Source: an uncultured Methylomirabilota bacterium (GTDB lineage Bacteria > Methylomirabilota > Methylomirabilia > CAVQYV01). Taken from it: a stretch of 64,000 bases of DNA. A program made the translations under genes and the position numbers. The stretch lies in assembly GCA_963718295.1 (NCBI GenBank), contig CAVQYV010000008.1:79098-143097 (forward strand). The letters run 5' to 3'. The notes under the pieces are model-generated. The model had not been told where the DNA came from, searched no databases, and saw only the letters and a list, made by a program, of their open reading frames with translations. The stretch's first letter is position 1; each line of letters starts with the position of its first letter. This document shows, in pieces, positions 1 to 64,000 of the stretch.

Positions 1-343
1 GATCTTCGATCACATTGGACTCCTCCCCGGCCCCGGGTGCCTCCCCGGTCCCTTCCTGCGTTCCGCTCGTGCCTTGTTCCTTGGGCCAGATGATCGCCTT
101 TGCGATGCGAGACGACGGTCCTTCGTAGAATAATACATAGTCGAATCCGCGGAGGAGTCTCTCGATCCCCTCCTTCACCGGGAGGTGGCGGAATCGGACC
201 GAGATCTGGCGATTCATTCCCTCCACGCCCTTGTGGACAAAGCGGATTCCGCAGACTCGCGACAGACGGCCCAACAGGTCTTGCAAGGGGACGCCCTCTG
301 CCTCCACGCTGAGAAACCCCTTTTCGCAACGAACTAGGGGCAT
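1..343 (-). CDS. hypothetical protein, N-terminal part only (gene runs off the window start)
   Basis: Manual translation of the minus strand from ATG at 341-343 (MPLVRCEKGFLSVEAEGVPLQDLLGRLSRVCGIRFVHKGVEGMNRQISVRFRHLPVKEGIERLLRGFDYVLFYEG...) stays open to position 1; protein-like composition; not in the ORF track because no stop is inside the window; family not recognised. Confidence 0.35.
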   Translation of the reverse strand, partial: MPLVRCEKGFLSVEAEGVPLQDLLGRLSRVCGIRFVHKGVEGMNRQISVRFRHLPVKEGIERLLRGFDYVLFYEGPSSRIAKAIIWPKEQGTSGTQEGTGEAPGAGEESNVIED

Positions 344-982
344 CTTTTGAGGGTCTGCCGCCACACCGTTGGCCTCACCCGTGAAAGGAATGGCGGATAA
401 GGATAGGGAGAGGAGAATGAAACCGATACAAAATCTTACAGACTTGCTCCGGGCTTGCATGTTCATGGCCTTGCCCCACCCTCCCCCGAAGACACAAACA
501 CCTCCAGAGGGGGCATGGTCCGCCGCCTGGAGGCGGGGTCGGGTTATATTCAGAAGACGGCTGTTCATCTTTGGCTCCCGAGGTTTCCACTTTCTATCTA
601 TGCCACCCAGCCCGGTGAGAAGGTCCGGCGAGAATTCAAAGCCTGCCTACGGGGAATTCCAGCCAAGCGAACGGGTCGTCTGGATGTTTGCACCATCCAA
701 TCAGGATGTTCCACAAAACCAGAAAGAGCTAAAAAGGGAAACGAGATCAGGGGGTTTCCAGCAGAGTACTGGACACATGCCTGCATCCTGCGTTCTCTGG
801 GGGGAGGGGGGATGGGTTACAGTTGACCCGAGGGGCAAAGCCTGACCGAGAATCCGAGGCCGCAATACGAAGTGGCACGTCAATCTATCGATGCTAATGT
901 AGTCCGATAGCGGGGACTTGTCAACCCCTTTTAACCGTTTTGAGGCCCTTTTCCCAGGTCCTTGACCAAAGGCAGACGGGAC

Positions 983-2011
983 TCAGTGGATTCGTAAGAC
1001 CTTCGCCCCCCGAATCCTTCGCTCCTTCAATTCGACCAATGCCTGGTTGGCGTCCTCCAATGCATACTCCTGGAATTCAGGCCTGATGGGCACTTGGGCT
1101 GCCAATCGCAGGAAGTCGTCCACGTCTTTTCGGGTGACATTGGCCACGCTCTGGATCTTCTTCTCCATCCAGAGATGGCAGGGGTAATCCATTTCCCCCA
1201 GGGATGCCTTATCCACCTCCTCCTTCCGGATCGCATTGATGATGAGCCTCCCTCCCTTCCCCAGGTGAGTTAAGGCGACGATGATCGGTTTCCAGGCGGG
1301 CGTGGTGTCAATGGCGCAATGCATTCTCTCGGGGGGCTCATCGTCGAAGCTGCCCACCCAGAAGGCCCCCAGTTCTCTCGCGAAATCCCTCTCGCTTTCG
1401 GTTCGGGAGAATACAAAGACCTTTGCGTCTGGATGCAGGTAACGAACCATTTTCATCACCAGATGGGCGGATGCCCCAAAGCCTATCAGAGCCAGATTCT
1501 CTCCATCCTGCATCCCTGTCAAGCGCAGCGAGCGATACCCGATCGCCCCCGCGCACAGGAGAGGAGCCGCTTCGGAATCAGAGAATGATTCCGGGATTCG
1601 AAATGCGAAATCTCCTGGAACCACCGCATATTCTGCATACCCCCCATCTACATCGCGCCCCGTGGCTCGAAAATGGTCACACAGATTTTCGCTGCCGCCG
1701 AGGCAGAATTTGCATTTTCCACAAGCAGAATGGATCCAGGCAATTCCCACCCTCTCCCCATTCCTGAATTCGCCTGCCTTTCTCCCCGATCCCTCCACCC
1801 GGCCGACGATCTGATGGCCCAAAATGATGGGGAATCTCGCCGGAGGGGTTCTCCCCTCGATCTCGTCCAACTCGGTGTGACAGACCGCACAGGCTGAGAC
1901 CTTCACCAGAATCTCATTCTCTTTGGGCACAGGCAAAGGTAGATCCGCCGGGACCAGGGGGGATCTGTCTGTCTGGAGGTTGCATGGACGGTTCAGGACC
2001 AATGCCTTCAT
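983..2011 (-). CDS. zinc-dependent alcohol dehydrogenase family (MDR) oxidoreductase
   Basis: 342 aa ORF; zinc-ligand region CAVCHTELDEIEG and GHQIVGRVE, Rossmann-type LIGFGASAHLV. Confidence 0.85.
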   Translation of the reverse strand: MKALVLNRPCNLQTDRSPLVPADLPLPVPKENEILVKVSACAVCHTELDEIEGRTPPARFPIILGHQIVGRVEGSGRKAGEFRNGERVGIAWIHSACGKCKFCLGGSENLCDHFRATGRDVDGGYAEYAVVPGDFAFRIPESFSDSEAAPLLCAGAIGYRSLRLTGMQDGENLALIGFGASAHLVMKMVRYLHPDAKVFVFSRTESERDFARELGAFWVGSFDDEPPERMHCAIDTTPAWKPIIVALTHLGKGGRLIINAIRKEEVDKASLGEMDYPCHLWMEKKIQSVANVTRKDVDDFLRLAAQVPIRPEFQEYALEDANQALVELKERRIRGAKVLRIH

Positions 2012-2363
2012 CGCTTTTCATTCCTTTCCCTTCGATTTAAGGGTTCTCTTATCATGCTTGCGATTGTTTTCCTATCAAAAAGGCCCCGCAAATCGGCCCT
2101 GCCGCCCTTCTGGCCAAAAAGAACGGCGCGCTCATCTCCCCGTGGCCTCATATGGTGCAGTGTTGCAATCTCCTGGGAACAGGGCTATATTCGGGCCGCT
2201 TCCCCGTTTCCTATTCTGCATTCGCACGTTGGAATCTTGGGCCATAAAGATCTTCCCTGGGGGGTGATGCCACAAGCCGAGAAGCTCTTCCCGCTGTAGG
2301 GACTATCCCAACTCTTCCTATTCAACCTATATGTCCAAACTTTACGTCCAAAGGGGGAAATGT

Positions 2364-3704
2364 ATGAGTGGTCCCGCGCTGCTAATGATCTTGCTGGTGA
2401 GTATTGCCTTCATCGTAGTGATGACGGCGCGTTACAAGATGAACGCCTTCCTGGTTCTCATTTTGGCTGCCTTTGGAGTGGGATTGGCGTGCGGCCTGCC
2501 CGTGCCCAAAATCCTGGATGGCATCAAAGACGGTTTTGGGAGCACCATGAGGGCCATAGGCATCATCATCGTCGAGGGAACCATGATCGGTATCATCCTG
2601 GAGAAGACCGGGGCAGCCGTGAGCATGGCAAATTGGATACTGAAGATAGTAGGGAAGAATCGGGCTACGGTTGCTATGGGTGTAAGCGGCTACGTGGTGG
2701 GCATGCCCCTGTTCTGTGATACCGGTTTTGTGGTAATGAGCCCCCTGAATAAGGCCCTCGCTAACCGATCCGGTATCTCTATGGCGGTGATGGCGGTAAT
2801 CCTTTCCACCGCACTCTATTCCACTCACTGCCTGGTGCCGCCTCACCCAGGTCCTACGGCCGCTGTAGGCATCTTGGGTGTCGACATCGGAAAGGTGATC
2901 CTCTTGGGGCTGCCCCTCGCCATTCCGGGAGCCCTGGCCGGTTATTTTTGGTCCACCCGCTTTGGCAAGCGATATGATGTCCCGGCCAAGCCCGAAATGA
3001 GCTATGAACAACTCTGCGCGGCCTATGGAGAACTGCCCAGGGTGTGGAGGTCTTTCCTTCCCATCATCCTGCCTATTTTCCTGATCGCCCTGAAATCGAT
3101 CACCACCCTCCCGGGACAACCCATATCCGGAGGGAGACTCCTTTCCTTTATCAATTTCATAGGTGATCCGATCACAGCCCTGCTCATCGGGGTTTTTCTG
3201 GCTCTCTCCCTGGTCAAGAATTGGAGTGAAGAAGTCCTGGATGGATGGCTGGCGAAGGCTTTAGGATCTGCCGGATTGATTATCATCATTACGGCGGGAG
3301 GAGGCGCCTTTGGAAACATCCTGAGAATCAGCCCCATCGGAAACTACCTTGGCTCCAGTCTCTCCAAGTGGGGGATCGGGCTATTTCTCCCCTTCATTCT
3401 GGCTGCTGCCCTCAAGATTGCCCAAGGATCCTCTACGGTAGCCATCATCACCACCTCCAGCCTGATCGCCCCCATGATACAGGGTCTGGGACTTGCCACG
3501 GGATGGGGTCCGGTGCTAACGGTCTTGGCCACAGGCGCGGGCGGGATGGTCGTCTCCCATGCCAATGACAGCTACTTCTGGGTGGTCGCCAAGTTCTCGG
3601 ATCTGGATGTGCCGACTGCCTATAAGGTGCACACTTCGGGCACCCTGGTAGAGGGAATCGTCACCATGGTCGGCATCTGGGTCGTGTCCTTATTTCTTCA
3701 CTGA
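2364..3704 (+). CDS. GntP family permease (gluconate-type transporter)
   Basis: Polytopic membrane ORF with GntP-like N-terminus (RYKMNAFLVLILAAFGVGLACG); ATG at 2364 follows a purine-rich RBS; track ORF begins at 2331. Confidence 0.8.
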   Translation: MSGPALLMILLVSIAFIVVMTARYKMNAFLVLILAAFGVGLACGLPVPKILDGIKDGFGSTMRAIGIIIVEGTMIGIILEKTGAAVSMANWILKIVGKNRATVAMGVSGYVVGMPLFCDTGFVVMSPLNKALANRSGISMAVMAVILSTALYSTHCLVPPHPGPTAAVGILGVDIGKVILLGLPLAIPGALAGYFWSTRFGKRYDVPAKPEMSYEQLCAAYGELPRVWRSFLPIILPIFLIALKSITTLPGQPISGGRLLSFINFIGDPITALLIGVFLALSLVKNWSEEVLDGWLAKALGSAGLIIIITAGGGAFGNILRISPIGNYLGSSLSKWGIGLFLPFILAAALKIAQGSSTVAIITTSSLIAPMIQGLGLATGWGPVLTVLATGAGGMVVSHANDSYFWVVAKFSDLDVPTAYKVHTSGTLVEGIVTMVGIWVVSLFLH

Positions 3705-3731
3705 TTCACGCCTTTTCCCACTTCCAAAGAA

Positions 3732-3765
3732 ATAGGGGGAGGAGACGTTCGTCTCCTCCCCCTAT
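3732..3765. terminator. perfect 15-bp-stem hairpin between convergent genes (putative bidirectional terminator)
   Basis: atagggggaggagac-gttc-gtctcctccccctat between GntP (+) stop and dipeptidase (-) stop; no strong U-tract. Confidence 0.45.
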
Positions 3766-3995
3766 TCTGCTACCGTGCTTTAGGGTCTAAAGCGCCTACT
3801 TTACCTTAATCCGCCATCTTCGCCTTGAGTGCCTTGACGGTGGCGAGTCCTTCCTCTACACACTTGGCCATGAAACTATCCAGCACCGCCGCGGCCTCAG
3901 CGGCTTTTCCGGCCTTCTTCAGGGCTACCACCTTCTGCTCCACCTTCCAGGCCTCGGCGGCAAACTTCTTCTCCAGAGTGTCGAAGGCAGCTGCG

Positions 3996-5492
3996 TTATT
4001 GAATGGGGAGCGGAACGCCTTTCTTGGAGCTCCAATCCTTCAAGTAGTCAATGAAGACGTACTTGATTCCCACCGTCTCCAGTTGCACGGGCAATACCTC
4101 ATTCAGCATCTTGTATTCCTTCTCGATCCGGCTGCAATTCTCGTCGATGTATTTCTGCAGCACGGCCACCGCAGCCCCTTGCTGGCCCTTTTTGATCAGG
4201 TCCAAAGCCTGGGTCTCATAAGGGCTCTGGCGCTGGAGGATCCACTTCTCGGTCTGGTCGAAGACCCCACGCACCGTCGGATTGAGCGCCTGATAATTCA
4301 AATCGCACAGGAGCTTCACCCGATTGGCCCACCACCAAGGCGAATCAGCAGAATAGGTGCTGGTGCCGTCGCCATAGTTGGCCGGGACCTTGGGTCCGCC
4401 GAAGTAGAAGGGCTTGAACACGTTGTCGCACGGGTTGGAGAAGCTCGCCCAGTAGACCTGACGTAACAGGGGCGGCATCCAGGCCCGCAGGTGGCAAACC
4501 TCGGAAGCTGCAGAGTGATAGCCCGACTTGGGGTTGTCGTGCAGGCAGAGGGTCGCCCAGAAGGTCTCCGAGGCGCCCCAACGCGGCTCGACCACCGTCC
4601 CCTCGTGGTGATTGCGGGTGAACTTCATCATGACGGCCGGGTCGATCTTGCCGCTCAACCCCTGACACAGGGTGAAGGACTCATTGCGGCGGATCTGCAT
4701 CGCGCCGGGATCAGGGGATTCCTTCTTCCAGTAGTCGCCGTAATCGCGGGCGAAGTTGAACTCCGCCGCGGACTTGGTCCAACCCATCTCGATGGCATGC
4801 TGTACCAGATTGGGATGGGCCTCATCCCAATCGGCCTCGATGGAATAGATGTTGGAGATGGACCAGACGCCGTTCTTCACCTTCTTGGCCACCCAGTACC
4901 GGCCAGCGGTCTCCAATACCCAAGCCTCCTTGGGGTCGGCGATGATGAAGGTGTTATGGTAGTTTGCCTTGCCCCACTCGCCTGGATACTCACAATCCCC
5001 CGACTGGCCATACTTTTCCAGCAGAGCAATGATCACATGCATCGCCTCGTAGGCGGTCTTGCCCCGCTCCAGCCCCAGGCGCAGCAGGTCCATGCCCAGG
5101 AGGCCATCACCCCACTGATAGGGCTCTTTCGACCACACCGCTTCGTTGCCGATGGCCACGCCATGCTCGTTCATGCCGTGCTCGTACCCGAAGGTCCACC
5201 AGATTTTGGAGCCAAAGTGCTCATAGGTTACGGGAACCTGGGGGATCTGGATATAGGTGCACTTCACCTGCTCACCCGCGGGATGGTTCGCCCGGGCCAT
5301 GTGCACCAGAGGCTGTGCCTCCATGGGCGGCCGGTCGCTGTTCTTGGTCAAGATAATCGATCCGTCCGAGGTGGCATCCTGGACCGCTACCCAAGTGTCG
5401 CAGGGAACAGCGGCGCCGGGGAAAGTTGCAAAAGCGGCTATAAAGGCTGCGAAGAGCAATCCACTCAGGGTCTTACCCCTCTTATTTAACAT
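3996..5492 (-). CDS. C69 family dipeptidase, secreted
   Basis: Signal peptide then Cys nucleophile at mature N-terminus (AAVPCDTWVA), typical of peptidase C69; RBS aaaggagacagg before ATG at 5492; track ORF extends to 5588. Confidence 0.7.
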   Translation of the reverse strand: MLNKRGKTLSGLLFAAFIAAFATFPGAAVPCDTWVAVQDATSDGSIILTKNSDRPPMEAQPLVHMARANHPAGEQVKCTYIQIPQVPVTYEHFGSKIWWTFGYEHGMNEHGVAIGNEAVWSKEPYQWGDGLLGMDLLRLGLERGKTAYEAMHVIIALLEKYGQSGDCEYPGEWGKANYHNTFIIADPKEAWVLETAGRYWVAKKVKNGVWSISNIYSIEADWDEAHPNLVQHAIEMGWTKSAAEFNFARDYGDYWKKESPDPGAMQIRRNESFTLCQGLSGKIDPAVMMKFTRNHHEGTVVEPRWGASETFWATLCLHDNPKSGYHSAASEVCHLRAWMPPLLRQVYWASFSNPCDNVFKPFYFGGPKVPANYGDGTSTYSADSPWWWANRVKLLCDLNYQALNPTVRGVFDQTEKWILQRQSPYETQALDLIKKGQQGAAVAVLQKYIDENCSRIEKEYKMLNEVLPVQLETVGIKYVFIDYLKDWSSKKGVPLPIQ

Positions 5493-6021
5493 CCTGTCTC
5501 CTTTGAGAGATTGGGTTCGATCGAAGAATCTTAAAACGACAAGATCACTCATTTTTTGGTCTGACTTGCACTGATCCCTTCCTTTCAACAGGGCCTGCTC
5601 ATCCTTTTGGGTCCTTCAACCAAAATCCATCAACCTCAGGGCCTCGGGATGTCTCGGCGGCAGGGCCGCACCATTCAGACTTCTCATGAAACGCAACGTG
5701 ATTTCCGGATTCTCGATCCATGTTCCGGAAAACCCCGTTATCGACCTTGGCGCAGATCTGCGAAATCGACCTTTCAAACCGTATCTTCACGCAGGAAGCT
5801 ACACTGGTTGGGACCAAAGCACCAGAATCCCCTTTACACGATGACGATATATTGGTGATCGATGAGTGTCAAGGAGATTTGGAGTGATTTGGAGTGATGC
5901 CCGCTTAGTCTCACAGATCAAACCTTTGGTCTTCCTGGGCACAGGCCGATTAGGGCGTTGGGAAAAGATGGGTTATACAGGAGAAGCCTTTCTGGACTGA
6001 GACAGGACGAAGGCGTTCTGC

Positions 6022-6726
6022 TCAGACATACTGGGGCAGGACCTTCACCTGATAGCTATGTTGAAGGCTTCTCTTGAGGACGGGGTCTTCTAACTCCAGA
6101 TCATAGGAGTCGCCATAGACGATTCCCGATTGGGTGGCAACCGTGCCGGAAAAGAGCATCACCCCTTCCTGATGCCCGATTCCCTCCTTGGGCAATCCGT
6201 GCAGCAGTTCCGCAGGGGAAAGGATAGAGGCCAATGAGGCCTGCTGGTAGAGAGCCCTTTTGCCTTCCCTTGTGACCCAGCACCGCAGGGCCAACTGCTC
6301 CCAGTGATCCTTCAATTCCTCATAAGGCCAGCATTCCGAGGCTAGGCATTTCGCATACATCTGCTTCGAGGCCGGAATGGATCGAGTTTCTATATCCCGA
6401 TCGGTATGGTCGCTTCCCACAGTGACCCAGATATCGGGATCTCTCCAGAGAAGGACATATTCGACCTCACCCGAGGAGCGATCGCTCACCACTGTGATCT
6501 CATGGTCCGTGGTTAGCAGGTAAGGCGAGAGATTCATATAGATGGGAACTCGAGTGGGCTTTGGGATTCCCAACTGGAAGAGCTCATCGATGTGCGCCTG
6601 GAGCGCTTCACGGTCCCTTCCCACCCAACCGGCGCAGATCAGGTGGCTGACGGGAAAGCTCAGGTCCTTCGATGTCCCTTTGCCCCTGTGGTTGATCTTG
6701 AGACGGAGTGTCTTGGGAGTGATCAT
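6022..6726 (-). CDS. DUF2848-like hypothetical protein
   Basis: ORF from ATG at 6726 with RBS gggaggag; N-terminal region SHLICAGWVGRDREALQAHIDEL resembles DUF2848 proteins (recollection, not searched). Confidence 0.5.
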   Translation of the reverse strand: MITPKTLRLKINHRGKGTSKDLSFPVSHLICAGWVGRDREALQAHIDELFQLGIPKPTRVPIYMNLSPYLLTTDHEITVVSDRSSGEVEYVLLWRDPDIWVTVGSDHTDRDIETRSIPASKQMYAKCLASECWPYEELKDHWEQLALRCWVTREGKRALYQQASLASILSPAELLHGLPKEGIGHQEGVMLFSGTVATQSGIVYGDSYDLELEDPVLKRSLQHSYQVKVLPQYV

Positions 6727-6832
6727 CTTTTTCTCCTCCCTTCGATGAAGATAGAGATTACGGCCCTTGCGTTTTGGGATGGCTTGCAGCGTAGGAGAAT
6801 TCGACTGAAGGCAGGATTTGGCTTGGCCTGGC

Positions 6833-8279
6833 TCAGAGAGACCAATCCTCGGGGATGCGGAGCCGGTCCCCGGGTTGAATGACTGCAGAGGATTGCAGCC
6901 CATTCGTCTGCAAGAGTTGCTTCACGCTTACCCCATAGGATCGAGCAATCTTCGACAGGGTATCCCCCTGTTGGACCACATGCACCGAGTGGGATGCAGA
7001 ATTCTCGGCGCTGGAGGCTGTCTCTGCTTGCTGCGTCTCTGCTTGTTGTGCGGGAATCCTTGCCCCTCCGGCTAAGGTTTCCCTGAAGCCTTGAGGGATC
7101 GGCAAGAGGAGGTCCTTGCCCGCTGGAGGGGACTGAAAGGAAGGGAGATGGTTCATCTGGACGATCATCGGAATCGGTACCCGATAGCGTTTGCTGATCT
7201 GTGAAAGCGTATCCCCCTTTCGCACCTGGTGGCGAGCCCAGACAATTCGATCCTCCGGCGGAATCCTGGACAGGACCTCTCTAAAACGCGCTTTCGTTTC
7301 CGCCGGTATTCTCACCTTATATGGGGACTGATCGGGAGGGGTACACCCCCAATTCAGCTCCGGATTCAGTGCCAAAATCTCGCCCAATGGGACATTGCAG
7401 GCCTTGGCGATTACCCTCAAGTCGGTGCAGGAATCCACCGGCACCCGGACATATCGCGGGGAATTCTCTCGAATCCGGGGGAAGTAGTAGGTCTCAGGAT
7501 CTCTCAAGATGAGGGTAACTGCCATAAAAGCCGACACCAGTTCCCGGCTCTCCCGAGGAATCTGGAGGGACCAAAAGTCGGCTTGGGGACGATTCCGAAT
7601 CGCGCCCAGCACCCTGTCCTCCCCGGCGTTGTAGGCAGCAATGGACAGGGGCCAGGAGCCGAAGGTGCGATGGAGCTGTTTCAGGTACTTGGCTGCGGCA
7701 TGGGTGGACTTCTCCGGATCCCGACGTTCATCCACCCACCAATTCACTCGCAGGCCGAAGAGCTTGGCGGTCGTCCTTCATAAATTGCCAGAAGCCGACA
7801 GCGCCCACCCGAGAATAAGCATAGGGGTCGAAGCCGCTTTCGATGAATGCGAGATTACATAGCTCAACGGGAAGCCCAGCCCTCTCGAAGACGGTCTTCA
7901 CTTGAGCCAAATAGACCTCGGCTTTCCGGATGTCCTTCAACAGGGATTCCCGGCAATGGCTCTGATAGATCCGAAGGTAGCGGGAAACGGAATGGTTGAC
8001 TTCTACATTCAGGACCTCTGACCCGTTTGCCTTCTTGCTGGCCTTTCCCGTTCCTTGATCATTGGAGCCCGTCTGCCGAACTGAATCATTCCCTGGAATG
8101 GCCCTCTCCTCCAAAGATGCGCTCATCTCCTTTAGGAGAGAGGAGTTGACCGTCCCCTCGGGGTGCGCAGGCAGTGGGGCAAAGGCAACTGCAAGCCCGC
8201 ACAGGACAAGGGTAAGGCTCAGGTAAAGAGCGAACCCACCCACTCCTTGCTTTCTTCGATCGTATCTCAAGGGATGCAC
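6833..8279 (-). pseudogene. MltD-like lytic transglycosylase with two LysM domains, frameshifted in the SLT domain
   Basis: Track ORFs 7728..8279 (ESGFDPYAYSRVGAVGFWQFM) and 6833..7747 (NWWVDERRDPEKSTHAAAKYL...AAYNAGEDRV, two LysM repeats) are adjacent halves of one SLT domain in different frames; the alternative frame reads TTAKLFGLRVNWWV across the break. Confidence 0.65.
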
Positions 8280-8280
8280 C

Positions 8281-9090
8281 TCACAGTCTGACTTTGTCTA
8301 AAATTTGGCAGCATGCTTCATAGCCTTCCTTCTTCAGTACCTCGGGAGAGGAGAAGTCATATACGGAGAAGGATTCAATGCGTGGGGAATAGATCTCATG
8401 GACAGCTACCCCACCTGAGCGGACTGCTTCAAGCTCCCGGCGGGTCCGCTGCTTTCCCCAATAGTCAATGATCTTCCAGGGTCGATATCTCCCCCATCCG
8501 TCATAATATTTGAAGAAAAAGCCGAGATTGACCGCGAGGACGCATTCACCACCCACCTGTTGAGCGACACGGGCAGGAACATTCCCTGCGATCCCTCCAT
8601 CCAGAAATAACCTATCATCCCACGAGTGGGGCCAACCCGTGGCCGAGCTGGCGAGGAGGGGATCACCGATCTGGGATCCATCGTCCTTCCCACCGATCGT
8701 GACTCTCTTGCGCCCGCGCAGGCGAAAGGTCGTCAAATAGAAGGGGGTATGCAAATCCGAGAAGCGGACCCCCGCGAGTCCAAGTTCGCCCTCCAGAGTT
8801 GCCCTCTTCCAGGATTTGGAAAAGACCTTACGGGCCTGAAAGAGCGGAAACAAAGGAGCGAAGCCACGTTGTCCTTGGATGTGGGATGCGATTTGCCTGG
8901 CAACCCTCTCCAGCCTGTCCATGGCTTGAGAGAAGGGAAAACAGCAGTAGACGGCCCCTACCCAGGCACCGATACTCGTTCCCACAACCAGGTCGGGCCT
9001 GATACCCTTTTCCTCCAAGGCTTGTATCACGCCCAGGTGAGCTGCACCCCGAGCGGCTCCCCCTCCGAGGACCAGAGCCAATCTGCTCAT
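8281..9090 (-). CDS. patatin-like phospholipase family protein
   Basis: GGGAARGAAHLG oxyanion motif, GTSIGA (GxSxG) nucleophile elbow, DGG catalytic Asp motif. Confidence 0.8.
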   Translation of the reverse strand: MSRLALVLGGGAARGAAHLGVIQALEEKGIRPDLVVGTSIGAWVGAVYCCFPFSQAMDRLERVARQIASHIQGQRGFAPLFPLFQARKVFSKSWKRATLEGELGLAGVRFSDLHTPFYLTTFRLRGRKRVTIGGKDDGSQIGDPLLASSATGWPHSWDDRLFLDGGIAGNVPARVAQQVGGECVLAVNLGFFFKYYDGWGRYRPWKIIDYWGKQRTRRELEAVRSGGVAVHEIYSPRIESFSVYDFSSPEVLKKEGYEACCQILDKVRL

Positions 9091-9109
9091 CTCGGTCCCC
9101 GTTCAGTCT

Positions 9110-9433
9110 CTATTTCCGAGTGGATTCTTGTACCCAGCGAAGATATTCTTCCGATCCTCTTAGGATAGGTACGGCGATGATCTCCGGCACCGTGTACGAG
9201 TGAAGTTCCTTAACCCGCTCACATAATGCCGAAAAGAGATCACTCCTGCTCTTGGCGAAAAGAAGTAACTCCTCTTCCCTTTGGACAGCGCCTTCCCAGA
9301 AAAATATGGAGTAAACGGAAGGAAGGATGTTTATGCAGGCCGCCCACTTCTCCCGAATCAACACTTCCGCGATGTGATCCGCCTCTTCGCGATTGGGGAC
9401 GGTGATCAGAACTATAATATATGGGGCATCCAT
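9110..9433 (-). CDS. cutA: divalent-cation tolerance protein CutA
   Basis: About 108 aa with CutA1-like sequence (YIIVLITVPNREEADHIAEVLIREKWAACINILP...HSYTVPEIIAVPI); start chosen at MDAPY. Confidence 0.8.
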   Translation of the reverse strand: MDAPYIIVLITVPNREEADHIAEVLIREKWAACINILPSVYSIFFWEGAVQREEELLLFAKSRSDLFSALCERVKELHSYTVPEIIAVPILRGSEEYLRWVQESTRK

Positions 9434-9753
9434 GGCAGCCTCATCCATGAACGACATGAATGAAAGAAAGGTAACCGTAAAGCGATGGAATTGTCAAGCA
9501 ATTTTTTCCTGAACTCCCGCAAAGGACTGGCTCGTATTGACAAAGGAGCCGTCTTTGGTTATCGTGAATGAGCTTTTCTGCGGGTTTTCACCCTTCTCTC
9601 GCTCGAGCTCTCACGGGAGCCATCCAAGACTGCCACCCATTGAGTCTCGAAGCGGCATGAGATGACCCATGATGTGATTGTTGAGGTGCTGCCTTTTGGG
9701 GGATGTAGGAGCGCTGACCGAGATTGCTTTGTGAAGATGAAGAGGAGGAAGAG

Positions 9754-10551
9754 ATGAATCCAGAGGAGGCCAGGCTAGGCAAATGGTTTCCCAAGCTATT
9801 TGCGCTGGATGGGGAGGTGGCCCTTGTCACCGGAGGAGGTAGCGGGCTGGGTCAGGCCATTGCCCTCGGGCTCGCGGAGGCCGGATCTTCCGTTGCAGTA
9901 GCCGATATCTGGCGGGAGGGTGCCGAGGGCACTGCAGATCGCATCAGGGCGATGGGCAAAAAGGCAGCCGCGCTCCAGGTGGATGTGACCCAATCCTCCC
10001 AGGTCGAAAAGATGGCCCAGGCGGTCCTGCAGGATTGGGGCAAAATAGACATTCTGGTAAACAGTGCGGGGATTACTTATCGGGGGACAGCCTTGGAATT
10101 TCCGGAGAAGGAATGGGATCGTATCCTCGCGGTCAACCTCAAGGGCACCTTCCTTTCCTGTCAGGTAGTGGGGAGGGCAATGGTGGGTCGTGGAAGAGGC
10201 AAGATTATCAATATCGCGTCCATTGGCGGCCTGATCGCTTATTCCGGGACCATTGCCTATCTGGCCAGCAAGGGAGGGGTGGTTCAGCTGACCCGGGGAT
10301 TAGCAGTGGAGTGGGCTAAGGCCGGAGTGAGAGTGAACGCGATTGCGCCATTCGTCTTCGATACCCCTCTGGTAACCCACATCAAGGCTCAAGAGCCAGA
10401 GCATTTCCAGAGGATGATCGACAAAGCACCGATGGGCCGGCTGGGGCAAGCGGAGGAGATCATCGGGGCAGCCATCTTTTTGGCCTCATCCGCCTCCGAC
10501 TTGATCACGGGCCATATCTTAGCAGTGGACGGCGGATTTACCGCGCAATAG
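9754..10551 (+). CDS. SDR family oxidoreductase
   Basis: TGGGSGLG cofactor motif, catalytic YLASK; ATG at 9754 after gaggagg RBS (track ORF starts at TTG 9724). Confidence 0.85.
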   Translation: MNPEEARLGKWFPKLFALDGEVALVTGGGSGLGQAIALGLAEAGSSVAVADIWREGAEGTADRIRAMGKKAAALQVDVTQSSQVEKMAQAVLQDWGKIDILVNSAGITYRGTALEFPEKEWDRILAVNLKGTFLSCQVVGRAMVGRGRGKIINIASIGGLIAYSGTIAYLASKGGVVQLTRGLAVEWAKAGVRVNAIAPFVFDTPLVTHIKAQEPEHFQRMIDKAPMGRLGQAEEIIGAAIFLASSASDLITGHILAVDGGFTAQ

Positions 10552-11047
10552 ATTTTCTGGGAAAGGCAAGCTGCCGAGAAGCGGGGGGATTTTGCTCCGC
10601 GGCAATGGAAGAAAGCAGAAGGGAGTAAAGGGTGACGGCACCCAGGGCAGTGCTGTCAGCGCGAATGGAGATGGGGCTTGAAGAGTTCGAAGAAGCGGTG
10701 GGCGAGACGGGAATTGAGGGCTCAATTTGAGCTTCTTTTCATCTCGGTCCAGCAGCACCCCTCGGTAATGAGAGAAAACCTCCCATCCTCCCAAGGGGAG
10801 GAAGTATGCCAGGGCCAGCGCCACAATGATGATACAACGAAGGAACTTCATGAGCGACCTCCAGAACGAAGATATACTTGATCGCAAGCAATCTCCATGC
10901 CAGGTTGGCCGAAGCGACCTGATTCGTTGCTGACGTGTCATGAGAAGAGATTGAAGGGCCTTAGGGTTCCCCCAACGGCTGGCATCCAGGCAGAAATGAT
11001 CCCGATTTGAGGCAAGCGTCCCACACCTTTTCAAAGGAGGGCAGTCC

Positions 11048-11830
11048 ATGTTCACCTATGGCGTCAACATCTCCATGGTCTTTGCCGAGCACCCCTTCCC
11101 TGATCGAATCCAAAAGGTGGCAGAAGCCGGCTTCTCCGCCTTCGAATTCTGGTTTCCTTCCCTCTATGACATGAAGGCAGTCCAGGAGAAAAAGGAGCAA
11201 TTTGGCCTGGACGTAGCCCTGTTCAATCTCAATACCCCCCCCAACATGAAGGGCCTATTGTCGAATCCCAGGGAGGTCCAGCAGTTTCGGGACAGCCTGG
11301 ATGAGGCCGTCGGTCTAGCCCATGAGCTGGGCTGCAAGAGGATCAATACCCTGGCGGGAAATGCGCTGGAGGGGGTATCCCGAGAGGAGCAAAGGAAATG
11401 CGCCCTGGATAATCTGCGCTATGCGGCCAAGAGGCTGCAAGGTGAGGGAATCACCCTGATGTTCGAAGCCCTGAATCTCTTCGATAGCCCTGGCTACTTC
11501 CTTTCCAATTCGCGGGAGGCCTTTCAATGGGTAGAGGAGGTGGGGAGCCCCCTGGTGAAGTTCCAATATGACCTCTACCACATGCAGCTCATGGAGGGCA
11601 ATCTGCTCAACACCATCCGGGCCCACTTGGACAAGATCGGCCATATTCAGATCGCGGACGTACCTGGACGCCACGAGCCCGGCACCGGGGAGATCCATTA
11701 TCCCTTCGTCTTGAAGGCTCTGGAGGATATGGGCTATTCCGGTTATGTGAATCTGGAATATATCCCTTCCGGAAAATCGGAAGACTCCTTCCATTGGCTC
11801 CCCCGGTCTGCCCGAGGCCGGCGGGGTTGA
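11048..11830 (+). CDS. hydroxypyruvate isomerase family / xylose-isomerase-like TIM barrel protein
   Basis: 260 aa; N-terminus MFTYGVNISMVFAEHPFPDRIQKVAEAGFSAFEFW and overall layout typical of Hyi-like sugar-phosphate isomerases. Confidence 0.7.
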   Translation: MFTYGVNISMVFAEHPFPDRIQKVAEAGFSAFEFWFPSLYDMKAVQEKKEQFGLDVALFNLNTPPNMKGLLSNPREVQQFRDSLDEAVGLAHELGCKRINTLAGNALEGVSREEQRKCALDNLRYAAKRLQGEGITLMFEALNLFDSPGYFLSNSREAFQWVEEVGSPLVKFQYDLYHMQLMEGNLLNTIRAHLDKIGHIQIADVPGRHEPGTGEIHYPFVLKALEDMGYSGYVNLEYIPSGKSEDSFHWLPRSARGRRG

Positions 11831-11942
11831 GGTGAGCCGAAGGATCGCTCGGTTGCCGACTCCGACTACCCGTCCCTTAAGTGGGCGCCACGGCCCGCTC
11901 CGGAACAGCCGACCCCTTACCTTGGGAGATTAGGCAGGTCCC

Positions 11943-12671
11943 ATGTACGACGAGCGGACTTACCGCAGAGTTGCCCACGCCCCAGATCTGGTTTCTTTCG
12001 AGGTCGAGGTGAAGGAGACCAACCTCTGGGTGCAGGCGGAGTGCGACCTGTCGCTGCCATGCAGGGAGATCGTTGCCCGGCTCAGGGATGAGATCGAGAG
12101 TTACATCTCTTATCACCCGCAGTTTGCCACCTCCCTGTTGCCGGTGCGCCCCTTTGCCTTTTCTGCCCCGGTGATCCAGTTGATGGCCAGTGCATCCGAT
12201 TTGGCCAATGTAGGCCCCATGGCGGCGGTGGCCGGGGCCATCGCAGAGTTGTTGGGCGAGGAATTATCCCCCCGATCGCCGGAACTGATTGTGGAAAACG
12301 GAGGAGATATCTTTCTCCGGTCCGAGAGGTCGAGAATCGTAGCGGTTTACGCGGGAGGGTCTCCCTTCAGCCAGCGCCTGGGATTGAAGGTGAAGTCCCG
12401 GGGAGAGCCGATGGGGATCTGCACCTCTGCCGGCACGGTGGGCCATTCCTTGAGCCTGGGTGCGGCAGATGCGGCCGTCATCCTGGCGAATTCGTCCGCT
12501 CTGGCGGATGCGGTGGCCACCCGGGTCGGCAACAGGATTCAACAAAGGGGGGATATCCCAGCTGCCCTGGATCTGGCCCAATCCATCCCCGGGGTGAAAG
12601 GGGCCCTGGTGATCCTTGGAGAAGACTTGGGGGCGTGGGGGGATTTGGAGATGGTGGATCTGGCCGGTTGA
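11943..12671 (+). CDS. UPF0280 / ApbE-like family protein
   Basis: 242 aa ORF directly upstream of the PaaK-like genes; resemblance to UPF0280 is from memory, not searched. Confidence 0.45.
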   Translation: MYDERTYRRVAHAPDLVSFEVEVKETNLWVQAECDLSLPCREIVARLRDEIESYISYHPQFATSLLPVRPFAFSAPVIQLMASASDLANVGPMAAVAGAIAELLGEELSPRSPELIVENGGDIFLRSERSRIVAVYAGGSPFSQRLGLKVKSRGEPMGICTSAGTVGHSLSLGAADAAVILANSSALADAVATRVGNRIQQRGDIPAALDLAQSIPGVKGALVILGEDLGAWGDLEMVDLAG

Positions 12672-12799
12672 GGAGGAACGATCCTCGACCCAAGGATGCA
12701 TCCTGGCAAGCGTCCCTCGCCTCAAAAACTCCTTGATATTTGGACGCACTCTGCTATTTTGAGCTTTACTGCCTGCTGCCACGGAGAAAGGAGATCGGT

Positions 12800-14098
12800 A
12801 TGGTCTGGGATCCCAAATTCGAGTGCATGCCCATCGCGGAATTGAGGGATCTACAATTGGAGAGGTTGAAGGACACCTGTGAAAGGGTCTATGATCGAGT
12901 CCCCTTCTATTATCATGCCTTTCGCAAGGCGGCTTTCAAGCCGAAGGATTTCAGGTCCCTGGAAGATCTATCCCGGCTTCCCCTCACCACCAAAGACGAT
13001 CTCCGAGACAATTATCCCTTCGGGCTGTTCGCTGTTCCCTTCTCCGACATAGAGGAAATCCATACCTCCTCTGGCACGACGGGAAAACCGATCGTGGGCG
13101 GATATACCCATCGCGATATCGAGCTCTGGTCGGAGGTCATGGCCCGTTCTCTGACCTGCTCCGGCACCACCAAAGACGATGTGGTACAGAATGCCTATGG
13201 GTATGGCCTCTTCACAGGGGGCCTGGGGGTCCATTATGGAGCGAGGCGAATCGGGGCCTCCGTCATTCCCATCTCCGGCGGCAATACCAAGCGTCAGATC
13301 ATGATCATGCAGGATTTCGGGAGCACCATTCTCACCTGCACCCCCTCCTATACCCTCTATCTGGCCGAGGTAGCTGCGGAGATGGGGACCGACTTCTCCC
13401 AGATGAAGCTCAAGTCCGGCAATTTCGGGGCGGAGCCCTGGAGCGAGAATATGCGCACCGAAATTGAGAAAAAGCTCAATCTGCTCGCCCTGGATATTTA
13501 TGGCCTCACCGAGATCATTGGCCCAGGGGTGGCCAACGAATGCCAGGCGAAGCATGGCCTCCATATTTTTGAAGACCACTTCTATCCCGAGATCATCGAT
13601 CCTTCTACTGGCAAAAACCTCGCCGCCGGAGAGGCGGGAGAACTGGTGATCACCACCTTGACCAAACAGGCAATGCCCCTCATCCGCTATCGGACCCGAG
13701 ATATCACCTCCCTCATCCCCGGGACTTGCTCTTGTGGTCGAACGATGGTGCGGATGAAGAGGATCATGGGCCGGACCGATGATATGCTCATCATCCGGGG
13801 CGTCAATGTATTCCCCTCCCAGATCGAAGCCATCTTGATGCGGATCGAGGAAACGGAGCCCCATTACCAGATCGTGGTGGATCGGAAGGGGGCGCTGGAT
13901 GAGCTGGAGGTCCAGGTGGAGGTGAACGAGGGGATCTTTTCCGATGAGATCAAGCGGCTGGAGGATATCGAAAGGAAGATCGAAAGGGAGATAGAGAGCA
14001 CGCTGGGCATCTCAGTAAAGGTGCGGCTGGCAGAGCCGAGATCCATCCAGCGAAGCGAGGGCAAGGCGAAGCGGGTAATCGACAAGAGGAGTCTTTAG
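12800..14098 (+). CDS. phenylacetate-CoA ligase family (PaaK-like aryl-CoA ligase), paralog 1
   Basis: AMP-binding motif SSGTTGKP; N-terminus [24 protein letters not shown] typical of PaaK; ATG at 12800. Confidence 0.85.
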
Positions 14099-14199
14099 GC
14101 CGATCCATCCCCTGAGATCCATTTCTATTGGGCAAAGGTCGCAGGGATCTTTCCGCCGATTCGCCCGTTGATCTCTTCCGCAGAAGGGAGGGCTGATAA

Positions 14200-14631
14200 A
14201 TGAAAGTAAAACAGGTATCCATCTTTTTGGAGAACAAGGCAGGCCGCCTGGCCGAGGTGACGAATACCTTGGGGAAGGCCGGAATCAATATCCGGGCCCT
14301 TTCCCTGGCGGATACGTCCGATTTCGGTATCCTGCGCCTCATTGTCAACGACTACGAAAAGGCGGCCCGGGTGCTCAAGGAAAACGGCTTTACCGTAGGG
14401 GAAACCGAGGTCCTGGCCGTGGAGGTGCCGGATCGGCCCGGGGGACTGGGTGGGATCCTGAGCATCATCCATGAGGCGGGGATGAATGTGGAATACATGT
14501 ATGCCTTTGTGGAGAGAAGCTCGGACAACGCGGTCCTCATATTCCGCCTCGATAACATCGATGAGGCGATCCGCGCGCTCTCGAGCAAGGGCGTGAAGGT
14601 ATTGAAGGGGGAGACGGTTTATTCCCTGTAA
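14200..14631 (+). CDS. ACT domain protein
   Basis: 143 aa, two ACT-like halves ([31 protein letters not shown]...); common PaaK partner. Confidence 0.75.
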
Positions 14632-14850
14632 TGCCGCGTAATGCCGCAATGGCTGGCCAGCCTCGGGGCCAAAGGCATTTCATGGATGGAGGGGATCTCG
14701 CGGGTTAGCGGAAGGGATGAAGTTGCTCCCATTTTTCACCAGGCGTTCCATTGGCCACCGGAGGCTCTACCCCCGTAAAGCGGGGGATTTCTGTTTTTCT
14801 GAGGAGGAGACGGTCGATGAGGATTCGGCTAGGGGCCGGGAGGTGAGGCA

Positions 14851-16152
14851 TTGAAGGTTTGGGAACCGGAGTTCGAGTGCATGAGAGGGGAAACTCTCGC
14901 CCAGTTGCAGCTGGGTAGGCTCCAGGCAACTGCTCATCGCGTCTGGGAGCACGTTCCCTTCTATCGGCAGGCTTTTGGAGAGGTGGGGTTGTCCCCCCGG
15001 GATCTCCGATCGTTAGAGGATCTGAAGGAGTTGCCTTTTACCACCAAGGCAGATTTGCGGGAAAGCTATCCTTACGGGATGTTCGCCGTGCCCTTGAAAG
15101 ATGTGGTGCGGATCCATTCCTCCTCGGGCACCACTGGAAAGCCCACCGTTGTGGGCTATACCCGTAACGACATCCTGAACTGGAGCAACCTGGTGGCCCG
15201 TTTTCTCACGGCAGGCGGGGTCACTGCCGAAGACGTCGTCCAGATCTCCTTCGGCTATGGGCTCTTTACCGGGGGCTTCGGGCTCCATTATGGGGCGGAG
15301 CGCATCGGGGCCTCCGTCATTCCCGTGTCGGCCGGCAACACCCACCGACAGATCATGATCATGCAGGATTTTCGCACCACCGCCCTGGTTTGCACCCCTA
15401 CCTATGCCCTATATCTGTCCGAGGTGATGGCCGAGATGAAGGTGGATCCCCGCTCGATCTCCCTGCGCGTGGGCCTCTTTGGATCGGAACCCTGGTCGGA
15501 GAACATGCGCCGGCAGATCGAGGAGAGGCTCGGTATATGGGCTACCGACAATTATGGCCTGAGTGAGATCATTGGTCCGGGGGTAGCGGGGGAGTGCGAG
15601 GTCAAAGATGGCCTGCACCTCTTCGAGGATCATTTCCTGCCTGAGATCATCGATCCCAAAACTGGGGAGACGCTCCCCCCTGGGCATCAGGGGGAGTTAG
15701 TCCTCACCACCTTGACCAAGGAAGCCTTTCCCATGATCCGCTACCGTACCGGAGACATCACCAGCCTGAATCCCGCCCCCTGTCCCTGCGGCCGCACCCT
15801 GGCCCGGATGAAAAGGGTTTCGGGCCGGACCGATGACATGCTCATCATCCGGGGAGTCAATGTCTATCCCTCCCAAATCGAGCAGGTGCTGCTGGAGATC
15901 GAAGGAACGGTCCCCCATTACCAGATTCTGGTGGAGCGAAAAGGGGCCCTGGACGAGATGGAGGTCCTGGTCGAGGTCTCAGAGAGGATATTCTTCGATG
16001 AGATGAAGAAACAACGTGAGTTGGTGGATCTGATCCAGGAGAGGCTTCGCAGCAGCCTATCGATCTCTGCCAAGGTGAAGCTGGTGGAGCCCAAGACCCT
16101 GGCTCGCTTCGAGGGGAAGGCCCAGAGGGTGGTGGATAAGAGAGAGATATGA
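14851..16152 (+). CDS. phenylacetate-CoA ligase family (PaaK-like aryl-CoA ligase), paralog 2
   Basis: TTG start with RBS gggaggtgagg; SSGTTGKP motif; collinear with paralog 1. Confidence 0.85.
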
Positions 16153-18464
16153 TCAAAGGGCAGGGTGTATCAGATGCTAAGGGGGGTCTGCCCTCTTCCT
16201 CCATGAAGCGAATGCCGCTTTTCTTCATCATGGCAGGGCATATCGTGGTCGATCTCTCCCAGAATATCCTGCCGGTCTTATTGCCGATTCAAAAGGCGGC
16301 CTTTGGCCTCAGCTACTCCCAGGCCGGGTTGGTGGCCACCATGCTGAATCTCACCTCCTCCATGATCCAGCCCGTCTTTGGCTTCATTTCCGACCGCTGG
16401 AAGACCGACTGGTTCATCAGCCTGGGAATCCTTTGGACTGCCCTTTTTATGGGAATGACCGGCCTCGCTCCCAGCTATCCCCTCCTCCTGCTCAGCGTCA
16501 CCTTGGCTGGATTCGGAACGGCCGCCTTTCATCCCCGGGCCACCATGGGAGTCAATTACATCAGCGGCGAGAGGCGGGGATTGGCCATGGCGATCTACAC
16601 CCTGGGAGGAAACCTGGGATTCGCCTTCGGCCCCATTTTCGCGGCCTTCTTCATCCTCCGTTGGGGCATTCAGAGTACTGCCTGGTTGATTGCCTTCTCG
16701 GTGCCGATCGCGATCATCCTCTATGGGTTGCGAAAGAATCTCGCCTCCCCGCCTTCTGCCGTCGCCAAGAAACCTGGCAAGATCGCCTGGTCAGGACTTC
16801 CCTGGAAGGAACTTCTGGCCCTTTCCCTGATCGTCACCCTTCGGTCCTGGACCTATCAGGGCTTCATCATCTATTTGCCCCTCTTTCTCCAAAGTAAGGG
16901 GATCAGCCTCACCGTGGGGAGCCGTCTGCTTTTTGTCTTTCTTCTGTCGGGGGCGATCGCGGGGCTCTTAGGAGGACACCTCTCCGACCATTGGGGGCGC
17001 AAGAAGGTGATCGCGGGGAGCCTTCTCCTCTTCTCCCCTCTGATGCTCCTGGCCCTCCGGCTCACAGGTCCCTGGGTCACCTTGTTTCTGGCATTGGCAG
17101 GGACCATGCTTCTGGCCGGGTTCTCCGTGATCATCGTCTATGCCCAGGAGCTGATGCCGGGGAATCTGGGACTGGCCTCGGGCCTCATGTTGGGACTGGC
17201 CTTTGGAACGGGAGGCATCGGGGTCTTCATTTCCGGCATGATGGCGGATGCATTCGGCCTGGAGAGGAGCATCCTGTTGCTGGCCTTCATGCCTGCTTTG
17301 GCCGGCCTGCTGGCCTTGACCTTGAAAGATCGCCATCTGATCGGGATCGAGAGGATCGGCTACGCAACGCCCTTAAATCTCACCTACAGAAAGGAAGGAC
17401 CAATGGAAGAAAAGACGAATGTGGTGTTGGTGAAAGCAGAGCCGCTGGGCAGATTCTGTATCCAGCTCTTCGAAAAGGTGGGGGTACCCTCCGAGGATGC
17501 CAGGGTGCTCATGGACAATCTGATCGAGGCCGACCTTCGCGGCGTGGACACCCATGGGGTCACCCGAATCGCAGTCTATATCGAGCGGCTCCAGTCGGGG
17601 GCGGTGAAGGCGAGGCCGCAGGTGAAGGTCCTCCAGGAGACCCCGGTCTCTGCGATCCTGGACGGGGATCACGGCCTGGGGCAGATCATGTCGGCCAGGG
17701 CCATGCAGATGGCCATCCAGAAAGCAAAGGCGGGAGTCATCGGGTTGGTAGGGGTGCGGAATTCCACTCACAATGGGGCCATGGCCCACTTCGCCTCGAT
17801 GGCGGTGAAGGAAGACCTGATCGGGATCGGCCTCACCAATACCGTTCCCTTGATGGCGCCCACCGGGGGAAATCAGGCCATGATCGGGAATAACCCATTG
17901 GCCATCGCCGCCCCGGCTGGATCGGAGAAGCCTGTAATCTTCGACATGGCCTGCAGCATTGCCGCACGGGGCAAGATCATCCTGGCGGCAAAGAAGGGCG
18001 ATAAGATCCCTCTCGGGTGGGCGATCGACAAGGAAGGCTTGCCGACGGAGGATGCCAAAGCCGCCTTGGAAGGGCTAATCCTTCCGGTAGGCGGGCACAA
18101 GGGCTACGGACTTGCCCTGATGGTGGATATCCTCTCGGGTGTCCTCACCGGCGCCAACTTTGGTCCAGGGGTGGGTCCGCTCTACAACAACCCCGGCACC
18201 CAGGATATCGGCCATCTCCTGGCAGCCATCAACATCGGGGCCTTCATTCCCATCGCTGATTTCAAGGGGCGGATGGACAAGATGATCCGGGATATCAAGA
18301 ATTCCAAGAAGGCAAAAGGAACCGCAGAGATCTTCTTGCCCGGCGAGATCGAGATGGGGATCGAGGAGAAGCGGCGCAAGGAGGGGATTCCCTTGAGTCG
18401 TGCGGTTTATGACGAGGTGCGCGGCGTGGGTGAGAAATTGGGGGTGAAGGCCGACTTCGCGTAA
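16149..18464 (+). CDS. single ORF joining an MFS transporter (N-terminal about 415 aa) to an Ldh_2 family dehydrogenase (C-terminal about 355 aa)
   Basis: ATG overlaps the PaaK stop (ATATGA); 12-TM-like MFS region, then in the same frame with no stop MEEKTNVVL...DTHGVTR...[20 protein letters not shown] (Ldh_2 signatures); aaggaagga RBS 6 nt before the internal ATG at 17404. Confidence 0.6.
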
Positions 18465-18489
18465 TGTGGTCGAGGGACATTGGATAAAC

Positions 18490-18523
18490 AAAAAGCCGGC
18501 GGTTTTCCGCCGGCTTTTTGTTT
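18490..18523. terminator. bidirectional Rho-independent terminator
   Basis: caaaaa-GCCGGCGG-ttttcc-GCCGGC-tttttgttt between convergent Ldh_2 ORF and cold-shock gene; A-tract and T-tract on either side. Confidence 0.6.
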
Positions 18524-18539
18524 AGGGTCTTGGCAGTGA

Positions 18540-18740
18540 CTACGCCTTTGTTACGTTGTCCGCTTTGGGGCCCTTGGGGCTCTGAACCACGTCAAAGTTT
18601 ACTGCATCACCCTCGGCCAGGGATTTGAAACCATCGCCGCGGATTGCAGAAAAGTGCACGAAAACGTCATTGCCGTCTTCCTGCTCAATGAACCCAAAGC
18701 CCTTGGCGTCATTGAACCACTTCACAGTACCTTGTGCCAT
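18540..18740 (-). CDS. cold-shock protein (CspA family)
   Basis: [33 protein letters not shown] with RNP1/RNP2 motifs; 66 aa from ATG at 18740. Confidence 0.9.
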
Positions 18741-19165
18741 CTGCTTTTTCTTCCTTTCTTTTTCCGGTAACATGCTCCGGGGATGACGGGAGCTACCCGC
18801 CGAAGCTATCAGGGCTTTTGGGAACAAAAAAACCGCCAAGCCTCAGGAGTCTTTAGCGGTTTTCACTGCTACGACAAAAAACGCCTGCAACTTCGTGCGT
18901 ACCTTAACAAGCCCAATCTCATCTGTCAACAAAAAAATTGTGTCGATCTTCGATTTGGATGGTCAAGTCCGGCCAGGCCTTGTCTTTCGCCACTTCCTGG
19001 ACTCAAGGGAGAAGGGCTTGGGGAACGTGGCACACCCTGGAGCCAAGGAACTGGGCCAGCCTCTGGCCCGCATCGGTTCGGTCTTGAAAGACGAATCTCT
19101 TGTTCCTGAGTCTTCTATCTTCGAAGAGGTTTTTCATCACCGCTTAATGAATCCTATCGGATTCG

Positions 19166-20302
19166 CTAAGCCGCAGCCGCCAGGGCCGCCTCTATTTCCC
19201 CCCTGGCAAACTCGGACGTCTCCCGGCTCAGACTCGCCTCCAGGATCTGTTTCGCCCGGCTCCCTCCGATCCTTCCCAAAGCCCATGCCGCATAGCCGCG
19301 GACCAGATCTTCCGGGTCTTCCATCGCCTGAGCGAGGGGGGGGATGAAGGTGGGATCGCCCGTGTTCCCCAGGGCAATGGCGGCGTTTCTCTGAAAGTAT
19401 TTCTTTTCCTGAAGATAGTTGTACATGATCGGTTGGACCCGTTTGGCATAGAACTCATCCGAGAGGTTCAGGATCCTGGGGAGATCGAGGTCCTTTGCCA
19501 CATGAGACAAGAACTCATTGGGAGGCAACTCGGCATTCAGCCTGCCCTTGTTTCTGGGACAGACCTCTTGACAGATGTCGCAGCCATGGATGCAGGTACC
19601 CATTTTCTCTCGCATCTCGGGGGAGATGTAGCTGGTAAGTCCTCCCGGTGCCCCGTCCCGAGTCCAGAAGTTATTGAAGGCAATGCAGCGGCGAGGGTCC
19701 ATCTTGAGCGGCTCATAAATGGCTCCGGTTGGACAGGCTTCGATGCAAGATGAACAATGGGTGGGACAGCCGAGCTCTATAGTTGGCTCATCATAGTCCA
19801 GCTTTACATCCACCACCAAAGAGTAGAGGATGATGAATGATCCAATGCCCTCGGCGTAGGCGAAGGTATTCCTTCCGTAAGTGACGACTCCGGCCCGGGC
19901 CCCCGTCAGCCTCTCCGGGACGCAGATTCCCTGACCTATTTGGCATCCATTCCTCTCCAGGAACTCCCGCATCAATCGGTGCCGAGCGCCGTGAATTCGA
20001 TGTTCCGGAGCATTGTAGGATCTCGTAAGGTAGAGGCGGCCGATTTTGCCCACCAGGTTCTCCGGGAAGGACTCCTTCGAGTAATCGTACACTAAAGATA
20101 CGATGGATTTGGCCGAGGGCATGAGGCTCCTCGGGTGGGCGCCCGCGAGGGGTTTCCGGGGCCCTTCGATGAAAAAGGCATACGATTCCCGCCTGGACTC
20201 GAGTTCCTCGATGTAATCGGGGAATCCGTCAGCAGTGGTGAAGCCCACTTTGCTATAGCCCAGGTCGAGGGCGAAGTCCTTTATGTCTTGCGTGAGCGAC
20301 AT
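19166..20302 (-). CDS. queG: epoxyqueuosine reductase QueG-like
   Basis: Two Cys-rich 4Fe-4S motifs (CPTHCSSCIEACP, CIHGCDICQEVCP) followed by a HEAT-like C-terminus (LVRGYAAWALGRIG). Confidence 0.65.
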   Translation of the reverse strand: MSLTQDIKDFALDLGYSKVGFTTADGFPDYIEELESRRESYAFFIEGPRKPLAGAHPRSLMPSAKSIVSLVYDYSKESFPENLVGKIGRLYLTRSYNAPEHRIHGARHRLMREFLERNGCQIGQGICVPERLTGARAGVVTYGRNTFAYAEGIGSFIILYSLVVDVKLDYDEPTIELGCPTHCSSCIEACPTGAIYEPLKMDPRRCIAFNNFWTRDGAPGGLTSYISPEMREKMGTCIHGCDICQEVCPRNKGRLNAELPPNEFLSHVAKDLDLPRILNLSDEFYAKRVQPIMYNYLQEKKYFQRNAAIALGNTGDPTFIPPLAQAMEDPEDLVRGYAAWALGRIGGSRAKQILEASLSRETSEFARGEIEAALAAAA

Positions 20303-20356
20303 TTTCCCTTTGTCTCCTTCTTCTGTCTCCCCGTTCCTATCAAAAGGCCATGGGCC

Positions 20357-21508
20357 TCATTTCGCCGGAAATTTTTCTGCCAGATACCGTTCCAGCCTCT
20401 TCATGCCCTCCTCGATGTTCTCGATGGAATTGGCATAAGAGAATCGCAGATAGCCCTCTGCGTTGGAGCCGAAGTCGATCCCGGGGGTGCAGCCGACGCG
20501 GGCCTTTTGCAGGATATCGAAGGCAAATTCAAAGGAATCTGCGCAGAAGCGCTTCGCATTGGCGAGGACATAGAAGGCCCCGGTGGGCTCCACGGTGATC
20601 CCGAATCCCAACTCTCGCAGCTTGGGGATGATGAACTTGCGGCGGCTGGCATAGATGTCCTTCATGCGGGCCACATCCGGTCCCGCTTCCCTGAGGGCGG
20701 CGATTCCGGCCCATTGGACGAAGGCATTGGCGGAGATGAAGAAATTCTGCGTCATCTTTTGCAGGGGCCGGACGAACTCCGGCGGGATGATCAGGTAGCC
20801 GAGGCGCCATCCGGTCATGGCGTAGAGCTTGGAGAAGCCGTTGATCACTATGGCGTTGTGGGTGAATTCCAGGATGGAGTGCTCCTTTCCCTCGTAGACC
20901 AGGCCGTGGTAGATCTCATCGGAGATTACCGTTTTTCCCAATTCTGCAATGGCCTGCATCTTCTCCGGGGGCGTTAGATTTCCAGTGGGATTGGCCGGAG
21001 AGTTGAGAAAAATGGCCTGGGTGCGAGGGCCAATCAGGGCTTTGATCTCCTCCGGACGGTATTGAAAGCCCTCCTCTTCGTAGACATTCAGGAAGGTCGG
21101 CTTTCCCTCCGCCATGAGCACGAAATTGGGATAACAGGCATAGTAGGGATTCGGCAGGATTACTTCGTCCCCGGGCTCCAGCAGGCTCAGAAAGAGGAGA
21201 AGCATCCCGGGCGAGGTCCCCGAGGTGACCAGGATCTGGTCTGGGCTTACCTCCACCCCGTATTGATTGTGATAGTGCTCCGCAATGGCCTCTCGAAGCT
21301 CCAGGACGCCCAGGCTATGGGTGTAATGGGTCTTTCCGTCTCGGATGGCGCGGATCGCCGCCTCCTTGACGCATTCCGGCGTGTCGAAATCCGGCTCGCC
21401 CACCTCCAGGTGCACGATATCCTCTCCTTTGCGCTCCATGGACGCCGCCTTCTCCATCACCTCCATCACAATGAAAGGGGAAATCTCGCCAGACCTCTTG
21501 CTAACCAT
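20357..21508 (-). CDS. pyridoxal-phosphate-dependent aminotransferase, class I
   Basis: GEPDFDTP, PLP-lysine motif NGFSKLYAMTGWRLGY; RBS gggagg before ATG at 21508. Confidence 0.8.
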   Translation of the reverse strand: MVSKRSGEISPFIVMEVMEKAASMERKGEDIVHLEVGEPDFDTPECVKEAAIRAIRDGKTHYTHSLGVLELREAIAEHYHNQYGVEVSPDQILVTSGTSPGMLLLFLSLLEPGDEVILPNPYYACYPNFVLMAEGKPTFLNVYEEEGFQYRPEEIKALIGPRTQAIFLNSPANPTGNLTPPEKMQAIAELGKTVISDEIYHGLVYEGKEHSILEFTHNAIVINGFSKLYAMTGWRLGYLIIPPEFVRPLQKMTQNFFISANAFVQWAGIAALREAGPDVARMKDIYASRRKFIIPKLRELGFGITVEPTGAFYVLANAKRFCADSFEFAFDILQKARVGCTPGIDFGSNAEGYLRFSYANSIENIEEGMKRLERYLAEKFPAK

Positions 21509-22252
21509 GTTTGCCTCCCACCGATTCATTTCACGAGGGTCCCACATGCATGGGCCGTAGCGCTCTTGTACTCAATTCGACGGGGAAAGTCAAGGACCCA
21601 AGCCACTGACGGCTATTGGGCTTGGAGCCCCCGAGCCTGGCCGGCCAAGAGGACACTGATCTTCGCGCGCGGCATGTTCTCTCTCGATCCCATGAGACAG
21701 AGAGGTAACAAAGAGGGCAGTAGACTACCCAGAATGCGGTAGCGCTTCCCCCTTGTATACCTTTATGGCCGAGGGCATGCCGAGAGATCTGCTGAAAGCC
21801 CCGTGGCCCGACTCATCGGTCTTAGCCGCGAGACGATACATGCAATGGCTTGGTTTTTGCAAAAATTGTCCTCCGTAAGCGAGGAAGAAAACCCCATCCC
21901 CAATAGTCCTTCAACAGAGCCATTCACCATGAGAGACATACCATTCAAATTACGCCGAAAGAGCAACCCTGAGGCCATCAAAAGGCGATCCAAGCATTTT
22001 TCTGGGGGCCGCGAAGACGGAAGAGAACTGGACTGGCATAAGAAATCCAAGAGGATGGACAGTTCGCTGCGCGAGGACGATTCCGATTTCGAGAGCCCCT
22101 GGCAATCTCCATTCCCGGCTTGGTGAGCCAGATACTGCTTTGTCCCTGTAGGTGCGGTTTCAGAGTTGAAGGATGGTGTGGATTTCCACTCCAGAGACCA
22201 CATGCTGTGCAGCGCCGCGATAGGAGTATGGTTCAAGGAAGGGAGTGGAGCA

Positions 22253-24087
22253 ATGCGACGGAATCAGATCCAAATGCTCGTAGTTGCAGCTCTTGTTTTC
22301 TTCTCACTCTTGGGTGAGGTAGCACCTTCTGAGGCCTCCACCAGCGTTTTCCAGGGGTTGGAGCGCTACCCCGTGAATGGAAAGGAATGGATACCATTGG
22401 TGGATGGCAAAGCATATTTTCGGGATGCCTTCGTAGGCGGTTTGACAGCCATTCTCGACGCTGCCGATGGGGAGGAATGGGGAGGTTCGGTGGTCCGGCC
22501 TGATGGTTCCTATCTCTACTGGTATCCCATTAGATTCCATTCGAATTACCAGGGTAAATCGGACTGCTTTGTATGCTCGAATTGGCGAGAGCCCGTCTGT
22601 GGCTCGAACAGCATCATGATGCGTTGGTATACGAATGTACGTCCCGATGCGGATAGCGGATTGCCATGCTATCCCACTGGCCTCTGGAGGTATAGCTTCA
22701 CGAAGAACGGCGTTGCCTTTGCTACTCCGGAATTCACGCTTTTGCCACAGATTCCTGGGGTGCCGTGCTTCAGCCAAGGAGACCAGCAACACACCTTAGC
22801 GATTCCATCTGTAAGGGGCCGAGGAGACAATGGTCGCATTACATCCGTTCGCTGCGGCGGAAAGTACCAGATTCCCTGGACGATTGCTGCCAAAGGGTGT
22901 CTCCTGGTTAACGCTGTTATGATTCTACAATACCACGGGGTGACTACAGGGAGTCGACGGCGGAACCTGTGACGCCGGAGAACCTGAATGCCTGGCTAAT
23001 TGAAACAGGGTACGGCTATGACGCCGATAGGTGAACTGAGACTGCCAAAAGCTGAGAAAGTACTCGGGCGGGCAAGTGACATATCGCCAAATGGTCGAGT
23101 TGGATACTGATGTTCCATAGCGATGCTTTCCTTCGAGAAGAAATGTGCAAGTATGGACCTACCGTGATCCGGGTCCAGTTCGCCCGCCGGGTCATCCGGG
23201 GCCACTTCGTGGTAGGCGACTGGGCGGGACTACCCCGCAGGAAAGCACCTGGCTGATTAACGATCCAGCCGGAGGAGAAGTGACTACGTTGGCCCAAATA
23301 TGGAAATCGATACTATTGTCTCCGGAGGTTTACTGGCCCGGAATTTGGTTGGACGGACCGTTTAGTGGACTCAGTATCAAGCTATACTCCCCTGCGGAGT
23401 TCTTCTCACTGACCCGCAGGGACGGCGGACAGGGCGGGACCCCATCAGCAACATGGGCTTACAGGGAGATTCCGCGCTCTGCTTACGTGGACGTCTGCAT
23501 TGCAGATGCGGAGAATGGCGAACTCGTCCCTCCGGTAATGGAACTTGAGGTATTGCGAGCCTATAGACGGGACTTACACCCTACAGGTGACGGGGATTGA
23601 AGCGGGAGGTTACAGTCTCTATATTCGGCCTGAAGATCGGACAGGGGAATCGGCCTCCCAGACGTTGCTCGGGGAGATCCCTACCTATCCAGGTGCTATC
23701 CACAGCTATACTATCGAATACTCTGCTACTCCCGGTGCCATATTGAAGCTCTTCGGTGGCTTTGACGGACACGGCCAAAGGCCCAGTAACGTAAACATGT
23801 TCCTGTCCTACGGCAACCCTATGAGCTCTCGGGTTCAGCTTGAGGCGGGTGAGAAGACATTTCCTCTTGTGATCTTATACGGAGCCACCATTCAGCCGCA
23901 AACCTTTCGGGCTACGCTAAATGGAACGGATATAACGGCCCAGTTCCGCCCTATCCCCGGAGGAACCGAACTGATCAACCTGTCGCTGGATCCTGGCTCA
24001 AACCCATTAGTTCTGTCCGTAGACGGTGCCACCGCCTCGGGCAGGGTGGCCACGGACACGGACCGCTTGGTCTTCCTAGTGCCATGA
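22253..24087 (+). pseudogene. secreted protein with C39-like (papain-fold) peptidase domain plus C-terminal beta-rich module; several frameshifts
   Basis: Signal peptide MRRNQIQMLVVAALVFFSLLGEVAPSEA; peptidase motifs VPCFSQ, KGCLLVNAVMILQYHG, and in a shifted frame GHFVVGDWAG then LINDPAGG; coding continues across at least three frame changes (track ORFs 22166..22972, 23145..23600, 23545..24087). Confidence 0.5.
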
Positions 24088-24952
24088 GATCGGGATTCCT
24101 TTCCTGCATCTTCTTGTTAATTTTGATTATCGCGCCACCGATCAGGCAGCTCGAAATCGGAGCGACCCCCCCAGATCCCCAGCAAACACTCATGGAGAGA
24201 AAGCCGTCCAAAGAGCCCTTTCACAGTCTCACCCTCAGGCTCTTGGGTCTTAAGATGGACCGGATCAGTCAAAATTTGGTGAGCGAGCTTCTTCTGACCG
24301 ATTCCCAGGGGCGGCGAACGGGAACAGACCCCATGGCAAGAGCCAGATATAAGGAAATCCCTCAATCCGCCTACATAGAGGAATATATGGTTCGTCCAAT
24401 GAAAGAGCTTGAGATCTCCAAGCCGCTCGACGGATCATATATCGTTGCAGGTGATCGGGATAAACCGCGGAAGTTACGATTTGTCGACCTATCCGACCGA
24501 CGAAGCCGGAGACTCCCCCAATCAGCCCCGCTTTGATAACATCCCTATCGCACCCCGAATGGTACACGCCTACAAGCTGGACTACACTCGTACCCCTGGA
24601 ATTCCTCTCAAGGTCACCGGCGGCTTCGACGGGGGAGGAAAGGGGCCAACAGATATGAACAACTTCTTGACCTATGCAAATCCCATTTCCACTGAAACCG
24701 ACAATCCGGGCTGGAAAGACCCCCTTTCCTTTGATCCTATTTTATGCCCCCACCATCGATCCCGCTAGCTTCACGGCTACGCTGGATGGCGTCGATATCT
24801 CACGCCGGTTCAAGCCGATCCCCGGTGGCTACCAGGTCATTCCCCTCAAGTTCAGTGTTGGCTCGCATACCCTGATGCTTTCGGTGCAAGGGAAGACCTC
24901 CGGCGGCGAGGCGGCCACGGACACGGACAAGCTCACTTTCTCGGTTCATTGA
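24084..24952 (+). pseudogene. secreted paralog carrying only the C-terminal module of the upstream gene; two frameshifts
   Basis: ATGA start/stop overlap with upstream gene; signal peptide MRSGFLSCIFLLILIIAPP; homology to gene 1 module (GGFDGGGKGP..., ATLDGVDISRRFKPIPGG..., TDTDKLTFSVH) spread over frames at 24084, 24409 and 24674. Confidence 0.45.
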
Positions 24953-24984
24953 TGCGGGAGGGATTGAAAAGAAACCCACAATCC

Positions 24985-25341
24985 ATGAAAACTACCAAAT
25001 TGCTTTGGATTGCTGTGATCTCCGTTATTGTCCTCGCGGCCGGCTATTTGATGGTCTACAGAGGCCGACAGGCGCCGACTACGGTGGCCGCAAATACCGC
25101 GCGGCAAAATGATTCCCAAAATCAGAAGCAGGCGGGTCCGATGGCTCTCTCGGGCAAGGAACAAACGTATATCGTCGCCTCTGACTATGTCTCCGTGCGA
25201 CGGAACCAAACGTGCGTTTGCCGGAAGAGGCCCTCTCCTACAAAGAACTACAAGGAAAGGATCCCCCAAGCCTGGCCCCTTGCCTCTATTATGGAGAAAG
25301 CGTTCTGGGCGAGGCTGATCCCGCCCATCCGGACGTCATAA
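24985..25341 (+). CDS. possible small membrane-anchored hypothetical protein
   Basis: MKTTKLLWIAVISVIVLAAGYLMVYRGRQ N-terminal TM; C-terminal half looks poor; ends just before the REP/RAYT element. Confidence 0.2.
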   Translation: MKTTKLLWIAVISVIVLAAGYLMVYRGRQAPTTVAANTARQNDSQNQKQAGPMALSGKEQTYIVASDYVSVRRNQTCVCRKRPSPTKNYKERIPQAWPLASIMEKAFWARLIPPIRTS

Positions 25342-25371
25342 CTCTTCGCGCCCCGGTTCAGGGATATGCAG

Positions 25372-25809
25372 GAATCAGGGGACATAATACCGATTCTTCC
25401 CTTGCCTTTGTAAGTAGATCCTCATAGCATACCCGTATGGCCCGTATCTCGCGCATCGTCGTTCCGGGTTACCCCCACCATGTAACCCAGCGGGGCGTCC
25501 GCTCGATGGAGGTGTTTCACAGGGATGAGGAACGCCACGCTTACCTTCGGTTTCTTGCCGAGGAGGCAGGCCGCTTCGATGTGGACATCCTCTGCTGGTG
25601 CCTGATGAGCAACCATGTCCATGTCATAGCCGTCCCCCATCAGGAGACCTCTCTTGCCAGGGCGTTCGGCGAGGCGCACCGGCGCTATACCTGATGGAAG
25701 AACTTCGCGGAAGGCGTACGCGGGTATCTCTTCCAGGGACGGTTCAGCTCGTCCGTCCTCGGCGAAGATCACCTGCTTTCTGAATCGGTGAATCAGGGGA
25801 CATAATACC
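25372..25809 (+). mobile_element. REP/RAYT-like element, copy A (carries the transposase ORF; 3' part missing)
   Basis: Starts with gaatcaggggacataatac shared by all three copies; contains the Y1 HUH transposase ORF. Confidence 0.7.
25437..25808 (+). pseudogene. IS200/IS605-superfamily Y1 (HUH) transposase of the REP-associated (RAYT-like) type, nonsense codon and 3' truncation
   Basis: MARISRIVVPGYPHHVTQRGVRSMEVF...LMSNHVHVIAVP (HUH motif) ...RRYT-TGA-WKNFAEGVRGYLFQGRF; in-frame TGA at 25692-25694; ORF ends where copy B begins. Confidence 0.7.
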
Positions 25810-26100
25810 GATTCTTCCCTTGCCTTTGTCAGTAGATTCTCATAGCATACCAGTAGGGCCCGTATCTCGCGCATCGTTGTTCCGGGTTGAAAGGAGTTTC
25901 TTCGCAGCGGAGACGACCAGGCAACGGTCCGGCTCTGGCTGGCGACGCGGACGGGTCGGCCGGCAGGCGGTGAGGAGCTTATTGCCCTAGTGGAACGGCT
26001 GACGGGTCGTGACCTGCGCAAAGGGCCGCCGGGAAGGCCCAGAAAGGCGCAGGCATAAAACAGTATTATGTCCCCGGATTCCCCTGTCCCCGGATTCCCC
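25810..26100 (+). mobile_element. REP/RAYT-like element, copy B (internally deleted derivative, MITE-like)
   Basis: Same 5' end; retains only first about 8 codons (start ATG changed to AGG) fused to transposase C-terminal coding (TRTGRPAGGEELIALVERLTGRDLRKGPPGRPRKAQA); ends gtattatgtcccc plus ggattcccctgtccccggattcccc, inverted relative to the 5' end. Confidence 0.7.
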
Positions 26101-26196
26101 CGGACAAGGCTGATCACTTCATTTTCAGATGTAATAATCATTCGCTTTAGAAGTCTAAGCTGTTCCGAAACCATTTTACAATTAAAGGAGAGGTGT

Positions 26197-27024
26197 ATGA
26201 AAAAGATTTCAGTATTATTCGTCTTAGCGATTCTCTTTGTTTCTTCGATTTCCCTTGCTCAAGAAAAAGATATGAAAGGTTCGCAAGATCATCCGTTGCT
26301 TTCAAGAATTCCTAACTACTACATAAGCGACCAAGCAAAAAAAGATTTCGATAGTTATACATCCCCATACATTGATAAAGATAATGTTTGGGAAGGAAAG
26401 CTCACTCAAACAAATTATTCCGCTAAAGAAGGAACTAAAGAATTAAGCTTCCTTCAGATAGTAAAAAATTATGAAAATGCCATAAAAAAACTGGGCGGAA
26501 AAATATTGTTATCAGAAACTCGAATATTAAACGCTAAGATCGAAAAAAATAAAGGCGTTACTTATGTAAGCGTTGAGGCATTTAATGACGGAAGAAATTA
26601 CACTTTGATTATCGTCGAAAACAAACCGATGGAAGACGAAGTTACTATTGACGCTGCATCTTTGAGTAAAGGTATTTCTGAAACAGGAAAAATTGCTATT
26701 TACGGAATTTATTTTGACACCGGCAAATCAGATATCAAACCGGAATCTAAGCCAACAATTGTTGAAATTGTAAAAATGCTAAAACAAAACTCAAAGCTAA
26801 AGCTTTTTGTTGTTGGGCATACAGATATTGATGGTTCCTTGGAATCAAATATGAAATTATCATCAGGCCGCGCAGCTTCGGTTGTCAAAGCTTTAATTGA
26901 AAATGGAATTCAGGCTTCAAGATTAAAATCTGGTGGAGTTGGACCTTACTGCCCGGTTGAAAGTAATCATACCGAAGGAGGAAAAGCAAAAAACCGTAGA
27001 GTCGAGTTAGTAGAAATGTTTTAA
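26197..27024 (+). CDS. OmpA family protein (lipoprotein-like signal, C-terminal OmpA peptidoglycan-binding domain)
   Basis: MKKISVLFVLAILFVSSISLA signal; C-terminal IYFDTGKSDIKPES...LFVVGHTDIDGSLESNMKLSSGRAASV...NRRVELVEMF; AT-rich codon usage unlike the rest of the window; RBS aaaggagagg. Confidence 0.85.
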   Translation: MKKISVLFVLAILFVSSISLAQEKDMKGSQDHPLLSRIPNYYISDQAKKDFDSYTSPYIDKDNVWEGKLTQTNYSAKEGTKELSFLQIVKNYENAIKKLGGKILLSETRILNAKIEKNKGVTYVSVEAFNDGRNYTLIIVENKPMEDEVTIDAASLSKGISETGKIAIYGIYFDTGKSDIKPESKPTIVEIVKMLKQNSKLKLFVVGHTDIDGSLESNMKLSSGRAASVVKALIENGIQASRLKSGGVGPYCPVESNHTEGGKAKNRRVELVEMF

Positions 27025-27178
27025 ACTCATTTTCAACAGTCTCCGCGCTTATCCACAGACCTGCTGTCAGTAAAATCCACGACTTAAGATGATCCGCGTC
27101 CTTCTCTCACCCGAAAAGTAGTGCTAACTATGTGTATTTTGCCCTTACAACTGCCCTTCTTTCCGGCATCCTGGGGCC

Positions 27179-28613
27179 ATGTTCGTCAGGCTCAAGAGCT
27201 ATTTATCTAAAGGCAACAGATACGAATATCTCCAGATCGTCGAATCCTATCGGGATCACGGTGCCGTCCGCCAGAGAGTCGTGTCTAATATCGGCCGGCT
27301 CGATCTGCTGGCCGCCTCCGAGCAACTCGATCAGATCGTTTCGGGCCTCTCCCGCTACAGCGAGGCCTACCGTGGATTTCAAGCCTTCCTCCGGGGGAGC
27401 TGGAAGGATGTACCGCCCGCACCTGGGGACCCTGCCGATCTTTGGCCGGCTCTGGGAGGATCAGCGGCTGCCGGAGGTGATCCGGCATCTGGCCCAGGGA
27501 CGAGGGTTCCAGTTCGAAGTGGAACGAGCGGTCTTCGCCCTGGCGCTGCAACGGCTCTGTGCCCCGGGAGCGATCTTTCCGGTCGAGGATGGCTGGAGAC
27601 GGTAGAGGCCCCCGGATTGCAGGCATTGCGCCTGCAGCATCTGTACCGGACCTGCACGTTCCTGGCCGGGATCCGGGAAGAGCTGGAGCGGGAGCTCTTC
27701 TTCCGGGACCGGGATCTCTTCTCCCAGGAGCTGGACCTGGTCTTCCTGGACACCACCTCCACCTATGTGTACCGGGATCAGGAGACGCCCTATCGGCGAC
27801 GGGGGTTCTCCCGGGATCGCCGGGCCGATCTGCCCCAGTTCGTCCTGTGCGTGGCGGTGGATGCCAAGGGGTGGCCCGTAGCCTGGGAGATCTATCCGGG
27901 CAACACGGCGGACGGGGTCGCCCTGGAGCGGATCGTGGGAGCCCTGCGGGAGCGCTTTCGGATTCGGCGGGCCATCGTGGTGGCCGACCGGGGGATGATG
28001 TCCCGGGAGACGATCCGGCTGCTGGAGGCACACCCGGCCCCCTTCGACTACATCCTGGGCTGTCGGATGCGAGAACAAAAGGAGGTACGCGAAGAGGTGC
28101 TGGCCCGGGTGGGCCGCTACCAGGTCGTAGCCGGGAACCTGGAGGTGAAAGAGGTGAGCGTAGGAGGCAAGCGCTACCTCGTCTGCCGCAACCCGGAGGA
28201 GGTCCAGAAGGATCAGGCGGCCCGGGAGGCTATCCTGGCCCAGCTGGAGGAGGTCCTCTCTCAGGGTCCAAGGGACTCATGGCCAACAAGGGGTATAGGC
28301 GTTTCCTGAAGATCGGGAAAGGCTCGGTGCGCATCGATCCTTTGGCCGTCGAGCAGGATGCCCGCCTGGACGGCAAGTTCGTGCTGGCCACCAATACCGA
28401 TTGCCCGCAGCGGAGGTGGCCCGAAGCTACAAGAGCCTCTGGCGGGTGGAGCGTACCTTTCGCGAGGAGAAATCTACCTTGGAGGTGCGGCCATCTATCA
28501 CCATCGGGATGACACCTGCATCGGCACATCGTCGCCTCCTTTTGGCCCTGCGCCTGGAGGTGGACCTGCAACGGAGACTGGAGGAGAAGGAAATCGAGGC
28601 CCGGCCCAGCTGA
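27179..28613 (+). pseudogene. IS4-superfamily (IS1634-family-like) DDE transposase, multiply frameshifted
   Basis: N-terminus MFVRLKSYLSKGNRYEYLQIVESYRDHGAVRQRVVSNIGRLD; DDE region LVFLDTTSTYVY...VVADRGMMS; C-terminal segments DGKFVLATN and YKSLWRVERTFREEKSTLEVRP lie in two further frames. Confidence 0.55.
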
Positions 28614-28881
28614 TGCAACAGCTTTCCAGGTGCAGGCGGTGCACATCGGCCTGGGGGACGACACTTCCTCCACGGACATCTGGGTCCGCTTCTCTCGCCT
28701 TCCAGGCGGTGGGCATGCGTCCCCGCCGGATGGTGGAGATGGAGGGAGGAAGATGTAGTGCCAAGAATTGGAGCTAAGCGAATCTGCTAAATAATAAGTA
28801 CAGAAAGGCAGGAAGAGAAAAGCAATATGTATCAAGGCCTTTGGCCCCCTCCATACTGTTTCAGGAAGGTGTGCCATCCTT

Positions 28882-28964
28882 GGAAGAATCAGGGGACATG
28901 GAAGAATCAGGGAAGAATCAGGGGACATGGAAGAATCAGGGGACATGGAAGAATCAGGGGACAT
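28882..28964 (+). repeat. about 4.6 tandem copies of an 18-bp unit (ggaagaatcaggggacat) at the 5' end of element copy C
   Basis: Directly visible; unit equals the element 5' terminal sequence. Confidence 0.8.
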
Positions 28965-29262
28965 AATACCGATTCTTCCCTTGCCTTTATCAGTAGATTC
29001 TCATCGCATACCAGTATGGCCCGTATCCCGCGCATCGTTGTTCCGGGTTGAAAGGAGTTTCTTCGCAGCGGAGACGACCAGGGGACGGTCCGGCTCTGGC
29101 TGGCGACGCGGACGGGGCGGCCGGCAGGCGGTGAGGAGTTTATTGCCCTAGTGGAACGGCTGACGGGTCGTGACCTGCGCAAAGGGCGGCCGGGAAGGCC
29201 CAGAAAGGCGCAGGCATAAAAACAGTATTATGTCCCCGGATTCCCCTGTCCCCGGATTCCCC
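28882..29262 (+). mobile_element. REP/RAYT-like element, copy C (internally deleted derivative, MITE-like)
   Basis: Near-identical to copy B over about 300 bp, including start ATG, the same internal deletion and the same 3' end (gtattatgtccccggattcccctgtccccggattcccc). Confidence 0.7.
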
Positions 29263-29491
29263 ACAGGGGTTTTTGAACCCGAGCCTCTTGACATTCATGG
29301 GGGCGACCCACTCCCGCACCCTTCTTTCCGCCTCTTCCAGATCCTTCACGATCTTGTTGACCCCGCAGACCAAAATCACCTTCCTGGGTCCGAAGGTCAT
29401 CGCCGCCACTCGATTGCCCGTGCCATCAATGTTGAAGAGCTTGCCGTCTTCCGTTACCGCATTGCTGCTGCCAACAAACACATCGGCCAGA
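29263..29491 (-). pseudogene. internal fragment of an LUD-domain gene (duplicate of part of 34018..34674)
   Basis: About 230 bp roughly 90 percent identical to 34146..34371; encodes ADVFVGSSNAVTEDGKLFNIDGTGNRVAAMTFGPRKVILVCGVNKIVKDLEEAERRVREWVAPMNVKRLGFKNPC; bounded by element copy C and the Kelch gene 1 leader. Confidence 0.55.
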
Positions 29492-29667
29492 TGCATGCGT
29501 GATGATACGAGGTGCAACGGGAACTGCGGAGGTCCAACGGGCCTCTCATCTTGCAGGCATTGAAAGCCAATGGCCTATTTCTTGCTGAGGTCGATTTAAC
29601 AGCCTACTGGAAAGATCGTTCAGGTGGCATCCGAAGACCCGAGCGGAGATCAGAAAGGAGGAGCAAG

Positions 29668-31799
29668 GTGAAACGGAAAAGCTCCACCTCGCTGCAATTC
29701 ATTCTCTTGGTTCCCCTGTCTCTCATCATCCTTTTCGCCGCTTCCAGCCAAGGGGCAGAGCAATGGAAGGACACTTTTGTGGGTGTCCCCCGAGCGAGCG
29801 GTCCCGCCATCTGGACCGGCACGGAGATGATCGTCTGGGGAGGCACCTATTACTATAGAAGCGGAGGACGCTTCAACCCCTCCACGGACGCTTGGACACC
29901 TATTTCCAACGCCAGGGCACCGCTGCCCGGGTATGCCCACACCGCCATCTGGACCGGCACGGAGATGATCATCTGGGGAAGTGGTAGCAACAGCGGCGGA
30001 CGGTACAATCCGACTACCGATACCTGGACTCCCGCTTCGACTGCCGGAGCGCCATCACCAAGATCTGGCCACACCGCCATCTGGACCGGCACGGAGATGA
30101 TCGTCTGGGGAGGGTATGACGGCAGTTCCTATCTCAACACCGGCGCCCGCTACAATCCCACCACCAACACCTGGATTCCTCTCCCCACGGTCGGGGCACC
30201 AAGGATGAGGGAAGACCACACCGCGGTCTGGACCGGCAGCCAGATGGTTGTGTGGGGAGGGAGCAGTGCAGGAGGGCGCAAGAACACGGGCGGACGGTAC
30301 AATCCGACTACCGATACCTGGACTCCCACCTCGACTGCCAGTGCGCCATCACCAAGATCTGGCCACACCGCCATCTGGACCGGCACGGAGATGATCGTCT
30401 GGGGAGGGTATGACGGCAGCTCCTATCTCAATACGGGCGCCCTCTACAATCCGACTACCGATACCTGGACTCCCACCTCGACTGCCAGTGCGCCAGCGCC
30501 AAGATATGCCCACACCGCCATCTGGACCGGCACGGAGATGATCGTCTGGGGAGGTGGCAGCAACACCGGCGCCCTCTACAATCCGACTACCGATACCTGG
30601 ACTCCCACCTCGACTGCCAGTGCGCCAGCGCCAAGATATGCCCACACCGCCATCTGGACCGGCACGGAGATGATCGTCTGGGGAGGACACGGCAGTTTCT
30701 ATCCCGACACGGGGCCCGCTACAATCCCACCACCAACACCTGGAGGGGAATGTCCCTTGAGTACTGTCCCGAGCCCAGAGGGGATCACACCGCCATCTGG
30801 ACCGGCACGGAGATGGTCGTCTGGGGGGGGTATAACGGGTATCTCGCGGGATGGGGAGGCCACTATATCCCCCTCACGGATACGTGGAAATGGGGGGAAC
30901 CCCTAACCACAATGTGGTACCCCCCAGGGCACAGACGAGGTCACACCGCCGTCTGGACCGGCACTTGGATGATCCTCTGGGGAGGGTATGGGTACGATAA
31001 TTTTTGCGGGGGCTTTATTACATACCTCAACGACGGCAGCTTCTACTTGCCTTCTATGTATCCGGTTAATACATGGTATCGGATCTATTCCCTGGGGGCG
31101 CCACAGGCAAGATGTTGGCACACCGCCATCTGGACCGGCAGGAAGATGATCGTCTGGGGAGGATACGACGGCCGAACCTATTTCATCACCGGCGGGCGCT
31201 TCAGCCCGGAGACAAATATTTGGCAAGGCACGTCCACCGAAGGGGCACCGAGAGGAAGGTCCCGGCACACCGCCATCTGGACCGGCAAAGAGATGATCGT
31301 CTGGGGAGGACTTGATCGCACGGCCTCGTTCAACACGGGCGGGCGCTACCGCCCCAGCACCGATACCTGGTCTCCCACCTCGACTGCCAGTGCGCCATCA
31401 CCAAGATCTGGCCACACCGCCATTTGGACCGGGAAGGAAATGATCGTCTGGGGAGGGTATGACGGCAGCTCCTATCTCAACACCGGCGCCCGCTACAATC
31501 CGACTACCGATACCTGGTCTCCCATTTCCACCGCCGGTGCGCCATCACCAAGATCCGGCCATACCGCGGTCTGGACCGGCACCCAAATGATCGTGTGGGG
31601 CGGCAAGAATGCCTCTGGTTGCATGAGAACCGGGGGCCGCTACGACCCCGTCACGGACACCTGGACCCCCACCACCCTGAAGCTGGCACCCGTGGGAAGG
31701 GCCCATCACACCGCCATTTGGACTGGCACGGAGATGGTCGTCTGGGGAGGGATGAATGGTGGCTTCTACCTCAACACGGGTGGCCGCTATACCCCTTGA
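29668..31799 (+). CDS. secreted Kelch-repeat (beta-propeller) protein, paralog 1; one frameshift near 30713
   Basis: GTG start after RBS aaaggagga; signal peptide KRKSSTSLQFILLVPLSLIILFAASSQGA; about 13 repeats of the RYNPTTDTWTP...APSPRSGHTAIWTGTEMIVWGG unit; frame change between track ORFs 29512..30906 and 30750..31799. Confidence 0.6.
30436..30686 (+). repeat. perfect intragenic tandem duplication (119 bp identical, 132-bp period) inside Kelch gene 1
   Basis: ggcgccctctacaatccgactaccgatacctggactccc...gatcgtctggggagg occurs at 30436 and again at 30568. Confidence 0.75.
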
Positions 31800-31848
31800 T
31801 TCCAGCGAAATCGGAAGAATCCAGCGGAGGTCGGAAAGGAGGAACAAG

Positions 31849-33978
31849 GTGAAACGGAGGAGCTTCACCTCTCGGCAATTGGTTTTCTTGGCCTCGTTCT
31901 CTCTCATCGTGCTTTTAGCCGCTTCCGGCCAGGCAACGGAGGAATGGAAGGGCACTCCTGTGGGCGCCCCCTGGGTGGACCGTGGTCAAACCGCCATCTG
32001 GACCGGCACAGAGATGATCGTCTGGGGAGGAACCTATCACTATAGAGGGGGAGGGTGCTACAACCTTGCCACCGACACCTGGAGACCCATTTCCAACACC
32101 AAGGCGCCGAGGGCTGAATACGACCACATAGCGGTTTGGACGGGCACGGAGATGATCATCTGGGTGGGAGCCAACAACACCGGCGGCCGTTATGACCCCG
32201 CCATGGACAGGTGGTCTCCCATTTCCACCGCCGGTGCGCCATCACCAAGATCATGGCCATACCGCCGTCTGGACCGGCACGGAGATGATCATCTGGGGAG
32301 GGTATGACGGCAGCTCCTATCTCAACACGGGCGCCCGCTACAATCCGACTACCGATACCTGGTCTTCCATTTCGACCGCGGTGCGCCAACCGCGGGCCAC
32401 ACCGCCATCTGGACCGGCACGGAGATGATCATCTGGGGAGGTGGCAGCAACACCGGCGGCCGCTATGACCCCGCTACCGATACCTGGTCTCCCATTTCCA
32501 CCGCCGGTGCGCCATCACCAAGATCTAGCCATACCGTGGTCTGGACCGGCACGGAGATGATCATCTGGGGAGGGTATGACGGCACTTGGCTCAACTCGGG
32601 AGGCCGCTACGATCCTACCGGCGATACCTGGATCTCCACTTCGGTAACAGGCGCGCCCAAGGCGAGAATTGCCCACACCGCCATCTGGACCGGCAGTCAG
32701 ATGGTTGTGTGGGGAGGGAACGGTGCAAGAGGGCACAAGAAGACCGGTGGACGCTACGATCCGACGAGCGACGCCTGGACAGCTACCTCCACCCTTGGGG
32801 CGCCTGAAGGGAGGGTTTATCATACGGCGCTCTGGACGGGAAGGAGATGATCGTGTGGGGCGGGAGACGGCAGCTCGTATCCGAACGACAGCGGCGGACG
32901 CTACGATCCCGCTGCCAACGCTTGGAGCAAGATCTCCCATGATAGGAGTCCTGAGGAGAGACGCGATCACACCGCCGTCTGGACCGGCACGGAGATGATC
33001 GTGTGGGGTGGGTATAACGGGGATCATCTGGGATGGGGCGGCCACTATATCCCCCTGACGGATACCTGGACCCGGACGGAACCCCCCTCTGGTTTTCTCC
33101 GAGGTGGGGGGAGGAAGGACCACACCGCCGTCTGGACCGGCACGGAGATGATCGTCTGGGGAGGCTATGGGGACGGCAGTTGCGGATGCACTCCATACCT
33201 CAACAGCGGCGCGCGCTACCGGCCCGCGTTTTATCCCGATGATACCCGTGCCTGGCTTGGGATGTCTTACCTGGGGGCACCACAGGCAAGGCGTTGGCAC
33301 ACCGCCGTCTGGACCGGCGGGAAGATGATCGTCTGGGGAGGGTATGACGGCCGAACCCACCTTACCACCGGCGGGCGCTACAACCCGGAGACGGATATCT
33401 GGCAGGGCACCTCCACCGAAGGGGCCCCCAAAGGCAGGTCCCGGCATACTGCAATCTGGACCGGGAAGGAAATGATCGTCTGGGGAGGGCTTGGTCGCAG
33501 CGCCTCGTTCAACACGGGCGGGCGCTACCGCTTCAATACCAATACCTGGACTCCCACCTCGACCGATGGAGCGCCATCTCCAAGATATAGCCATACCGCC
33601 ATCTGGACCGGCAAAGAGATGATCGTCTGGGGAGGGTATGACGGCAGCTCCTATCTCAACACGGGCGGCCGCTACAATCCGACTACCGATACCTGGACTC
33701 CCCTCTCCACGATCGGGGCACCCACGATGAGGAAGGACCACACCGCGGTCTGGACCGGAAGCCAGATGATCGTGTGGGGCGGCAAGAATGCCTCTGGTTA
33801 CATGAGAAGCGGAGGCCGCTACGACCCCGTCACGGACACCTGGACCCCAACCACCGTGAAGCTGGCACCCGTGGGAAGGGTCCATCACACTGCCATTTGG
33901 ACTGGCACGGAGATGATCATTTGGGGAGGAATTAGCGGTGGCTTCTACCTCGAAACAGGTGGCCGCTATACCCCTTGA
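31849..33978 (+). pseudogene. secreted Kelch-repeat protein, paralog 2; at least four frameshifts
   Basis: Same leader and GTG start (ggaaaggaggaacaaggtg), same signal peptide type and repeat unit; coding alternates among track ORFs 31756..32307, 32192..32428, 32425..32850, 32995..33978; one break is a G-run length change (acgggaaggag versus expected acggggaaggag). Confidence 0.5.
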
Positions 33979-34017
33979 TTCCAAGGGGAGAAATAGGGAC
34001 CCCTTGGGGTCGGCCGC

Positions 34018-34674
34018 TCAGAACCCCAAAGGTTCCCCGACCAGCAGGACGGTGTAATCCGTCCGCAGGGGTTTCTTGGCCAATACGGTGTAGATGTTAC
34101 AGATCCTCTGGGGAGAGTTGCAGTCCGCGCATTGGCCCGTCTCCGCACAGGGGTTTTTGAATCCGAGCCGTTTGACATTCATCGGGGAGACCCACTCCCG
34201 AACCCTTCTTTCCGCCTCTTCCAGATCCTTCACGATCTTGTTGACCCCACACACCAAAATCACCTTCCTGGGTCCGAAGGTCATCGCCGCCACTCGATTG
34301 CCCGTGCCATCGATGTTGAAGAGCTTCCCGTCCTCGGTCACCGCATTGCTGCTGGCGACGAACACATCGGCCAGAAGGATCTCGCGGCGGATCCTCAATC
34401 CGTCCTCTGCCGAAAGTCCCGGTGCAAAGGGATGTAGCAGCTGGATGGGATGTTTCTTTGCCTCCTCGAAGAATCCGATCTGACTCAGGGTGATAGAGCC
34501 TCCGATTCCCACCTTCGCCCCTTCGGGAATCCTCTTGAAGACCTCCCCCGCGGCATCCGAGGCCTGGGGAATGAATTCCGCATCGAACCTGTTCTTTCTG
34601 AGCGCCTTAAGGGTCCTTTCCACCTGATGTTCCTGAAACCACTTATGGTATTCCGTCATTGCTGAAACCTCCAT
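34018..34674 (-). CDS. LUD domain (lactate-utilisation LutB/LutC-like, DUF162) protein
   Basis: 218 aa; GIGGSITLSQIG...LLADVFVASSNAVTEDGKLFNIDGTGNRVAAMTFGPRKVILVCGVNKIV typical of LUD/YkgG-like proteins. Confidence 0.65.
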   Translation of the reverse strand: MEVSAMTEYHKWFQEHQVERTLKALRKNRFDAEFIPQASDAAGEVFKRIPEGAKVGIGGSITLSQIGFFEEAKKHPIQLLHPFAPGLSAEDGLRIRREILLADVFVASSNAVTEDGKLFNIDGTGNRVAAMTFGPRKVILVCGVNKIVKDLEEAERRVREWVSPMNVKRLGFKNPCAETGQCADCNSPQRICNIYTVLAKKPLRTDYTVLLVGEPLGF

Positions 34675-35026
34675 CGCAGGATCCTCCTCCTCATCTTTGT
34701 GGCCAGAGCATATGCAGTATGAGAGTCATGGATTACATGGGTGAGGTTGTCCATAAAGCTATCAACTTTCGGGAGCGAGAACAACCCGAAACTTGTTCCG
34801 AAGGAGGGGGATCTCCGCTCTTACCCGGATCTCAAAAATGTTGACAAGTAGAGGCGAGAGGAGTAGATACCCAAGGGGGCAAGGGGGGCGCCACCCGTGC
34901 AATTCGGACTGCGTGGGATAGTTCAATCCCTTTTGAGCCAGCCGGGGCCTTTTCGAAAGGCCGGCACTTCGATTGGAGCCACACCGGTCAGGCGTGATGT
35001 ATTCTCTCATATGTCAGGAGGTTGCC

Positions 35027-35602
35027 ATGAAGAAAGCCATCCATTTCACCTTGGGAGCTCTCATCCTCTCTGCCCTTTCCGTGGGAATTGGCTTGCCCGA
35101 TCAGGCCTCTGCCACAGACGCCTCCCAAAGCACCAAGGATATCGAAAGGGCGTGGTTGCTCAAACAAGCCCTTCCCGGAGCGGATCGTTTCGAGAGCAGA
35201 GACGAGGGAGGAATCCCATACGAGATCGCCTATCGAGAAGAGGAAGTCATGGGCGGGGTGTTCTACACTGACGGCATGGGCTATGGGGGCACGATGCGGT
35301 TTATGGTGGGCCTCGACCCCGAGGGGAAGGTGGTCGAGATCGTCCTGGTGTCCCATAGGGAGAGCAAGGGGCTGGGGACCAAGGTCGCCGATCCCGTGTT
35401 CCTCTCCCAATTCCGCGGGAGGGGAGGACCTTTTGTCCTCAAGAGGGATCATCCCTCAGGAAACATCGATGGGGTGGCCGGGGCCACACTCTCCAGTCGC
35501 GGGGTGGTCATGGCCGTCGAAGAAGCGGTGAAGACCTTCCATCGCGTTTGGAAAGCGGAGGAGGGGACACCCCCGATTCCCCCTGCCAAGGGACAAGAGT
35601 GA
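35027..35602 (+). CDS. FMN-binding domain protein (exported)
   Basis: RBS caggagg before ATG at 35027; signal peptide MKKAIHFTLGALILSALSVGIG; C-terminal VDGVAGATLSSRGVVMAVEEAV resembles the FMN_bind covalent-flavinylation region. Confidence 0.55.
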   Translation: MKKAIHFTLGALILSALSVGIGLPDQASATDASQSTKDIERAWLLKQALPGADRFESRDEGGIPYEIAYREEEVMGGVFYTDGMGYGGTMRFMVGLDPEGKVVEIVLVSHRESKGLGTKVADPVFLSQFRGRGGPFVLKRDHPSGNIDGVAGATLSSRGVVMAVEEAVKTFHRVWKAEEGTPPIPPAKGQE

Positions 35603-35675
35603 GGGACGAAGAGCCGCGCGCAGCAGCCCTGCTCCGGGGGTCCTCGCCCCCCCAAGGGATAGCTTCACTCTGGCA

Positions 35676-36902
35676 ATGCGAAAATTCCTAACCTATCTTC
35701 TACTGCCGAGCGGCCTCCTCTTGCTGGCCGCCGTTGCCTTCCTGAAATGGGGGGCCAAGCCTCAATCCCTGGCCGCCCTGACGCTGATTTACCCTTATGC
35801 GGTTTTGGGGGTCGGGGCCTTTCTCGCCTGGCGTTTTCGCCAAAGCTGGCTGGCCTTTTCCGTCCTCGCCATCGTCTTGTCGGAGAGGGCCCTGCTGCAT
35901 GGTGCAACGGGGCGCGCGGGATCGGCCCATGCCCCCCTTCTCTTTCCCGCCGTGGCCCTCCTGCTTCCCCTGATCCTGGGGATCCTTTCCTTCGAGAGCG
36001 CGCGCGAGCGAGGCCCGGCGGCCCCGCGCATCCCGTTGGGCTTGAGCCTCGTCCTCTTTCAAGCCTTGATCTTAGCGATGTGTCACTCCCAGGCTCACCG
36101 GGCGGCCCGCCAGGGCTCCCTCCTGGAGCGCATCCTCACTGGCGGGGGTTTCGTCGAATGGACCCCGATCGCCCGGTTGAGTCTCGTGGCATTTGGGTTG
36201 GTCTTCCTTTTTTTCGCAATCCGATTTGCTCGCCATCCCGGTCCCATTGACAGTGGCTTTCTCTGGTCGCTGATCGCGGTCTTTCTCGCGTTGAACGCCA
36301 AAAAGGTGGGACCCATCTCCAGCTTCTACCTTTCGACCGCAGGGCTCATCCTGATCGTTTGTTTCATCGAAAACTCTTACAGTCTGGCCTACCACGATGA
36401 ATTGACGGGTCTGCCGGCGCGGAGGGCTTTGAACGAAGCCCTTCTGCGGTTGAGAGACAAATATACGGTGGCAATGATCGATGTCGATCATTTCAAACGG
36501 TTCAACGACCAGTATGGGCATGAGGTGGGCGACCAGGTGCTGCGCATGGTGGGGACTAACTTGGAGCGGATCTTGAGTGGGGCCAGAGCCTTCCGGTATG
36601 GGGGCGAGGAATTTGCCGTGCTCTTTCCCGGCAGATCATTGAGTAACGCGATCCCTTCATTGGAGGCGCTGAGAAAGACCATCGCCGCCTCGGACTTCAC
36701 CCTGCGGGGAAAAGATCGTCCCCGGGAGAAGCCGGAGACGCCGAGGCCGGCCGGGAGCCCTCCCAGGAAGATCGGGATCACCATCAGCATCGGGATCGCG
36801 GAGCGGAATGCGCGCCACACCAAGCCGGACCAGGTGATCCGGGCGGCCGATCGGGCCCTTTATCGGGCCAAGGAGGCCGGGCGAAATCGGATCAGCAACT
36901 GA
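35676..36902 (+). CDS. membrane-anchored diguanylate cyclase (GGDEF domain)
   Basis: Multi-TM N-terminal half; GGDEF domain with MIDVDHFKRFNDQYGH and active-site RYGGEEFAV. Confidence 0.85.
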   Translation: MRKFLTYLLLPSGLLLLAAVAFLKWGAKPQSLAALTLIYPYAVLGVGAFLAWRFRQSWLAFSVLAIVLSERALLHGATGRAGSAHAPLLFPAVALLLPLILGILSFESARERGPAAPRIPLGLSLVLFQALILAMCHSQAHRAARQGSLLERILTGGGFVEWTPIARLSLVAFGLVFLFFAIRFARHPGPIDSGFLWSLIAVFLALNAKKVGPISSFYLSTAGLILIVCFIENSYSLAYHDELTGLPARRALNEALLRLRDKYTVAMIDVDHFKRFNDQYGHEVGDQVLRMVGTNLERILSGARAFRYGGEEFAVLFPGRSLSNAIPSLEALRKTIAASDFTLRGKDRPREKPETPRPAGSPPRKIGITISIGIAERNARHTKPDQVIRAADRALYRAKEAGRNRISN

Positions 36903-37059
36903 TTCCCTTGCCCGGATTCGTTGGGGCGCGCCAGAGTCCCTGGAGAGGACCTTCCCATCGCAGGTCGGCCTCCTATTGAACGAAACAAGGGGACGTTGGT
37001 TCTAAGACAACTTATTACCCTGCTTAGGGCATGCTCTCCCCCTGGCCGTCCCTTTTCTC

Positions 37060-37230
37060 CGGATGGCGGGGATATCTCTCGCCGGTTCACCCCCAAGCCG
37101 GGCAGGCACCAGGTCGTGACCCTCGATCTTTACCAGGGCTCCCACACCCTGGTGCTCTCGGCGCAGGGCACCGTTTCCCCGGGCCGGACCGCCACCGCCA
37201 CCGACCCGCTGATGTTCCTGGTCCGGTGGC
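37060..37230 (+). pseudogene. orphan remnant of the C-terminal module found in the 22.2-25.0 kb secreted proteins
   Basis: DISRRFTPKPGRHQVVTLDLYQGSHTLVLSAQGTVSPGRTATATDPLMFLV aligns with DISRRFKPIPGGYQVIPLKFSVGSHTLMLSVQGKTSGGEAATDTDKLTFSV; no start, signal peptide or upstream domains. Confidence 0.35.
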
Positions 37231-37252
37231 CCCCTCGATCCAATGGCCCGCT

Positions 37253-38287
37253 TCAGGACAATTGGATGGGATAGCGTCCGTATTTCTTCACCGCCTCCGC
37301 CATGGCGAGGACGCACTCCGGGTTAAGATAGGAGGCCAGGCTGTTGCCGCTGGTCAGGATGTAGCCGCCTCCGGGCGCCACATCTCTGATCAATTCACAC
37401 ACCTCTCGGTCCACCTCCTCCGGGGTCCCCAGGCCCAGGATGTTGAGATCCACATTCCCCAGCAGGCAGACCCGCCTACCGTACTCTTTCTTCATGGCCC
37501 GAATGTCCATGGCCCCCTTTTCGTTGGGATGAAGCCCGGCTACCCCCAGATCGATCAGGGTATCGACCGCCTTCATGATGTTGCCGTCGCTGTGGAGCAC
37601 CCAGGGGATGGTGATCTTCTTCAGCACCCGCTGGTAACGGGGCACCATGAGTTCCTGGAAGATCTGAGGGGAAAAGAGCATTCCGCTCTTGAAGGCAAAA
37701 TCGTCGGTGGTGATGAAAAAGTCGAACCCCATCTGGCAGATCCGCTCCGCCACGATCTCCATCCAGTCGTAATAGAGATCCAGCAAGGTCTCGATCAGGC
37801 GCCGGTTGTCATACAAGGTCAGAGAAAATCCTTCAAATCCCAGGCCGAGAATGACCTGAAACATCCCGATGCGGGTCACGAAGGCAGTGGCGTAATCCCC
37901 CCTGTTCCGGACGAAGTTTTCTGCATCGGCATAGAGCTCGTCCTTATGGGGATCGGGAAGCTGGATCATCTCCAGGTCCGCCTCGGTCTTGATCAGACCT
38001 TCGCTCGGAAAGCCACGGCCCTCGACTCCCTCTCCCATCCGGGCATAGGTGGGGGCCCGCAGGATGTAGCTGAGACTGTCCAGCCCCAGGCGGGCAGCGA
38101 TTGCCTTGGACTCCTCGATGGTATAGGGATTGGTCACCGCCGAGGCAATCGCCTGGGTGGGCACCTGTTTCCAGCCCATCAGCTTCTGGGCCAAGGCCCG
38201 GTCGATTGCCAACTCGCACCAGGGAACCCGATCGGGCTCTTCCCGCCTGAGTGCAGTCATCACTCTTTCTCTGGAATTCATCTCCAT
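37253..38287 (-). CDS. uroporphyrinogen decarboxylase (URO-D) family protein, MtaA/CmuA-like
   Basis: 344 aa; N-terminus MEMNSRERVMTALRREEPDRVPW and overall URO-D-like layout. Confidence 0.7.
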   Translation of the reverse strand: MEMNSRERVMTALRREEPDRVPWCELAIDRALAQKLMGWKQVPTQAIASAVTNPYTIEESKAIAARLGLDSLSYILRAPTYARMGEGVEGRGFPSEGLIKTEADLEMIQLPDPHKDELYADAENFVRNRGDYATAFVTRIGMFQVILGLGFEGFSLTLYDNRRLIETLLDLYYDWMEIVAERICQMGFDFFITTDDFAFKSGMLFSPQIFQELMVPRYQRVLKKITIPWVLHSDGNIMKAVDTLIDLGVAGLHPNEKGAMDIRAMKKEYGRRVCLLGNVDLNILGLGTPEEVDREVCELIRDVAPGGGYILTSGNSLASYLNPECVLAMAEAVKKYGRYPIQLS

Positions 38288-38333
38288 TTCATGCCTCCCG
38301 ATATGAGATTGAAAGATTCAGATAGGACCCGTA

Positions 38334-39074
38334 TCACTCGACCTCCGTGCAAAGGATCTGCGCCAATTGGCGGGCGCCTCTCACCATGGTGAGATGGCCG
38401 ACGCCTCTCAGCTTGTGAATCCTGGCGTGGGGCCAGGCCTGCTGAAGATATGCTACGGACCGGCGAACCGCGGCAAAGGTCTGGATTCCATAAGCGAGAT
38501 CCACTGGAAGATTCAGGTCTCGGAGTGACCCATGTCCCTTGAATTGACCGAATAGGTGGAGGTAGTTGAGGGTTGCCTGATGATTCACATGGACGAAGGC
38601 CTCGGTGAAGTTGCCGTCCGTGGGTTGCCTATTTTGAAGGACCCGATTCACGATTCTTCGCCCCACGGGACCGGCGAAAGAGACGTAATAGGCCCGGCGG
38701 CCGAACTCACCCAGGGTGAACAGTTTGAAATACCAGGGGAGATAGGTGAAGGGATCGACCAAAACCAGCCGCCGAATGCGGCTTTTCCGCTCCCGCGCCA
38801 GTAGCATGGCGAGGAATGCCCCGCTGCAGAAACCGATCAGGGTGGAATCGCCGTGGGTCGCCTCATCGATAACAGCCGCCAATTCTTCGGTGATCAGGGA
38901 GAGATCCCAACGAGCGGGAAGAGGGGATTGGCCGTAGCCGGGCAGATCCACGCTGAGGAGCCTCATCCCTTGGGGAAGCCGGCTCGCCAATGGGGCAAAT
39001 TCACGATGGTCTCCCCCCCATCCGTGAATGGCCAGAATGGTTTTTGAGCCTTCGCCGTACTGCTTAACGTGCAT
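38334..39074 (-). CDS. alpha/beta hydrolase fold protein
   Basis: HGWGGD oxyanion region; nucleophile elbow reads GFCSG (Cys where Ser is usual). Confidence 0.75.
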   Translation of the reverse strand: MHVKQYGEGSKTILAIHGWGGDHREFAPLASRLPQGMRLLSVDLPGYGQSPLPARWDLSLITEELAAVIDEATHGDSTLIGFCSGAFLAMLLARERKSRIRRLVLVDPFTYLPWYFKLFTLGEFGRRAYYVSFAGPVGRRIVNRVLQNRQPTDGNFTEAFVHVNHQATLNYLHLFGQFKGHGSLRDLNLPVDLAYGIQTFAAVRRSVAYLQQAWPHARIHKLRGVGHLTMVRGARQLAQILCTEVE

Positions 39075-40569
39075 GCCAAAAGATCCTTTCCGCAGTCATC
39101 CGCCCGCTCAGCACCACAATGGGCAGGCCGGTGCCAGGGGTGGTGCCTGCACCGGTATAGTAGAGTCCCTGGATATCCCGATCGAAATTCCGATCCCGGA
39201 AGGGACCCAGTTGAAGCAGCGTATGGGCCGCAGCGAAGGCGGATCCATGATAGAGCCCGAACATTCGCCGCCAGTCCTCCGGCGTAAGGATGATCTCCAT
39301 CATGAGGCGCTCCGGGGGGATTTCGACATGATGGCGGCGAAGTCGGCTGAGAACCCTTGCCTTCAGCGCCGGTACGATCGTTGCCCAATCGGCAGCTCCC
39401 AGCTCTTTGGGGATGGGAGCGGGAATGAGCACGCACATTGTATGATGGCCAGCCGGCGCGAGGGTAGGATCTGTGGCGGAGGGAATGCTGACGTAGAAAG
39501 GCAGATCGTCCGGGATTCGTTGGTGCTGGAATAGCTCATCAAAGGTGGTGTGGAAATCATTGGGCAGAAAGATCGTATGGTGTTGCATTCCCTCTGCTGG
39601 ACCTCTCACCCCCCAATAGAACGTGACCACACCGGGCGTCATGGAAGGATTACGTCGGAGCAAGTTGTTGGGCCGCTGCGCATAGTCATGGGGCAAGAGC
39701 TCCCGCCGCGTGGTGGGGACATCGACGTTGGAAACCACCCACGGCCAATCTTCGGTGGTTCCATCGTCGAATTCCAGTCCCTGGATATGGCGTTTGTGGA
39801 CGATCATTTTTCGAACTCGCCGGCCGGTCAAGATGTGGACACCCAGATCAGTGGCCAGCCGGGCGATAGCCTCCACCAGGCTGTAGATCCCGCCGCGGGG
39901 GAGCCAGAGCCCGTAGGCCAGTTCGGCATAGGAAAGGATGGAAAAGAGGCCTGGCAGAGCCTTGGGGGATCCACCCAGATACATGGCGTAGGAGCCGAAG
40001 GCCTCCCGGATGTAGCGACTCTTGAAAAACCGCTTCAATTCCGAGTCAAGAGAACGCCAGACAGAGGACTTGCTCATCTCTGCGGGGGAGAGCGCGAAAA
40101 ACCACGCAAGTGGATTGTCGGTGTTCTGGCGAACGAGCTTGCGGAAGGAGAAATTGTACTTGGTTTCTGCATCGCTCAAAAAAGCGGTCAAGCCGGTTGC
40201 GGCCCCCGGCTCCAGGCGCTCACATTCACCTTTGAGGCGGCGCAGATCACTCGAAAGAGAAAAGGAAGACCCATCGGGCCACAAAAAGGCGATGGAAGGA
40301 TCCACGGGCAGAAGGGTCACATGATCGCTCAGACGCCTGCCGGCGGCGGCGAAGAGCTCCTCAAAGACCCAGGGATAATTCAATAGAGAAGGTCCGGTGT
40401 CGAAGCGGAAACCGTCCTGCTCGATCAAGTTCGCCCTGCCACCCGGGCGTGGGAGGGCCTCGAAGATGGTCACCTCAAAGCCAGCCAGGCGGAGATGAAT
40501 CGCGGCGGAGAGGCCACCCAGGCCCGCGCCGACGATGGCAATTCGTTTTGCTGAGGAGGGACGCGTCAT
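39064..40569 (-). CDS. phytoene desaturase family (CrtI/CrtN-type) FAD oxidoreductase
   Basis: IAIVGAGLGGLSAA dinucleotide motif; about 500 aa; adjacent to phytoene synthase. Confidence 0.75.
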   Translation of the reverse strand: MTRPSSAKRIAIVGAGLGGLSAAIHLRLAGFEVTIFEALPRPGGRANLIEQDGFRFDTGPSLLNYPWVFEELFAAAGRRLSDHVTLLPVDPSIAFLWPDGSSFSLSSDLRRLKGECERLEPGAATGLTAFLSDAETKYNFSFRKLVRQNTDNPLAWFFALSPAEMSKSSVWRSLDSELKRFFKSRYIREAFGSYAMYLGGSPKALPGLFSILSYAELAYGLWLPRGGIYSLVEAIARLATDLGVHILTGRRVRKMIVHKRHIQGLEFDDGTTEDWPWVVSNVDVPTTRRELLPHDYAQRPNNLLRRNPSMTPGVVTFYWGVRGPAEGMQHHTIFLPNDFHTTFDELFQHQRIPDDLPFYVSIPSATDPTLAPAGHHTMCVLIPAPIPKELGAADWATIVPALKARVLSRLRRHHVEIPPERLMMEIILTPEDWRRMFGLYHGSAFAAAHTLLQLGPFRDRNFDRDIQGLYYTGAGTTPGTGLPIVVLSGRMTAERIFWHAR

Positions 40570-40576
40570 GAAGAAA

Positions 40577-41566
40577 TCATCTCCTCAAGTAGGCCCAGGG
40601 TATCTTCCAGAACTTGCTTGGTGGTAGAGGTCTGAGCTTTTCCCACAGAGGGACGCTTTCGCGCTGTTTCGTGCCTCCCTCGCCTTGGAGAAGGCGGTGG
40701 TTCAATAGGCGATAGACATCCATGCAGGCTTTGATGGCGATGCGGCTATCCTCGGCAAAGGCGTCGAGGCCTTGCTCGGCTCGGCCATAAAACGACTCTG
40801 CCTCTTGTGCCATTTTATGGATCACCCGGGTCAGCGCAGCCTGCTGTGCGGGATCATCGGGACTTAGTACCTCAATGCCTTCTGCGCGGAGACAGTCCTG
40901 GGGGAGATAGGTGCGTCCCCGCCGCTGGTCTTCTCTCACATCCCGCAGGAAGTTGGTGAGTTGCAGGGCAATGCCGAGATGGCGTGCACTTTCCAGGGCC
41001 CGCGGGAAATCACCCGGTGTGGATGGACCGTAGACATGGGTCAGGAAATAGCCGACCACGATCGCGCTGCCGTAGACATAGGAATTGATGAGATCATCGA
41101 GGTTGGTGTATATGCGGGGATGAACATCCTGGCGCATGGCATCCAGGAAGGCGCGGTAATGATCGGGCGGAATCCGGGTCAGGCGGAAAACCTCGATCAG
41201 AGCGGCAAGAAAACAGGGCACCTTCCGTGCCAGGGCAGCCATCAGATCGTCTTCTCGCAGGGCAGCCTCGAAACATGACTCCCATTGATCCAGCCGCTGG
41301 AGGCGCTCTGGAGAGCTCAGCCGGAAAGTGTCAACGACTTCGTCCGGGTAGCGCACGTTGGCATAGAGCACCTCCACCATATCCCTCTTGTGGGAGGGCA
41401 AGAAGCGGCTGACCATGAAAAAACTGGTGGAGTAAGCGCGCATGACCGACCGCGATTGCAGCACAATGAGATGCCAGGCCCTCCCTGCATCCCCCGTCCT
41501 CCAGGCCTGCTGCCGGGTTCTCTCTTCCATCTCGCGCCAGTCTGCCTCACTCCAGACCTTCTTCAT
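40577..41566 (-). CDS. crtB: phytoene synthase (squalene/phytoene synthase family)
   Basis: YVYGSAIVVGYF and LGIALQLTNFLRDVRED signatures. Confidence 0.8.
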   Translation of the reverse strand: MKKVWSEADWREMEERTRQQAWRTGDAGRAWHLIVLQSRSVMRAYSTSFFMVSRFLPSHKRDMVEVLYANVRYPDEVVDTFRLSSPERLQRLDQWESCFEAALREDDLMAALARKVPCFLAALIEVFRLTRIPPDHYRAFLDAMRQDVHPRIYTNLDDLINSYVYGSAIVVGYFLTHVYGPSTPGDFPRALESARHLGIALQLTNFLRDVREDQRRGRTYLPQDCLRAEGIEVLSPDDPAQQAALTRVIHKMAQEAESFYGRAEQGLDAFAEDSRIAIKACMDVYRLLNHRLLQGEGGTKQRESVPLWEKLRPLPPSKFWKIPWAYLRR

Positions 41567-41628
41567 GACGCAGCCCTCATATCAAAGCTTTTGCGTCGGA
41601 GGCAAAACTATGAGAATAGATACCGGCC

Positions 41629-42150
41629 ATGAAATCTTCCTTCCTCTTGATCTGCTTCTGTCTCGCCTGTGCCGTCCCCGTTTCGGCAGCCACCCCGGAC
41701 TCCCTCTACGATCAGGCTGCGGTGTTTCAGCTCCGGGATCAGTATGAAAAGGAACACAGCTACTGTTTTCCGCGCTCCAAGGTTAGCGTGCTGGTTTTTG
41801 CCGACCGAGAAGGGGCGGAACAAATAGAGGGCTGGGTCCGGCCGCTTTACGAGCGCTATCAGGATACGATAGATATCCACGGGGTGGCGAACTTGAAGGG
41901 CGTTCCGACCTTTGCCCAGGGACTGGTACGAAAGATTTTCCGCAAGAGCCTCCAGTATCCGGTAATGCTGGACTGGTCTGGTGATGTAGCCAAATCCTAT
42001 GAGTCGCAATCGGGCATGGCCAACCTGATCTTGTTGAGCAAAGAGGGCGCCGTCGCCTTCAGGATCACCGGGGCTTCGAACCAGGAAAAACTTCAGCAAT
42101 GCTTTAGCGCGATCGACCGGCTTTTGCCGGAAGGTGCCTCGCCGCGCTGA
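41629..42150 (+). CDS. hypothetical secreted protein
   Basis: Signal peptide MKSSFLLICFCLACAVPVSAA; 173 aa, protein-like; 3' end overlaps convergent gene by about 47 bp. Confidence 0.45.
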   Translation: MKSSFLLICFCLACAVPVSAATPDSLYDQAAVFQLRDQYEKEHSYCFPRSKVSVLVFADREGAEQIEGWVRPLYERYQDTIDIHGVANLKGVPTFAQGLVRKIFRKSLQYPVMLDWSGDVAKSYESQSGMANLILLSKEGAVAFRITGASNQEKLQQCFSAIDRLLPEGASPR

Positions 42151-42850
42151 GCGAAAAGCCGGCATGCAGCACAGAGAGTATCACTCCCATCATCGCCGGC
42201 AGAACAAGGCTGCTTCCCAGGGCAAGGATGGTGAAAAACAGGATCACGCTGGCGCCGATCCATCTTGCCCAGACATTGGCCACCATCGGGCGCCGATAAA
42301 GCAGAAACAAAGCCAAGCTGACCAGAAACCATCCGGTGAAATTGCTGAGGGGCACTCCATAATAGCTGCCTCCCTCCGACCAGCGCCAATAGCCGAGCTG
42401 TCCCACGGCGAGGGGCTCCATGACCAGATCGATCGCGGTCATCCAGATCGCACCCAGCAGAGGGCGTGCCCACCCCGGCAGAGTCCACCCTATCATCATC
42501 TGCTGAACATACGCAAGCAGTACGATCCAGGCACACCCCATTGCCACGGGGACTCCGGCGACCAACGGGAAAAGGACGTCCGTGTAATGATACCGACCGA
42601 AGGGAATTCCGGTGTGCACCCCCAGCAGTTCTACGGACCAGCCCAGGATTCCCCATCCCAGGAGGGCCATCCGGTCTGCCGCTTGGGCCGATACAAGGAC
42701 GATGATCCCGCTGAGCGCCAAAAAGGCCGGAGCGGCCCATCGGGAGGCAGCGGGCGGTCCCTTGAGCACAAGATAGCTCGCCAGACCTCCGACCCACAAG
42801 ATGGCAAAGGCTAAGGCCAGCGCAGTGAGGGTGAGTTCACGGGCCCTCAT
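42104..42850 (-). CDS. carotenoid biosynthesis membrane protein (DUF422 / CruF-like, putative carotenoid 1,2-hydratase)
   Basis: Polytopic membrane protein (GIPFGRYHYTD..YYGVPLSNFTGWF) overlapping the downstream desaturase start; family assignment from context and memory. Confidence 0.5.
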   Translation of the reverse strand: MRARELTLTALALAFAILWVGGLASYLVLKGPPAASRWAAPAFLALSGIIVLVSAQAADRMALLGWGILGWSVELLGVHTGIPFGRYHYTDVLFPLVAGVPVAMGCAWIVLLAYVQQMMIGWTLPGWARPLLGAIWMTAIDLVMEPLAVGQLGYWRWSEGGSYYGVPLSNFTGWFLVSLALFLLYRRPMVANVWARWIGASVILFFTILALGSSLVLPAMMGVILSVLHAGFSLSAARHLPAKAGRSR

Positions 42851-44315
42851 ATTTTTCGACCAGACGAGCGGTGATGGCCGCTGACATCAAGACGGTCGGA
42901 ACTCCGCCGCCTGGATGACTGCTGCCGCCCACGCAATAGAGGCCGTTGATCCGCCGATCCTTGTTGGGAGGCCGCAAAAACGCATTGCGCAGGCCATGGG
43001 AATTCGTGCCATAGATCGCACCGCCCGGCATGGCATATTGCTCCGCGATCCGGCGCGGCGTCCATACGTCGGCGGCGACCACCTCGTTCGTGAAATCGGG
43101 AAAACCAGCTTTCTGCAGTCGGCGGAGGATGCGCCGCCGCGCTTCCCCGATCATGATCTCATCCCAGGGCTCAGCATCATTCGCTGGCGCATTGGCCATG
43201 ATGAAGAGGGCCTCCCCTTGGCCCGGCGTCAGGGAGCGGTCCGTGCGACTGGGCATATTGATATAGATCGTCGGGTCCTCCGGAAAACGTCGCTCCTGAA
43301 ATAGCTCATGAAACTCCTGAGCGTAGTCCGCGGAGAAGAAGACGCTGTGATGAGACCATTCCGGCAGGCTCCGGCGAAGGGCAAAGAGGAATATCAGCCC
43401 GGAAAGGGATCGCTGGTTCTCCGGGAGAGGCTGTGCGCCTTTCAGCCCGAGAAGATGCGGTAGGCACGAGGCATCCCCATTCATGATCACAGCTTCTGCC
43501 GGCAATTGCTCGCCCGTTCCCAACTCGACTCCTATTGCCCTCTTCTGCCGATAGATGATTTTCTGCACACAGGTTCCCAATCGCAGCTCGACCCCATTTT
43601 TCTGTGCCAGCGCCACCAGGGCCTCCACGATCTGGTAGAGTCCCCCACGTACATGCCAGGCCCCTATGGCATATTCCATGTAGGGTATGACGATCAGGGT
43701 GGATGGTGTGTGATAAGGGGAAGAGCCCACATAGGTGGTATAGCGGTCGAACATCCGCTGCAAATAGGGGCTGCGGAAATGGTCGCAGACGACGCGATGA
43801 TACTGTCCGAAACCCTGGCGGAGCGGCAGGTAACGAAGCGCGCCCAGCGCTTTTGGGTCCGGTCCTTCCCAGGGGGAGCGGGCCAGGAAAGTGCGCCGGG
43901 ACAGTTCGAAGAGTCGCGCTCCCAGGTTCATGAACCGAAGAAAACCCGAGGCATCTCCTGCCTCGAGCCTTCGCACGGTAGCCAGCCAGGGCGGAAGACT
44001 GGAGGTATGGGTGAATCGGGCACCATCATCAAAAAAGTACTCGGCCAGCGGAGATACCGGCATCAGTTCCAGGTAATCCTCGATCCGTTCTCCCGCCGCC
44101 TGGAAGGTCTCTGTCAGGGCTTGGGGAAGCGTGATGAGGGAAGGACCGGTATCAAAACGGTATCCTGCGGCCTCCCATCGATTCATCTTTCCCCCAGGCG
44201 ATCCAGCCTGTTCGCAGATCGTGACACGCCAGCCACGGGTTGCCAGGCGCAATGCCACTGCCAATCCGCCCAGTCCGGCCCCAATGACCACTGCTTCCCT
44301 ATTTCTGGCCTGCAT
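42837..44315 (-). CDS. phytoene desaturase family oxidoreductase (CrtD/CrtI-like)
   Basis: AVVIGAGLGGLAVA FAD motif; second desaturase paralog in the cluster. Confidence 0.75.
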   Translation of the reverse strand: MQARNREAVVIGAGLGGLAVALRLATRGWRVTICEQAGSPGGKMNRWEAAGYRFDTGPSLITLPQALTETFQAAGERIEDYLELMPVSPLAEYFFDDGARFTHTSSLPPWLATVRRLEAGDASGFLRFMNLGARLFELSRRTFLARSPWEGPDPKALGALRYLPLRQGFGQYHRVVCDHFRSPYLQRMFDRYTTYVGSSPYHTPSTLIVIPYMEYAIGAWHVRGGLYQIVEALVALAQKNGVELRLGTCVQKIIYRQKRAIGVELGTGEQLPAEAVIMNGDASCLPHLLGLKGAQPLPENQRSLSGLIFLFALRRSLPEWSHHSVFFSADYAQEFHELFQERRFPEDPTIYINMPSRTDRSLTPGQGEALFIMANAPANDAEPWDEIMIGEARRRILRRLQKAGFPDFTNEVVAADVWTPRRIAEQYAMPGGAIYGTNSHGLRNAFLRPPNKDRRINGLYCVGGSSHPGGGVPTVLMSAAITARLVEKYEGP

Positions 44316-45432
44316 TTGGTTCTCCTTGTGAGCTGCGATAGATCCGCCCCTTCCAACTTACCCCCTGACCGCTCATGCACCGGTACCAGGAGCTCAGGCC
44401 CACGGCGATCAAGGCCAGGGTAGCCAGAGGGTGGAAGAAAATGGACCACAGGGGATAGCGGAACTGCCAGGCTTGTACCGCGCGCATCAGTAGGATGGAA
44501 GTGACAGCCACCAGAGAGGAGGAGGTTACGTGTCTGATCCCCGCTCGATGCGCCAGCCACAGAAAAGGAAAGAGGAAAAGAGTTGCGTGGAAGAACAGGA
44601 AGAGCCAGAAGCTGAGCGCATGTTGGAAAGCAGGATAAACGAGCTTCTGAAAGCCCCGCCAGATCGAGGAGAAGGATTCATACATCCGGACCCGTATCAC
44701 ATCCTGTCCGTCGAGACACAGGCCCCTCATCCCTTCTTCGCGCCAAACCCGAGCCAGAGCGGTATCCTCAAAGATCTCCGATCGGACCCGGCGGTGGCCG
44801 CCCATGCGCCCATATTCCTCCCGGTGAATCAGCAGACACGCTCCGTGAGCCAGACCCAGCGCCGGAAGCTCCATTTTGAAGGAGAGGGGTGCCGGGAAGA
44901 GGGTAAAGACGACAAAATTCAACATGGGCATCAAGACCTTTTCCCAGAAGCTCCCCATATCTATGCCCGGCCAGCAGGACAGGAAGGTGATCTCTCTTTC
45001 ATGAACTTCATGCAGCATGCGGCCTATCGCACAAGGAGCCAGACGGGTGTCGGCATCCAAGAAGAGGAGCCAATCGCCCTGGGCCTCTTGCGCCAGTTGC
45101 TGGCAGGCAAAGGTCTTGCCGTACCAGCCCTCTGGCAGGTCTGCCGGAGGGAGCAGCCGCACCCGGTCCAGGCGTGCCGAGAAATCTCGGACGATATCCG
45201 GGGTGCGATCGGTGGAGGAATCATCATAGACCAGGACCTCGCACACCGCATCCCCCTGGAGTAAAAGGCTCTCCAGGCAAACCGGCAGAGTGTGCTCTTC
45301 ATTTCGGGCCGGGATTAAGACGGAGACGCAAGAGGAGGCTCCCTCAGGGTCCTCCCTAACCTTCGGCCAACCCCGGGCGTTATACAGGACCAGGGCCAAG
45401 ATGAGCAAAGTCAGGACCATAATGAATGGCAT
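44299..45432 (-). CDS. family 2 glycosyltransferase (carotenoid glycosyltransferase candidate)
   Basis: VYDDSSTD and LFLDADT (DxD) GT-A motifs; C-terminal membrane region; overlaps desaturase. Confidence 0.75.
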   Translation of the reverse strand: MPFIMVLTLLILALVLYNARGWPKVREDPEGASSCVSVLIPARNEEHTLPVCLESLLLQGDAVCEVLVYDDSSTDRTPDIVRDFSARLDRVRLLPPADLPEGWYGKTFACQQLAQEAQGDWLLFLDADTRLAPCAIGRMLHEVHEREITFLSCWPGIDMGSFWEKVLMPMLNFVVFTLFPAPLSFKMELPALGLAHGACLLIHREEYGRMGGHRRVRSEIFEDTALARVWREEGMRGLCLDGQDVIRVRMYESFSSIWRGFQKLVYPAFQHALSFWLFLFFHATLFLFPFLWLAHRAGIRHVTSSSLVAVTSILLMRAVQAWQFRYPLWSIFFHPLATLALIAVGLSSWYRCMSGQGVSWKGRIYRSSQGEPNAGQK

Positions 45433-45743
45433 GATTGTCCAATAGCTACGGCGATCGATTCACCGATGGAGTCAGTGAATCCGCCAGGAGAGCCTTTCCT
45501 CCGGGCAAATAGGGGGATCTGATCTTACACTGCAAAAGCGATAAAAGTTGAAAAATGATAGAATCCTATTGACGAAGGGCACATATCTTCGATATTCAAG
45601 TTGTGTCTTTTTTTGGCATCGCCGATGGCCCCTAACCGTAAATCATGAATAGGGCACCCGGTTCATCTCATAGGCCTCACTCTTAGCACATATCGTGTTT
45701 GGCTTCCAAGGGTAATTTTTTCATCCCTTTACGGCACACGCCC

Positions 45744-46628
45744 ATGTTCGATTTGACGACATATCTGGAAGAGAAGCGGCGGTTTGTGGACGAGGCGCTG
45801 GACCGCCACCTGCCTCCGGAGACGGAGAGGCCCTCCCTCTTGCACAAGGCGATGCGTTACAGCGTACAGTGCGGGGGAAAGCGCCTTCGTCCTATCCTCT
45901 GTCTGGCATCTTGTGAGGCAGCAGGCGGAACGCCAAGCTCGGCAATCATGCCTGCCGTGGCGCTGGAGTATTTGCATACCTACAGCCTGATTCATGATGA
46001 TCTACCCGCCATGGACAACGATGATCTGCGCCGGGGAAAACCCTCTTCCCACAAGATGTTCGGAGAGGCCAATGCCATCTTAGCCGGTGATGCCCTGCTC
46101 ACCCTGGCCTTCGCAGTGCTGGGACAGGCGATAGTGCCGGCCCCTTATCCCCCCACCGCGCTGATCCTGGAAATGGCCACCGCGGCGGGCAGTCGGGGTG
46201 TAGCCGGAGGACAGTTTGAAGATTTGGCCTCTGAGGGAAACGACCCCAATCCGGAACAACTGGACTATATTCACACCCACAAGACGGCCCAGCTGATTCG
46301 CGCCGCCTGCCGTCTGGGCGCCATCGTTGCCGGAGCGCCGCTGGAAGACCTGGAGGCCCTCAGCGCTTACGGAGAGCGAGCCGGACTCGCCTTCCAGATT
46401 GCCGACGACATCCTGAATGCCACCTCAACCCCGGAGGAGCTGGGCAAAGCCGTAGGCAGTGATGCAGCCCGCGGGAAAATGACCTATGTGGCCCTGTACG
46501 GGATCGAGCGTGCCCAGGAAAAAGCGGAGGCCCTGGCCCGGGAGGCGGCCGCCACGCTGGCGGAGATGGGCCCGCGCTCCGAGCCGCTGGCAGAACTGGC
46601 CCGTTTCATGGTTCATCGCAGCCGCTGA
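45744..46628 (+). CDS. polyprenyl synthetase family (geranylgeranyl diphosphate synthase-like)
   Basis: First Asp-rich motif LIHDDLPAMDNDDLRRG, second FQIADDILN; divergent from the carotenoid operon. Confidence 0.85.
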   Translation: MFDLTTYLEEKRRFVDEALDRHLPPETERPSLLHKAMRYSVQCGGKRLRPILCLASCEAAGGTPSSAIMPAVALEYLHTYSLIHDDLPAMDNDDLRRGKPSSHKMFGEANAILAGDALLTLAFAVLGQAIVPAPYPPTALILEMATAAGSRGVAGGQFEDLASEGNDPNPEQLDYIHTHKTAQLIRAACRLGAIVAGAPLEDLEALSAYGERAGLAFQIADDILNATSTPEELGKAVGSDAARGKMTYVALYGIERAQEKAEALAREAAATLAEMGPRSEPLAELARFMVHRSR

Positions 46629-46658
46629 TCATCCCGTTTCTTCGGAATTCGCCCCCCC

Positions 46659-47816
46659 CTAAAAGGCCAGCATCATCCGCGCATAGATCTCGGCGGCCTT
46701 CACCACCTGGTCCATCTCCACGAATTCTGATGCGGTATGGGCCTGGTCGATGCTGCCCGGCCCCAAGACGATCGTGGGAATGCCGGCCCGGGCGGTCTTG
46801 CTCCCATCCGTTCCGTAGGGAACGCCCTTCACCTTGACCTTTCCCAATACCTCGGAGATGGCCGCCTTCGCTACGTCAGCTACCTCTTCGGTCTCCCGGG
46901 TCTCCAGAGGATAATCCACCAGGAAGGGAGTCTCCATGGCCACCTGCAGCTCGGGGTCCCGGCCCCTCATTCCCTCCAGGAGTTCCTCAAAGGAGGCCAA
47001 AACCGAGTCCGGATCCTCCCCCGGGTTCAGGCGGCGGTCCAGCTCGATGACGCAGCGGTCCGGCACGATATTGATCTGAACTCCCCCCTCGATCTTTCCG
47101 ATGCTCAAGGTGGGTGGACCCACCAGGGGATGGCTGATTTGGGATAGGCGGGGCTGCATTTCCTCCTCGATCCGGTCGATGATCCGGGCCATCTTGGTGA
47201 TGGCATTGATCCCTTCCTTGGGCTTGGAGCTATGGGCCGCCTTCCCGGTCACCACGATCCTCCAACGCACCATTCCCTTGTGGGCAATGACCAAGTCCAA
47301 CTCGGTGGGCTCCCCTGCCACTGCGCCCTGCGCCCGGAAGCCGCCCTTCAGGAAATGGAGGATCCCCTTGAAGGTGTACTCCTCATCCACCGATCCCAGG
47401 AAATAGATGTCTGCCTTAGGCCTCCCTTGTTCCTTTACGGCCTTGAGGGCACAGAGCATGGCCGCGATGGAGGCCTTGTCGTCGCAGGCCCCCCTCCCAT
47501 AGAGGCGCCCCTGCTCGATCTTGGGATGGAAAGGGTCGATTTCCATTCCCTCGACCGGCATGGTATCCAGGTGGGCTTCAAAAAGCAGTCTCCTCCGGGA
47601 GTCAGCACCGGCGAGTCTTCCCAGGATGTTGGGCCGCCCGGGCAAGGCTTCATCTCGCTGGACCTCCATTCCCAGGGCCCTCAGGTAGTCGAAGATGTAA
47701 TTGCCGATCACTGCCTCTCCGTTCTTTGCCCCTTTCATGCTGGGGTTGATGCTCTCGATGGCGACCAGGTCCGACAGGACATTGATGACGTGCTCCCGGT
47801 CTACGGCGACTTGCAT
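46659..47816 (-). CDS. M20 family metallopeptidase / deacylase (ArgE/DapE-like)
   Basis: HLDTMPV and GACDDKAS metal-ligand motifs. Confidence 0.75.
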   Translation of the reverse strand: MQVAVDREHVINVLSDLVAIESINPSMKGAKNGEAVIGNYIFDYLRALGMEVQRDEALPGRPNILGRLAGADSRRRLLFEAHLDTMPVEGMEIDPFHPKIEQGRLYGRGACDDKASIAAMLCALKAVKEQGRPKADIYFLGSVDEEYTFKGILHFLKGGFRAQGAVAGEPTELDLVIAHKGMVRWRIVVTGKAAHSSKPKEGINAITKMARIIDRIEEEMQPRLSQISHPLVGPPTLSIGKIEGGVQINIVPDRCVIELDRRLNPGEDPDSVLASFEELLEGMRGRDPELQVAMETPFLVDYPLETRETEEVADVAKAAISEVLGKVKVKGVPYGTDGSKTARAGIPTIVLGPGSIDQAHTASEFVEMDQVVKAAEIYARMMLAF

Positions 47817-50101
47817 GACAAGCTCCTTTCTATTCGATATTCTGTCTTTGCTTTCGCTTCTTTCACGAAGGCCACCAGGAAGATCCAGGCGGCAAGGTTG
47901 ATGAAGGTCAATAGCAAAAGGGACTTAAGAATCCCCCATAGGGGTAGGAGGAGCGCCGAGAAGAGCAGGGCGCCCAGGGCGGAGCCCCAGAGGTCCACGG
48001 CATAGAGGGTCCCCCATGCCGCCTGGGAGCGGCTCTTAACCCACAGGGCATTCGCGAGGCAGAACTGCAGCCCTCCCAAGGCTCCTACTGCCAGGAGGAA
48101 GAAGAAGGAAAGGACCTCCACCCAACCCGACGAACCGGCGGAAGGCATGGATCCCCTCAGGGCCAGGAAGAAGAGGACACAGCAACCCATCAGGGCAGCC
48201 TGGGCGGTGAGAAGCCATCTCCTGAGACCTTGCGCTCTCCTCCCCCAGGAGGCCCCGATCCCCAAGCCGAGCATGAAGGCCGCCAGGAGGAGTCCCAGCT
48301 TGTGATAGATGAACCCATAAGAGATCTGGAAGGCCAGTAACGCTATGATCTCCAGGGAGATGGAGGTGAGGCCAGCGACAAAAACCGACCCCAAGACCGC
48401 GCCACTTGCGAGAGAGCCTCTGGTCGCCCCCAGAAAAACCAGGGAGGCGAGCAGGGCCAGGAGGCAGAGGGAGATCATAACCCAGGAAGTCCGCATGAGG
48501 AAGGGGAAAATGCTCCTTTCCCAGGCGCCGAATTGGGAGGCCCAAAGGGCAGCTCCATATAAGTGGCAGAGGGGCTCCAGATCTCGATTGATCCGAGCGT
48601 CCTGTCCCATCAGTCGATCATTCAGATAGTTCATCTTGAAGGGATGCAGGCGGAAGGGGATGAGGAACTCATTGACATATTGGTTATTGAGCTGCCGCTC
48701 CCGCAGCCGGGCGGCCAACTCCCGCGAGTCGCGCAGGAGAAGGCCCCTCTGGGGGCTGGCGAAAAATAGGCAGGTCTCTCCGGGAAAGGCCACCACCTCG
48801 GCAAAGACAGACCCCAGGGTATTCTGGATCAAAGCCAGGTATCGGGCCAGGTCCTCACTCAGGTAGTTCTCACTCGATGATACGCGGAAGGAAAAGACAC
48901 CCACCGGTTCGAGATGATCTTTTACGATCTGGAAGAATTCCCGGGTGTAAAAGCGGTTCAATTGGAGGGTGCGGGGGTCGGGGAGGTTGAGGATGATGAG
49001 GTCGTATCGTCTGTTGGATTGGCTCAACAGCAAACGCCCATCCCCATATCGGACCCTCACCCGGGGATCCTGGAGCACACTTGCTTCGGGGGGGATGTGT
49101 CGGGCCGCGAGATCGATGACCTGGGGATCCAACTCCGCGTAGTCGATCGTTAGCTTGGGATATTTGAGGGCCTGGGCCACTCCACCCCCCACGCCCCCTC
49201 CCAGGAGGAAGAGGGATTGTGGAGCGGGATGCTGCAGCAGGGCGAAATGGACTCCCTCTTCGGCGGCCGCCGGGTCGGGATAGGAGAAGAGGCGGAGGCC
49301 ATTCTCGAATAGATCGACCTGCCCCCATCGTTTCGTGACCGCAACATTGCCGTAAAGGGTATCGCGGGTATCCAGAAGGTTCAGCCCGCGCCAATGAAAT
49401 CTCCAGGAGAGCCGATCGAGGGCGGAAGGGAGGCCAAAAAAGAAGGAGAGGAGGAAAAATGCCAGCAGGAGAGCATTCACGACCAAGAGCCGCCTCGTCC
49501 CGGGCCATCGGAAGAGATCGAGTGCTATCAGCAAGTTGAGAAGCAGAATGAGAAAAGAGATCTTCAGGTTGGAAAGATGGGGGATGAAAAGATAGGTGCA
49601 GAGCATGCCTCCCAAGAAGGCCCCAATGGCCTCCCAGAGATAGACGAAAGAGACGGCCTGTCCGGGTCCACCTGAGGTCCGGGCGAAGAAGCGGGCGTTC
49701 AAGACAAACAGGAAGCCCAGGAGGAGACATAGGGGGAGGCTCAGGAGGAAGGAGAGAAGGAGGATTGTCGCCAAGGGCATGACTTCCCCCGGCCCCATGC
49801 CTAACAGGGGGCGCGCACTGCGAATCATGAGGAGGCAGACCGGGAGGGAAAAGCCAAGGGCCCCGTAGGCAAACGACAGGACCCTTTCCTCCTGATCAGC
49901 ACGATACCGGCGGGCGAGGAAATTGGCCAGGAAGCTTCCGGTCCCGACCCAGACCAGCCAGGCCGAGAGCATGATCCCCAGGGAGAGCTCGTTGCCGTAG
50001 GCCGCCACTACCATCTCCCGTAAGAGGAGGATCTGGGAGACGGCAGAGGTGAGACCCAAAGAAAGGGGAGAGGAGAGGAGGGCTCCCCTGCCCGAAATCA
50101 T
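47801..50101 (-). CDS. fused membrane (MFS-like) / spermidine synthase-like protein
   Basis: About 12 TM helices followed by aminopropyltransferase-like region (LFLLGGGVGG...IDYAELDPQVIDLA...DPRVRVRYGDGR...YDLIILNLPDP). Confidence 0.75.
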   Translation of the reverse strand: MISGRGALLSSPLSLGLTSAVSQILLLREMVVAAYGNELSLGIMLSAWLVWVGTGSFLANFLARRYRADQEERVLSFAYGALGFSLPVCLLMIRSARPLLGMGPGEVMPLATILLLSFLLSLPLCLLLGFLFVLNARFFARTSGGPGQAVSFVYLWEAIGAFLGGMLCTYLFIPHLSNLKISFLILLLNLLIALDLFRWPGTRRLLVVNALLLAFFLLSFFFGLPSALDRLSWRFHWRGLNLLDTRDTLYGNVAVTKRWGQVDLFENGLRLFSYPDPAAAEEGVHFALLQHPAPQSLFLLGGGVGGGVAQALKYPKLTIDYAELDPQVIDLAARHIPPEASVLQDPRVRVRYGDGRLLLSQSNRRYDLIILNLPDPRTLQLNRFYTREFFQIVKDHLEPVGVFSFRVSSSENYLSEDLARYLALIQNTLGSVFAEVVAFPGETCLFFASPQRGLLLRDSRELAARLRERQLNNQYVNEFLIPFRLHPFKMNYLNDRLMGQDARINRDLEPLCHLYGAALWASQFGAWERSIFPFLMRTSWVMISLCLLALLASLVFLGATRGSLASGAVLGSVFVAGLTSISLEIIALLAFQISYGFIYHKLGLLLAAFMLGLGIGASWGRRAQGLRRWLLTAQAALMGCCVLFFLALRGSMPSAGSSGWVEVLSFFFLLAVGALGGLQFCLANALWVKSRSQAAWGTLYAVDLWGSALGALLFSALLLPLWGILKSLLLLTFINLAAWIFLVAFVKEAKAKTEYRIERSLSCKSP

Positions 50102-51246
50102 CCCCAGACCCCAGGGATCTTCTCTCCGCAGTATCGGCAGGCCCCTTTTTGGAGATGGTTTTCCCGGATGCTATAGCCGACTCGACGGATCAGGGTCTTG
50201 CGACAGCGCGGACAATAGGTGTTCTCACCTTCGTGGCCCGGGACATTGCCAATGTAAACGAAAGAAAGGCCCGCATCCAGGGCAATCTGCCGTGCCCTCT
50301 CCAGGCTCTTCACCGGAGTAGGCGGGAGGTTCTTGAGCAGGTACATGGGGTGGAACCGTGTGAAATGGACCGGGACATGGGGGGAAAGCTCATTTTTGAT
50401 CCAATGACACATCTTGCGGATCGCTCCCTCCTGGTCATTGAGGGTGGGCACGGTCAGATAGACGATCTCATACCAGACACCTTGTTTCTTGAGGATCTTG
50501 AGGGATTCCAGGACCGGCTTCAGCTCCCCCTTGCAGACCTCTTGGTAGTACTTCTCGGTGAAGGCCTTCAGATCCACCTTGACCGCGTCAACTTGCCCGC
50601 AGAGTTCGGTAAGCGGTTCAGGATTGATGAAGGCATTGGTGACCACCACGCTCTTCAATCCCTTTCTTCTGGCCAGCCGGGCGATGTCGATCATATACTC
50701 AAAGAAGATGACCGGCTCGGAATAGGTGTAGGCAATGGAAGTGCATCCGGCTTGCTGCGCTTCAGAGACGATGGCCTCCGGAGGCAGATAGGAGTTCTGA
50801 ACCTGCTCTGGACGCACCTGGGAGATATCCCAATTCTGGCAGAATTTGCAGTGGATGTTGCACCCCGCCGTAGCCAGGGAAAAGGCCAGGGTGGAGGGCA
50901 GAAAATGAAAGAAGGGCTTTTTCTCGATAGGATCGACATTCAGGGCGGTGGGCCGGGAGTGGACCAGGGTATAGTAGGTGCCTTCTCGATTTTCCCTTAC
51001 TCCACAGAAGCCCCGCTCCAGATCGCCCACCCGGCAGCGCCGCGGGCAAAGTTGGCACTCCACCTCCTGGTTGGAGAGCCTCTGGTAGTATCTGGCCTCC
51101 ACCCGGGAGAGTTCGGGGACTCCGGCGAAGGCATCCTGCCCTTGCCCGTCATCCCAGATCGGATCCAGGGGAATGCGGGAGAGCGTGAAAACACAGGCCC
51201 CACCCACAACCCCCTTCAGAAACTGTCTCCGAGTGATGAATTTCAT
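50098..51246 (-). CDS. AmmeMemoRadiSam-system-type radical SAM enzyme with N-terminal twin-arginine (Tat) signal
   Basis: CNIHCKFC radical SAM cluster motif; N-terminus MKFITRRQFLKGVVGGACVFTL matches the Tat consensus. Confidence 0.75.
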   Translation of the reverse strand: MKFITRRQFLKGVVGGACVFTLSRIPLDPIWDDGQGQDAFAGVPELSRVEARYYQRLSNQEVECQLCPRRCRVGDLERGFCGVRENREGTYYTLVHSRPTALNVDPIEKKPFFHFLPSTLAFSLATAGCNIHCKFCQNWDISQVRPEQVQNSYLPPEAIVSEAQQAGCTSIAYTYSEPVIFFEYMIDIARLARRKGLKSVVVTNAFINPEPLTELCGQVDAVKVDLKAFTEKYYQEVCKGELKPVLESLKILKKQGVWYEIVYLTVPTLNDQEGAIRKMCHWIKNELSPHVPVHFTRFHPMYLLKNLPPTPVKSLERARQIALDAGLSFVYIGNVPGHEGENTYCPRCRKTLIRRVGYSIRENHLQKGACRYCGEKIPGVWG

Positions 51247-51383
51247 TCTTCTTCTTCCTTGGATTCCCTATCCTGGGTCTGCATCGTGATTTCGTGATTC
51301 AAGAAGCCTCTCCCTTTGCGTTGGCAGCCTATTCATCGCCACGACTCGAGCCTGCCTGGCCAGGCGCCGACCCCAGGGCGCAT

Positions 51384-51746
51384 CTATTTGGGAGCCAGCA
51401 GATAATCAGACAGGGCCTCCTCCTCCCGGGAGAAGTGAAAGTCAGGCATAATGGTGAAATGGTTGTACTGATGGGGGTTGCGCAGGCGTCCGATGATCCA
51501 ATCACGGGTCCTTTTTTCCTTCTTCCATATCTCCGTCAGATCGGGGGCGGCTTTCCCGCCCCTTCCCTCCATCGTGTGGCAATCCCGGCAAATCTGGGAG
51601 TCGAAGATCTTTTTTCCGCGCGCCACGCTTTGCTTGGAGGCCAAGCCGTCCACTGGCCAGGAGAGGAGGAGGCCGAGGGCGGCTCCGAAAGGAATGAAGA
51701 GCATTCGGCCCAGGCCCGCGTATCCGTTGATGCCTATTGGAATCAT
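51384..51746 (-). CDS. c-type cytochrome (single heme)
   Basis: CRDCH heme-binding motif; hydrophobic N-terminus; RBS ggagga before ATG at 51746. Confidence 0.6.
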   Translation of the reverse strand: MIPIGINGYAGLGRMLFIPFGAALGLLLSWPVDGLASKQSVARGKKIFDSQICRDCHTMEGRGGKAAPDLTEIWKKEKRTRDWIIGRLRNPHQYNHFTIMPDFHFSREEEALSDYLLAPK

Positions 51747-51809
51747 CTCATCTCCTCCGTTTCAGTTGGGTCTGCCTTCTCCATGAGAGCAAAGATCTGA
51801 TCCGTCAAA

Positions 51810-52715
51810 TCACAGGGACAGCTCAAAGACCTCGATCTCGGATTCGCGGCACTTTCCCAGCCGGTGATCGGAATCCCCCGCGGTCAGGATATAGGTGGGT
51901 GCCCGCCCCTCCTGCTCCAGGCTGGGCAGTCCGTGAACCTTGCGAATCTGGTCAAGGAGGCGCCAGGCAACAAAATCCAGGGCCACAGGATCCCGGGAGA
52001 CCAGGATCCCCTGGTAGTTCTCGACCCATTGGGATTTGAAGGCGGGTCCCCCATTATATTGCACCCGCAGGGCGTCGCAGAGGACCAGGCGGCATCTATC
52101 CCGGATCTGAGGGAGGGCACAAAGATCTGCGGGATAGGGGTTACAATGGTCGCCATGATATTTGTTGGGATTGTGGATCGCACCATAGAAATTTTTCAGG
52201 GCGGCGCTGAGGCCGGCCAGGTTATGGTCTTTGAGGAGACAGAGGTTGATTTGGGCATTGGTAAGGGAGGTAAGGATACGGCTGAGGAGGCCACCAATGG
52301 AGCCGTTCTCCACCAGATTCGGATCATACCCTACCCCCTGGGCATCGGTACCGAAACAGCGAATTCCTCGCCCATCGAAATTGAGGTAAAATCCCGCCTC
52401 CTTGAGCTCGCGGCTGCTGCGATCCCAGAGGACGATCTTCTTCTCATCCACCCCTGCCTGCTTCAGGCCCCGGCTCAGGACCGAAGCCCAGGCCGGGCTG
52501 GGTGAGAGAAGATGGCCTCCTATGGCATTCAATTTGACCCCCACTGTGTCGGAAGGCAAAAAGAGCGACTTCCACACCCCCTGGGCGGTGGAGATGCCCG
52601 TCATCTTTCGCAGGGCCGCATCGAGCATGCCCTGCAGGATCTCACCGTCCGTTGCCCCTCCGGGACCCAGGACCCTCTTGCTTCTCACGATCACGACTCG
52701 CGATTTGACGGCCAT
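51810..52715 (-). CDS. DUF362 domain protein
   Basis: Start chosen at MAVKSRVVIV; DUF362-like VGVKLNAIGG region; track ORF extends to 52844. Confidence 0.5.
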   Translation of the reverse strand: MAVKSRVVIVRSKRVLGPGGATDGEILQGMLDAALRKMTGISTAQGVWKSLFLPSDTVGVKLNAIGGHLLSPSPAWASVLSRGLKQAGVDEKKIVLWDRSSRELKEAGFYLNFDGRGIRCFGTDAQGVGYDPNLVENGSIGGLLSRILTSLTNAQINLCLLKDHNLAGLSAALKNFYGAIHNPNKYHGDHCNPYPADLCALPQIRDRCRLVLCDALRVQYNGGPAFKSQWVENYQGILVSRDPVALDFVAWRLLDQIRKVHGLPSLEQEGRAPTYILTAGDSDHRLGKCRESEIEVFELSL

Positions 52716-52874
52716 GGAGAAAAGATAGCCGAGGCCAAAGGCAAAGTCAAGCTTGCCTGAATCACCTCCGAATCGACAATCCCCTTCGCTCTTTCTTTCC
52801 TTGACAATTGGCAGGGGGCAGATTAATTTATTGCCCAGTCTCACGGGTGAGGATAAGAAAGATTGAATTGGGGA

Positions 52875-54380
52875 ATGAAACTCAAGGACATACTCTGGCT
52901 GGGGATCATTCTATGTTCCGCTTATCCGGGTCTGGTGGCCGGCAAGGCGATGGCAGCTGAGATTCGAAAACCTGCTGTGGCGGGGCTTTTCTATCCAGGG
53001 GAAAAGAAAGAACTCGCGTCGCTGGTGGACCGATACCTGAAGGAGGCACCGTTGCAGCCCTGTGCCGAGGAAGAGATCGTGGCGCTGATTGCGCCTCACG
53101 CCGGCTATCTCTATTCGGGAAGGGTCGCCGCCTACGCTTACAAGCAGATTCAGGGCAAGGAGTACGATCTGGTAGTCCTCATTGGCCCCAGCCACTCCAT
53201 GGAATTCGAGGGGGTCTCGCTCTATGGTGGGGATTGCTACGAGACCCCACTGGGAAAGGTCCAGATCGACAAGAGTTTCTCCGAGGCCCTGATCCGCCAG
53301 GAAAAATCCTTCCGCCTCCTCCCCCAAGCCCACCAGAAAGAGCACTCCTTGGAGGTTCAGCTCCCATTTCTTCAGAGATCACTGGGGAAGTTCTCTCTCC
53401 TTCCCCTCCTCATGGGTTCCCAGTCTCTTTCCTCCTGTAAGGCCCTGTCCGCGGCCTTGGTCAAGGTCCTGAAAGGCAAGAAGGCCCTCTTGGTGGCCAG
53501 CTCGGACCTCTCCCATTATCATTCTGCCAAGATGGCCAAGAGGTTGGATGATGGGGCGATCCAGGCCATTGCCGCGATGGATGGGCCCGCCCTTATCCAT
53601 CGGATGGAGGCGGGCTCCTGCGAATTGTGTGGGGCAGGCCCAGTGGCGACGGTCCTTCTGGCAGCCAAGGAAATGGGGGCCCATCGCGTGTCCATCCTGA
53701 AATATGCCGACTCCAGTGAGGTCTCCCAGGATCCCTCCGCGGTGGTGGGCTATCTTTCCGCAGCCGTCACCAGAGGCAAGGGAAAGAGCGGGAGAGAGAA
53801 GACACCGCCGCAGCAGGGGGCAAATGAAGGTTCACTGAGTGGCCGGAACCGGAGCGAGCTGCTGCAGATAGCAAGGAAAGCCATCGAGACCTATGTGAGG
53901 GAGGGAAAGGTCTGGGAACCCGAGATACCCGATCAGGATAGGGAGTTGCTCCGCCCCGGGGCCGCCTTCGTGACCCTCACCCAGGCAGGAGAACTGCGGG
54001 GCTGCATCGGCTACACCGAGGCCCTATATCCCCTCTATCGCACGGTGATCCGGTGTGCAATCGCCGCTGCCACCTCCGATCCGCGATTTGCGCCGTTGAA
54101 GTCGCAAGAGCTGGAAGAGGTCAGGATCGAAATCTCGGTGCTCAGTCCATTGAGGCAAATCCAGGATCTCTCAAAGATCCAGGTGGGCAGAGACGGGATC
54201 CAGATCGAGAAGGGGGGACAAAGGGGCCTGCTCCTTCCCCAGGTGGCGACAAAATATCATTGGGATCGGAGGACCTTCCTGGAGCAAACTTGCTACAAGG
54301 CGGGCCTGCCTTCCGATGCCTGGCACGAAGGGGCGAAGATCTTCACCTTCTCGGCGGAGATCTTTCACGAAGTCAAATGA
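52875..54380 (+). CDS. Memo-like / AMMECR1 fusion protein (AmmeMemoRadiSam protein B-A fusion) with Sec-type signal peptide
   Basis: Signal peptide MKLKDILWLGIILCSAYPGLVAG; Memo region GLFYPGE...IAPHAGYLYSG; AMMECR1 region AAFVTLTQAGELRGCIGY...LLLPQVA. Confidence 0.7.
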   Translation: MKLKDILWLGIILCSAYPGLVAGKAMAAEIRKPAVAGLFYPGEKKELASLVDRYLKEAPLQPCAEEEIVALIAPHAGYLYSGRVAAYAYKQIQGKEYDLVVLIGPSHSMEFEGVSLYGGDCYETPLGKVQIDKSFSEALIRQEKSFRLLPQAHQKEHSLEVQLPFLQRSLGKFSLLPLLMGSQSLSSCKALSAALVKVLKGKKALLVASSDLSHYHSAKMAKRLDDGAIQAIAAMDGPALIHRMEAGSCELCGAGPVATVLLAAKEMGAHRVSILKYADSSEVSQDPSAVVGYLSAAVTRGKGKSGREKTPPQQGANEGSLSGRNRSELLQIARKAIETYVREGKVWEPEIPDQDRELLRPGAAFVTLTQAGELRGCIGYTEALYPLYRTVIRCAIAAATSDPRFAPLKSQELEEVRIEISVLSPLRQIQDLSKIQVGRDGIQIEKGGQRGLLLPQVATKYHWDRRTFLEQTCYKAGLPSDAWHEGAKIFTFSAEIFHEVK

Positions 54381-54423
54381 AGCTTCCCTATTCCAATTCT
54401 AAATTTGTCAGAAGGAGAATTAG

Positions 54424-55446
54424 ATGAAGGCCTTGGTCTATCACGGAAAGGATTCCATTGCCCTGGATGAGATGAAGGAGCCCGAGTTGCAGGAGGGGGA
54501 GGCCCTGATCAAGGTCCACTATGCCGGGATCTGCGGCAGCGACCTCATGATCTGGCACGGGGCCCTGGCGCGCATCGTTCCTCCGGTCATCCTCGGACAC
54601 GAATTCTGCGGCGAGATCGTGAAGATCAAGGGCCAGCCCCAGGGCGACCTCACGGTGGGCGATCGGGTGGCGGTGGAGCCCCTCATCAACTGTGGAGTCT
54701 GCCTTCCCTGCCGCATGGGCCTCTACCATGTGTGCCGCCGACTCAGGCTCATCGGGGTCGACGTAGATGGAGGATTTGCTTCTTGGGTGAAGGCCCCATT
54801 TCACCGCATCTATAAGCTGGCGCCAGGTGCGAGCATGGAGATGGCCGCGCTGAGCGAACCCACCGCCGTAGCTGTACACATGGTGAGGCGTTCTGGCCTT
54901 CAGGTAGGGGACCTCGCGGTAATCCTGGGAGGAGGCCCCATTGGCCTGTTGGTGGCCCAGGTCGCCCGGGCGTGTGGGGCGGGACGGGTCTTCATCTCGG
55001 AGATCAACGATTTTCGGCTTGGCCTGGCCAGGGAGTTGGGCTTCGGGGTGATCGATCCCCGAAAGGGAGATCCGATCCGGGAAGTCCTGGATATGACAGA
55101 GGGAGAGGGAGCGGATGTGGTCTTCGAGGAGACCGGCTTGCCCGAGGCGGCAGCCCAGATGATTGCCATGACCAGGGTGCGGGGTCGCATTCTCCTGGGT
55201 GGGGTCCATAAGAAGCCTGCTCCCGTGGATCTGCAGAATGTGGTGATCAAGGAGATCGAGCTGGTCGGATCCAGGGTCTACGATTTTCGGGATTTCCGCA
55301 CCGCCCTGGATATGTTAAATGATGGAAGAGTAAAGGGTGCTTCGCTGATCACCAAGAAGATTCGATTGGATGAAATCATTACGGAAGGCTTCGATGTGAT
55401 TCAGGGTGGGGGCCAGGTGATGAAGATCCTGGTGAGCCCGGAGTGA
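54424..55446 (+). CDS. zinc-dependent alcohol dehydrogenase family (threonine/sorbitol dehydrogenase-like)
   Basis: GICGSDL, GHEFCGEIV zinc-ligand motifs; Rossmann LGGGPIGLL. Confidence 0.85.
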   Translation: MKALVYHGKDSIALDEMKEPELQEGEALIKVHYAGICGSDLMIWHGALARIVPPVILGHEFCGEIVKIKGQPQGDLTVGDRVAVEPLINCGVCLPCRMGLYHVCRRLRLIGVDVDGGFASWVKAPFHRIYKLAPGASMEMAALSEPTAVAVHMVRRSGLQVGDLAVILGGGPIGLLVAQVARACGAGRVFISEINDFRLGLARELGFGVIDPRKGDPIREVLDMTEGEGADVVFEETGLPEAAAQMIAMTRVRGRILLGGVHKKPAPVDLQNVVIKEIELVGSRVYDFRDFRTALDMLNDGRVKGASLITKKIRLDEIITEGFDVIQGGGQVMKILVSPE

Positions 55447-55476
55447 GCTGAGGATCGGCGAAAGGAGGAGATCGGA

Positions 55477-56319
55477 ATGCCCGTTTCAAAGGCGCTGATT
55501 GAGGAATTGGAGAAGAAGGCCAATGGGCTGCGCTGCGATGTGGTGAAAATGTGCCACCAAGCCGGCTCTGGCCATCCGGGGGGGTCGCTGTCGGCGGCCG
55601 ACATCGTGGCTGCCCTCTATTTCCACTTCATGCGGTTGGATCCCCAGAACCCGAAGTGGGAGGATCGGGATCGGTTCATCATGAGCAAGGGCCACGCCTG
55701 CCCGGTTCAATATGCGGCCCTCTCCCGCAGGGGTTTCTTTCCCGAGGAGGTTCTCTGGACCCTGCGCAAGTTCGAGAGCCCCCTGCAAGGCCATCCCGAC
55801 ATGAAATCTACCCGAGGCCTCGACATGACCTCGGGATCTCTGGGGAATGGATTGTCCATCGGGGTGGGAATGGCCCTGGGAGCCAGGATCGCGAAAAAGG
55901 ACTTCCGGGTGTACGTAATGCTGGGGGATGGAGAGCTTCAGGAAGGCCTGGTCTGGGAAGGGGCGATGGCGGCAGCCCATTTCAAGCTGGATCACCTGAC
56001 TACCTTCGTGGATTACAACAAGCTCCAGATCGATGGGGAGAATAAGGATATCATGGGACTGGAGCCGCTGGTGGGGAAATGGCAACAGTTCGGCTGGGAG
56101 ACCCTGGAGATCGACGGCCACAACATGACGGAGGTGGTGGGCGCCATCGAGCAAGCCCAGGGAATGAAGGGCAAGCCCACCTGCATCATCGCTCATACGG
56201 TCAAAGGCAAAGGGGTCTCCTATATGGAGTGCGCGGCGGAATGGCACGGCCGTGCTCCCACCGGCGAAGAGTTGGATCGGGCCCTGTGCGAGTTAGGGGA
56301 GAAGGGAGGGCAGGGTTAA
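55477..56319 (+). CDS. transketolase, N-terminal (ThDP-binding) subunit
   Basis: GSGHPGGSLS and LGDGELQEG thiamine-diphosphate motifs; 280 aa. Confidence 0.85.
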   Translation: MPVSKALIEELEKKANGLRCDVVKMCHQAGSGHPGGSLSAADIVAALYFHFMRLDPQNPKWEDRDRFIMSKGHACPVQYAALSRRGFFPEEVLWTLRKFESPLQGHPDMKSTRGLDMTSGSLGNGLSIGVGMALGARIAKKDFRVYVMLGDGELQEGLVWEGAMAAAHFKLDHLTTFVDYNKLQIDGENKDIMGLEPLVGKWQQFGWETLEIDGHNMTEVVGAIEQAQGMKGKPTCIIAHTVKGKGVSYMECAAEWHGRAPTGEELDRALCELGEKGGQG

Positions 56320-57260
56320 TGGGCGAGCGGATCACCCTACAATCGGCCTATGGGGAGGCGCTGAAGACGCTGGGATCCAAGTATCCCAATCTGGTGGTCC
56401 TGGATGCGGATCTATCCAAGATCACCCAGACCGTGCATTTTGCCAAGGCTTTCCCCGATCGCTTTTTCAACGTGGGGATTGCGGAACAGGACTTGATGGC
56501 CATCACCGCAGGCCTGGCTACCACCGGCATGATCCCGGTGGCCAACACCTACGCCTGCTTTGCGACCATGAGGGCCTGCGAGCAGGTGCGCACCTTCATT
56601 GCCTATCCCAACCTCAATGCGAAAATCGTGGCTCTGAGCGCCGGGATCGAGGAAGGATGGAGCGGAGTCACCCATCAGGCCATCGAAGATATGGCGATCA
56701 TGAGAACCATCCCCAATATGACGGTCATAGCCCCCTCGGATGCCTTCCTCACCCAAAAGGCCACTGAGGCCATGGTCCAGCATAAGGGACCCGTTTATAT
56801 GCGATTTGGCCGGAATGCCTTTCCGGTCATCTACGATGAGAAGGCCTCTTTTACGCTGGGAAAGGCGATCCAGCTGAAGGAGGGAAAGGATGTGACGCTG
56901 ATCGCCTGCGGGATCATGGTGGAAAAGGCCCTCCGGGCCGCAGAGATCCTGGAAAAGGAGCGGGTCTTTGCCCGAGTCCTGGATATGCACACTATCAAGC
57001 CCTTGGACGGGGAGGCCGTCATGGCTGCGGCCAAGGAGACCGGAGCTTTGGTGACCGCTGAGGATCATCTGGTGGCCAATGGCCTGGGCGGCGCCGTGGC
57101 GGAATATCTGGCTTCCAATTGGCCGGCGCCCTTGGAGCGGATTGGCCTTCAGGATACCTTCGGGGAGACGGGCCATCCGGACAGGCTCTTTGAAAAATAT
57201 GGGATGACGGAGAGCCATATCGCAGAGGCGGCCAGGAAGGCCATTGTGCGCAAAAGATGA
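56319..57260 (+). CDS. transketolase, C-terminal subunit
   Basis: Start overlaps upstream stop (TAATG); pyrimidine-binding and C-terminal transketolase domains. Confidence 0.85.
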
Positions 57261-57673
57261 GCGACGGGAAGATGGAGGGCTTGCAGCCGCCTCGTCCCAC
57301 GGTGGATATCATTATCGAACTGGAGGGCAGGGGCATCGTCCTGATCAGGCGAAGGAATCCTCCTTATGGCTGGGCCATCCCGGGAGGATTCGTGGATTGC
57401 GGGGAAACCCTGGAGCAGGCCGCGGTCCGTGAGGCATGGGAGGAAACCACCCTGCAGGTGGAATTGATCAGGCAGTTTCACGCCTATTCCGATCCGGACC
57501 GCGACCCCCGGAGCCATACGATCTCCATGGTCTTCATCGCCAGATCCTCGGGTGAGCCAAAGGCAGCGGATGACGCCCAGGAGATTGGGGTCTTTCGAGC
57601 CGATAGCCTGCCTCAGCCCCTGGCCTTCGATCATGGCCGGATCCTGGCCGACTATTTCTCTGGCGCCTATTAG
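57257..57673 (+). CDS. NUDIX hydrolase
   Basis: Nudix box [24 protein letters not shown]; ATGA overlap with upstream gene. Confidence 0.8.
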
Positions 57674-57682
57674 GGGAATTGG

Positions 57683-58060
57683 TTGAAGAAGCGTCTTCAG
57701 GAGCTGCTCGGCCTGATCAGGGGCCTCACCCAGGATGATCGTATTCCCGAGCGGGACAAGCTGATCCTGGGAGGCCTCCTGGCTCTCCTGATTTCCCCCC
57801 TCGACCTGATTCCCGACTTCATCCCAATTTTGGGGTATCTCGATGATTTCTTCATGTGGGTGCTGTTGCTGGATTATCTCTTTGGCAGGATTGACCGGGA
57901 GGTCCTCGTGGATCATTATCCCTGGGATCTGAGGGGCTATGAGCGGATGCGCCGTTGGGTGGGTTATGTCTCCTGGGTCATCCCCAACATGATCAAAAAC
58001 CGGATCTGGGCAAAAGCAAAGACAGGAGCATCAGATACCGAAGAGGTGAAGGAAAAATAG
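57683..58060 (+). CDS. DUF1232 (YkvA-like) small membrane protein
   Basis: TTG start; DUF1232-like LISPLDLIPDFIPILGYLDD region. Confidence 0.5.
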   Translation: MKKRLQELLGLIRGLTQDDRIPERDKLILGGLLALLISPLDLIPDFIPILGYLDDFFMWVLLLDYLFGRIDREVLVDHYPWDLRGYERMRRWVGYVSWVIPNMIKNRIWAKAKTGASDTEEVKEK

Positions 58061-58061
58061 G

Positions 58062-59240
58062 ATGGCCATTTCGACGAGGGTGAAGGAATGCATGGAGCAG
58101 TCCTCCTGGATTCGGAAGATGTTCGAGGAGGGCTGCGAATTGAAGGCCCGATGCGGACCGGAGAATGTCTTCGATTTCAGCCTGGGAAATCCCTGCCTGG
58201 AGCCGCCCCCAGGATTCCAACAGGCCCTGGAGGTGGTGGCCAAAGAGAAAATCCCCGGGAAACACGCCTACATGCCCAATGCAGGATTGGTTGAAACCCG
58301 GGTGGCCATCGCGCGTTATTTGGGGCAAGAGCATGGGATTTCCTTCGGTCCGGAGCATATCCTGATGACCTGCGGGGCAGGAGGGGGGCTGAATGTGGTC
58401 TTGAAGGCGCTCCTGGAGCCCGGAGATGAGGTCATCATCCTGATTCCCTTCTTCCCCGAGTATCGCTTCTATGTGGACAATCACGGGGGAGTGGTGATTC
58501 CCGTCAAGAGCCAGAAGGATTTCTCCCTGGACCTGGCTGCCCTGGAACGCGCCATAGGCAGAAGGACCAAGGCCCTGCTCCTGAATTCCCCTAATAACCC
58601 TACCGGAAAGGTCTATGACGTTTCCAGCTTGAGGGCCCTGGGGGAGTTGGTTCGGGAAAAGGAGCGACAATATCAGAACGACATCTATCTGATCTCGGAT
58701 GAGCCTTACTCCAAGATCGTGTATAATGGGGGCCGGGTGCCCAGCATCTTCGGGATACACCCCAACTCGATTCTGGTAACCTCCCATTCCAAGGACCTCT
58801 CTTTGCCTGGGGAACGGATCGGCTATCTCGCGATCCATCCCGCCTCGGGCCATGCAGGGGAACTGGCCTCCGCCATGACCTTTGCCCAGCGCATCCTGGG
58901 ATTTGTCAATGCCCCTGCCCTGATGCAGAGAGTGATTGCCCATCTGCAGGGCGTGAGCATCGATGTGGATTGGTATCGGATAAGGCGTGACCGTCTCTAC
59001 CGGGCCCTGTCCGAGATGGGATACACTCTGGTAAAACCGGATGGGGCCTTTTATCTTTTCCCCGAGTCCCCCGTTGATGACCTGGAGTTCGTGCAAGAGC
59101 TTCAGAAGTCAAATGTCCTGACCGTACCCGGGCGGGGGTTCGGCGCCCCCGGCTATTTTCGCATCGCATACTGCGTGGACGAGTGCGTAATCGAAGGGGC
59201 TCTCCCTGGTTTTGCCGCAGCGATCCGAAAATACCTTTAG
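58062..59240 (+). CDS. pyridoxal-phosphate-dependent aminotransferase, class I
   Basis: NSPNNPTG and PLP-lysine motif TSHSKDLSLPGERIGY. Confidence 0.8.
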   Translation: MAISTRVKECMEQSSWIRKMFEEGCELKARCGPENVFDFSLGNPCLEPPPGFQQALEVVAKEKIPGKHAYMPNAGLVETRVAIARYLGQEHGISFGPEHILMTCGAGGGLNVVLKALLEPGDEVIILIPFFPEYRFYVDNHGGVVIPVKSQKDFSLDLAALERAIGRRTKALLLNSPNNPTGKVYDVSSLRALGELVREKERQYQNDIYLISDEPYSKIVYNGGRVPSIFGIHPNSILVTSHSKDLSLPGERIGYLAIHPASGHAGELASAMTFAQRILGFVNAPALMQRVIAHLQGVSIDVDWYRIRRDRLYRALSEMGYTLVKPDGAFYLFPESPVDDLEFVQELQKSNVLTVPGRGFGAPGYFRIAYCVDECVIEGALPGFAAAIRKYL

Positions 59241-59280
59241 ATGAGCTTTCGAATTTCCGTCAAAGCAGCAGCGATCCTGG

Positions 59281-59857
59281 TCAGGCTATCAGCTTCTTGA
59301 GCAGCCAGGCCATATTTTTCCCCAGATCCTGCATGGTGGCGATACCTTCGGCGTCCTTTGCGAAGTCTTCGGGGTTGCGGGCCTGGATCAGATTCCAGTA
59401 GCTGGATCCAGGTATAATCATCCCGGCGATGAGAAAGAAGAAGTTCAAGGAGGAGAAGGCATGGGTGCCGCCGGCTCGGCGCATGGAGACCACGGCGGCG
59501 CCCACCTTTCGTTGCAAGAGATCCCCGTTCATTCGACAAACCAGGCCTGCCCGGTCGATGAGGGCTTTAATCTCAGACGTGACGTCGCTGAAGTAGACCG
59601 GGGAGCCGAGAATGATGGCATCGGACTCTACCATCTTTGCGATGTGATCATTCAAGAGGTCCAGACTTCTGGATACAGCGTCGATCCTTTGTCTCTCGGC
59701 ATTTGTAGCAGGCAAGGCAACCATGGAGAGGCCGGCCGCCCACCTGAATCAGTTCCGTCTCGATGCCTTCTCGACGAAGCTCCTGGAATACGACTTGGAT
59801 CGCTTGATAGGTGTTCCCCTTCGCCCGCGGGCTTCCATTAAAAGCAACTACTTTCAT
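59281..59857 (-). pseudogene. flavodoxin-like NADPH-dependent FMN reductase / iron-sulfur flavoprotein, frameshifted
   Basis: N-terminal half (MKVVAFNGSPRAKGNTYQ...CLACYKC) in track ORF 59648..59857, C-terminal half (DAIILGSPVYF...) in 59281..59724, different frames with about 75 bp overlap. Confidence 0.6.
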
Positions 59858-59892
59858 GTATCACCTCCGAAGTGGATGAGATTCTGTGGGTT

Positions 59893-60096
59893 TCAGTTCA
59901 CCCAGCGGCGGCTGAGGAAAAGTAAGGCTAAACCCATGATCATAATGCCCAGCCCGAAGATTCGCAGGGTGGGATTGGAGAGGCCAGGAAGGAGCTGTGC
60001 CAACTCCTTCACTTTCTCCGGACTCAGGAAATAGGGGATTCCCTCCAGGATCATGGCCAGCCCCAATGCCAATAGAAAAAGCTTCATCGCAATCAT
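59893..60096 (-). CDS. DUF2065-like small membrane protein
   Basis: 67 aa, two hydrophobic helices (MKLFLLALGLAMILEGIPYFLSPEK...). Confidence 0.4.
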   Translation of the reverse strand: MIAMKLFLLALGLAMILEGIPYFLSPEKVKELAQLLPGLSNPTLRIFGLGIMIMGLALLFLSRRWVN

Positions 60097-60179
60097 CTCC
60101 TTCCGCCCTGCCCCTTAAGGTGCGAGCCGTCTTCTTTGATTGGCTGGGATCTACGCCATTATAATAAGAACCTTCAGGA

Positions 60180-63020
60180 ATGATCAAGATGCATGAGCCC
60201 GATTTAGCCCAAGAGATGAACCAGGCTACGATGAATTCCAGCACTCAAGGACCCCCTGGGCCAGGATTGAATCCAGCTGCCGGATCCTTGCCGGAGGGAG
60301 AGAACAACCGGGAACTGGAGGAAATCCTCCAGTCGGCAGCAATAGACGCGGAGGATGCTTCGGAGGAGGCTCGTCAAAGAGGCTATGTGGATATCTTCCG
60401 TTCCTTCTACCGCAAAGAACAGGAGGGAATTTTTCGACTTCATCGGCAAGGGGCGAGTGGCCGTCAGGTAATCGAGGCGCGATCGGACCTGATGGACTCC
60501 ATCATCCAACAGCTTTACCGGCTGGCCGCCCCGGCCTCTAAGGCCCCTGAAGAAAGAAGGAGAGGCAGATGCGCAATCCTCGCCCTGGGCGGCTACGGTC
60601 GTCGAGAGCTCCATCCTCACTCCGATATTGACATCATGTTCCTCTTTGTCAAGGAGCTTCACCCCCGCATCAATTCCCTGGTGGAAAGGGTGCTTTACAC
60701 TCTTTGGGATATGGGTTTGGCGATAGGACACAGTTGCCGATCCATTCCTGAGTGCATCCGGATGGCCAGGAGGGATATTACCATCAAAACCTCCCTCCTG
60801 GAGGCCCGCCACATCGCTGGGAGTCGCAGCATCTTCGAGCAATTTGAGGTGAAGCTGGCCAAAGAGGTGATTGGGGACAAAGTCTCCCGCTTCCTGCGGC
60901 AAAGGCTAACAGAGCTGGAAGCTCGCTACGAGAAATTCGGAAGGTCCATCTATGTGCAGGAGCCCAATATCAAGGAAAGCATGGGGGGGCTGAGGGATCT
61001 CCATGCTGCCCAATGGATGGCCCGGGCGCGGTTTGGAGCCTCCACTCTGGAAGAACTGGGGCAGCAGGGGGTCATTGATCCAGGGGACTTGGCCGAGTCG
61101 CAGAAGGCCCTCGATTTTATGTGGCGCCTACGCAGTGAGCTTCATTATCTTTATGGACAGAAGAACGACGTCTTATCTCTGGCGGTCCAAAGACAGGTCG
61201 CCGATCATATGGGTTACTTGGACGACAAGGGCGTTTTTGGGGTGGAGCGTCTCATGCGGGAGTACTATTTCCATGCAACGTTCTTGCATCGTCTCTCGGA
61301 GAAGATTATCTATCGATGCCTTCTCCAAACCTGGGGGGTGCGGGAGATCATGGAGAGATTCAAGGCACGGGAAATGGGAGATGGTTTGGTGGAGATGAAG
61401 GGGAAAATCGGGATATGGCCTAAAGATAGGGAAGAATTTGCCGGGAACCCCCTGAACCTGTTACGGGTCTTCCTGCGGGCCTTGCGCAATGGTTGTTCCC
61501 TGACCCAGGACATGCAGGATCTGATTCGCTCGCGCGCCGATTCCCTGGGCGAGGATTTCCGGTCGTCCCCCCAGGCCTTTGAGCTCTTCCTATCCATACT
61601 CAAAGAGGGGCCAGGCCTTGCCGGGGCCCTGCGAACGATGCACGAATGCGGCTTGTTAGGCGCCTATCTTCCGGAGTTCTCGCGCCTGACCTGCCTGGTC
61701 CAATACGACTTCTACCACAAATACACCGTGGATGAGCACACCTTCGTGGCCTTTGATCATTACGAGGAGCTGCTTCGTAATCCACCTTCTGAGTCCAATG
61801 AATTTTCCAACATTGCCCGGGAACTGGAGAGGCCTGAGATTTTCAAGCTGGCATTATTATTGCACGATATCGGAAAAGCCGAAGGGAAAGACCATGTGAG
61901 CAAGGGGAGCAGGATTGTAGCCTCTATGCTGTCCCGATTCCCCGCGCACGAGGAAGAGAAGGAACTCATGCTGTTTCTGGTCGCCCATCATCTCACGATG
62001 GCCCATATCGCAGAGCGGCGGGACCTTGATGACGAACGGGTCATCATCGAGTTTGCCAAGAAGATCAAGGACGTGCCTCACCTCAAGATGCTCTATCTGC
62101 ACACTTTTTTGGATATCAAGGCAGTGAGCACTGAGGCCTGGACGGAGTGGAAGGCAACCTTGCTCTGGCAGCTCTACATCAAGACCCACACCATTCTCAC
62201 TCGAGGGATCCCAGAGCAGAGGGAAGACTTGCTCAGGGCGGAGAAGATTCGAAACCAAGTTACGGAGAATCTAAGGGGGGAGATCAGTGAGGCCTTGATA
62301 ACAGATCAATTCGGCAAGATGCCGGTTCGGTATATCCTCAGCACCCCGGAGGCGAAGATCGCCTCTCATCTCCGCCTGGTGCAGCATCTTGGGGAGACCT
62401 CCTTGGCCACAAATATCCAGCACTTCCCCCCGATCGGCTATTCCGAATTCACGGTCTGCACGCCCTCCCATCCCGGCCTGTTTGCTAATATCGTGGGCGT
62501 CTTAAGTGCCCACCGGATCAACATCCTCTCTGCTCAGATCTATACCCGATCGGACGGCGTAGTCATAGATACCTTCCAGGTCAACAACGTGCAAGCGATG
62601 GCTGTCACCAATGATTCTTTATGGCAAAGGGTGGAAAGCGAACTGGGTTCAGTTCTGAAAGGGAGCATCCAGGTGGAGGACTTGATCTCCGCCAATCGGG
62701 GGGCATATGGGGATCGGTTGGGAAAGAAGGTCCTGTCCCTGCCCCCTCGGGTGGAATTCGACAACCATATCTCTGACTCTTATACCGTAATCGATGTTCG
62801 GGCTGCAGATCGGCTTGGGCTCCTTTATCTTATCTCCCAGACCCTTTCCTTTCTGGGGTTGGACATCGCCTATGCGAAGATTGCCACTGAGGTCGACCAG
62901 GCGATCGACGTTTTCTATGTGACGGAGAGGGAGGGAGAAAAGATCGTGGACGAGGGACGGCTGAGTTGGATCAAGAAAACCCTGGAAGAGGTGCTATCTC
63001 GGGAGACAGGAGGATCTTGA
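60180..63020 (+). CDS. glnD: [protein-PII] uridylyltransferase / uridylyl-removing enzyme
   Basis: 946 aa; nucleotidyltransferase region, HD domain (LLLHDIGKAEGKDH), two C-terminal ACT domains. Confidence 0.85.
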   Translation: MIKMHEPDLAQEMNQATMNSSTQGPPGPGLNPAAGSLPEGENNRELEEILQSAAIDAEDASEEARQRGYVDIFRSFYRKEQEGIFRLHRQGASGRQVIEARSDLMDSIIQQLYRLAAPASKAPEERRRGRCAILALGGYGRRELHPHSDIDIMFLFVKELHPRINSLVERVLYTLWDMGLAIGHSCRSIPECIRMARRDITIKTSLLEARHIAGSRSIFEQFEVKLAKEVIGDKVSRFLRQRLTELEARYEKFGRSIYVQEPNIKESMGGLRDLHAAQWMARARFGASTLEELGQQGVIDPGDLAESQKALDFMWRLRSELHYLYGQKNDVLSLAVQRQVADHMGYLDDKGVFGVERLMREYYFHATFLHRLSEKIIYRCLLQTWGVREIMERFKAREMGDGLVEMKGKIGIWPKDREEFAGNPLNLLRVFLRALRNGCSLTQDMQDLIRSRADSLGEDFRSSPQAFELFLSILKEGPGLAGALRTMHECGLLGAYLPEFSRLTCLVQYDFYHKYTVDEHTFVAFDHYEELLRNPPSESNEFSNIARELERPEIFKLALLLHDIGKAEGKDHVSKGSRIVASMLSRFPAHEEEKELMLFLVAHHLTMAHIAERRDLDDERVIIEFAKKIKDVPHLKMLYLHTFLDIKAVSTEAWTEWKATLLWQLYIKTHTILTRGIPEQREDLLRAEKIRNQVTENLRGEISEALITDQFGKMPVRYILSTPEAKIASHLRLVQHLGETSLATNIQHFPPIGYSEFTVCTPSHPGLFANIVGVLSAHRINILSAQIYTRSDGVVIDTFQVNNVQAMAVTNDSLWQRVESELGSVLKGSIQVEDLISANRGAYGDRLGKKVLSLPPRVEFDNHISDSYTVIDVRAADRLGLLYLISQTLSFLGLDIAYAKIATEVDQAIDVFYVTEREGEKIVDEGRLSWIKKTLEEVLSRETGGS

Positions 63021-63914
63021 TTGAGGATCAGGGGGAGCACCAAAGTCTGTTGGATCCTCGGGTATCCCCTGAAGCACAGCCTCTCTCCGCTCATGCATAA
63101 CGCTGCCTTCTCCGTCTTGGGGATGGATTATGTTTACGTGCCTTTCGAGGTAAGCCCGGGAGGTTTGGCTTCTGCCATAGAGGCTCTTCGCAAGATGGAG
63201 AACTTCGTCGGGGCAAATGTGACGGTCCCCCATAAGATTCAAGCCATGAAATACCTGGATGAATGGGATTTTGAGGCGGAACAGATTGGAGCGGTAAATA
63301 CGCTCTTCAAGAAGGAGGAGAGGCTGTGGGGGGGCAATACGGATGGTCGGGGATTCTTGGCCTCCCTGCAAGAGGAGGCAGATTTCGACCCCGAAGGAAA
63401 GCAAATCATGTTGCTGGGTGCCGGAGGGGCCGCCAGGGCCGTGGCGCAGACCCTGATTCAGGAAAAGGTGGATAGGATTTACCTGGTGAATCGCACGGTG
63501 GAAAAGGCACATCAGTTGGTCTCCCTCTGGGAAGAGATACCCGGTATCCAAGCCCTGGTGCCCATGGGCTTTTCCGATCCCCTTTTCCCAGGGCGTCTTC
63601 AGGAGAGCCATCTCCTGGTCAACTCTACCTCGGTGGGTCTCTCCGGTGAGGACCCCTTCCTGTTCGACTACCGACTCTTGCCCAAGGACCTTGTAGTGTG
63701 CGACCTCATCTACGATCCCAACCCAACCCCCCTTCTGAAGGCGGCCCAGGAGCGGGGATGCCCTACCTTGAGCGGGCTTGGCATGCTGGTCTATCAAGGG
63801 GCCCTCTCCTTCGAGATATGGACCGGCCGGCCCGCGCCGGTGAAGGAGATGAGGAGGGCAGTTGAGATGAAATGCGATAATTTGCTTGACAGGGCGGGGC
63901 GGGCAAACTTATAG
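63021..63914 (+). CDS. aroE: shikimate dehydrogenase
   Basis: TTG start right after glnD stop; NVTVPHK substrate motif; LLGAGGAARAV NADP motif. Confidence 0.8.
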   Translation: MRIRGSTKVCWILGYPLKHSLSPLMHNAAFSVLGMDYVYVPFEVSPGGLASAIEALRKMENFVGANVTVPHKIQAMKYLDEWDFEAEQIGAVNTLFKKEERLWGGNTDGRGFLASLQEEADFDPEGKQIMLLGAGGAARAVAQTLIQEKVDRIYLVNRTVEKAHQLVSLWEEIPGIQALVPMGFSDPLFPGRLQESHLLVNSTSVGLSGEDPFLFDYRLLPKDLVVCDLIYDPNPTPLLKAAQERGCPTLSGLGMLVYQGALSFEIWTGRPAPVKEMRRAVEMKCDNLLDRAGRANL

Positions 63915-64000
63915 TGAGAATTCAAACCAATTCACCCGCAATCCACTAATCTTTCTTGATGAATCCGATGAGAAGCAAATCTACCATACCAGTGGGAACT

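What the first reader, a model, noticed from the sequence alone, without database searches (positions are those of the whole stretch)
29668..33978. Tandem secreted Kelch-repeat paralogs with matching leaders, GTG starts and an internal perfect duplication
Two roughly 710-codon genes each encode a signal peptide followed by about 13 Kelch-like units (HTAIWTGTEMIVWGG). They share a near-identical leader ending in ggaaaggagga(g/a)caaGGTG. Gene 1 contains a perfect 119-bp tandem duplication (30436 and 30568), indicating ongoing repeat expansion. Gene 1 has one frameshift near 30713 and gene 2 at least four.
Basis: partly seen in the sequence, partly recalled or inferred. Interest (0 to 1): 0.6.

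Follow-up and report, generated by a model that had tools for sequence, protein, structure and literature searches.

The report
Two tandem secreted Kelch propeller genes
Two neighbouring genes encode exported proteins built from 14 Kelch blades each, ordinary members of a very large bacterial family, and the frame breaks in them are more likely long-read consensus errors than real gene decay.

Summary
Two head-to-tail + strand genes (GTG 29668 to stop 31799; GTG 31849 to stop 33978) share a GGAGG leader and each starts with a signal-peptide-like segment. The 119-bp perfect repeat at 30436/30568 is real. Gene 1 has one frame break and gene 2 has four. Repaired, each gene is 710 codons with 14 Kelch units, not about 13.

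Pfam Kelch models score far above their cut-offs. The C-terminal half of gene 1 models as a closed 7-blade propeller (pLDDT 92.6). The family is huge: 42,637 clusters at 50% identity. In 82 of the 120 best homologues I infer 14 blades.

The paralogs are old (69% amino-acid identity, dS 0.54, dN/dS 0.34). The 119-bp identity is better explained by gene conversion between existing blades than by repeat expansion.

Across six broken genes in this window I count at least 18 small indels and no in-frame stop codon. The contig appears to be 696 kb. I therefore lean (about 0.6) towards consensus errors over real pseudogenes, but only reads can settle this.

The ligand and function are unknown. The genes are not NanM mutarotases. 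This is a new member of a known kind, of low interest.

The parts
29629..29667 (+). Leader of gene 1, containing AGGAGG 5 nt before the GTG start. It is homologous to the leader of gene 2.
   Evidence: blastn and MAFFT give 83% identity over 71 nt. Predicted RNA folding is no better than shuffled sequence, z = -0.44.
29668..31799 (+). Kelch gene 1. Repaired, it is 710 codons: a signal-peptide-like N-terminus (29668-29754), one free beta-strand, then 14 Kelch blades. The last blade has only three strands.
   Evidence: The model of 30708-31796 is a 7-blade propeller with pLDDT 92.6 and pTM 0.90.
30436..30554 (+). First copy of the perfect 119-bp repeat, spanning the core of blade 5 into blade 6.
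   Evidence: 119/119 identity at offset 132. TRF finds period 132 with 98% matches.
30568..30686 (+). Second copy of the perfect 119-bp repeat, spanning the core of blade 6 into blade 7. It is preceded by a short loop that gene 2 blade 4 also has.
   Evidence: The 26-mer 30546-30571 is exact at 32433.
30712..30714 (+). Frame break in gene 1: one base is missing (expected ACG GGC GCC CGC, found ACGGGGCCCGC). As written, the ORF ends at 30906.
31810..31848 (+). Leader of gene 2, within the 49-nt gap after the stop codon of gene 1.
31849..33978 (+). Kelch gene 2. Repaired, it is 710 codons with the same architecture as gene 1. Breaks: +1 at 32253, -1 near 32379, -1 near 32840, -2 near 32865.
   Evidence: It is 69% amino-acid identical to gene 1, with dS 0.54 and dN/dS 0.34.
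33998..34011 (.). GACCCC-loop-GGGGTC hairpin between the convergent Kelch gene 2 and the LUD gene. It is followed by a T-rich stretch on the - strand.
29258..29491 (-). 234-bp fragment of a LUD-domain gene, 92.7% identical to 34142-34375 with no gaps, lying directly upstream of gene 1.
28951..29262 (.). 312-bp element that resembles a MITE (short transposon remnant) with inverted ends. It is a copy of 25790-26100 (97% identical) and abuts the LUD fragment.
27179..28613 (+). IS4/IS1634-type DDE transposase gene with about 8 frame changes and no in-frame stop in the homologous pieces.
34018..34674 (-). Intact LUD-domain gene, convergent with gene 2.
   Evidence: LUD_dom profile positions 1-189 of 189.

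Best explanation
The locus holds two old tandem paralogs, each encoding an exported protein made only of a signal peptide and 14 near-consensus Kelch blades.

- Architecture: the blades most likely fold as two 7-blade beta-propellers. A free N-terminal strand supplies the missing fourth strand of an otherwise three-stranded blade (velcro closure).
- Family: the genes belong to a very large bacterial family of 14-blade Kelch proteins whose ligand is unknown. The most likely role is an extracytoplasmic binding scaffold that uses the variable top-face loops. This role is inferred from the fold, not shown.
- Repeat evolution: blades within and between the two genes are kept similar by short-tract gene conversion. 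The 119-bp perfect repeat is the most recent such event, not the addition of a blade.
- Frame breaks: as written, gene 1 is broken once and gene 2 four times by 1-2-nt indels. I judge these more likely (about 0.6) to be indel errors in the consensus of a long-read metagenome assembly, concentrated in a repeat-rich, probably strain-variable segment (21.7-34 kb). The alternative (about 0.35-0.4) is real, very recent inactivation.
For: Kelch identity:
- Pfam scores are far above the cut-offs for both genes.
- phmmer and Foldseek best matches are Kelch domains: Keap1, KLHL12/17/20, LZTR1 and the consensus-like SAKe designs.

Fold:
- Residues encoded by 30708-31796 model as 7 four-stranded blades, with the leading free strand confidently placed (pLDDT 92.6, pTM 0.90).
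- A 14-blade homologue models with pLDDT 87 and pTM 0.63, as expected for two rigid domains.

Family:
- 7,995 of 8,000 scored candidates have E <= 1e-10.
- 42,637 cluster representatives at 50% identity match at E <= 1e-3, and 6,362 at E <= 1e-30.
- I infer 14 blades in 82 of the 120 best homologues.
- An intact tandem pair exists in another genome, locus L104.

Old paralogs under constraint: 69% amino-acid identity, dS 0.54, dN 0.18, dN/dS 0.34. Blades 8-14 are collinear at 72-93% nucleotide identity.

Gene conversion:
- Exact matches of 35-77 nt link non-orthologous blades within and between the genes.
- Blade a6 combines a loop identical to that of gene 2 blade b4 with a core identical to a5. 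The b4 core is only 81% like the 119-bp tract.

Errors rather than decay:
- At least 18 small indels and no in-frame stop across six genes: Kelch 1, Kelch 2, the IS transposase, an MltD-like gene and two unknown paralogs at 23.1-24.95 kb.
- Nearby neutral DNA differs mainly by substitutions. The LUD fragment has 17 substitutions and 0 gaps in 234 nt. The two copies of the 312-bp element differ at about 10 positions, with at most one or two gaps.
- A gene call with 100% identity to the window's own IS lies on a 696-kb contig from NCBI/ENA.
- The closest relatives include MAGs with Microflora Danica names. MAGs of that project were assembled from Nanopore reads only, with Flye and one round of Medaka polishing (PMC12313526).
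Against: - No reads or sister genome could be examined. The best Kelch relative is 55% identical, and none of 21 related LUD loci carries a Kelch gene.
- The breaks are not in long homopolymers. One is a non-homopolymer insertion and one is a 2-nt deletion.
- They lie in a segment with undoubtedly real rearrangements: a LUD gene fragment, copies of a MITE-like element and an IS. Real decay of a dispensable island is therefore plausible.
- About 35 other ORFs in the window have full-length Pfam domain matches, so any error process would have to be local.
- Gene 2 scores slightly lower than gene 1 on all seven Kelch-type Pfam families that both genes match, which would fit mild relaxation of selection.
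- The signal peptide, the two-propeller arrangement of the full-length window proteins and the binding role are inferred, not tested.
Confidence: 0.8

Rival explanations
1. The frameshifts are real. Both genes are recent pseudogenes in a decaying, mobile-element-ridden island. Gene 2 is dead, and gene 1 makes at most a truncated secreted fragment of six and a half blades.
For: - The neighbourhood holds a broken IS, a LUD gene fragment, MITE-like copies, an 18-bp array and another broken gene pair.
- The rest of the window is largely intact.
- The break contexts are not classic long homopolymers.
- Frameshift-disrupted repetitive Kelch propellers have been described in other genomes (PMC9218822).
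Against: - At least 18 indels and no nonsense codon across six genes. If frameshifts outnumber nonsense mutations 2-5 to 1 under neutral decay (my own assumption), the chance of seeing no stop is about 0.001-0.04.
- There are no larger deletions.
- All blades keep the consensus residues.
- dN/dS is 0.34.
- A single-copy MltD-like gene outside the island is also frameshifted.
- The contig is long, so the assembly is probably from long reads.
Confidence: 0.37
2. The 119-bp perfect repeat is a fresh tandem duplication that added a blade, so the array is currently expanding.
For: Perfect identity at a spacing of exactly one 44-codon unit. New propellers are known to arise by blade amplification (PMC9218822).
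Against: - A clean 132-bp duplication should give 132 identical bases. Only 119 are identical, followed by 2 mismatches in the next 7 nt and an unrelated remainder.
- The loop that precedes copy 2 is shared exactly with gene 2.
- Without this blade, gene 1 would have 13 blades, whereas its paralog and most homologues have 14.
Confidence: 0.15
3. The genes encode N-acetylneuraminate mutarotases (NanM/YjhT), as many homologues are labelled by JGI.
For: The source name 'N-acetylneuraminic acid mutarotase' appears on most JGI homologues.
Against: - TIGR03547 scores 58 bits against a cut-off of 256. PRK14131 scores 38.5 bits against 416. Only one blade matches in each case.
- The architecture is 14 blades, whereas NanM is, to my knowledge, a single six-blade propeller.
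- No sialic-acid genes were found among the roughly 45 window ORFs scanned against Pfam.
Confidence: 0.03
4. Gene 2 is a silent donor cassette and gene 1 an expression site. Segmental gene conversion would then diversify a secreted binding protein.
For: A patchwork of exact tracts links the two genes. Gene 2 carries more breaks than gene 1.
Against: - The shared tracts cover the conserved blade cores, not the variable loops.
- Gene 2 has its own ribosome-binding site and signal peptide.
- dN/dS is well below 1.
- No population data show variation.
Confidence: 0.03

Closest known systems
Bacterial 14-blade Kelch-repeat proteins (COG3055-type, often auto-named 'N-acetylneuraminic acid mutarotase'), for example P0090, P0038 and P0001
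   Same: Same blade consensus (HTAVWTGxEMIVWGG ... NTGGRYNPxTDxWT ... APxxR). Same count of 14 blades, same free N-terminal strand and same three-stranded last blade. Identity is 45-57%.
   Different: Homologues usually carry about 340 extra N-terminal residues, including a conserved unnamed domain (ERVxYQRAIEEVYWRHRIWP...), and a C-terminal extension. Many also have a cysteine on the N-terminal strand and a GGRYC end; 54 of 119 have both. The window proteins have none of these; they are the bare signal peptide plus propellers.
Eukaryotic Kelch-domain propellers (Keap1, KLHL12/17/20, LZTR1) and the SAKe consensus designs derived from Keap1
   Same: Same fold and motif. Foldseek E is 1e-16 to 1e-18 with probability 1.00, and phmmer reaches E = 1.6e-54 against SAKe6AC-LB. 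The SAKe designs are ancestral or consensus versions of Keap1 blades (bioRxiv 10.64898/2026.03.16.710736).
   Different: The best-matching chains are about 280-320 residues, the size of a single propeller, and the TM-score normalised to the 363-residue query is only about 0.6-0.68. Keap1 and the SAKe designs have six blades. From general knowledge, these are cytosolic adaptors with BTB/BACK domains. The window proteins have seven blades per ring, two rings, and are exported.
Highly repetitive and frameshift-disrupted beta-propellers (Pereira and Lupas 2022, PMC9218822; WRAP/Npun_R6612, whose 14 blades form two 7-blade rings)
   Same: Repetitive blades, 14 blades expected to form two 7-blade rings, and blade-bearing ORFs split by frameshifts. 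That paper describes a 7-blade Kelch-like propeller in a Verrucomicrobia genome broken in the same way.
   Different: Median blade identity here is 55% and 52.5%, below that study's 60% threshold. The 14-blade array is ancient and family-wide rather than freshly amplified.
NanM/YjhT sialic-acid mutarotase
   Same: Kelch blades and periplasmic export.
   Different: Model scores are far below the cut-offs, the architecture is 14 blades rather than six, and there is no nan gene context.

Membership tests
Kelch-repeat beta-propeller superfamily (Pfam clan with PF01344, PF13415, PF24681) | Kelch repeat HMMs match above the curated gathering scores | tested here: met
   Kelch_1 scores 132.2 and 124.9 bits (cut-off 20.1). 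PF24681 scores 350.5 and 337 bits (cut-off 50). Kelch_3 scores 113 and 90.5 bits (cut-off 22).
Kelch-repeat beta-propeller superfamily (Pfam clan with PF01344, PF13415, PF24681) | Four-stranded antiparallel blades arranged in a closed ring | tested here: met
   AlphaFold2 model of 30708-31796: 7 blades of 4 strands, pLDDT 92.6, pTM 0.90. Foldseek top hits are all Kelch propellers. The full-length repaired protein could not be modelled.
Kelch-repeat beta-propeller superfamily (Pfam clan with PF01344, PF13415, PF24681) | Conserved GG doublet, aromatic Y and W spacing in each 44-56-residue unit | tested here: met
   All 28 units carry W-[TS]-G-x-x-M-x-x-W followed by GG in 26 of the 28 units (a2 has GS, b2 has VG). 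Nearly all units also carry G-x-Y...W. Unit lengths are 44-59 residues.
NanM/YjhT N-acetylneuraminate mutarotase (TIGR03547, PRK14131) | Whole-protein score above the NCBIfam cut-off | tested here: not met
   58.2 bits against 256.35, and 38.5 bits against 416. Only one blade (residues 604-649) matches.
NanM/YjhT N-acetylneuraminate mutarotase (TIGR03547, PRK14131) | Single propeller of about 350-390 residues | tested here: not met
   710 residues and 14 blades. The NCBIfam profiles are 346 and 384 positions long.
NanM/YjhT N-acetylneuraminate mutarotase (TIGR03547, PRK14131) | Mutarotase activity on sialic acid | not testable with these tools
   Needs an enzyme assay.
Highly repetitive (recently amplified) beta-propellers as defined by Pereira and Lupas 2022 | Median pairwise blade identity above 60% | tested here: not met
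   55.1% for gene 1 and 52.5% for gene 2. Only some neighbouring blades exceed the threshold: a5/a6 90%, a11/a12 78%, a4/a5 67%. Threshold taken.
Sec-exported proteins (signal peptidase I type) | Basic N-region, hydrophobic core of 15-17 residues, small residues at -3 and -1, no lipobox cysteine | tested here: inconclusive
   By inspection only: MKRKSSTS-LQFILLVPLSLIILFAA-SSQG|AEQ and MKRRSFTSRQ-LVFLASFSLIVLLAA-SGQA|TEE. No signal-peptide predictor was available. Gene 2 has an RR-x-F that faintly recalls a Tat motif, but Pfam reported no Tat-signal match at E <= 0.01.
Pseudogenes | Frame-disrupting lesions present in the organism's DNA, not only in the assembly | not testable with these tools
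   No reads and no sister genome. Indirect evidence (at least 18 indels, 0 stops) leans against.

The most novel reading that the evidence does not exclude
The two tandem paralogs form a small diversification system. Gene 2, the more damaged copy, would serve as a silent donor. Short-tract gene conversion would shuffle blade segments into gene 1 and so vary the binding face of a secreted double propeller, in the manner of pilE/pilS or vlsE cassette systems.
Probability: 0.03. Interest if true: 0.6.

Novelty: new member of a known kind. Interest (0 to 1): 0.15.

Why it matters
It matters little for biology. The locus adds a minimal member (signal peptide plus 14 blades, nothing else) to a very large, still uncharacterised family of bacterial double Kelch propellers. 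It also gives a clear example of blade homogenisation by gene conversion.

The practical value is as a caution. In this window, frame breaks cluster in repeat-rich and mobile DNA, and they consist only of small indels. Calling these genes pseudogenes, or reading repeat 'expansion' from one assembly, would be unsafe without reads.

Tried and rejected
1. Sister genomes to check the frame breaks:
   - The exact-protein look-up of the LUD gene found nothing.
   - The genome scan gave a best LUD relative of 79% identity, and none of 21 loci carried Kelch genes.
   - An exact 26-mer from the gene ends was absent from metagenome contigs.
   - The protein-based metagenome scan gave at most 53% identity.
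   - Gene calls from the window's own genome exist in the protein collection (P0121), but their contig could not be retrieved.
I modelled the intact C-terminal half and a 14-blade homologue instead.
3. A regulatory RNA structure in the shared leader: fold energies are no better than shuffles (z = -0.44 and +0.59). Rfam and tRNA scans of the window found nothing.
4. Methylation-motif errors: breaks are not enriched near GATC (3 of 18 observed, 2.5 expected, P = 0.46).
5. The 489-aa antisense ORF 32515-33984 and other - strand ORFs have no family match. They are shadows of the repeat.
6. Function from gene neighbourhood: the neighbours of three homologues share nothing.
7. NanM membership was rejected on model scores.
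8. Sigma-70 promoter and terminator scans gave nothing above the shuffled background, apart from the hairpin between gene 2 and the LUD gene.
Full report
**1. What is in the sequence**

The region holds two head-to-tail + strand genes. In each, AGGAGG lies 5 nt before a GTG start (29668 and 31849), within ggaaaggagga(g/a)caaGGTG. The homologous leader begins about 39 nt upstream of each start (29629 and 31810). Both genes end with the same ...GGCCGCTATACCCCTTGATTCCA (stops at 31797-31799 and 33976-33978). The duplicated unit is therefore about 2.18 kb, and only about 5 nt separate the two copies.

The perfect repeat is exactly as reported. 30436-30554 equals 30568-30686, 119 of 119 at offset 132. 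The next longest exact repeat in the locus is 77 nt.

Three-frame translation places the frame breaks precisely.
- Gene 1 lacks one base at 30712-30714.
- Gene 2 has an extra A at 32253.
- Gene 2 lacks one base near 32379 and one near 32840.
- Gene 2 lacks two bases near 32865.

With these five repairs both genes read through for 710 codons with no internal stop. Each has 14 repeat units, not about 13.

**2. What the genes encode**

Both repaired proteins match the Kelch models of Pfam far above the gathering scores:

| Pfam model | Gene 1 (bits) | Gene 2 (bits) | Cut-off (bits) |
|---|---|---|---|
| PF24681 | 350 | 337 | 50 |
| PF24981 | 232 | 219 | 50 |
| Kelch_1 | 132 | 125 | 20.1 |

The stretch 30708-31796 is an exact window translation that carries blades 8-14 and the strand before them. 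It was modelled with 25 aligned sequences (24 homologues and the matching part of gene 2). The result is seven four-stranded blades with pLDDT 92.6 and pTM 0.90. The leading free strand (residues 11-13) is confidently placed, and I infer that it fills the fourth position of the three-stranded last blade.

Foldseek and phmmer against the PDB return only Kelch domains: Keap1, KLHL12/17/20, LZTR1 and the Keap1-derived consensus designs SAKe.

Each protein begins with a basic stretch, 15-17 hydrophobic residues and a small-residue cleavage motif (SSQG|AEQ and SGQA|TEE), with no lipobox cysteine. I read this as a Sec signal peptide, by inspection only.

After the signal peptide comes one strand (EQWKDTF) that looks like the last strand of a blade. 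The protein ends after the third strand of blade 14. This is the usual velcro layout.

Two 7-blade rings are the expected architecture. A 14-blade homologue (P0090) models with pLDDT 87 but pTM 0.63, as two rigid domains with a loose hinge would. I could not model the repaired window proteins themselves.

**3. How common the family is**

It is very common.
- Of 8,000 candidates scored in the 5.8-billion-protein collection, 7,995 have E <= 1e-10, and the best is 55% identical.
- An exhaustive HMMER search of 1.84 billion cluster representatives finds 42,637 at E <= 1e-3, 19,898 at E <= 1e-10 and 6,362 at E <= 1e-30.
- In 82 of the 120 best homologues I infer 14 blades. The blade consensus is the same as here.
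- Most homologues add about 340 N-terminal residues and a C-terminal tail that the window proteins lack.
- Many homologues have a cysteine on the N-terminal strand and a GGRYC end; 54 of 119 have both. That pairing would staple the N-terminal strand to blade 14. The window proteins have neither cysteine.

JGI names many homologues 'N-acetylneuraminic acid mutarotase', but the NanM/YjhT models score 58 bits against a cut-off of 256 and 38.5 bits against 416. That name does not apply here.

Gene neighbourhoods of three homologues share nothing. One of them (locus L104) is itself an intact tandem pair.

None of 21 related LUD loci from Syntrophales-like and other genomes has a Kelch gene beside it.

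**4. History of the repeats**

The two genes are old paralogs. They share 69% amino-acid identity, with dS 0.54, dN 0.18 and dN/dS 0.34. Blades 1 and 8-14 are collinear, at 72-93% nucleotide identity. Blades 2-7 are shuffled. For example, a3 is closest to b12, a12 to b3, and a2 to a6 and b4.

Exact tracts of 35-77 nt connect non-orthologous blades within and between the genes. At a synonymous divergence of about 0.5, this indicates repeated short-tract gene conversion.

The 119-bp identity fits the same process, for four reasons.
- A clean 132-bp tandem duplication would give 132 identical bases. Here the identity stops at 119, with 2 mismatches in the next 7 nt on the left and an unrelated loop on the right.
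- The short loop that precedes copy 2 (GGGSNTG) is an exact 26-mer in gene 2 blade b4.
- The core of b4 is nevertheless only 81% like the 119-bp tract.
- Removing the blade would leave gene 1 with 13 blades, against 14 in its paralog and in most of the family.

I therefore read the tract as conversion between the pre-existing blades 5 and 6, not as expansion. Artificial homogenisation of neighbouring repeats during assembly polishing cannot be excluded.

Median blade identity is 55% and 52.5%. That is below the 60% that Pereira and Lupas used to call a propeller highly repetitive.

**5. Are the frame breaks real?**

This is the main open point.

Two observations favour real decay.
- The genes sit in a segment with real rearrangements. 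These are a 234-bp LUD gene fragment (92.7% identical to the intact gene), a second copy of a 312-bp MITE-like element, an 18-bp tandem array made from that element's end, and an IS4/IS1634-type transposase gene.
- About 35 other ORFs in the window have full-length domain matches.

The pattern of damage, however, is unusual.
- The IS has about 8 frame changes, yet its pieces are about 96% identical to a second copy (P0122). That copy is continuous across the first three breaks and has a different break of its own.
- A second tandem pair of unknown genes at 23.1-24.95 kb has at least two frame changes in each copy.
- A single-copy MltD-like gene at 6833-8279 is split within its SLT domain.

Together with the Kelch genes, that makes at least 18 indels of 1-2 nt, no in-frame stop codon and no larger deletion. 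Neutral DNA nearby differs mainly by substitutions: 17 substitutions and 0 gaps in the LUD fragment.

If frameshifts outnumber nonsense mutations 2-5 to 1 under neutral decay (my own assumption), the chance of seeing no stop among 18 events is about 0.001-0.04.

A gene call identical to the window's IS fragment lies on a 696-kb contig from NCBI/ENA. The nearest relatives include MAGs with Microflora Danica names. MAGs of that project were assembled from Nanopore reads only, with Flye and one Medaka round (PMC12313526). That the window comes from such a data set is circumstantial.

I put about 0.6 on consensus indel errors concentrated in a repeat-rich, probably strain-variable and lower-coverage segment. 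I put about 0.35-0.4 on real, very recent inactivation.

Against the error reading, the breaks are not in long homopolymers. They are also not associated with GATC.

**6. Mechanism**

Shown:
- Kelch repeat content.
- A 7-blade propeller for the C-terminal half of gene 1.
- 14 blades per gene.
- Tandem paralogy with purifying selection.

Inferred:
- Sec export.
- Two 7-blade rings closed by the N-terminal strand.
- A binding role that uses the loops after WGG and before HTA, which are where the blades differ.
- Co-transcription of the two genes, given the 49-nt gap and no promoter-like site.

Unknown: the ligand.

**7. Comparison with what is known, and novelty**

Repetitive Kelch propellers in bacteria have been described before. 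So have 14-blade arrays that fold as two 7-blade rings, and propeller genes split by frameshifts (PMC9218822).

This locus is a new, minimal member of a known and very large family. Nothing in it calls for a new kind of system.

The least ordinary reading still open is a donor and expression-site conversion system, at about 3%.

**8. Verdict**

Kelch identity, tandem paralogy and secretion stand; ongoing expansion does not; and the frameshifts may be artefacts. Interest is 0.15.

Noticed in passing
window 6833-8279 (- strand): ORFs 7728-8279 and 6833-7747 are one MltD-like lytic transglycosylase gene (SLT plus two LysM domains) split by a frameshift near 7755-7765. SLT profile positions 14-51 end one ORF and positions 58-114 begin the next. 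The gene is single-copy and not repetitive.
   Followed up: partly
window 23145-24952 (+ strand): A second tandem pair of paralogous genes of unknown function: about 45-50% amino-acid identity, no Pfam match for the ORFs tested, and the second copy begins with a signal-peptide-like segment. Each copy has at least two frame changes (near 23448 and 23556; near 24441 and 24697) and no stop in the homologous pieces.
   Followed up: partly
window 27179-28613 (+ strand): IS4/IS1634-type DDE transposase gene with about 8 frame changes. A second copy from the same or a sister genome (P0122, 96% identical, on a 290-kb contig) is continuous where this one is broken and has a different break of its own.
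   Followed up: yes
window 25358-26100 and 28936-29262: A 312-bp element with inverted ends (GGGGACATAATAC ... GTATTATGTCCCC) is present twice (97% identical), flanking an OmpA-family gene and the IS. A longer version at 25358-25790 carries an 85-residue IS200-like Y1 transposase fragment (Y1_Tnp E = 1.4e-4, 22.4 bits against a cut-off of 23).
   Followed up: partly
window 28881-28964: An 18-bp tandem array (GGAAGAATCAGGGGACAT, about 5 copies) built from the end sequence of the 312-bp element.
   Followed up: no
window 29258-29491: A 234-bp internal fragment of a LUD-domain gene, 92.7% identical without gaps to the intact gene at 34142-34375. The Kelch pair is therefore bracketed by direct repeats of LUD sequence.
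   Followed up: partly
window 32515-33984 (- strand): A 489-residue open frame antisense to Kelch gene 2, made of SPDDHLRAGPDGGV-like repeats. It has no family match and is a shadow of the repeat, not a gene.
   Followed up: yes
window 16149-18464 (+ strand): A 771-residue ORF that fuses an MFS transporter domain (residues 28-257) to a complete Ldh_2 malate/L-lactate dehydrogenase domain (residues 429-757). It lies downstream of two phenylacetate-CoA-ligase-like genes.
   Followed up: no
window 39064-45432 (- strand): A cluster with squalene/phytoene synthase, two amine-oxidase (phytoene-desaturase-like) genes and a Caroten_synth gene. It looks like a carotenoid or squalene-derived lipid pathway in a Syntrophales-like genome.
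   Followed up: no
homologues P0001-P0120; locus L104 6001-12650: Many 14-blade homologues share an unnamed N-terminal domain (ERVxYQRAIEEVYWRHRIWP...LGNDPFVIAECLARP). Many also have a cysteine pair at the N-terminal strand and the GGRYC end, which suggests a disulfide staple between the two termini. L104 carries an intact tandem pair of such genes (1100 and 1088 residues).
   Followed up: partly

What the first reader, a model, noticed from the sequence alone, without database searches (positions are those of the whole stretch)
50098..54380. AmmeMemoRadiSam-type trio predicted to be exported, with a c-type cytochrome and DUF362 embedded
The three hallmark components of the AmmeMemoRadiSam system (AMMECR1, Memo-like, radical SAM; biochemical function unknown) are present, but in an unusual configuration. 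The radical SAM ORF opens with a textbook twin-arginine motif (TRRQFLKG) ahead of its CNIHCKFC cluster motif. The Memo-like and AMMECR1 parts are one ORF (HAGYLYSG ... GCIGY) that opens with a Sec-type signal peptide. A single-heme cytochrome c (CRDCH) and a DUF362 protein sit between them. This predicts an extracytoplasmic, possibly redox-coupled version of a system usually assumed to be cytoplasmic.
Basis: partly seen in the sequence, partly recalled or inferred. Interest (0 to 1): 0.7.

Follow-up and report, generated by a model that had tools for sequence, protein, structure and literature searches.

The report
Exported AmmeMemoRadiSam system with membrane partner
This locus encodes a version of the enigmatic AMMECR1/Memo/radical-SAM enzyme trio in which every soluble part carries an export signal, and comparison with over 150 related loci shows that this outside-the-cytoplasm version is widespread in bacteria, always paired with a dedicated membrane protein, which challenges the view that the system modifies RNA inside the cell.

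Summary
They pass curated cut-offs: TIGR04337 393.7/220, TIGR04336 294.1/26, TIGR04335 196/99, DUF362 51.8/24, cytochrome c 27.3/21.3.

The radical SAM enzyme (AmrS) opens with TRRQFLK ahead of a 50-residue extension that the family model does not cover and AlphaFold leaves unstructured.

The export signals are conserved:
- 59 of 82 species-level AmrS loci carry a Tat signal (45) or a hydrophobic anchor (14); the 23 without are mostly archaeal.
- Adjacent Memo-AMMECR1 fusions carry Sec or lipoprotein signals in step with AmrS.

The gene overlapping the AmrS stop codon (47801-50101) encodes a 6+6-TM protein with a spermidine-synthase-like domain predicted to face the periplasm. It lies near signal-bearing AmrS in 36/59 loci against 1/23 (p=1.3e-6). 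Searched in reverse, 26/29 well-flanked loci carry AmrS.

DUF362 is a conserved partner with a LarA-like fold, and usually has its own Tat signal. The cytochrome c is a recent insertion, seen only in a 97-99% identical relative.

Other lineages fuse or pair AmrS with FMN_bind, NapH-like or DsbD_2 transmembrane electron-transfer modules.

Verdict: a real, widespread extracytoplasmic variant of a known system. I found no description of it in the papers I could search. Function and SAM supply remain inferred.

The parts
50098..51246 (-). AmrS, the AmmeMemoRadiSam radical SAM enzyme (382 aa)
   Evidence: TIGR04337 scores 393.7 bits (cut-off 220) over residues 51-381, and PF04055 scores 68.9. Invariant Cys groups are C64/C67/C71/C81, C129/C133/C136 and C345/C348/C370/C373. 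The closest solved relative is PFL-activating enzyme 3c8f.
51124..51246 (-). Predicted Tat signal peptide of AmrS (residues 1-41: MKFITRRQFLKGVVGGACVFTLSRIPLDPIWDDGQGQDAFA|G)
   Evidence: The S/T-R-R-x-F-L-K consensus is met exactly. PF10518 scores 18.2 (cut-off 22.7) and TIGR01409 scores 16.2 (cut-off 16.7). An RR motif is conserved in about 105 of the 120 closest homologues and a Tat-type signal in 45 of 82 species loci. AlphaFold pLDDT is below 50 for residues 1-4 and 11-44.
50839..50862 (-). Radical SAM cluster motif CNIHCKFC (C129-x3-C133-x2-C136)
   Evidence: Read directly from the sequence. These columns are invariant in alignment A1.
51384..51746 (-). Monoheme c-type cytochrome (120 aa) with its own hydrophobic signal; CRDCH lies at 51576-51590
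   Evidence: PF00034 scores 27.3 (cut-off 21.3). The gene is present only in L087, the 97-99% identical relative. It is absent in syntenic L086 and L001. No homologue was found in 80 metagenome loci. I read it as a lineage-specific insertion.
51810..52715 (-). DUF362 protein (301 aa from ATG 52715), with no signal peptide in this lineage
   Evidence: PF04015 scores 51.8 (cut-off 24). Homologues are about 300 aa. The AlphaFold model has pLDDT 94.5. The best PDB matches are LarA-family nickel-pincer racemases (7s91, E 4.7e-6, TM 0.51). DUF362 sits next to AmrS in many phyla and usually carries its own Tat signal there.
52716..52874 (.). Divergent intergenic region between the DUF362 operon and the Memo-AMMECR1 gene
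   Evidence: Sequence. A sigma-70-like match lies on the minus strand at 52750-52722. This is a consensus match only.
52875..54380 (+). Memo-AMMECR1 (AmrB-AmrA) fusion protein. Memo domain about 52968-53762; AMMECR1 domain about 53862-54365
   Evidence: TIGR04336 scores 294.1 (cut-off 26), TIGR04335 scores 196 (cut-off 99), PF01875 scores 233.7 and PF01871 scores 189.1. The fusion is common: all 119 full-length proteins among the 120 best hits have both domains.
52875..52955 (+). Predicted Sec signal peptide of the fusion (MKLKDILWLGIILCSAYPGLVAGKAMA|AEIRKP)
   Evidence: It has n, h and c regions with A-x-A immediately before the first conserved Memo residues. Cytoplasmic homologues start right there (MEKNVRKPVIAG...). 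Signal or lipobox forms are frequent among homologues.
47801..50101 (-). Membrane partner (766 aa): 6 TM + TM7 + spermidine-synthase-like domain (about 48482-49432) + TM8 + 6 TM. The gene overlaps the AmrS stop codon by 4 bp
   Evidence: PF01564 scores 72.7, and NF037959 'fused MFS/spermidine synthase' scores 79.8 (cut-off 40). K+R density alternates between loops in 29 orthologues, which places the domain outside. The N- and C-terminal TM halves are homologous (hhalign probability 98.6%, E 4.8e-16). The gene is linked to signal-bearing AmrS (36/59 vs 1/23, p=1.3e-6). In the reverse search, 26 of 29 well-flanked loci carry AmrS.
46659..47816 (-). M20/ArgE-like peptidase gene overlapping the end of the membrane-partner gene; lineage-specific operon tail
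   Evidence: ORF. The same arrangement, with Peptidase_M20, is seen in L001 and L086 but not in more distant loci.

Best explanation
The locus encodes an extracytoplasmic form of the AmmeMemoRadiSam system.

Supported by sequence comparison:
- AmrS carries a conserved Tat-type signal. This is the route used for folded, cofactor-loaded proteins, which fits its three invariant cysteine clusters.
- The Memo-AMMECR1 fusion carries a cleavable Sec-type signal. The predicted cleavage site sits exactly where cytoplasmic homologues begin.
- The translationally coupled downstream gene encodes a 14-TM protein with a 6+6 internal repeat, an MFS-like architecture. Its spermidine-synthase-like (AdoMet-fold) domain is predicted to face the periplasm.
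- DUF362, a LarA-like fold, is a conserved accessory. In most lineages it has its own Tat signal.

Inferred:
- The three enzymes act together on the outer face of the cytoplasmic membrane. The substrate would be reachable from there, most plausibly a membrane-embedded lipid or isoprenoid, or an envelope molecule.
- Electrons for the radical SAM cluster come from lineage-specific donors. These would be DUF362, and here also the newly acquired cytochrome c. Elsewhere the donors would be FMN_bind/NapH-like or DsbD_2 transmembrane modules.
- The MFS-like partner delivers or holds the AdoMet-type cosubstrate, or the substrate itself.
For: 1. Signal on AmrS. The motif is TRRQFLK. The extension lies outside the family model and is unstructured in the AlphaFold model. 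An RR motif is present in about 105 of the 120 closest homologues. Of 82 species loci, 45 have a Tat signal and 14 have a hydrophobic anchor. All 44 complete AmrS in an independent metagenome set have a signal.

2. Phylogenetic coherence. 19 of the 23 signal-less AmrS form one block in an NJ tree, with about 7 state changes overall.

3. Co-variation. 23 adjacent Memo-AMMECR1 fusions next to signal-bearing AmrS all carry signals. L077 has neither signal. L051 is a signal-less triple fusion. In the metagenome set, 48 of 51 fusions and 31 of 34 DUF362 proteins carry signals.

4. Domain fusions that fix sidedness. Some proteins are signal/TM + FMN_bind + AmrS with no TM in between (P0376, P0381). 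Others are signal + beta-propeller or CBM-like domain + AmrS (P0365, P0367). In the FMN_bind/NapH-like or DsbD_2 fusions, an extra TM after the last cytoplasmic CX3CP loop returns AmrS to the FMN_bind side (P0369, P0371, P0373). FMN_bind, NapH-like and DsbD systems are described as extracytosolic electron-transfer systems (PMC8238504).

5. Unfused DsbD_2, with or without FMN_bind-Fer4_5, lies next to anchor-type AmrS in 9 of 14 such loci.

6. Membrane partner. The positive-inside pattern in 29 orthologues places its domain outside. Linkage is strong in both directions.
Against: - No experiment supports export. Localisation is inferred from sequence only.
- The Tat-signal HMMs fall just below their cut-offs on this protein.
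- AdoMet and low-potential reductants are not known to be available in the periplasm, and I found no precedent for an exported radical SAM enzyme.
- 14 loci have non-RR, Sec-like N-termini. That is hard to reconcile with export of an Fe-S enzyme, unless the segment is a membrane anchor and the translocation route is unknown.
- The linkers after the last TM in the NapH-like fusions are rich in K and R, which by itself would argue for a cytoplasmic location.
- In this lineage and in Zixibacteria, DUF362 has no signal.
- In L017 and L022 the separate AMMECR1 protein shows no clear signal.
- L040 has a signal-less AmrS next to exported partners.
- P0411 looks like an AmrS fused to the cytoplasmic N-terminus of the membrane partner. 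It lacks the conserved AmrS C-terminus, so it is probably a frameshift.
Confidence: 0.7

Rival explanations
1. AmrS does its radical SAM chemistry in the cytoplasm, where AdoMet and reductant are available. It acts on itself, on a bound small molecule, or on a bound partner such as the signal-less DUF362. Only afterwards is it exported by Tat as a folded complex, by hitchhiking. Under this reading the periplasmic stage is not radical chemistry.
For: - Tat exports folded proteins and complexes.
- DUF362 lacks a signal in this lineage and in Zixibacteria, yet its gene sits directly upstream of Tat-AmrS.
- The separate AMMECR1 proteins in L017 and L022 lack clear signals.
- The closest characterised relatives of AmrS are protein-activating enzymes (PFL-AE).
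- A published system matures a Tat-exported effector with a cytoplasmic rSAM enzyme (PMC13128918, listed).
Against: - The Memo-AMMECR1 fusion has a Sec-type signal. It is therefore exported unfolded and cannot meet AmrS in the cytoplasm.
- Dedicated transmembrane electron-transfer modules are fused to, or encoded beside, AmrS. This implies that AmrS needs electrons after export.
- The membrane partner's AdoMet-fold domain also faces outward.
Confidence: 0.13
2. The N-terminal segments are membrane tethers rather than export signals. AmrS stays on the cytoplasmic face, docked to the membrane partner and to the cytoplasmic Fe-S loops of the NapH-like modules. Only Memo-AMMECR1 is outside.
For: - 14 loci have strongly hydrophobic, non-RR N-termini that look like anchors.
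- The linkers after the last TM in the fusion proteins are rich in K and R.
- This would solve the AdoMet and reductant problem.
- The NapH CX3CP Fe-S sites are cytoplasmic (and PMC8238504).
Against: - With positive charges on the N-terminal side of the helix, an N-terminal anchor places the following domain outside.
- The Tat consensus with downstream A-x-A sites is conserved in 45 of 82 loci.
- P0376 and P0381 place FMN_bind and AmrS on the same side, with no TM between them.
- P0365 and P0367 place typically extracytoplasmic domains between the signal and AmrS.
- The extra TM between the last CX3CP loop and AmrS would be unnecessary if AmrS were cytoplasmic.
Confidence: 0.1
3. The cytochrome c is an integral, general electron donor of the exported system.
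For: - The gene sits between DUF362 and AmrS and has its own signal peptide.
- A few AmrS proteins (L037, L047, L055, L083, P0370) have a CxxCH insert after the Tat signal.
- Flavinylated and cytochrome modules are reported to be interchangeable in extracytosolic systems (PMC8238504).
Against: - The gene is present only in the 97-99% identical relative L087.
- It is absent from syntenic loci at 80% and 74% identity.
- No homologue was found in 80 loci recovered through the membrane partner.
- A class I cytochrome c would normally have too high a potential to reduce a radical SAM cluster (established knowledge).
Confidence: 0.15
4. The signals are artefacts of ORF calling. The true starts lie downstream and the system is the ordinary cytoplasmic one.
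For: The TIGR04337 model starts at residue 51. Archaeal homologues start right there.
Against: - Most homologues have no in-frame start codon between the signal and the domain.
- The extension is conserved as protein sequence across phyla.
- Signal presence co-varies between separate genes.
- Signal presence tracks the AmrS phylogeny.
Confidence: 0.02

Closest known systems
AmmeMemoRadiSam system (NCBIfam/TIGRFAMs TIGR04335 AmrA, TIGR04336 AmrB, TIGR04337 AmrS)
   Same: All three hallmark proteins are present, score above the curated cut-offs, and are co-located. The catalytic motifs are intact: CX3CX2C, RGCIG, DPRF, and the Memo His/Asp/Cys positions. The Memo-AMMECR1 fusion was already noted in 2007 (PMC2034487).
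   Different: Every soluble part carries an export signal. A dedicated MFS-like membrane protein and DUF362 are added. Published predictions place the system in the cytoplasm, as an RNA base modification (PMC2034487). From memory of the abstract of Burroughs et al. 2019, which I could not read here, a later prediction is 'nucleotide base and aliphatic isoprenoid modification'.
Tat-exported Fe-S redox enzymes with hitchhiking partners (e.g. hydrogenase small/large subunits, DmsAB)
   Same: The N-terminal S/T-RRxFLK signal precedes a cysteine-rich, presumably Fe-S-loaded protein. A neighbouring signal-less protein (DUF362 in this lineage) could be co-exported.
   Different: The passenger is a radical SAM enzyme, for which I found no exported precedent. 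Tat dependence is untested, and the dedicated Tat HMMs fall just below their cut-offs.
Extracytosolic flavinylation-associated electron-transfer systems (FMN_bind with NapH-like or DsbD-like membrane proteins; Meheust et al. 2021, PMC8238504)
   Same: Relatives of this AmrS are fused to, or encoded next to, FMN_bind + Fer4_5 (NapH-like) and DsbD_2 modules. That paper says the reactions served by most NapH-like systems are unknown, and it notes interchange between cytochrome and flavin modules.
   Different: The window itself has none of these modules. It has DUF362 and a cytochrome c instead. The paper's main text does not mention Memo, AMMECR1 or DUF362 and holds no 'radical SAM'.
Polyamine aminopropyltransferase SpeE, and NCBIfam NF037959 'fused MFS/spermidine synthase'
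   Same: The central domain aligns with Thermus SpeE 1uir (E 4.6e-19). It keeps the ELDP and DGR nucleotide-binding motifs. NF037959 scores above its cut-off (79.8 against 40).
   Different: The acidic residue of GGGDG is lost (GGG[VI]GG). The first Asp of D-x-x-DP is not conserved. All SpeE equivalog cut-offs are missed. The domain is inserted between two homologous 6-TM halves and is predicted to be periplasmic.
LarA-family nickel-pincer-nucleotide racemases (for DUF362)
   Same: The fold is similar. Foldseek gives probability 1.0, E 4.7e-6 to 7.7e-4 and TM about 0.4-0.5 to 7s91, 9q3k, 9q3j and 9eia.
   Different: Sequence identity is only 11-16%. There is no sequence-level hit in the PDB. 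The protein is about 100-150 residues shorter. The cofactor-binding residues were not mapped.

Membership tests
AmmeMemoRadiSam system | Radical SAM component matching TIGR04337 above the trusted cut-off, with a CX3CX2C motif | tested here: met
   393.7 bits against a cut-off of 220; CNIHCKFC is present
AmmeMemoRadiSam system | Memo-like component matching TIGR04336 | tested here: met
   294.1 bits against a cut-off of 26; PF01875 scores 233.7
AmmeMemoRadiSam system | AMMECR1 component matching TIGR04335, with RGCIG and DxR[FY] motifs | tested here: met
   196 bits against a cut-off of 99; LRGCIGY and SDPRF are in the sequence; the motifs are defined in PMC2034487
AmmeMemoRadiSam system | The three components are encoded together | tested here: met
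   All lie within 4.3 kb here. The same holds in L001, L086, L087 and many other loci
AmmeMemoRadiSam system | Biochemical reaction | not testable with these tools
   No function is established for the family, and I found no experimental paper on it
Tat (twin-arginine) substrates | S/T-R-R-x-F-L-K motif, then a moderately hydrophobic h-region and an A-x-A site | tested here: met
   T5-R-R-Q-F-L-K11, h-region GVVGGACVFTL, and A39-F-A41. The pattern is conserved in homologues
Tat (twin-arginine) substrates | Score above the curated cut-off of the Tat-signal HMMs | tested here: inconclusive
   PF10518 scores 18.2 against 22.7 (E 0.0023). TIGR01409 scores 16.2 against 16.7. Both are just below cut-off. 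One homologue, P0098, has a precomputed PF10518 hit
Tat (twin-arginine) substrates | Export that depends on TatABC | not testable with these tools
   This needs reporter fusions or fractionation in a tat mutant
Sec signal peptide (Memo-AMMECR1 fusion) | Positive n-region, hydrophobic h-region, and small residues at -3 and -1 | tested here: met
   MKLKD / ILWLGIILCSAYPGLVAG / KAMA|AE. Orthologues show the same pattern, or a lipobox, ending just before the conserved [IV]R[KR]P.VAG. This was judged by hand; SignalP was not available
Class I c-type cytochrome | CXXCH heme-binding motif and a Pfam Cytochrom_C match | tested here: met
   CRDCH is present, and PF00034 scores 27.3 against 21.3. No NCBIfam equivalog cut-off is reached
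Polyamine aminopropyltransferase (SpeE) | Acidic residue in GGGDG that selects decarboxylated AdoMet, and the catalytic Asp of D-x-x-DP | tested here: not met
   The motifs read GGGVGGG and LNLPDP. The same loss is seen in 29 orthologues. The equivalog cut-offs are missed: 174 against 472, 91 against 260, and 74.5 against 249.6
NF037959 fused MFS/spermidine synthase | Score above the curated cut-off | tested here: met
   79.8 bits against 40. A 6+6 internal TM repeat is shown by hhalign (probability 98.6%). No Pfam MFS model matches
LarA / nickel-pincer racemases (for DUF362) | Sequence membership and conserved cofactor-binding Lys/His | tested here: inconclusive
   Only fold-level similarity was found. 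There is no sequence hit, and residues were not mapped
Flavinylation-associated extracytosolic electron transfer (NapH-like/DsbD-like) | An FMN_bind domain plus a NapH-like or DsbD membrane protein in the gene cluster | tested here: not met
   These modules are absent next to the window's genes. They are present in relatives: P0369, P0371, P0373, P0376, P0379-81, L038, L053 and several Omnitrophota loci

The most novel reading that the evidence does not exclude
Radical SAM chemistry takes place outside the cytoplasmic membrane. An MFS-like transporter with a periplasm-facing AdoMet-fold domain exports or presents AdoMet (or a derivative). Modular transmembrane electron conduits (DUF362, FMN_bind/NapH-like, DsbD_2, and here a cytochrome c) reduce the exported Fe-S enzyme. 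AmrS, Memo and AMMECR1 then jointly modify a membrane lipid, isoprenoid or other envelope molecule. If so, the conserved substrate class of Memo/AMMECR1 across life is not RNA.
Probability: 0.3. Interest if true: 0.9.

Novelty: new variant of a known kind. Interest (0 to 1): 0.72.

Why it matters
Memo and AMMECR1 are conserved from archaea to humans and are linked to disease, yet they have no agreed biochemical function. The leading computational proposal was RNA base modification in the cytoplasm.

A large bacterial clade exports the whole trio and ties it to a dedicated membrane protein. That limits the possible substrates to ones reachable from the outer face of the membrane. It also gives concrete, testable partners: the AdoMet-fold membrane protein, DUF362, and the electron-transfer modules.

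The finding raises a sharp enzymological question as well. How could a radical SAM enzyme obtain AdoMet and a low-potential electron outside the cytoplasm? I found no precedent in the papers I could search.

Finally, it assigns a candidate client enzyme to the uncharacterised NapH-like and DsbD-like flavinylated systems.

Tried and rejected
- Literature. Searches for AmmeMemoRadiSam, AMMECR1 + radical SAM, radical SAM + twin-arginine or Tat signal, and fused MFS/spermidine synthase found no paper describing an exported form. Burroughs et al. 2019 (JBC; PMC6664185) is the most relevant paper and is not held. Prior mention there cannot be excluded.
- Solved structures by sequence. Nothing for DUF362. 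Only PFL-AE for AmrS.
- Pfam on the two TM halves of the membrane partner. No MFS model matched, so 'MFS-like' rests on architecture and on the NCBIfam name.
- Neighbour clustering. The other recurrent families were response regulators and ABC ATPases, which are generic, and I dismissed them.
- Automatic signal classifier. My first version mis-called several loci (L004, L016, L017, L022, L046, L080). I corrected them by eye and by reading upstream frames. L046 is frameshifted.
- P0411, an apparent AmrS-membrane-partner fusion. It lacks the conserved AmrS C-terminus and is a contig fragment. I treated it as a probable frameshift, not as topology evidence.
- Rfam and tRNA scans of the window found nothing.
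- There is no second Amr copy in the window.
- I did not model the membrane partner.

Full report
**What is in the window**

All lie on the minus strand except the last.

| Gene | Coordinates | Evidence |
|---|---|---|
| DUF362 | 51810-52715 (-) | PF04015 51.8 bits, cut-off 24 |
| Monoheme cytochrome c | 51384-51746 (-) | CRDCH; PF00034 27.3, cut-off 21.3 |
| AmrS (radical SAM) | 50098-51246 (-) | TIGR04337 393.7, cut-off 220; CNIHCKFC |
| Memo-AMMECR1 fusion | 52875-54380 (+), divergent | TIGR04336 294.1, cut-off 26; TIGR04335 196, cut-off 99 |

- The TIGR04337 match begins at AmrS residue 51. This leaves a 50-residue extension that opens MKFITRRQFLKG.
- The fusion begins MKLKDILWLGIILCSAYPGLVAGKAMA|AEIRKP.
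- Two start codons needed correcting. The fusion starts at ATG 52875, as in the 97% identical P0121. DUF362 starts at ATG 52715, giving 301 aa like its homologues.
- The Tat-signal HMMs hit the AmrS N-terminus just below their cut-offs: PF10518 scores 18.2 against 22.7, and TIGR01409 scores 16.2 against 16.7. On this one protein the formal test is inconclusive.
- An AlphaFold model of AmrS leaves residues 1-4 and 11-44 below pLDDT 50. The fold starts at about residue 45-50. This fits a detachable signal.

**Are the signals conserved?**

- About 105 of the 120 closest AmrS homologues (58-99% identity; the named hits include Zixibacteria, Aminicenantes and Brocadia) carry an RR motif at the same place. 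Many are followed by AYA, AFA or ASA. The exceptions are N-terminally truncated gene calls.
- I scanned one genome per species and recovered 80 further loci. I translated them in six frames and searched them with the window's proteins.
- Of 82 distinct loci, 45 have a Tat-type AmrS N-terminus. Bacteroidales use a KREF variant.
- Another 14 have a strongly hydrophobic, non-RR N-terminus. These come from Omnitrophota, Chlamydiae, WOR-3 and Auribacterota.
- The remaining 23 have none. These are Methanosarcinales, Bathyarchaeia, Syntrophales and some Acidobacteriota, and they start directly at M-K-E-A-x-F-Y-E.
- In a neighbour-joining tree, 19 of the 23 signal-less proteins form one block. About seven state changes explain the whole distribution. 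The signal is therefore a stable, inherited character, not noise.

**Do the partners agree?**

- The Memo-AMMECR1 fusion is common. It comes in signal-bearing forms (Sec or lipobox) and signal-less forms.
- Where a fusion gene lies beside a signal-bearing AmrS, it carries a signal in all 23 cases I could judge.
- L077 has neither signal. L051 is a signal-less AmrS-Memo-AMMECR1 triple fusion.
- The predicted cleavage sites sit immediately before the first conserved Memo residues. Cytoplasmic homologues start at that same point.
- Exceptions exist. The separate AMMECR1 proteins in L017 and L022 lack clear signals. L040 has a signal-less AmrS beside exported partners.

- The gene that overlaps the AmrS stop codon by 4 bp (47801-50101) encodes a 766-aa membrane protein with a central Spermine_synth domain. 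It passes NCBIfam NF037959 'fused MFS/spermidine synthase' (79.8 bits, cut-off 40).
- It lies within 10 kb of AmrS in 36 of 59 signal-bearing loci, against 1 of 23 signal-less loci (Fisher p=1.3e-6).
- I then searched in reverse, scanning metagenome contigs with an alignment of this membrane protein. Among 29 loci with at least 3 kb on both flanks:
  - 26 have AmrS,
  - 22 have DUF362,
  - 20 have Memo+AMMECR1,
  - none has a homologue of the cytochrome c.
- In that independent set the signals are nearly universal:
  - AmrS: all 44 complete copies (38 classified as Tat, 4 more recovered by eye, 2 anchor-type);
  - DUF362: 31 of 34, Tat-type;
  - Memo-AMMECR1: 48 of 51.

**Topology and nature of the membrane partner**

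- Across 29 orthologues the K+R density of successive loops alternates: 0.22, 0.01, 0.25, 0.10, 0.14, 0.04, 0.34, [domain], 0.23, 0.06, 0.28, 0.06, 0.14, 0.04, 0.23.
- By the positive-inside rule this gives N-in, seven TMs, the spermidine-synthase-like domain outside, seven TMs, C-in.
- Residues 2-200 are homologous to residues 563-746 (hhalign probability 98.6%, E 4.8e-16). The protein is thus a 6+6 parallel repeat, an MFS-like architecture. TM7, the domain and TM8 are inserted in the central loop.
- No Pfam MFS model matches.
- The domain aligns with Thermus SpeE 1uir (E 4.6e-19). It keeps the ELDP and DGR motifs.
- It has lost the acidic residue of GGGDG, which reads GGG[VI]GG. It has also lost the first Asp of D-x-x-DP. 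I conclude it is an AdoMet-fold domain but not a bona fide aminopropyltransferase.

**Independent evidence for sidedness and for redox coupling**

A search of 50%-identity cluster representatives found AmrS fused to other modules.

| Architecture | Examples |
|---|---|
| signal/TM + FMN_bind + AmrS, no TM in between | P0376, P0381 |
| TM + FMN_bind + NapH-like Fer4_5 + extra TM + AmrS | P0369, P0371 |
| DsbD_2 + FMN_bind + Fer4_5 + TM + AmrS | P0373 |
| DsbD_2 + AmrS | P0379, P0380 |
| signal + beta-propeller or CBM-like domain + AmrS | P0365, P0367 |

- In the NapH-like fusions the CX3CP loops are rich in K and R, as expected for cytoplasmic loops. An extra TM after the last such loop returns the chain to the FMN_bind side.
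- Unfused DsbD_2, or DsbD_2-FMN_bind-Fer4_5, lies directly next to AmrS in 9 of the 14 loci whose AmrS has the non-RR hydrophobic N-terminus. That segment therefore corresponds to the last TM of the fused forms.
- FMN_bind, NapH-like and DsbD systems are described as extracytosolic electron-transfer systems, most of which serve unknown reactions (PMC8238504). That paper's main text does not mention Memo, AMMECR1 or DUF362, and it holds no occurrence of 'radical SAM'.

**DUF362 and the cytochrome**

- The DUF362 model (pLDDT 94.5) resembles LarA-family nickel-pincer racemases (7s91, E 4.7e-6, TM 0.51, probability 1.0). There is no sequence-level relative in the PDB.
- DUF362 sits beside AmrS in Zixibacteria and in the window's lineage without a signal. 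In loci labelled Acidobacteriota, Eisenbacteria, KSB1 and deltaproteobacteria, among others, it has its own Tat signal.
- The cytochrome c is present only in L087, the 97-99% identical relative. It is absent from the syntenic L086 (80% identity) and L001 (74% identity). I read it as a recent insertion. At most it is a lineage-specific extra electron carrier.

**Interpretation**

- Supported by sequence comparison: a conserved, co-varying set of export signals on AmrS, Memo-AMMECR1 and (usually) DUF362; a dedicated membrane partner with an outward-facing AdoMet-fold domain; and lineage-specific transmembrane electron-transfer modules.
- Inferred: the enzymes act on the outer face of the membrane, on a lipid, isoprenoid or envelope substrate, with electrons and the AdoMet-type cosubstrate supplied across the membrane.
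- This conflicts with RNA base modification as the universal function (PMC2034487). It fits better with the isoprenoid context in the abstract of Burroughs et al. 2019, which I recall from memory but could not read.

**Main weaknesses**

- There is no experiment.
- There is no known periplasmic AdoMet pool.
- The Sec-like N-termini on an Fe-S enzyme are unexplained.
- The linkers in the fusion proteins are rich in K and R.
- A few loci are discordant.

**Verdict**

The cytochrome is demoted to a recent insertion and a new core partner is added.
- I found no description of an exported form in the papers I could search.
- I rate it a new variant of a known kind, interest 0.72.

Noticed in passing
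L037, L047, L055, L083 (AmrS N-terminal regions); protein P0370: These Tat-bearing AmrS proteins carry an insert of about 25-30 residues with CxxCH plus downstream histidines (for example CLKCHTPGDDLTDRQHH). It lies between the signal and the normal CxxCxxxC motif. It could be a covalent heme-c site, which would itself imply a periplasmic location.
   Followed up: partly
Proteins P0448, P0467, P0473, P0485, P0491, P0503: In these proteins AmrS is split at the CX3CX2C radical SAM motif by an insertion of about 450 residues. In the two proteins scanned (P0448 and P0473), Pfam identifies it as an intein with a LAGLIDADG homing endonuclease.
   Followed up: partly
L051 (9953-12397); proteins P0377, P0410, P0417, P0418 and others: Single-polypeptide triple fusions occur in three different domain orders: AmrS-Memo-AMMECR1, AmrS-AMMECR1-Memo (900-1150 aa) and Memo-AMMECR1-AmrS. 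Most have no signal peptide. P0377 has an N-terminal hydrophobic helix.
   Followed up: partly
L027 8679-9737 and 9953-11125: An Omnitrophota MAG has two tandem AmrS genes. The first has no signal; the second has a Tat signal and is followed by the membrane partner.
   Followed up: no
Protein P0411 (523-aa fragment): This is an apparent fusion of AmrS to the N-terminus of the membrane partner. The conserved AmrS C-terminus (IPGVW) is missing, so it is probably a frameshift in the 4-bp gene overlap. If it were real it would contradict the predicted topology.
   Followed up: partly
window 54424-58060 (+): Downstream of the Memo-AMMECR1 gene lies a run of zinc-type alcohol dehydrogenase, split transketolase (N and C parts), NUDIX and DUF1232 genes. 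The run is conserved in L001, L086 and L087. The family names were assigned only in those loci, not by scanning the window's own ORFs. It may be co-transcribed with the fusion gene in this lineage only.
   Followed up: no
window 45699-47816: A polyprenyl synthetase gene (45699-46628, +) and an M20/ArgE-like peptidase gene (46659-47816, -) flank the operon. The peptidase gene overlaps the end of the membrane-partner gene by 16 bp. The arrangement is shared with L001, and the peptidase also with L086. The family names come from those loci.
   Followed up: no
window 34937-35599 (+): This ORF has weak similarity (E 1e-5) to the NapH-like/FMN_bind fusion proteins found next to AmrS in L038 and L053. 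It was not examined further.
   Followed up: no
window 1-64000: There are no tRNA genes and no Rfam matches at gathering score in 64 kb. The closest named homologue of the DUF362 protein (P0254, 69% identity) is labelled candidate division NC10, which hints at the window's origin.
   Followed up: no
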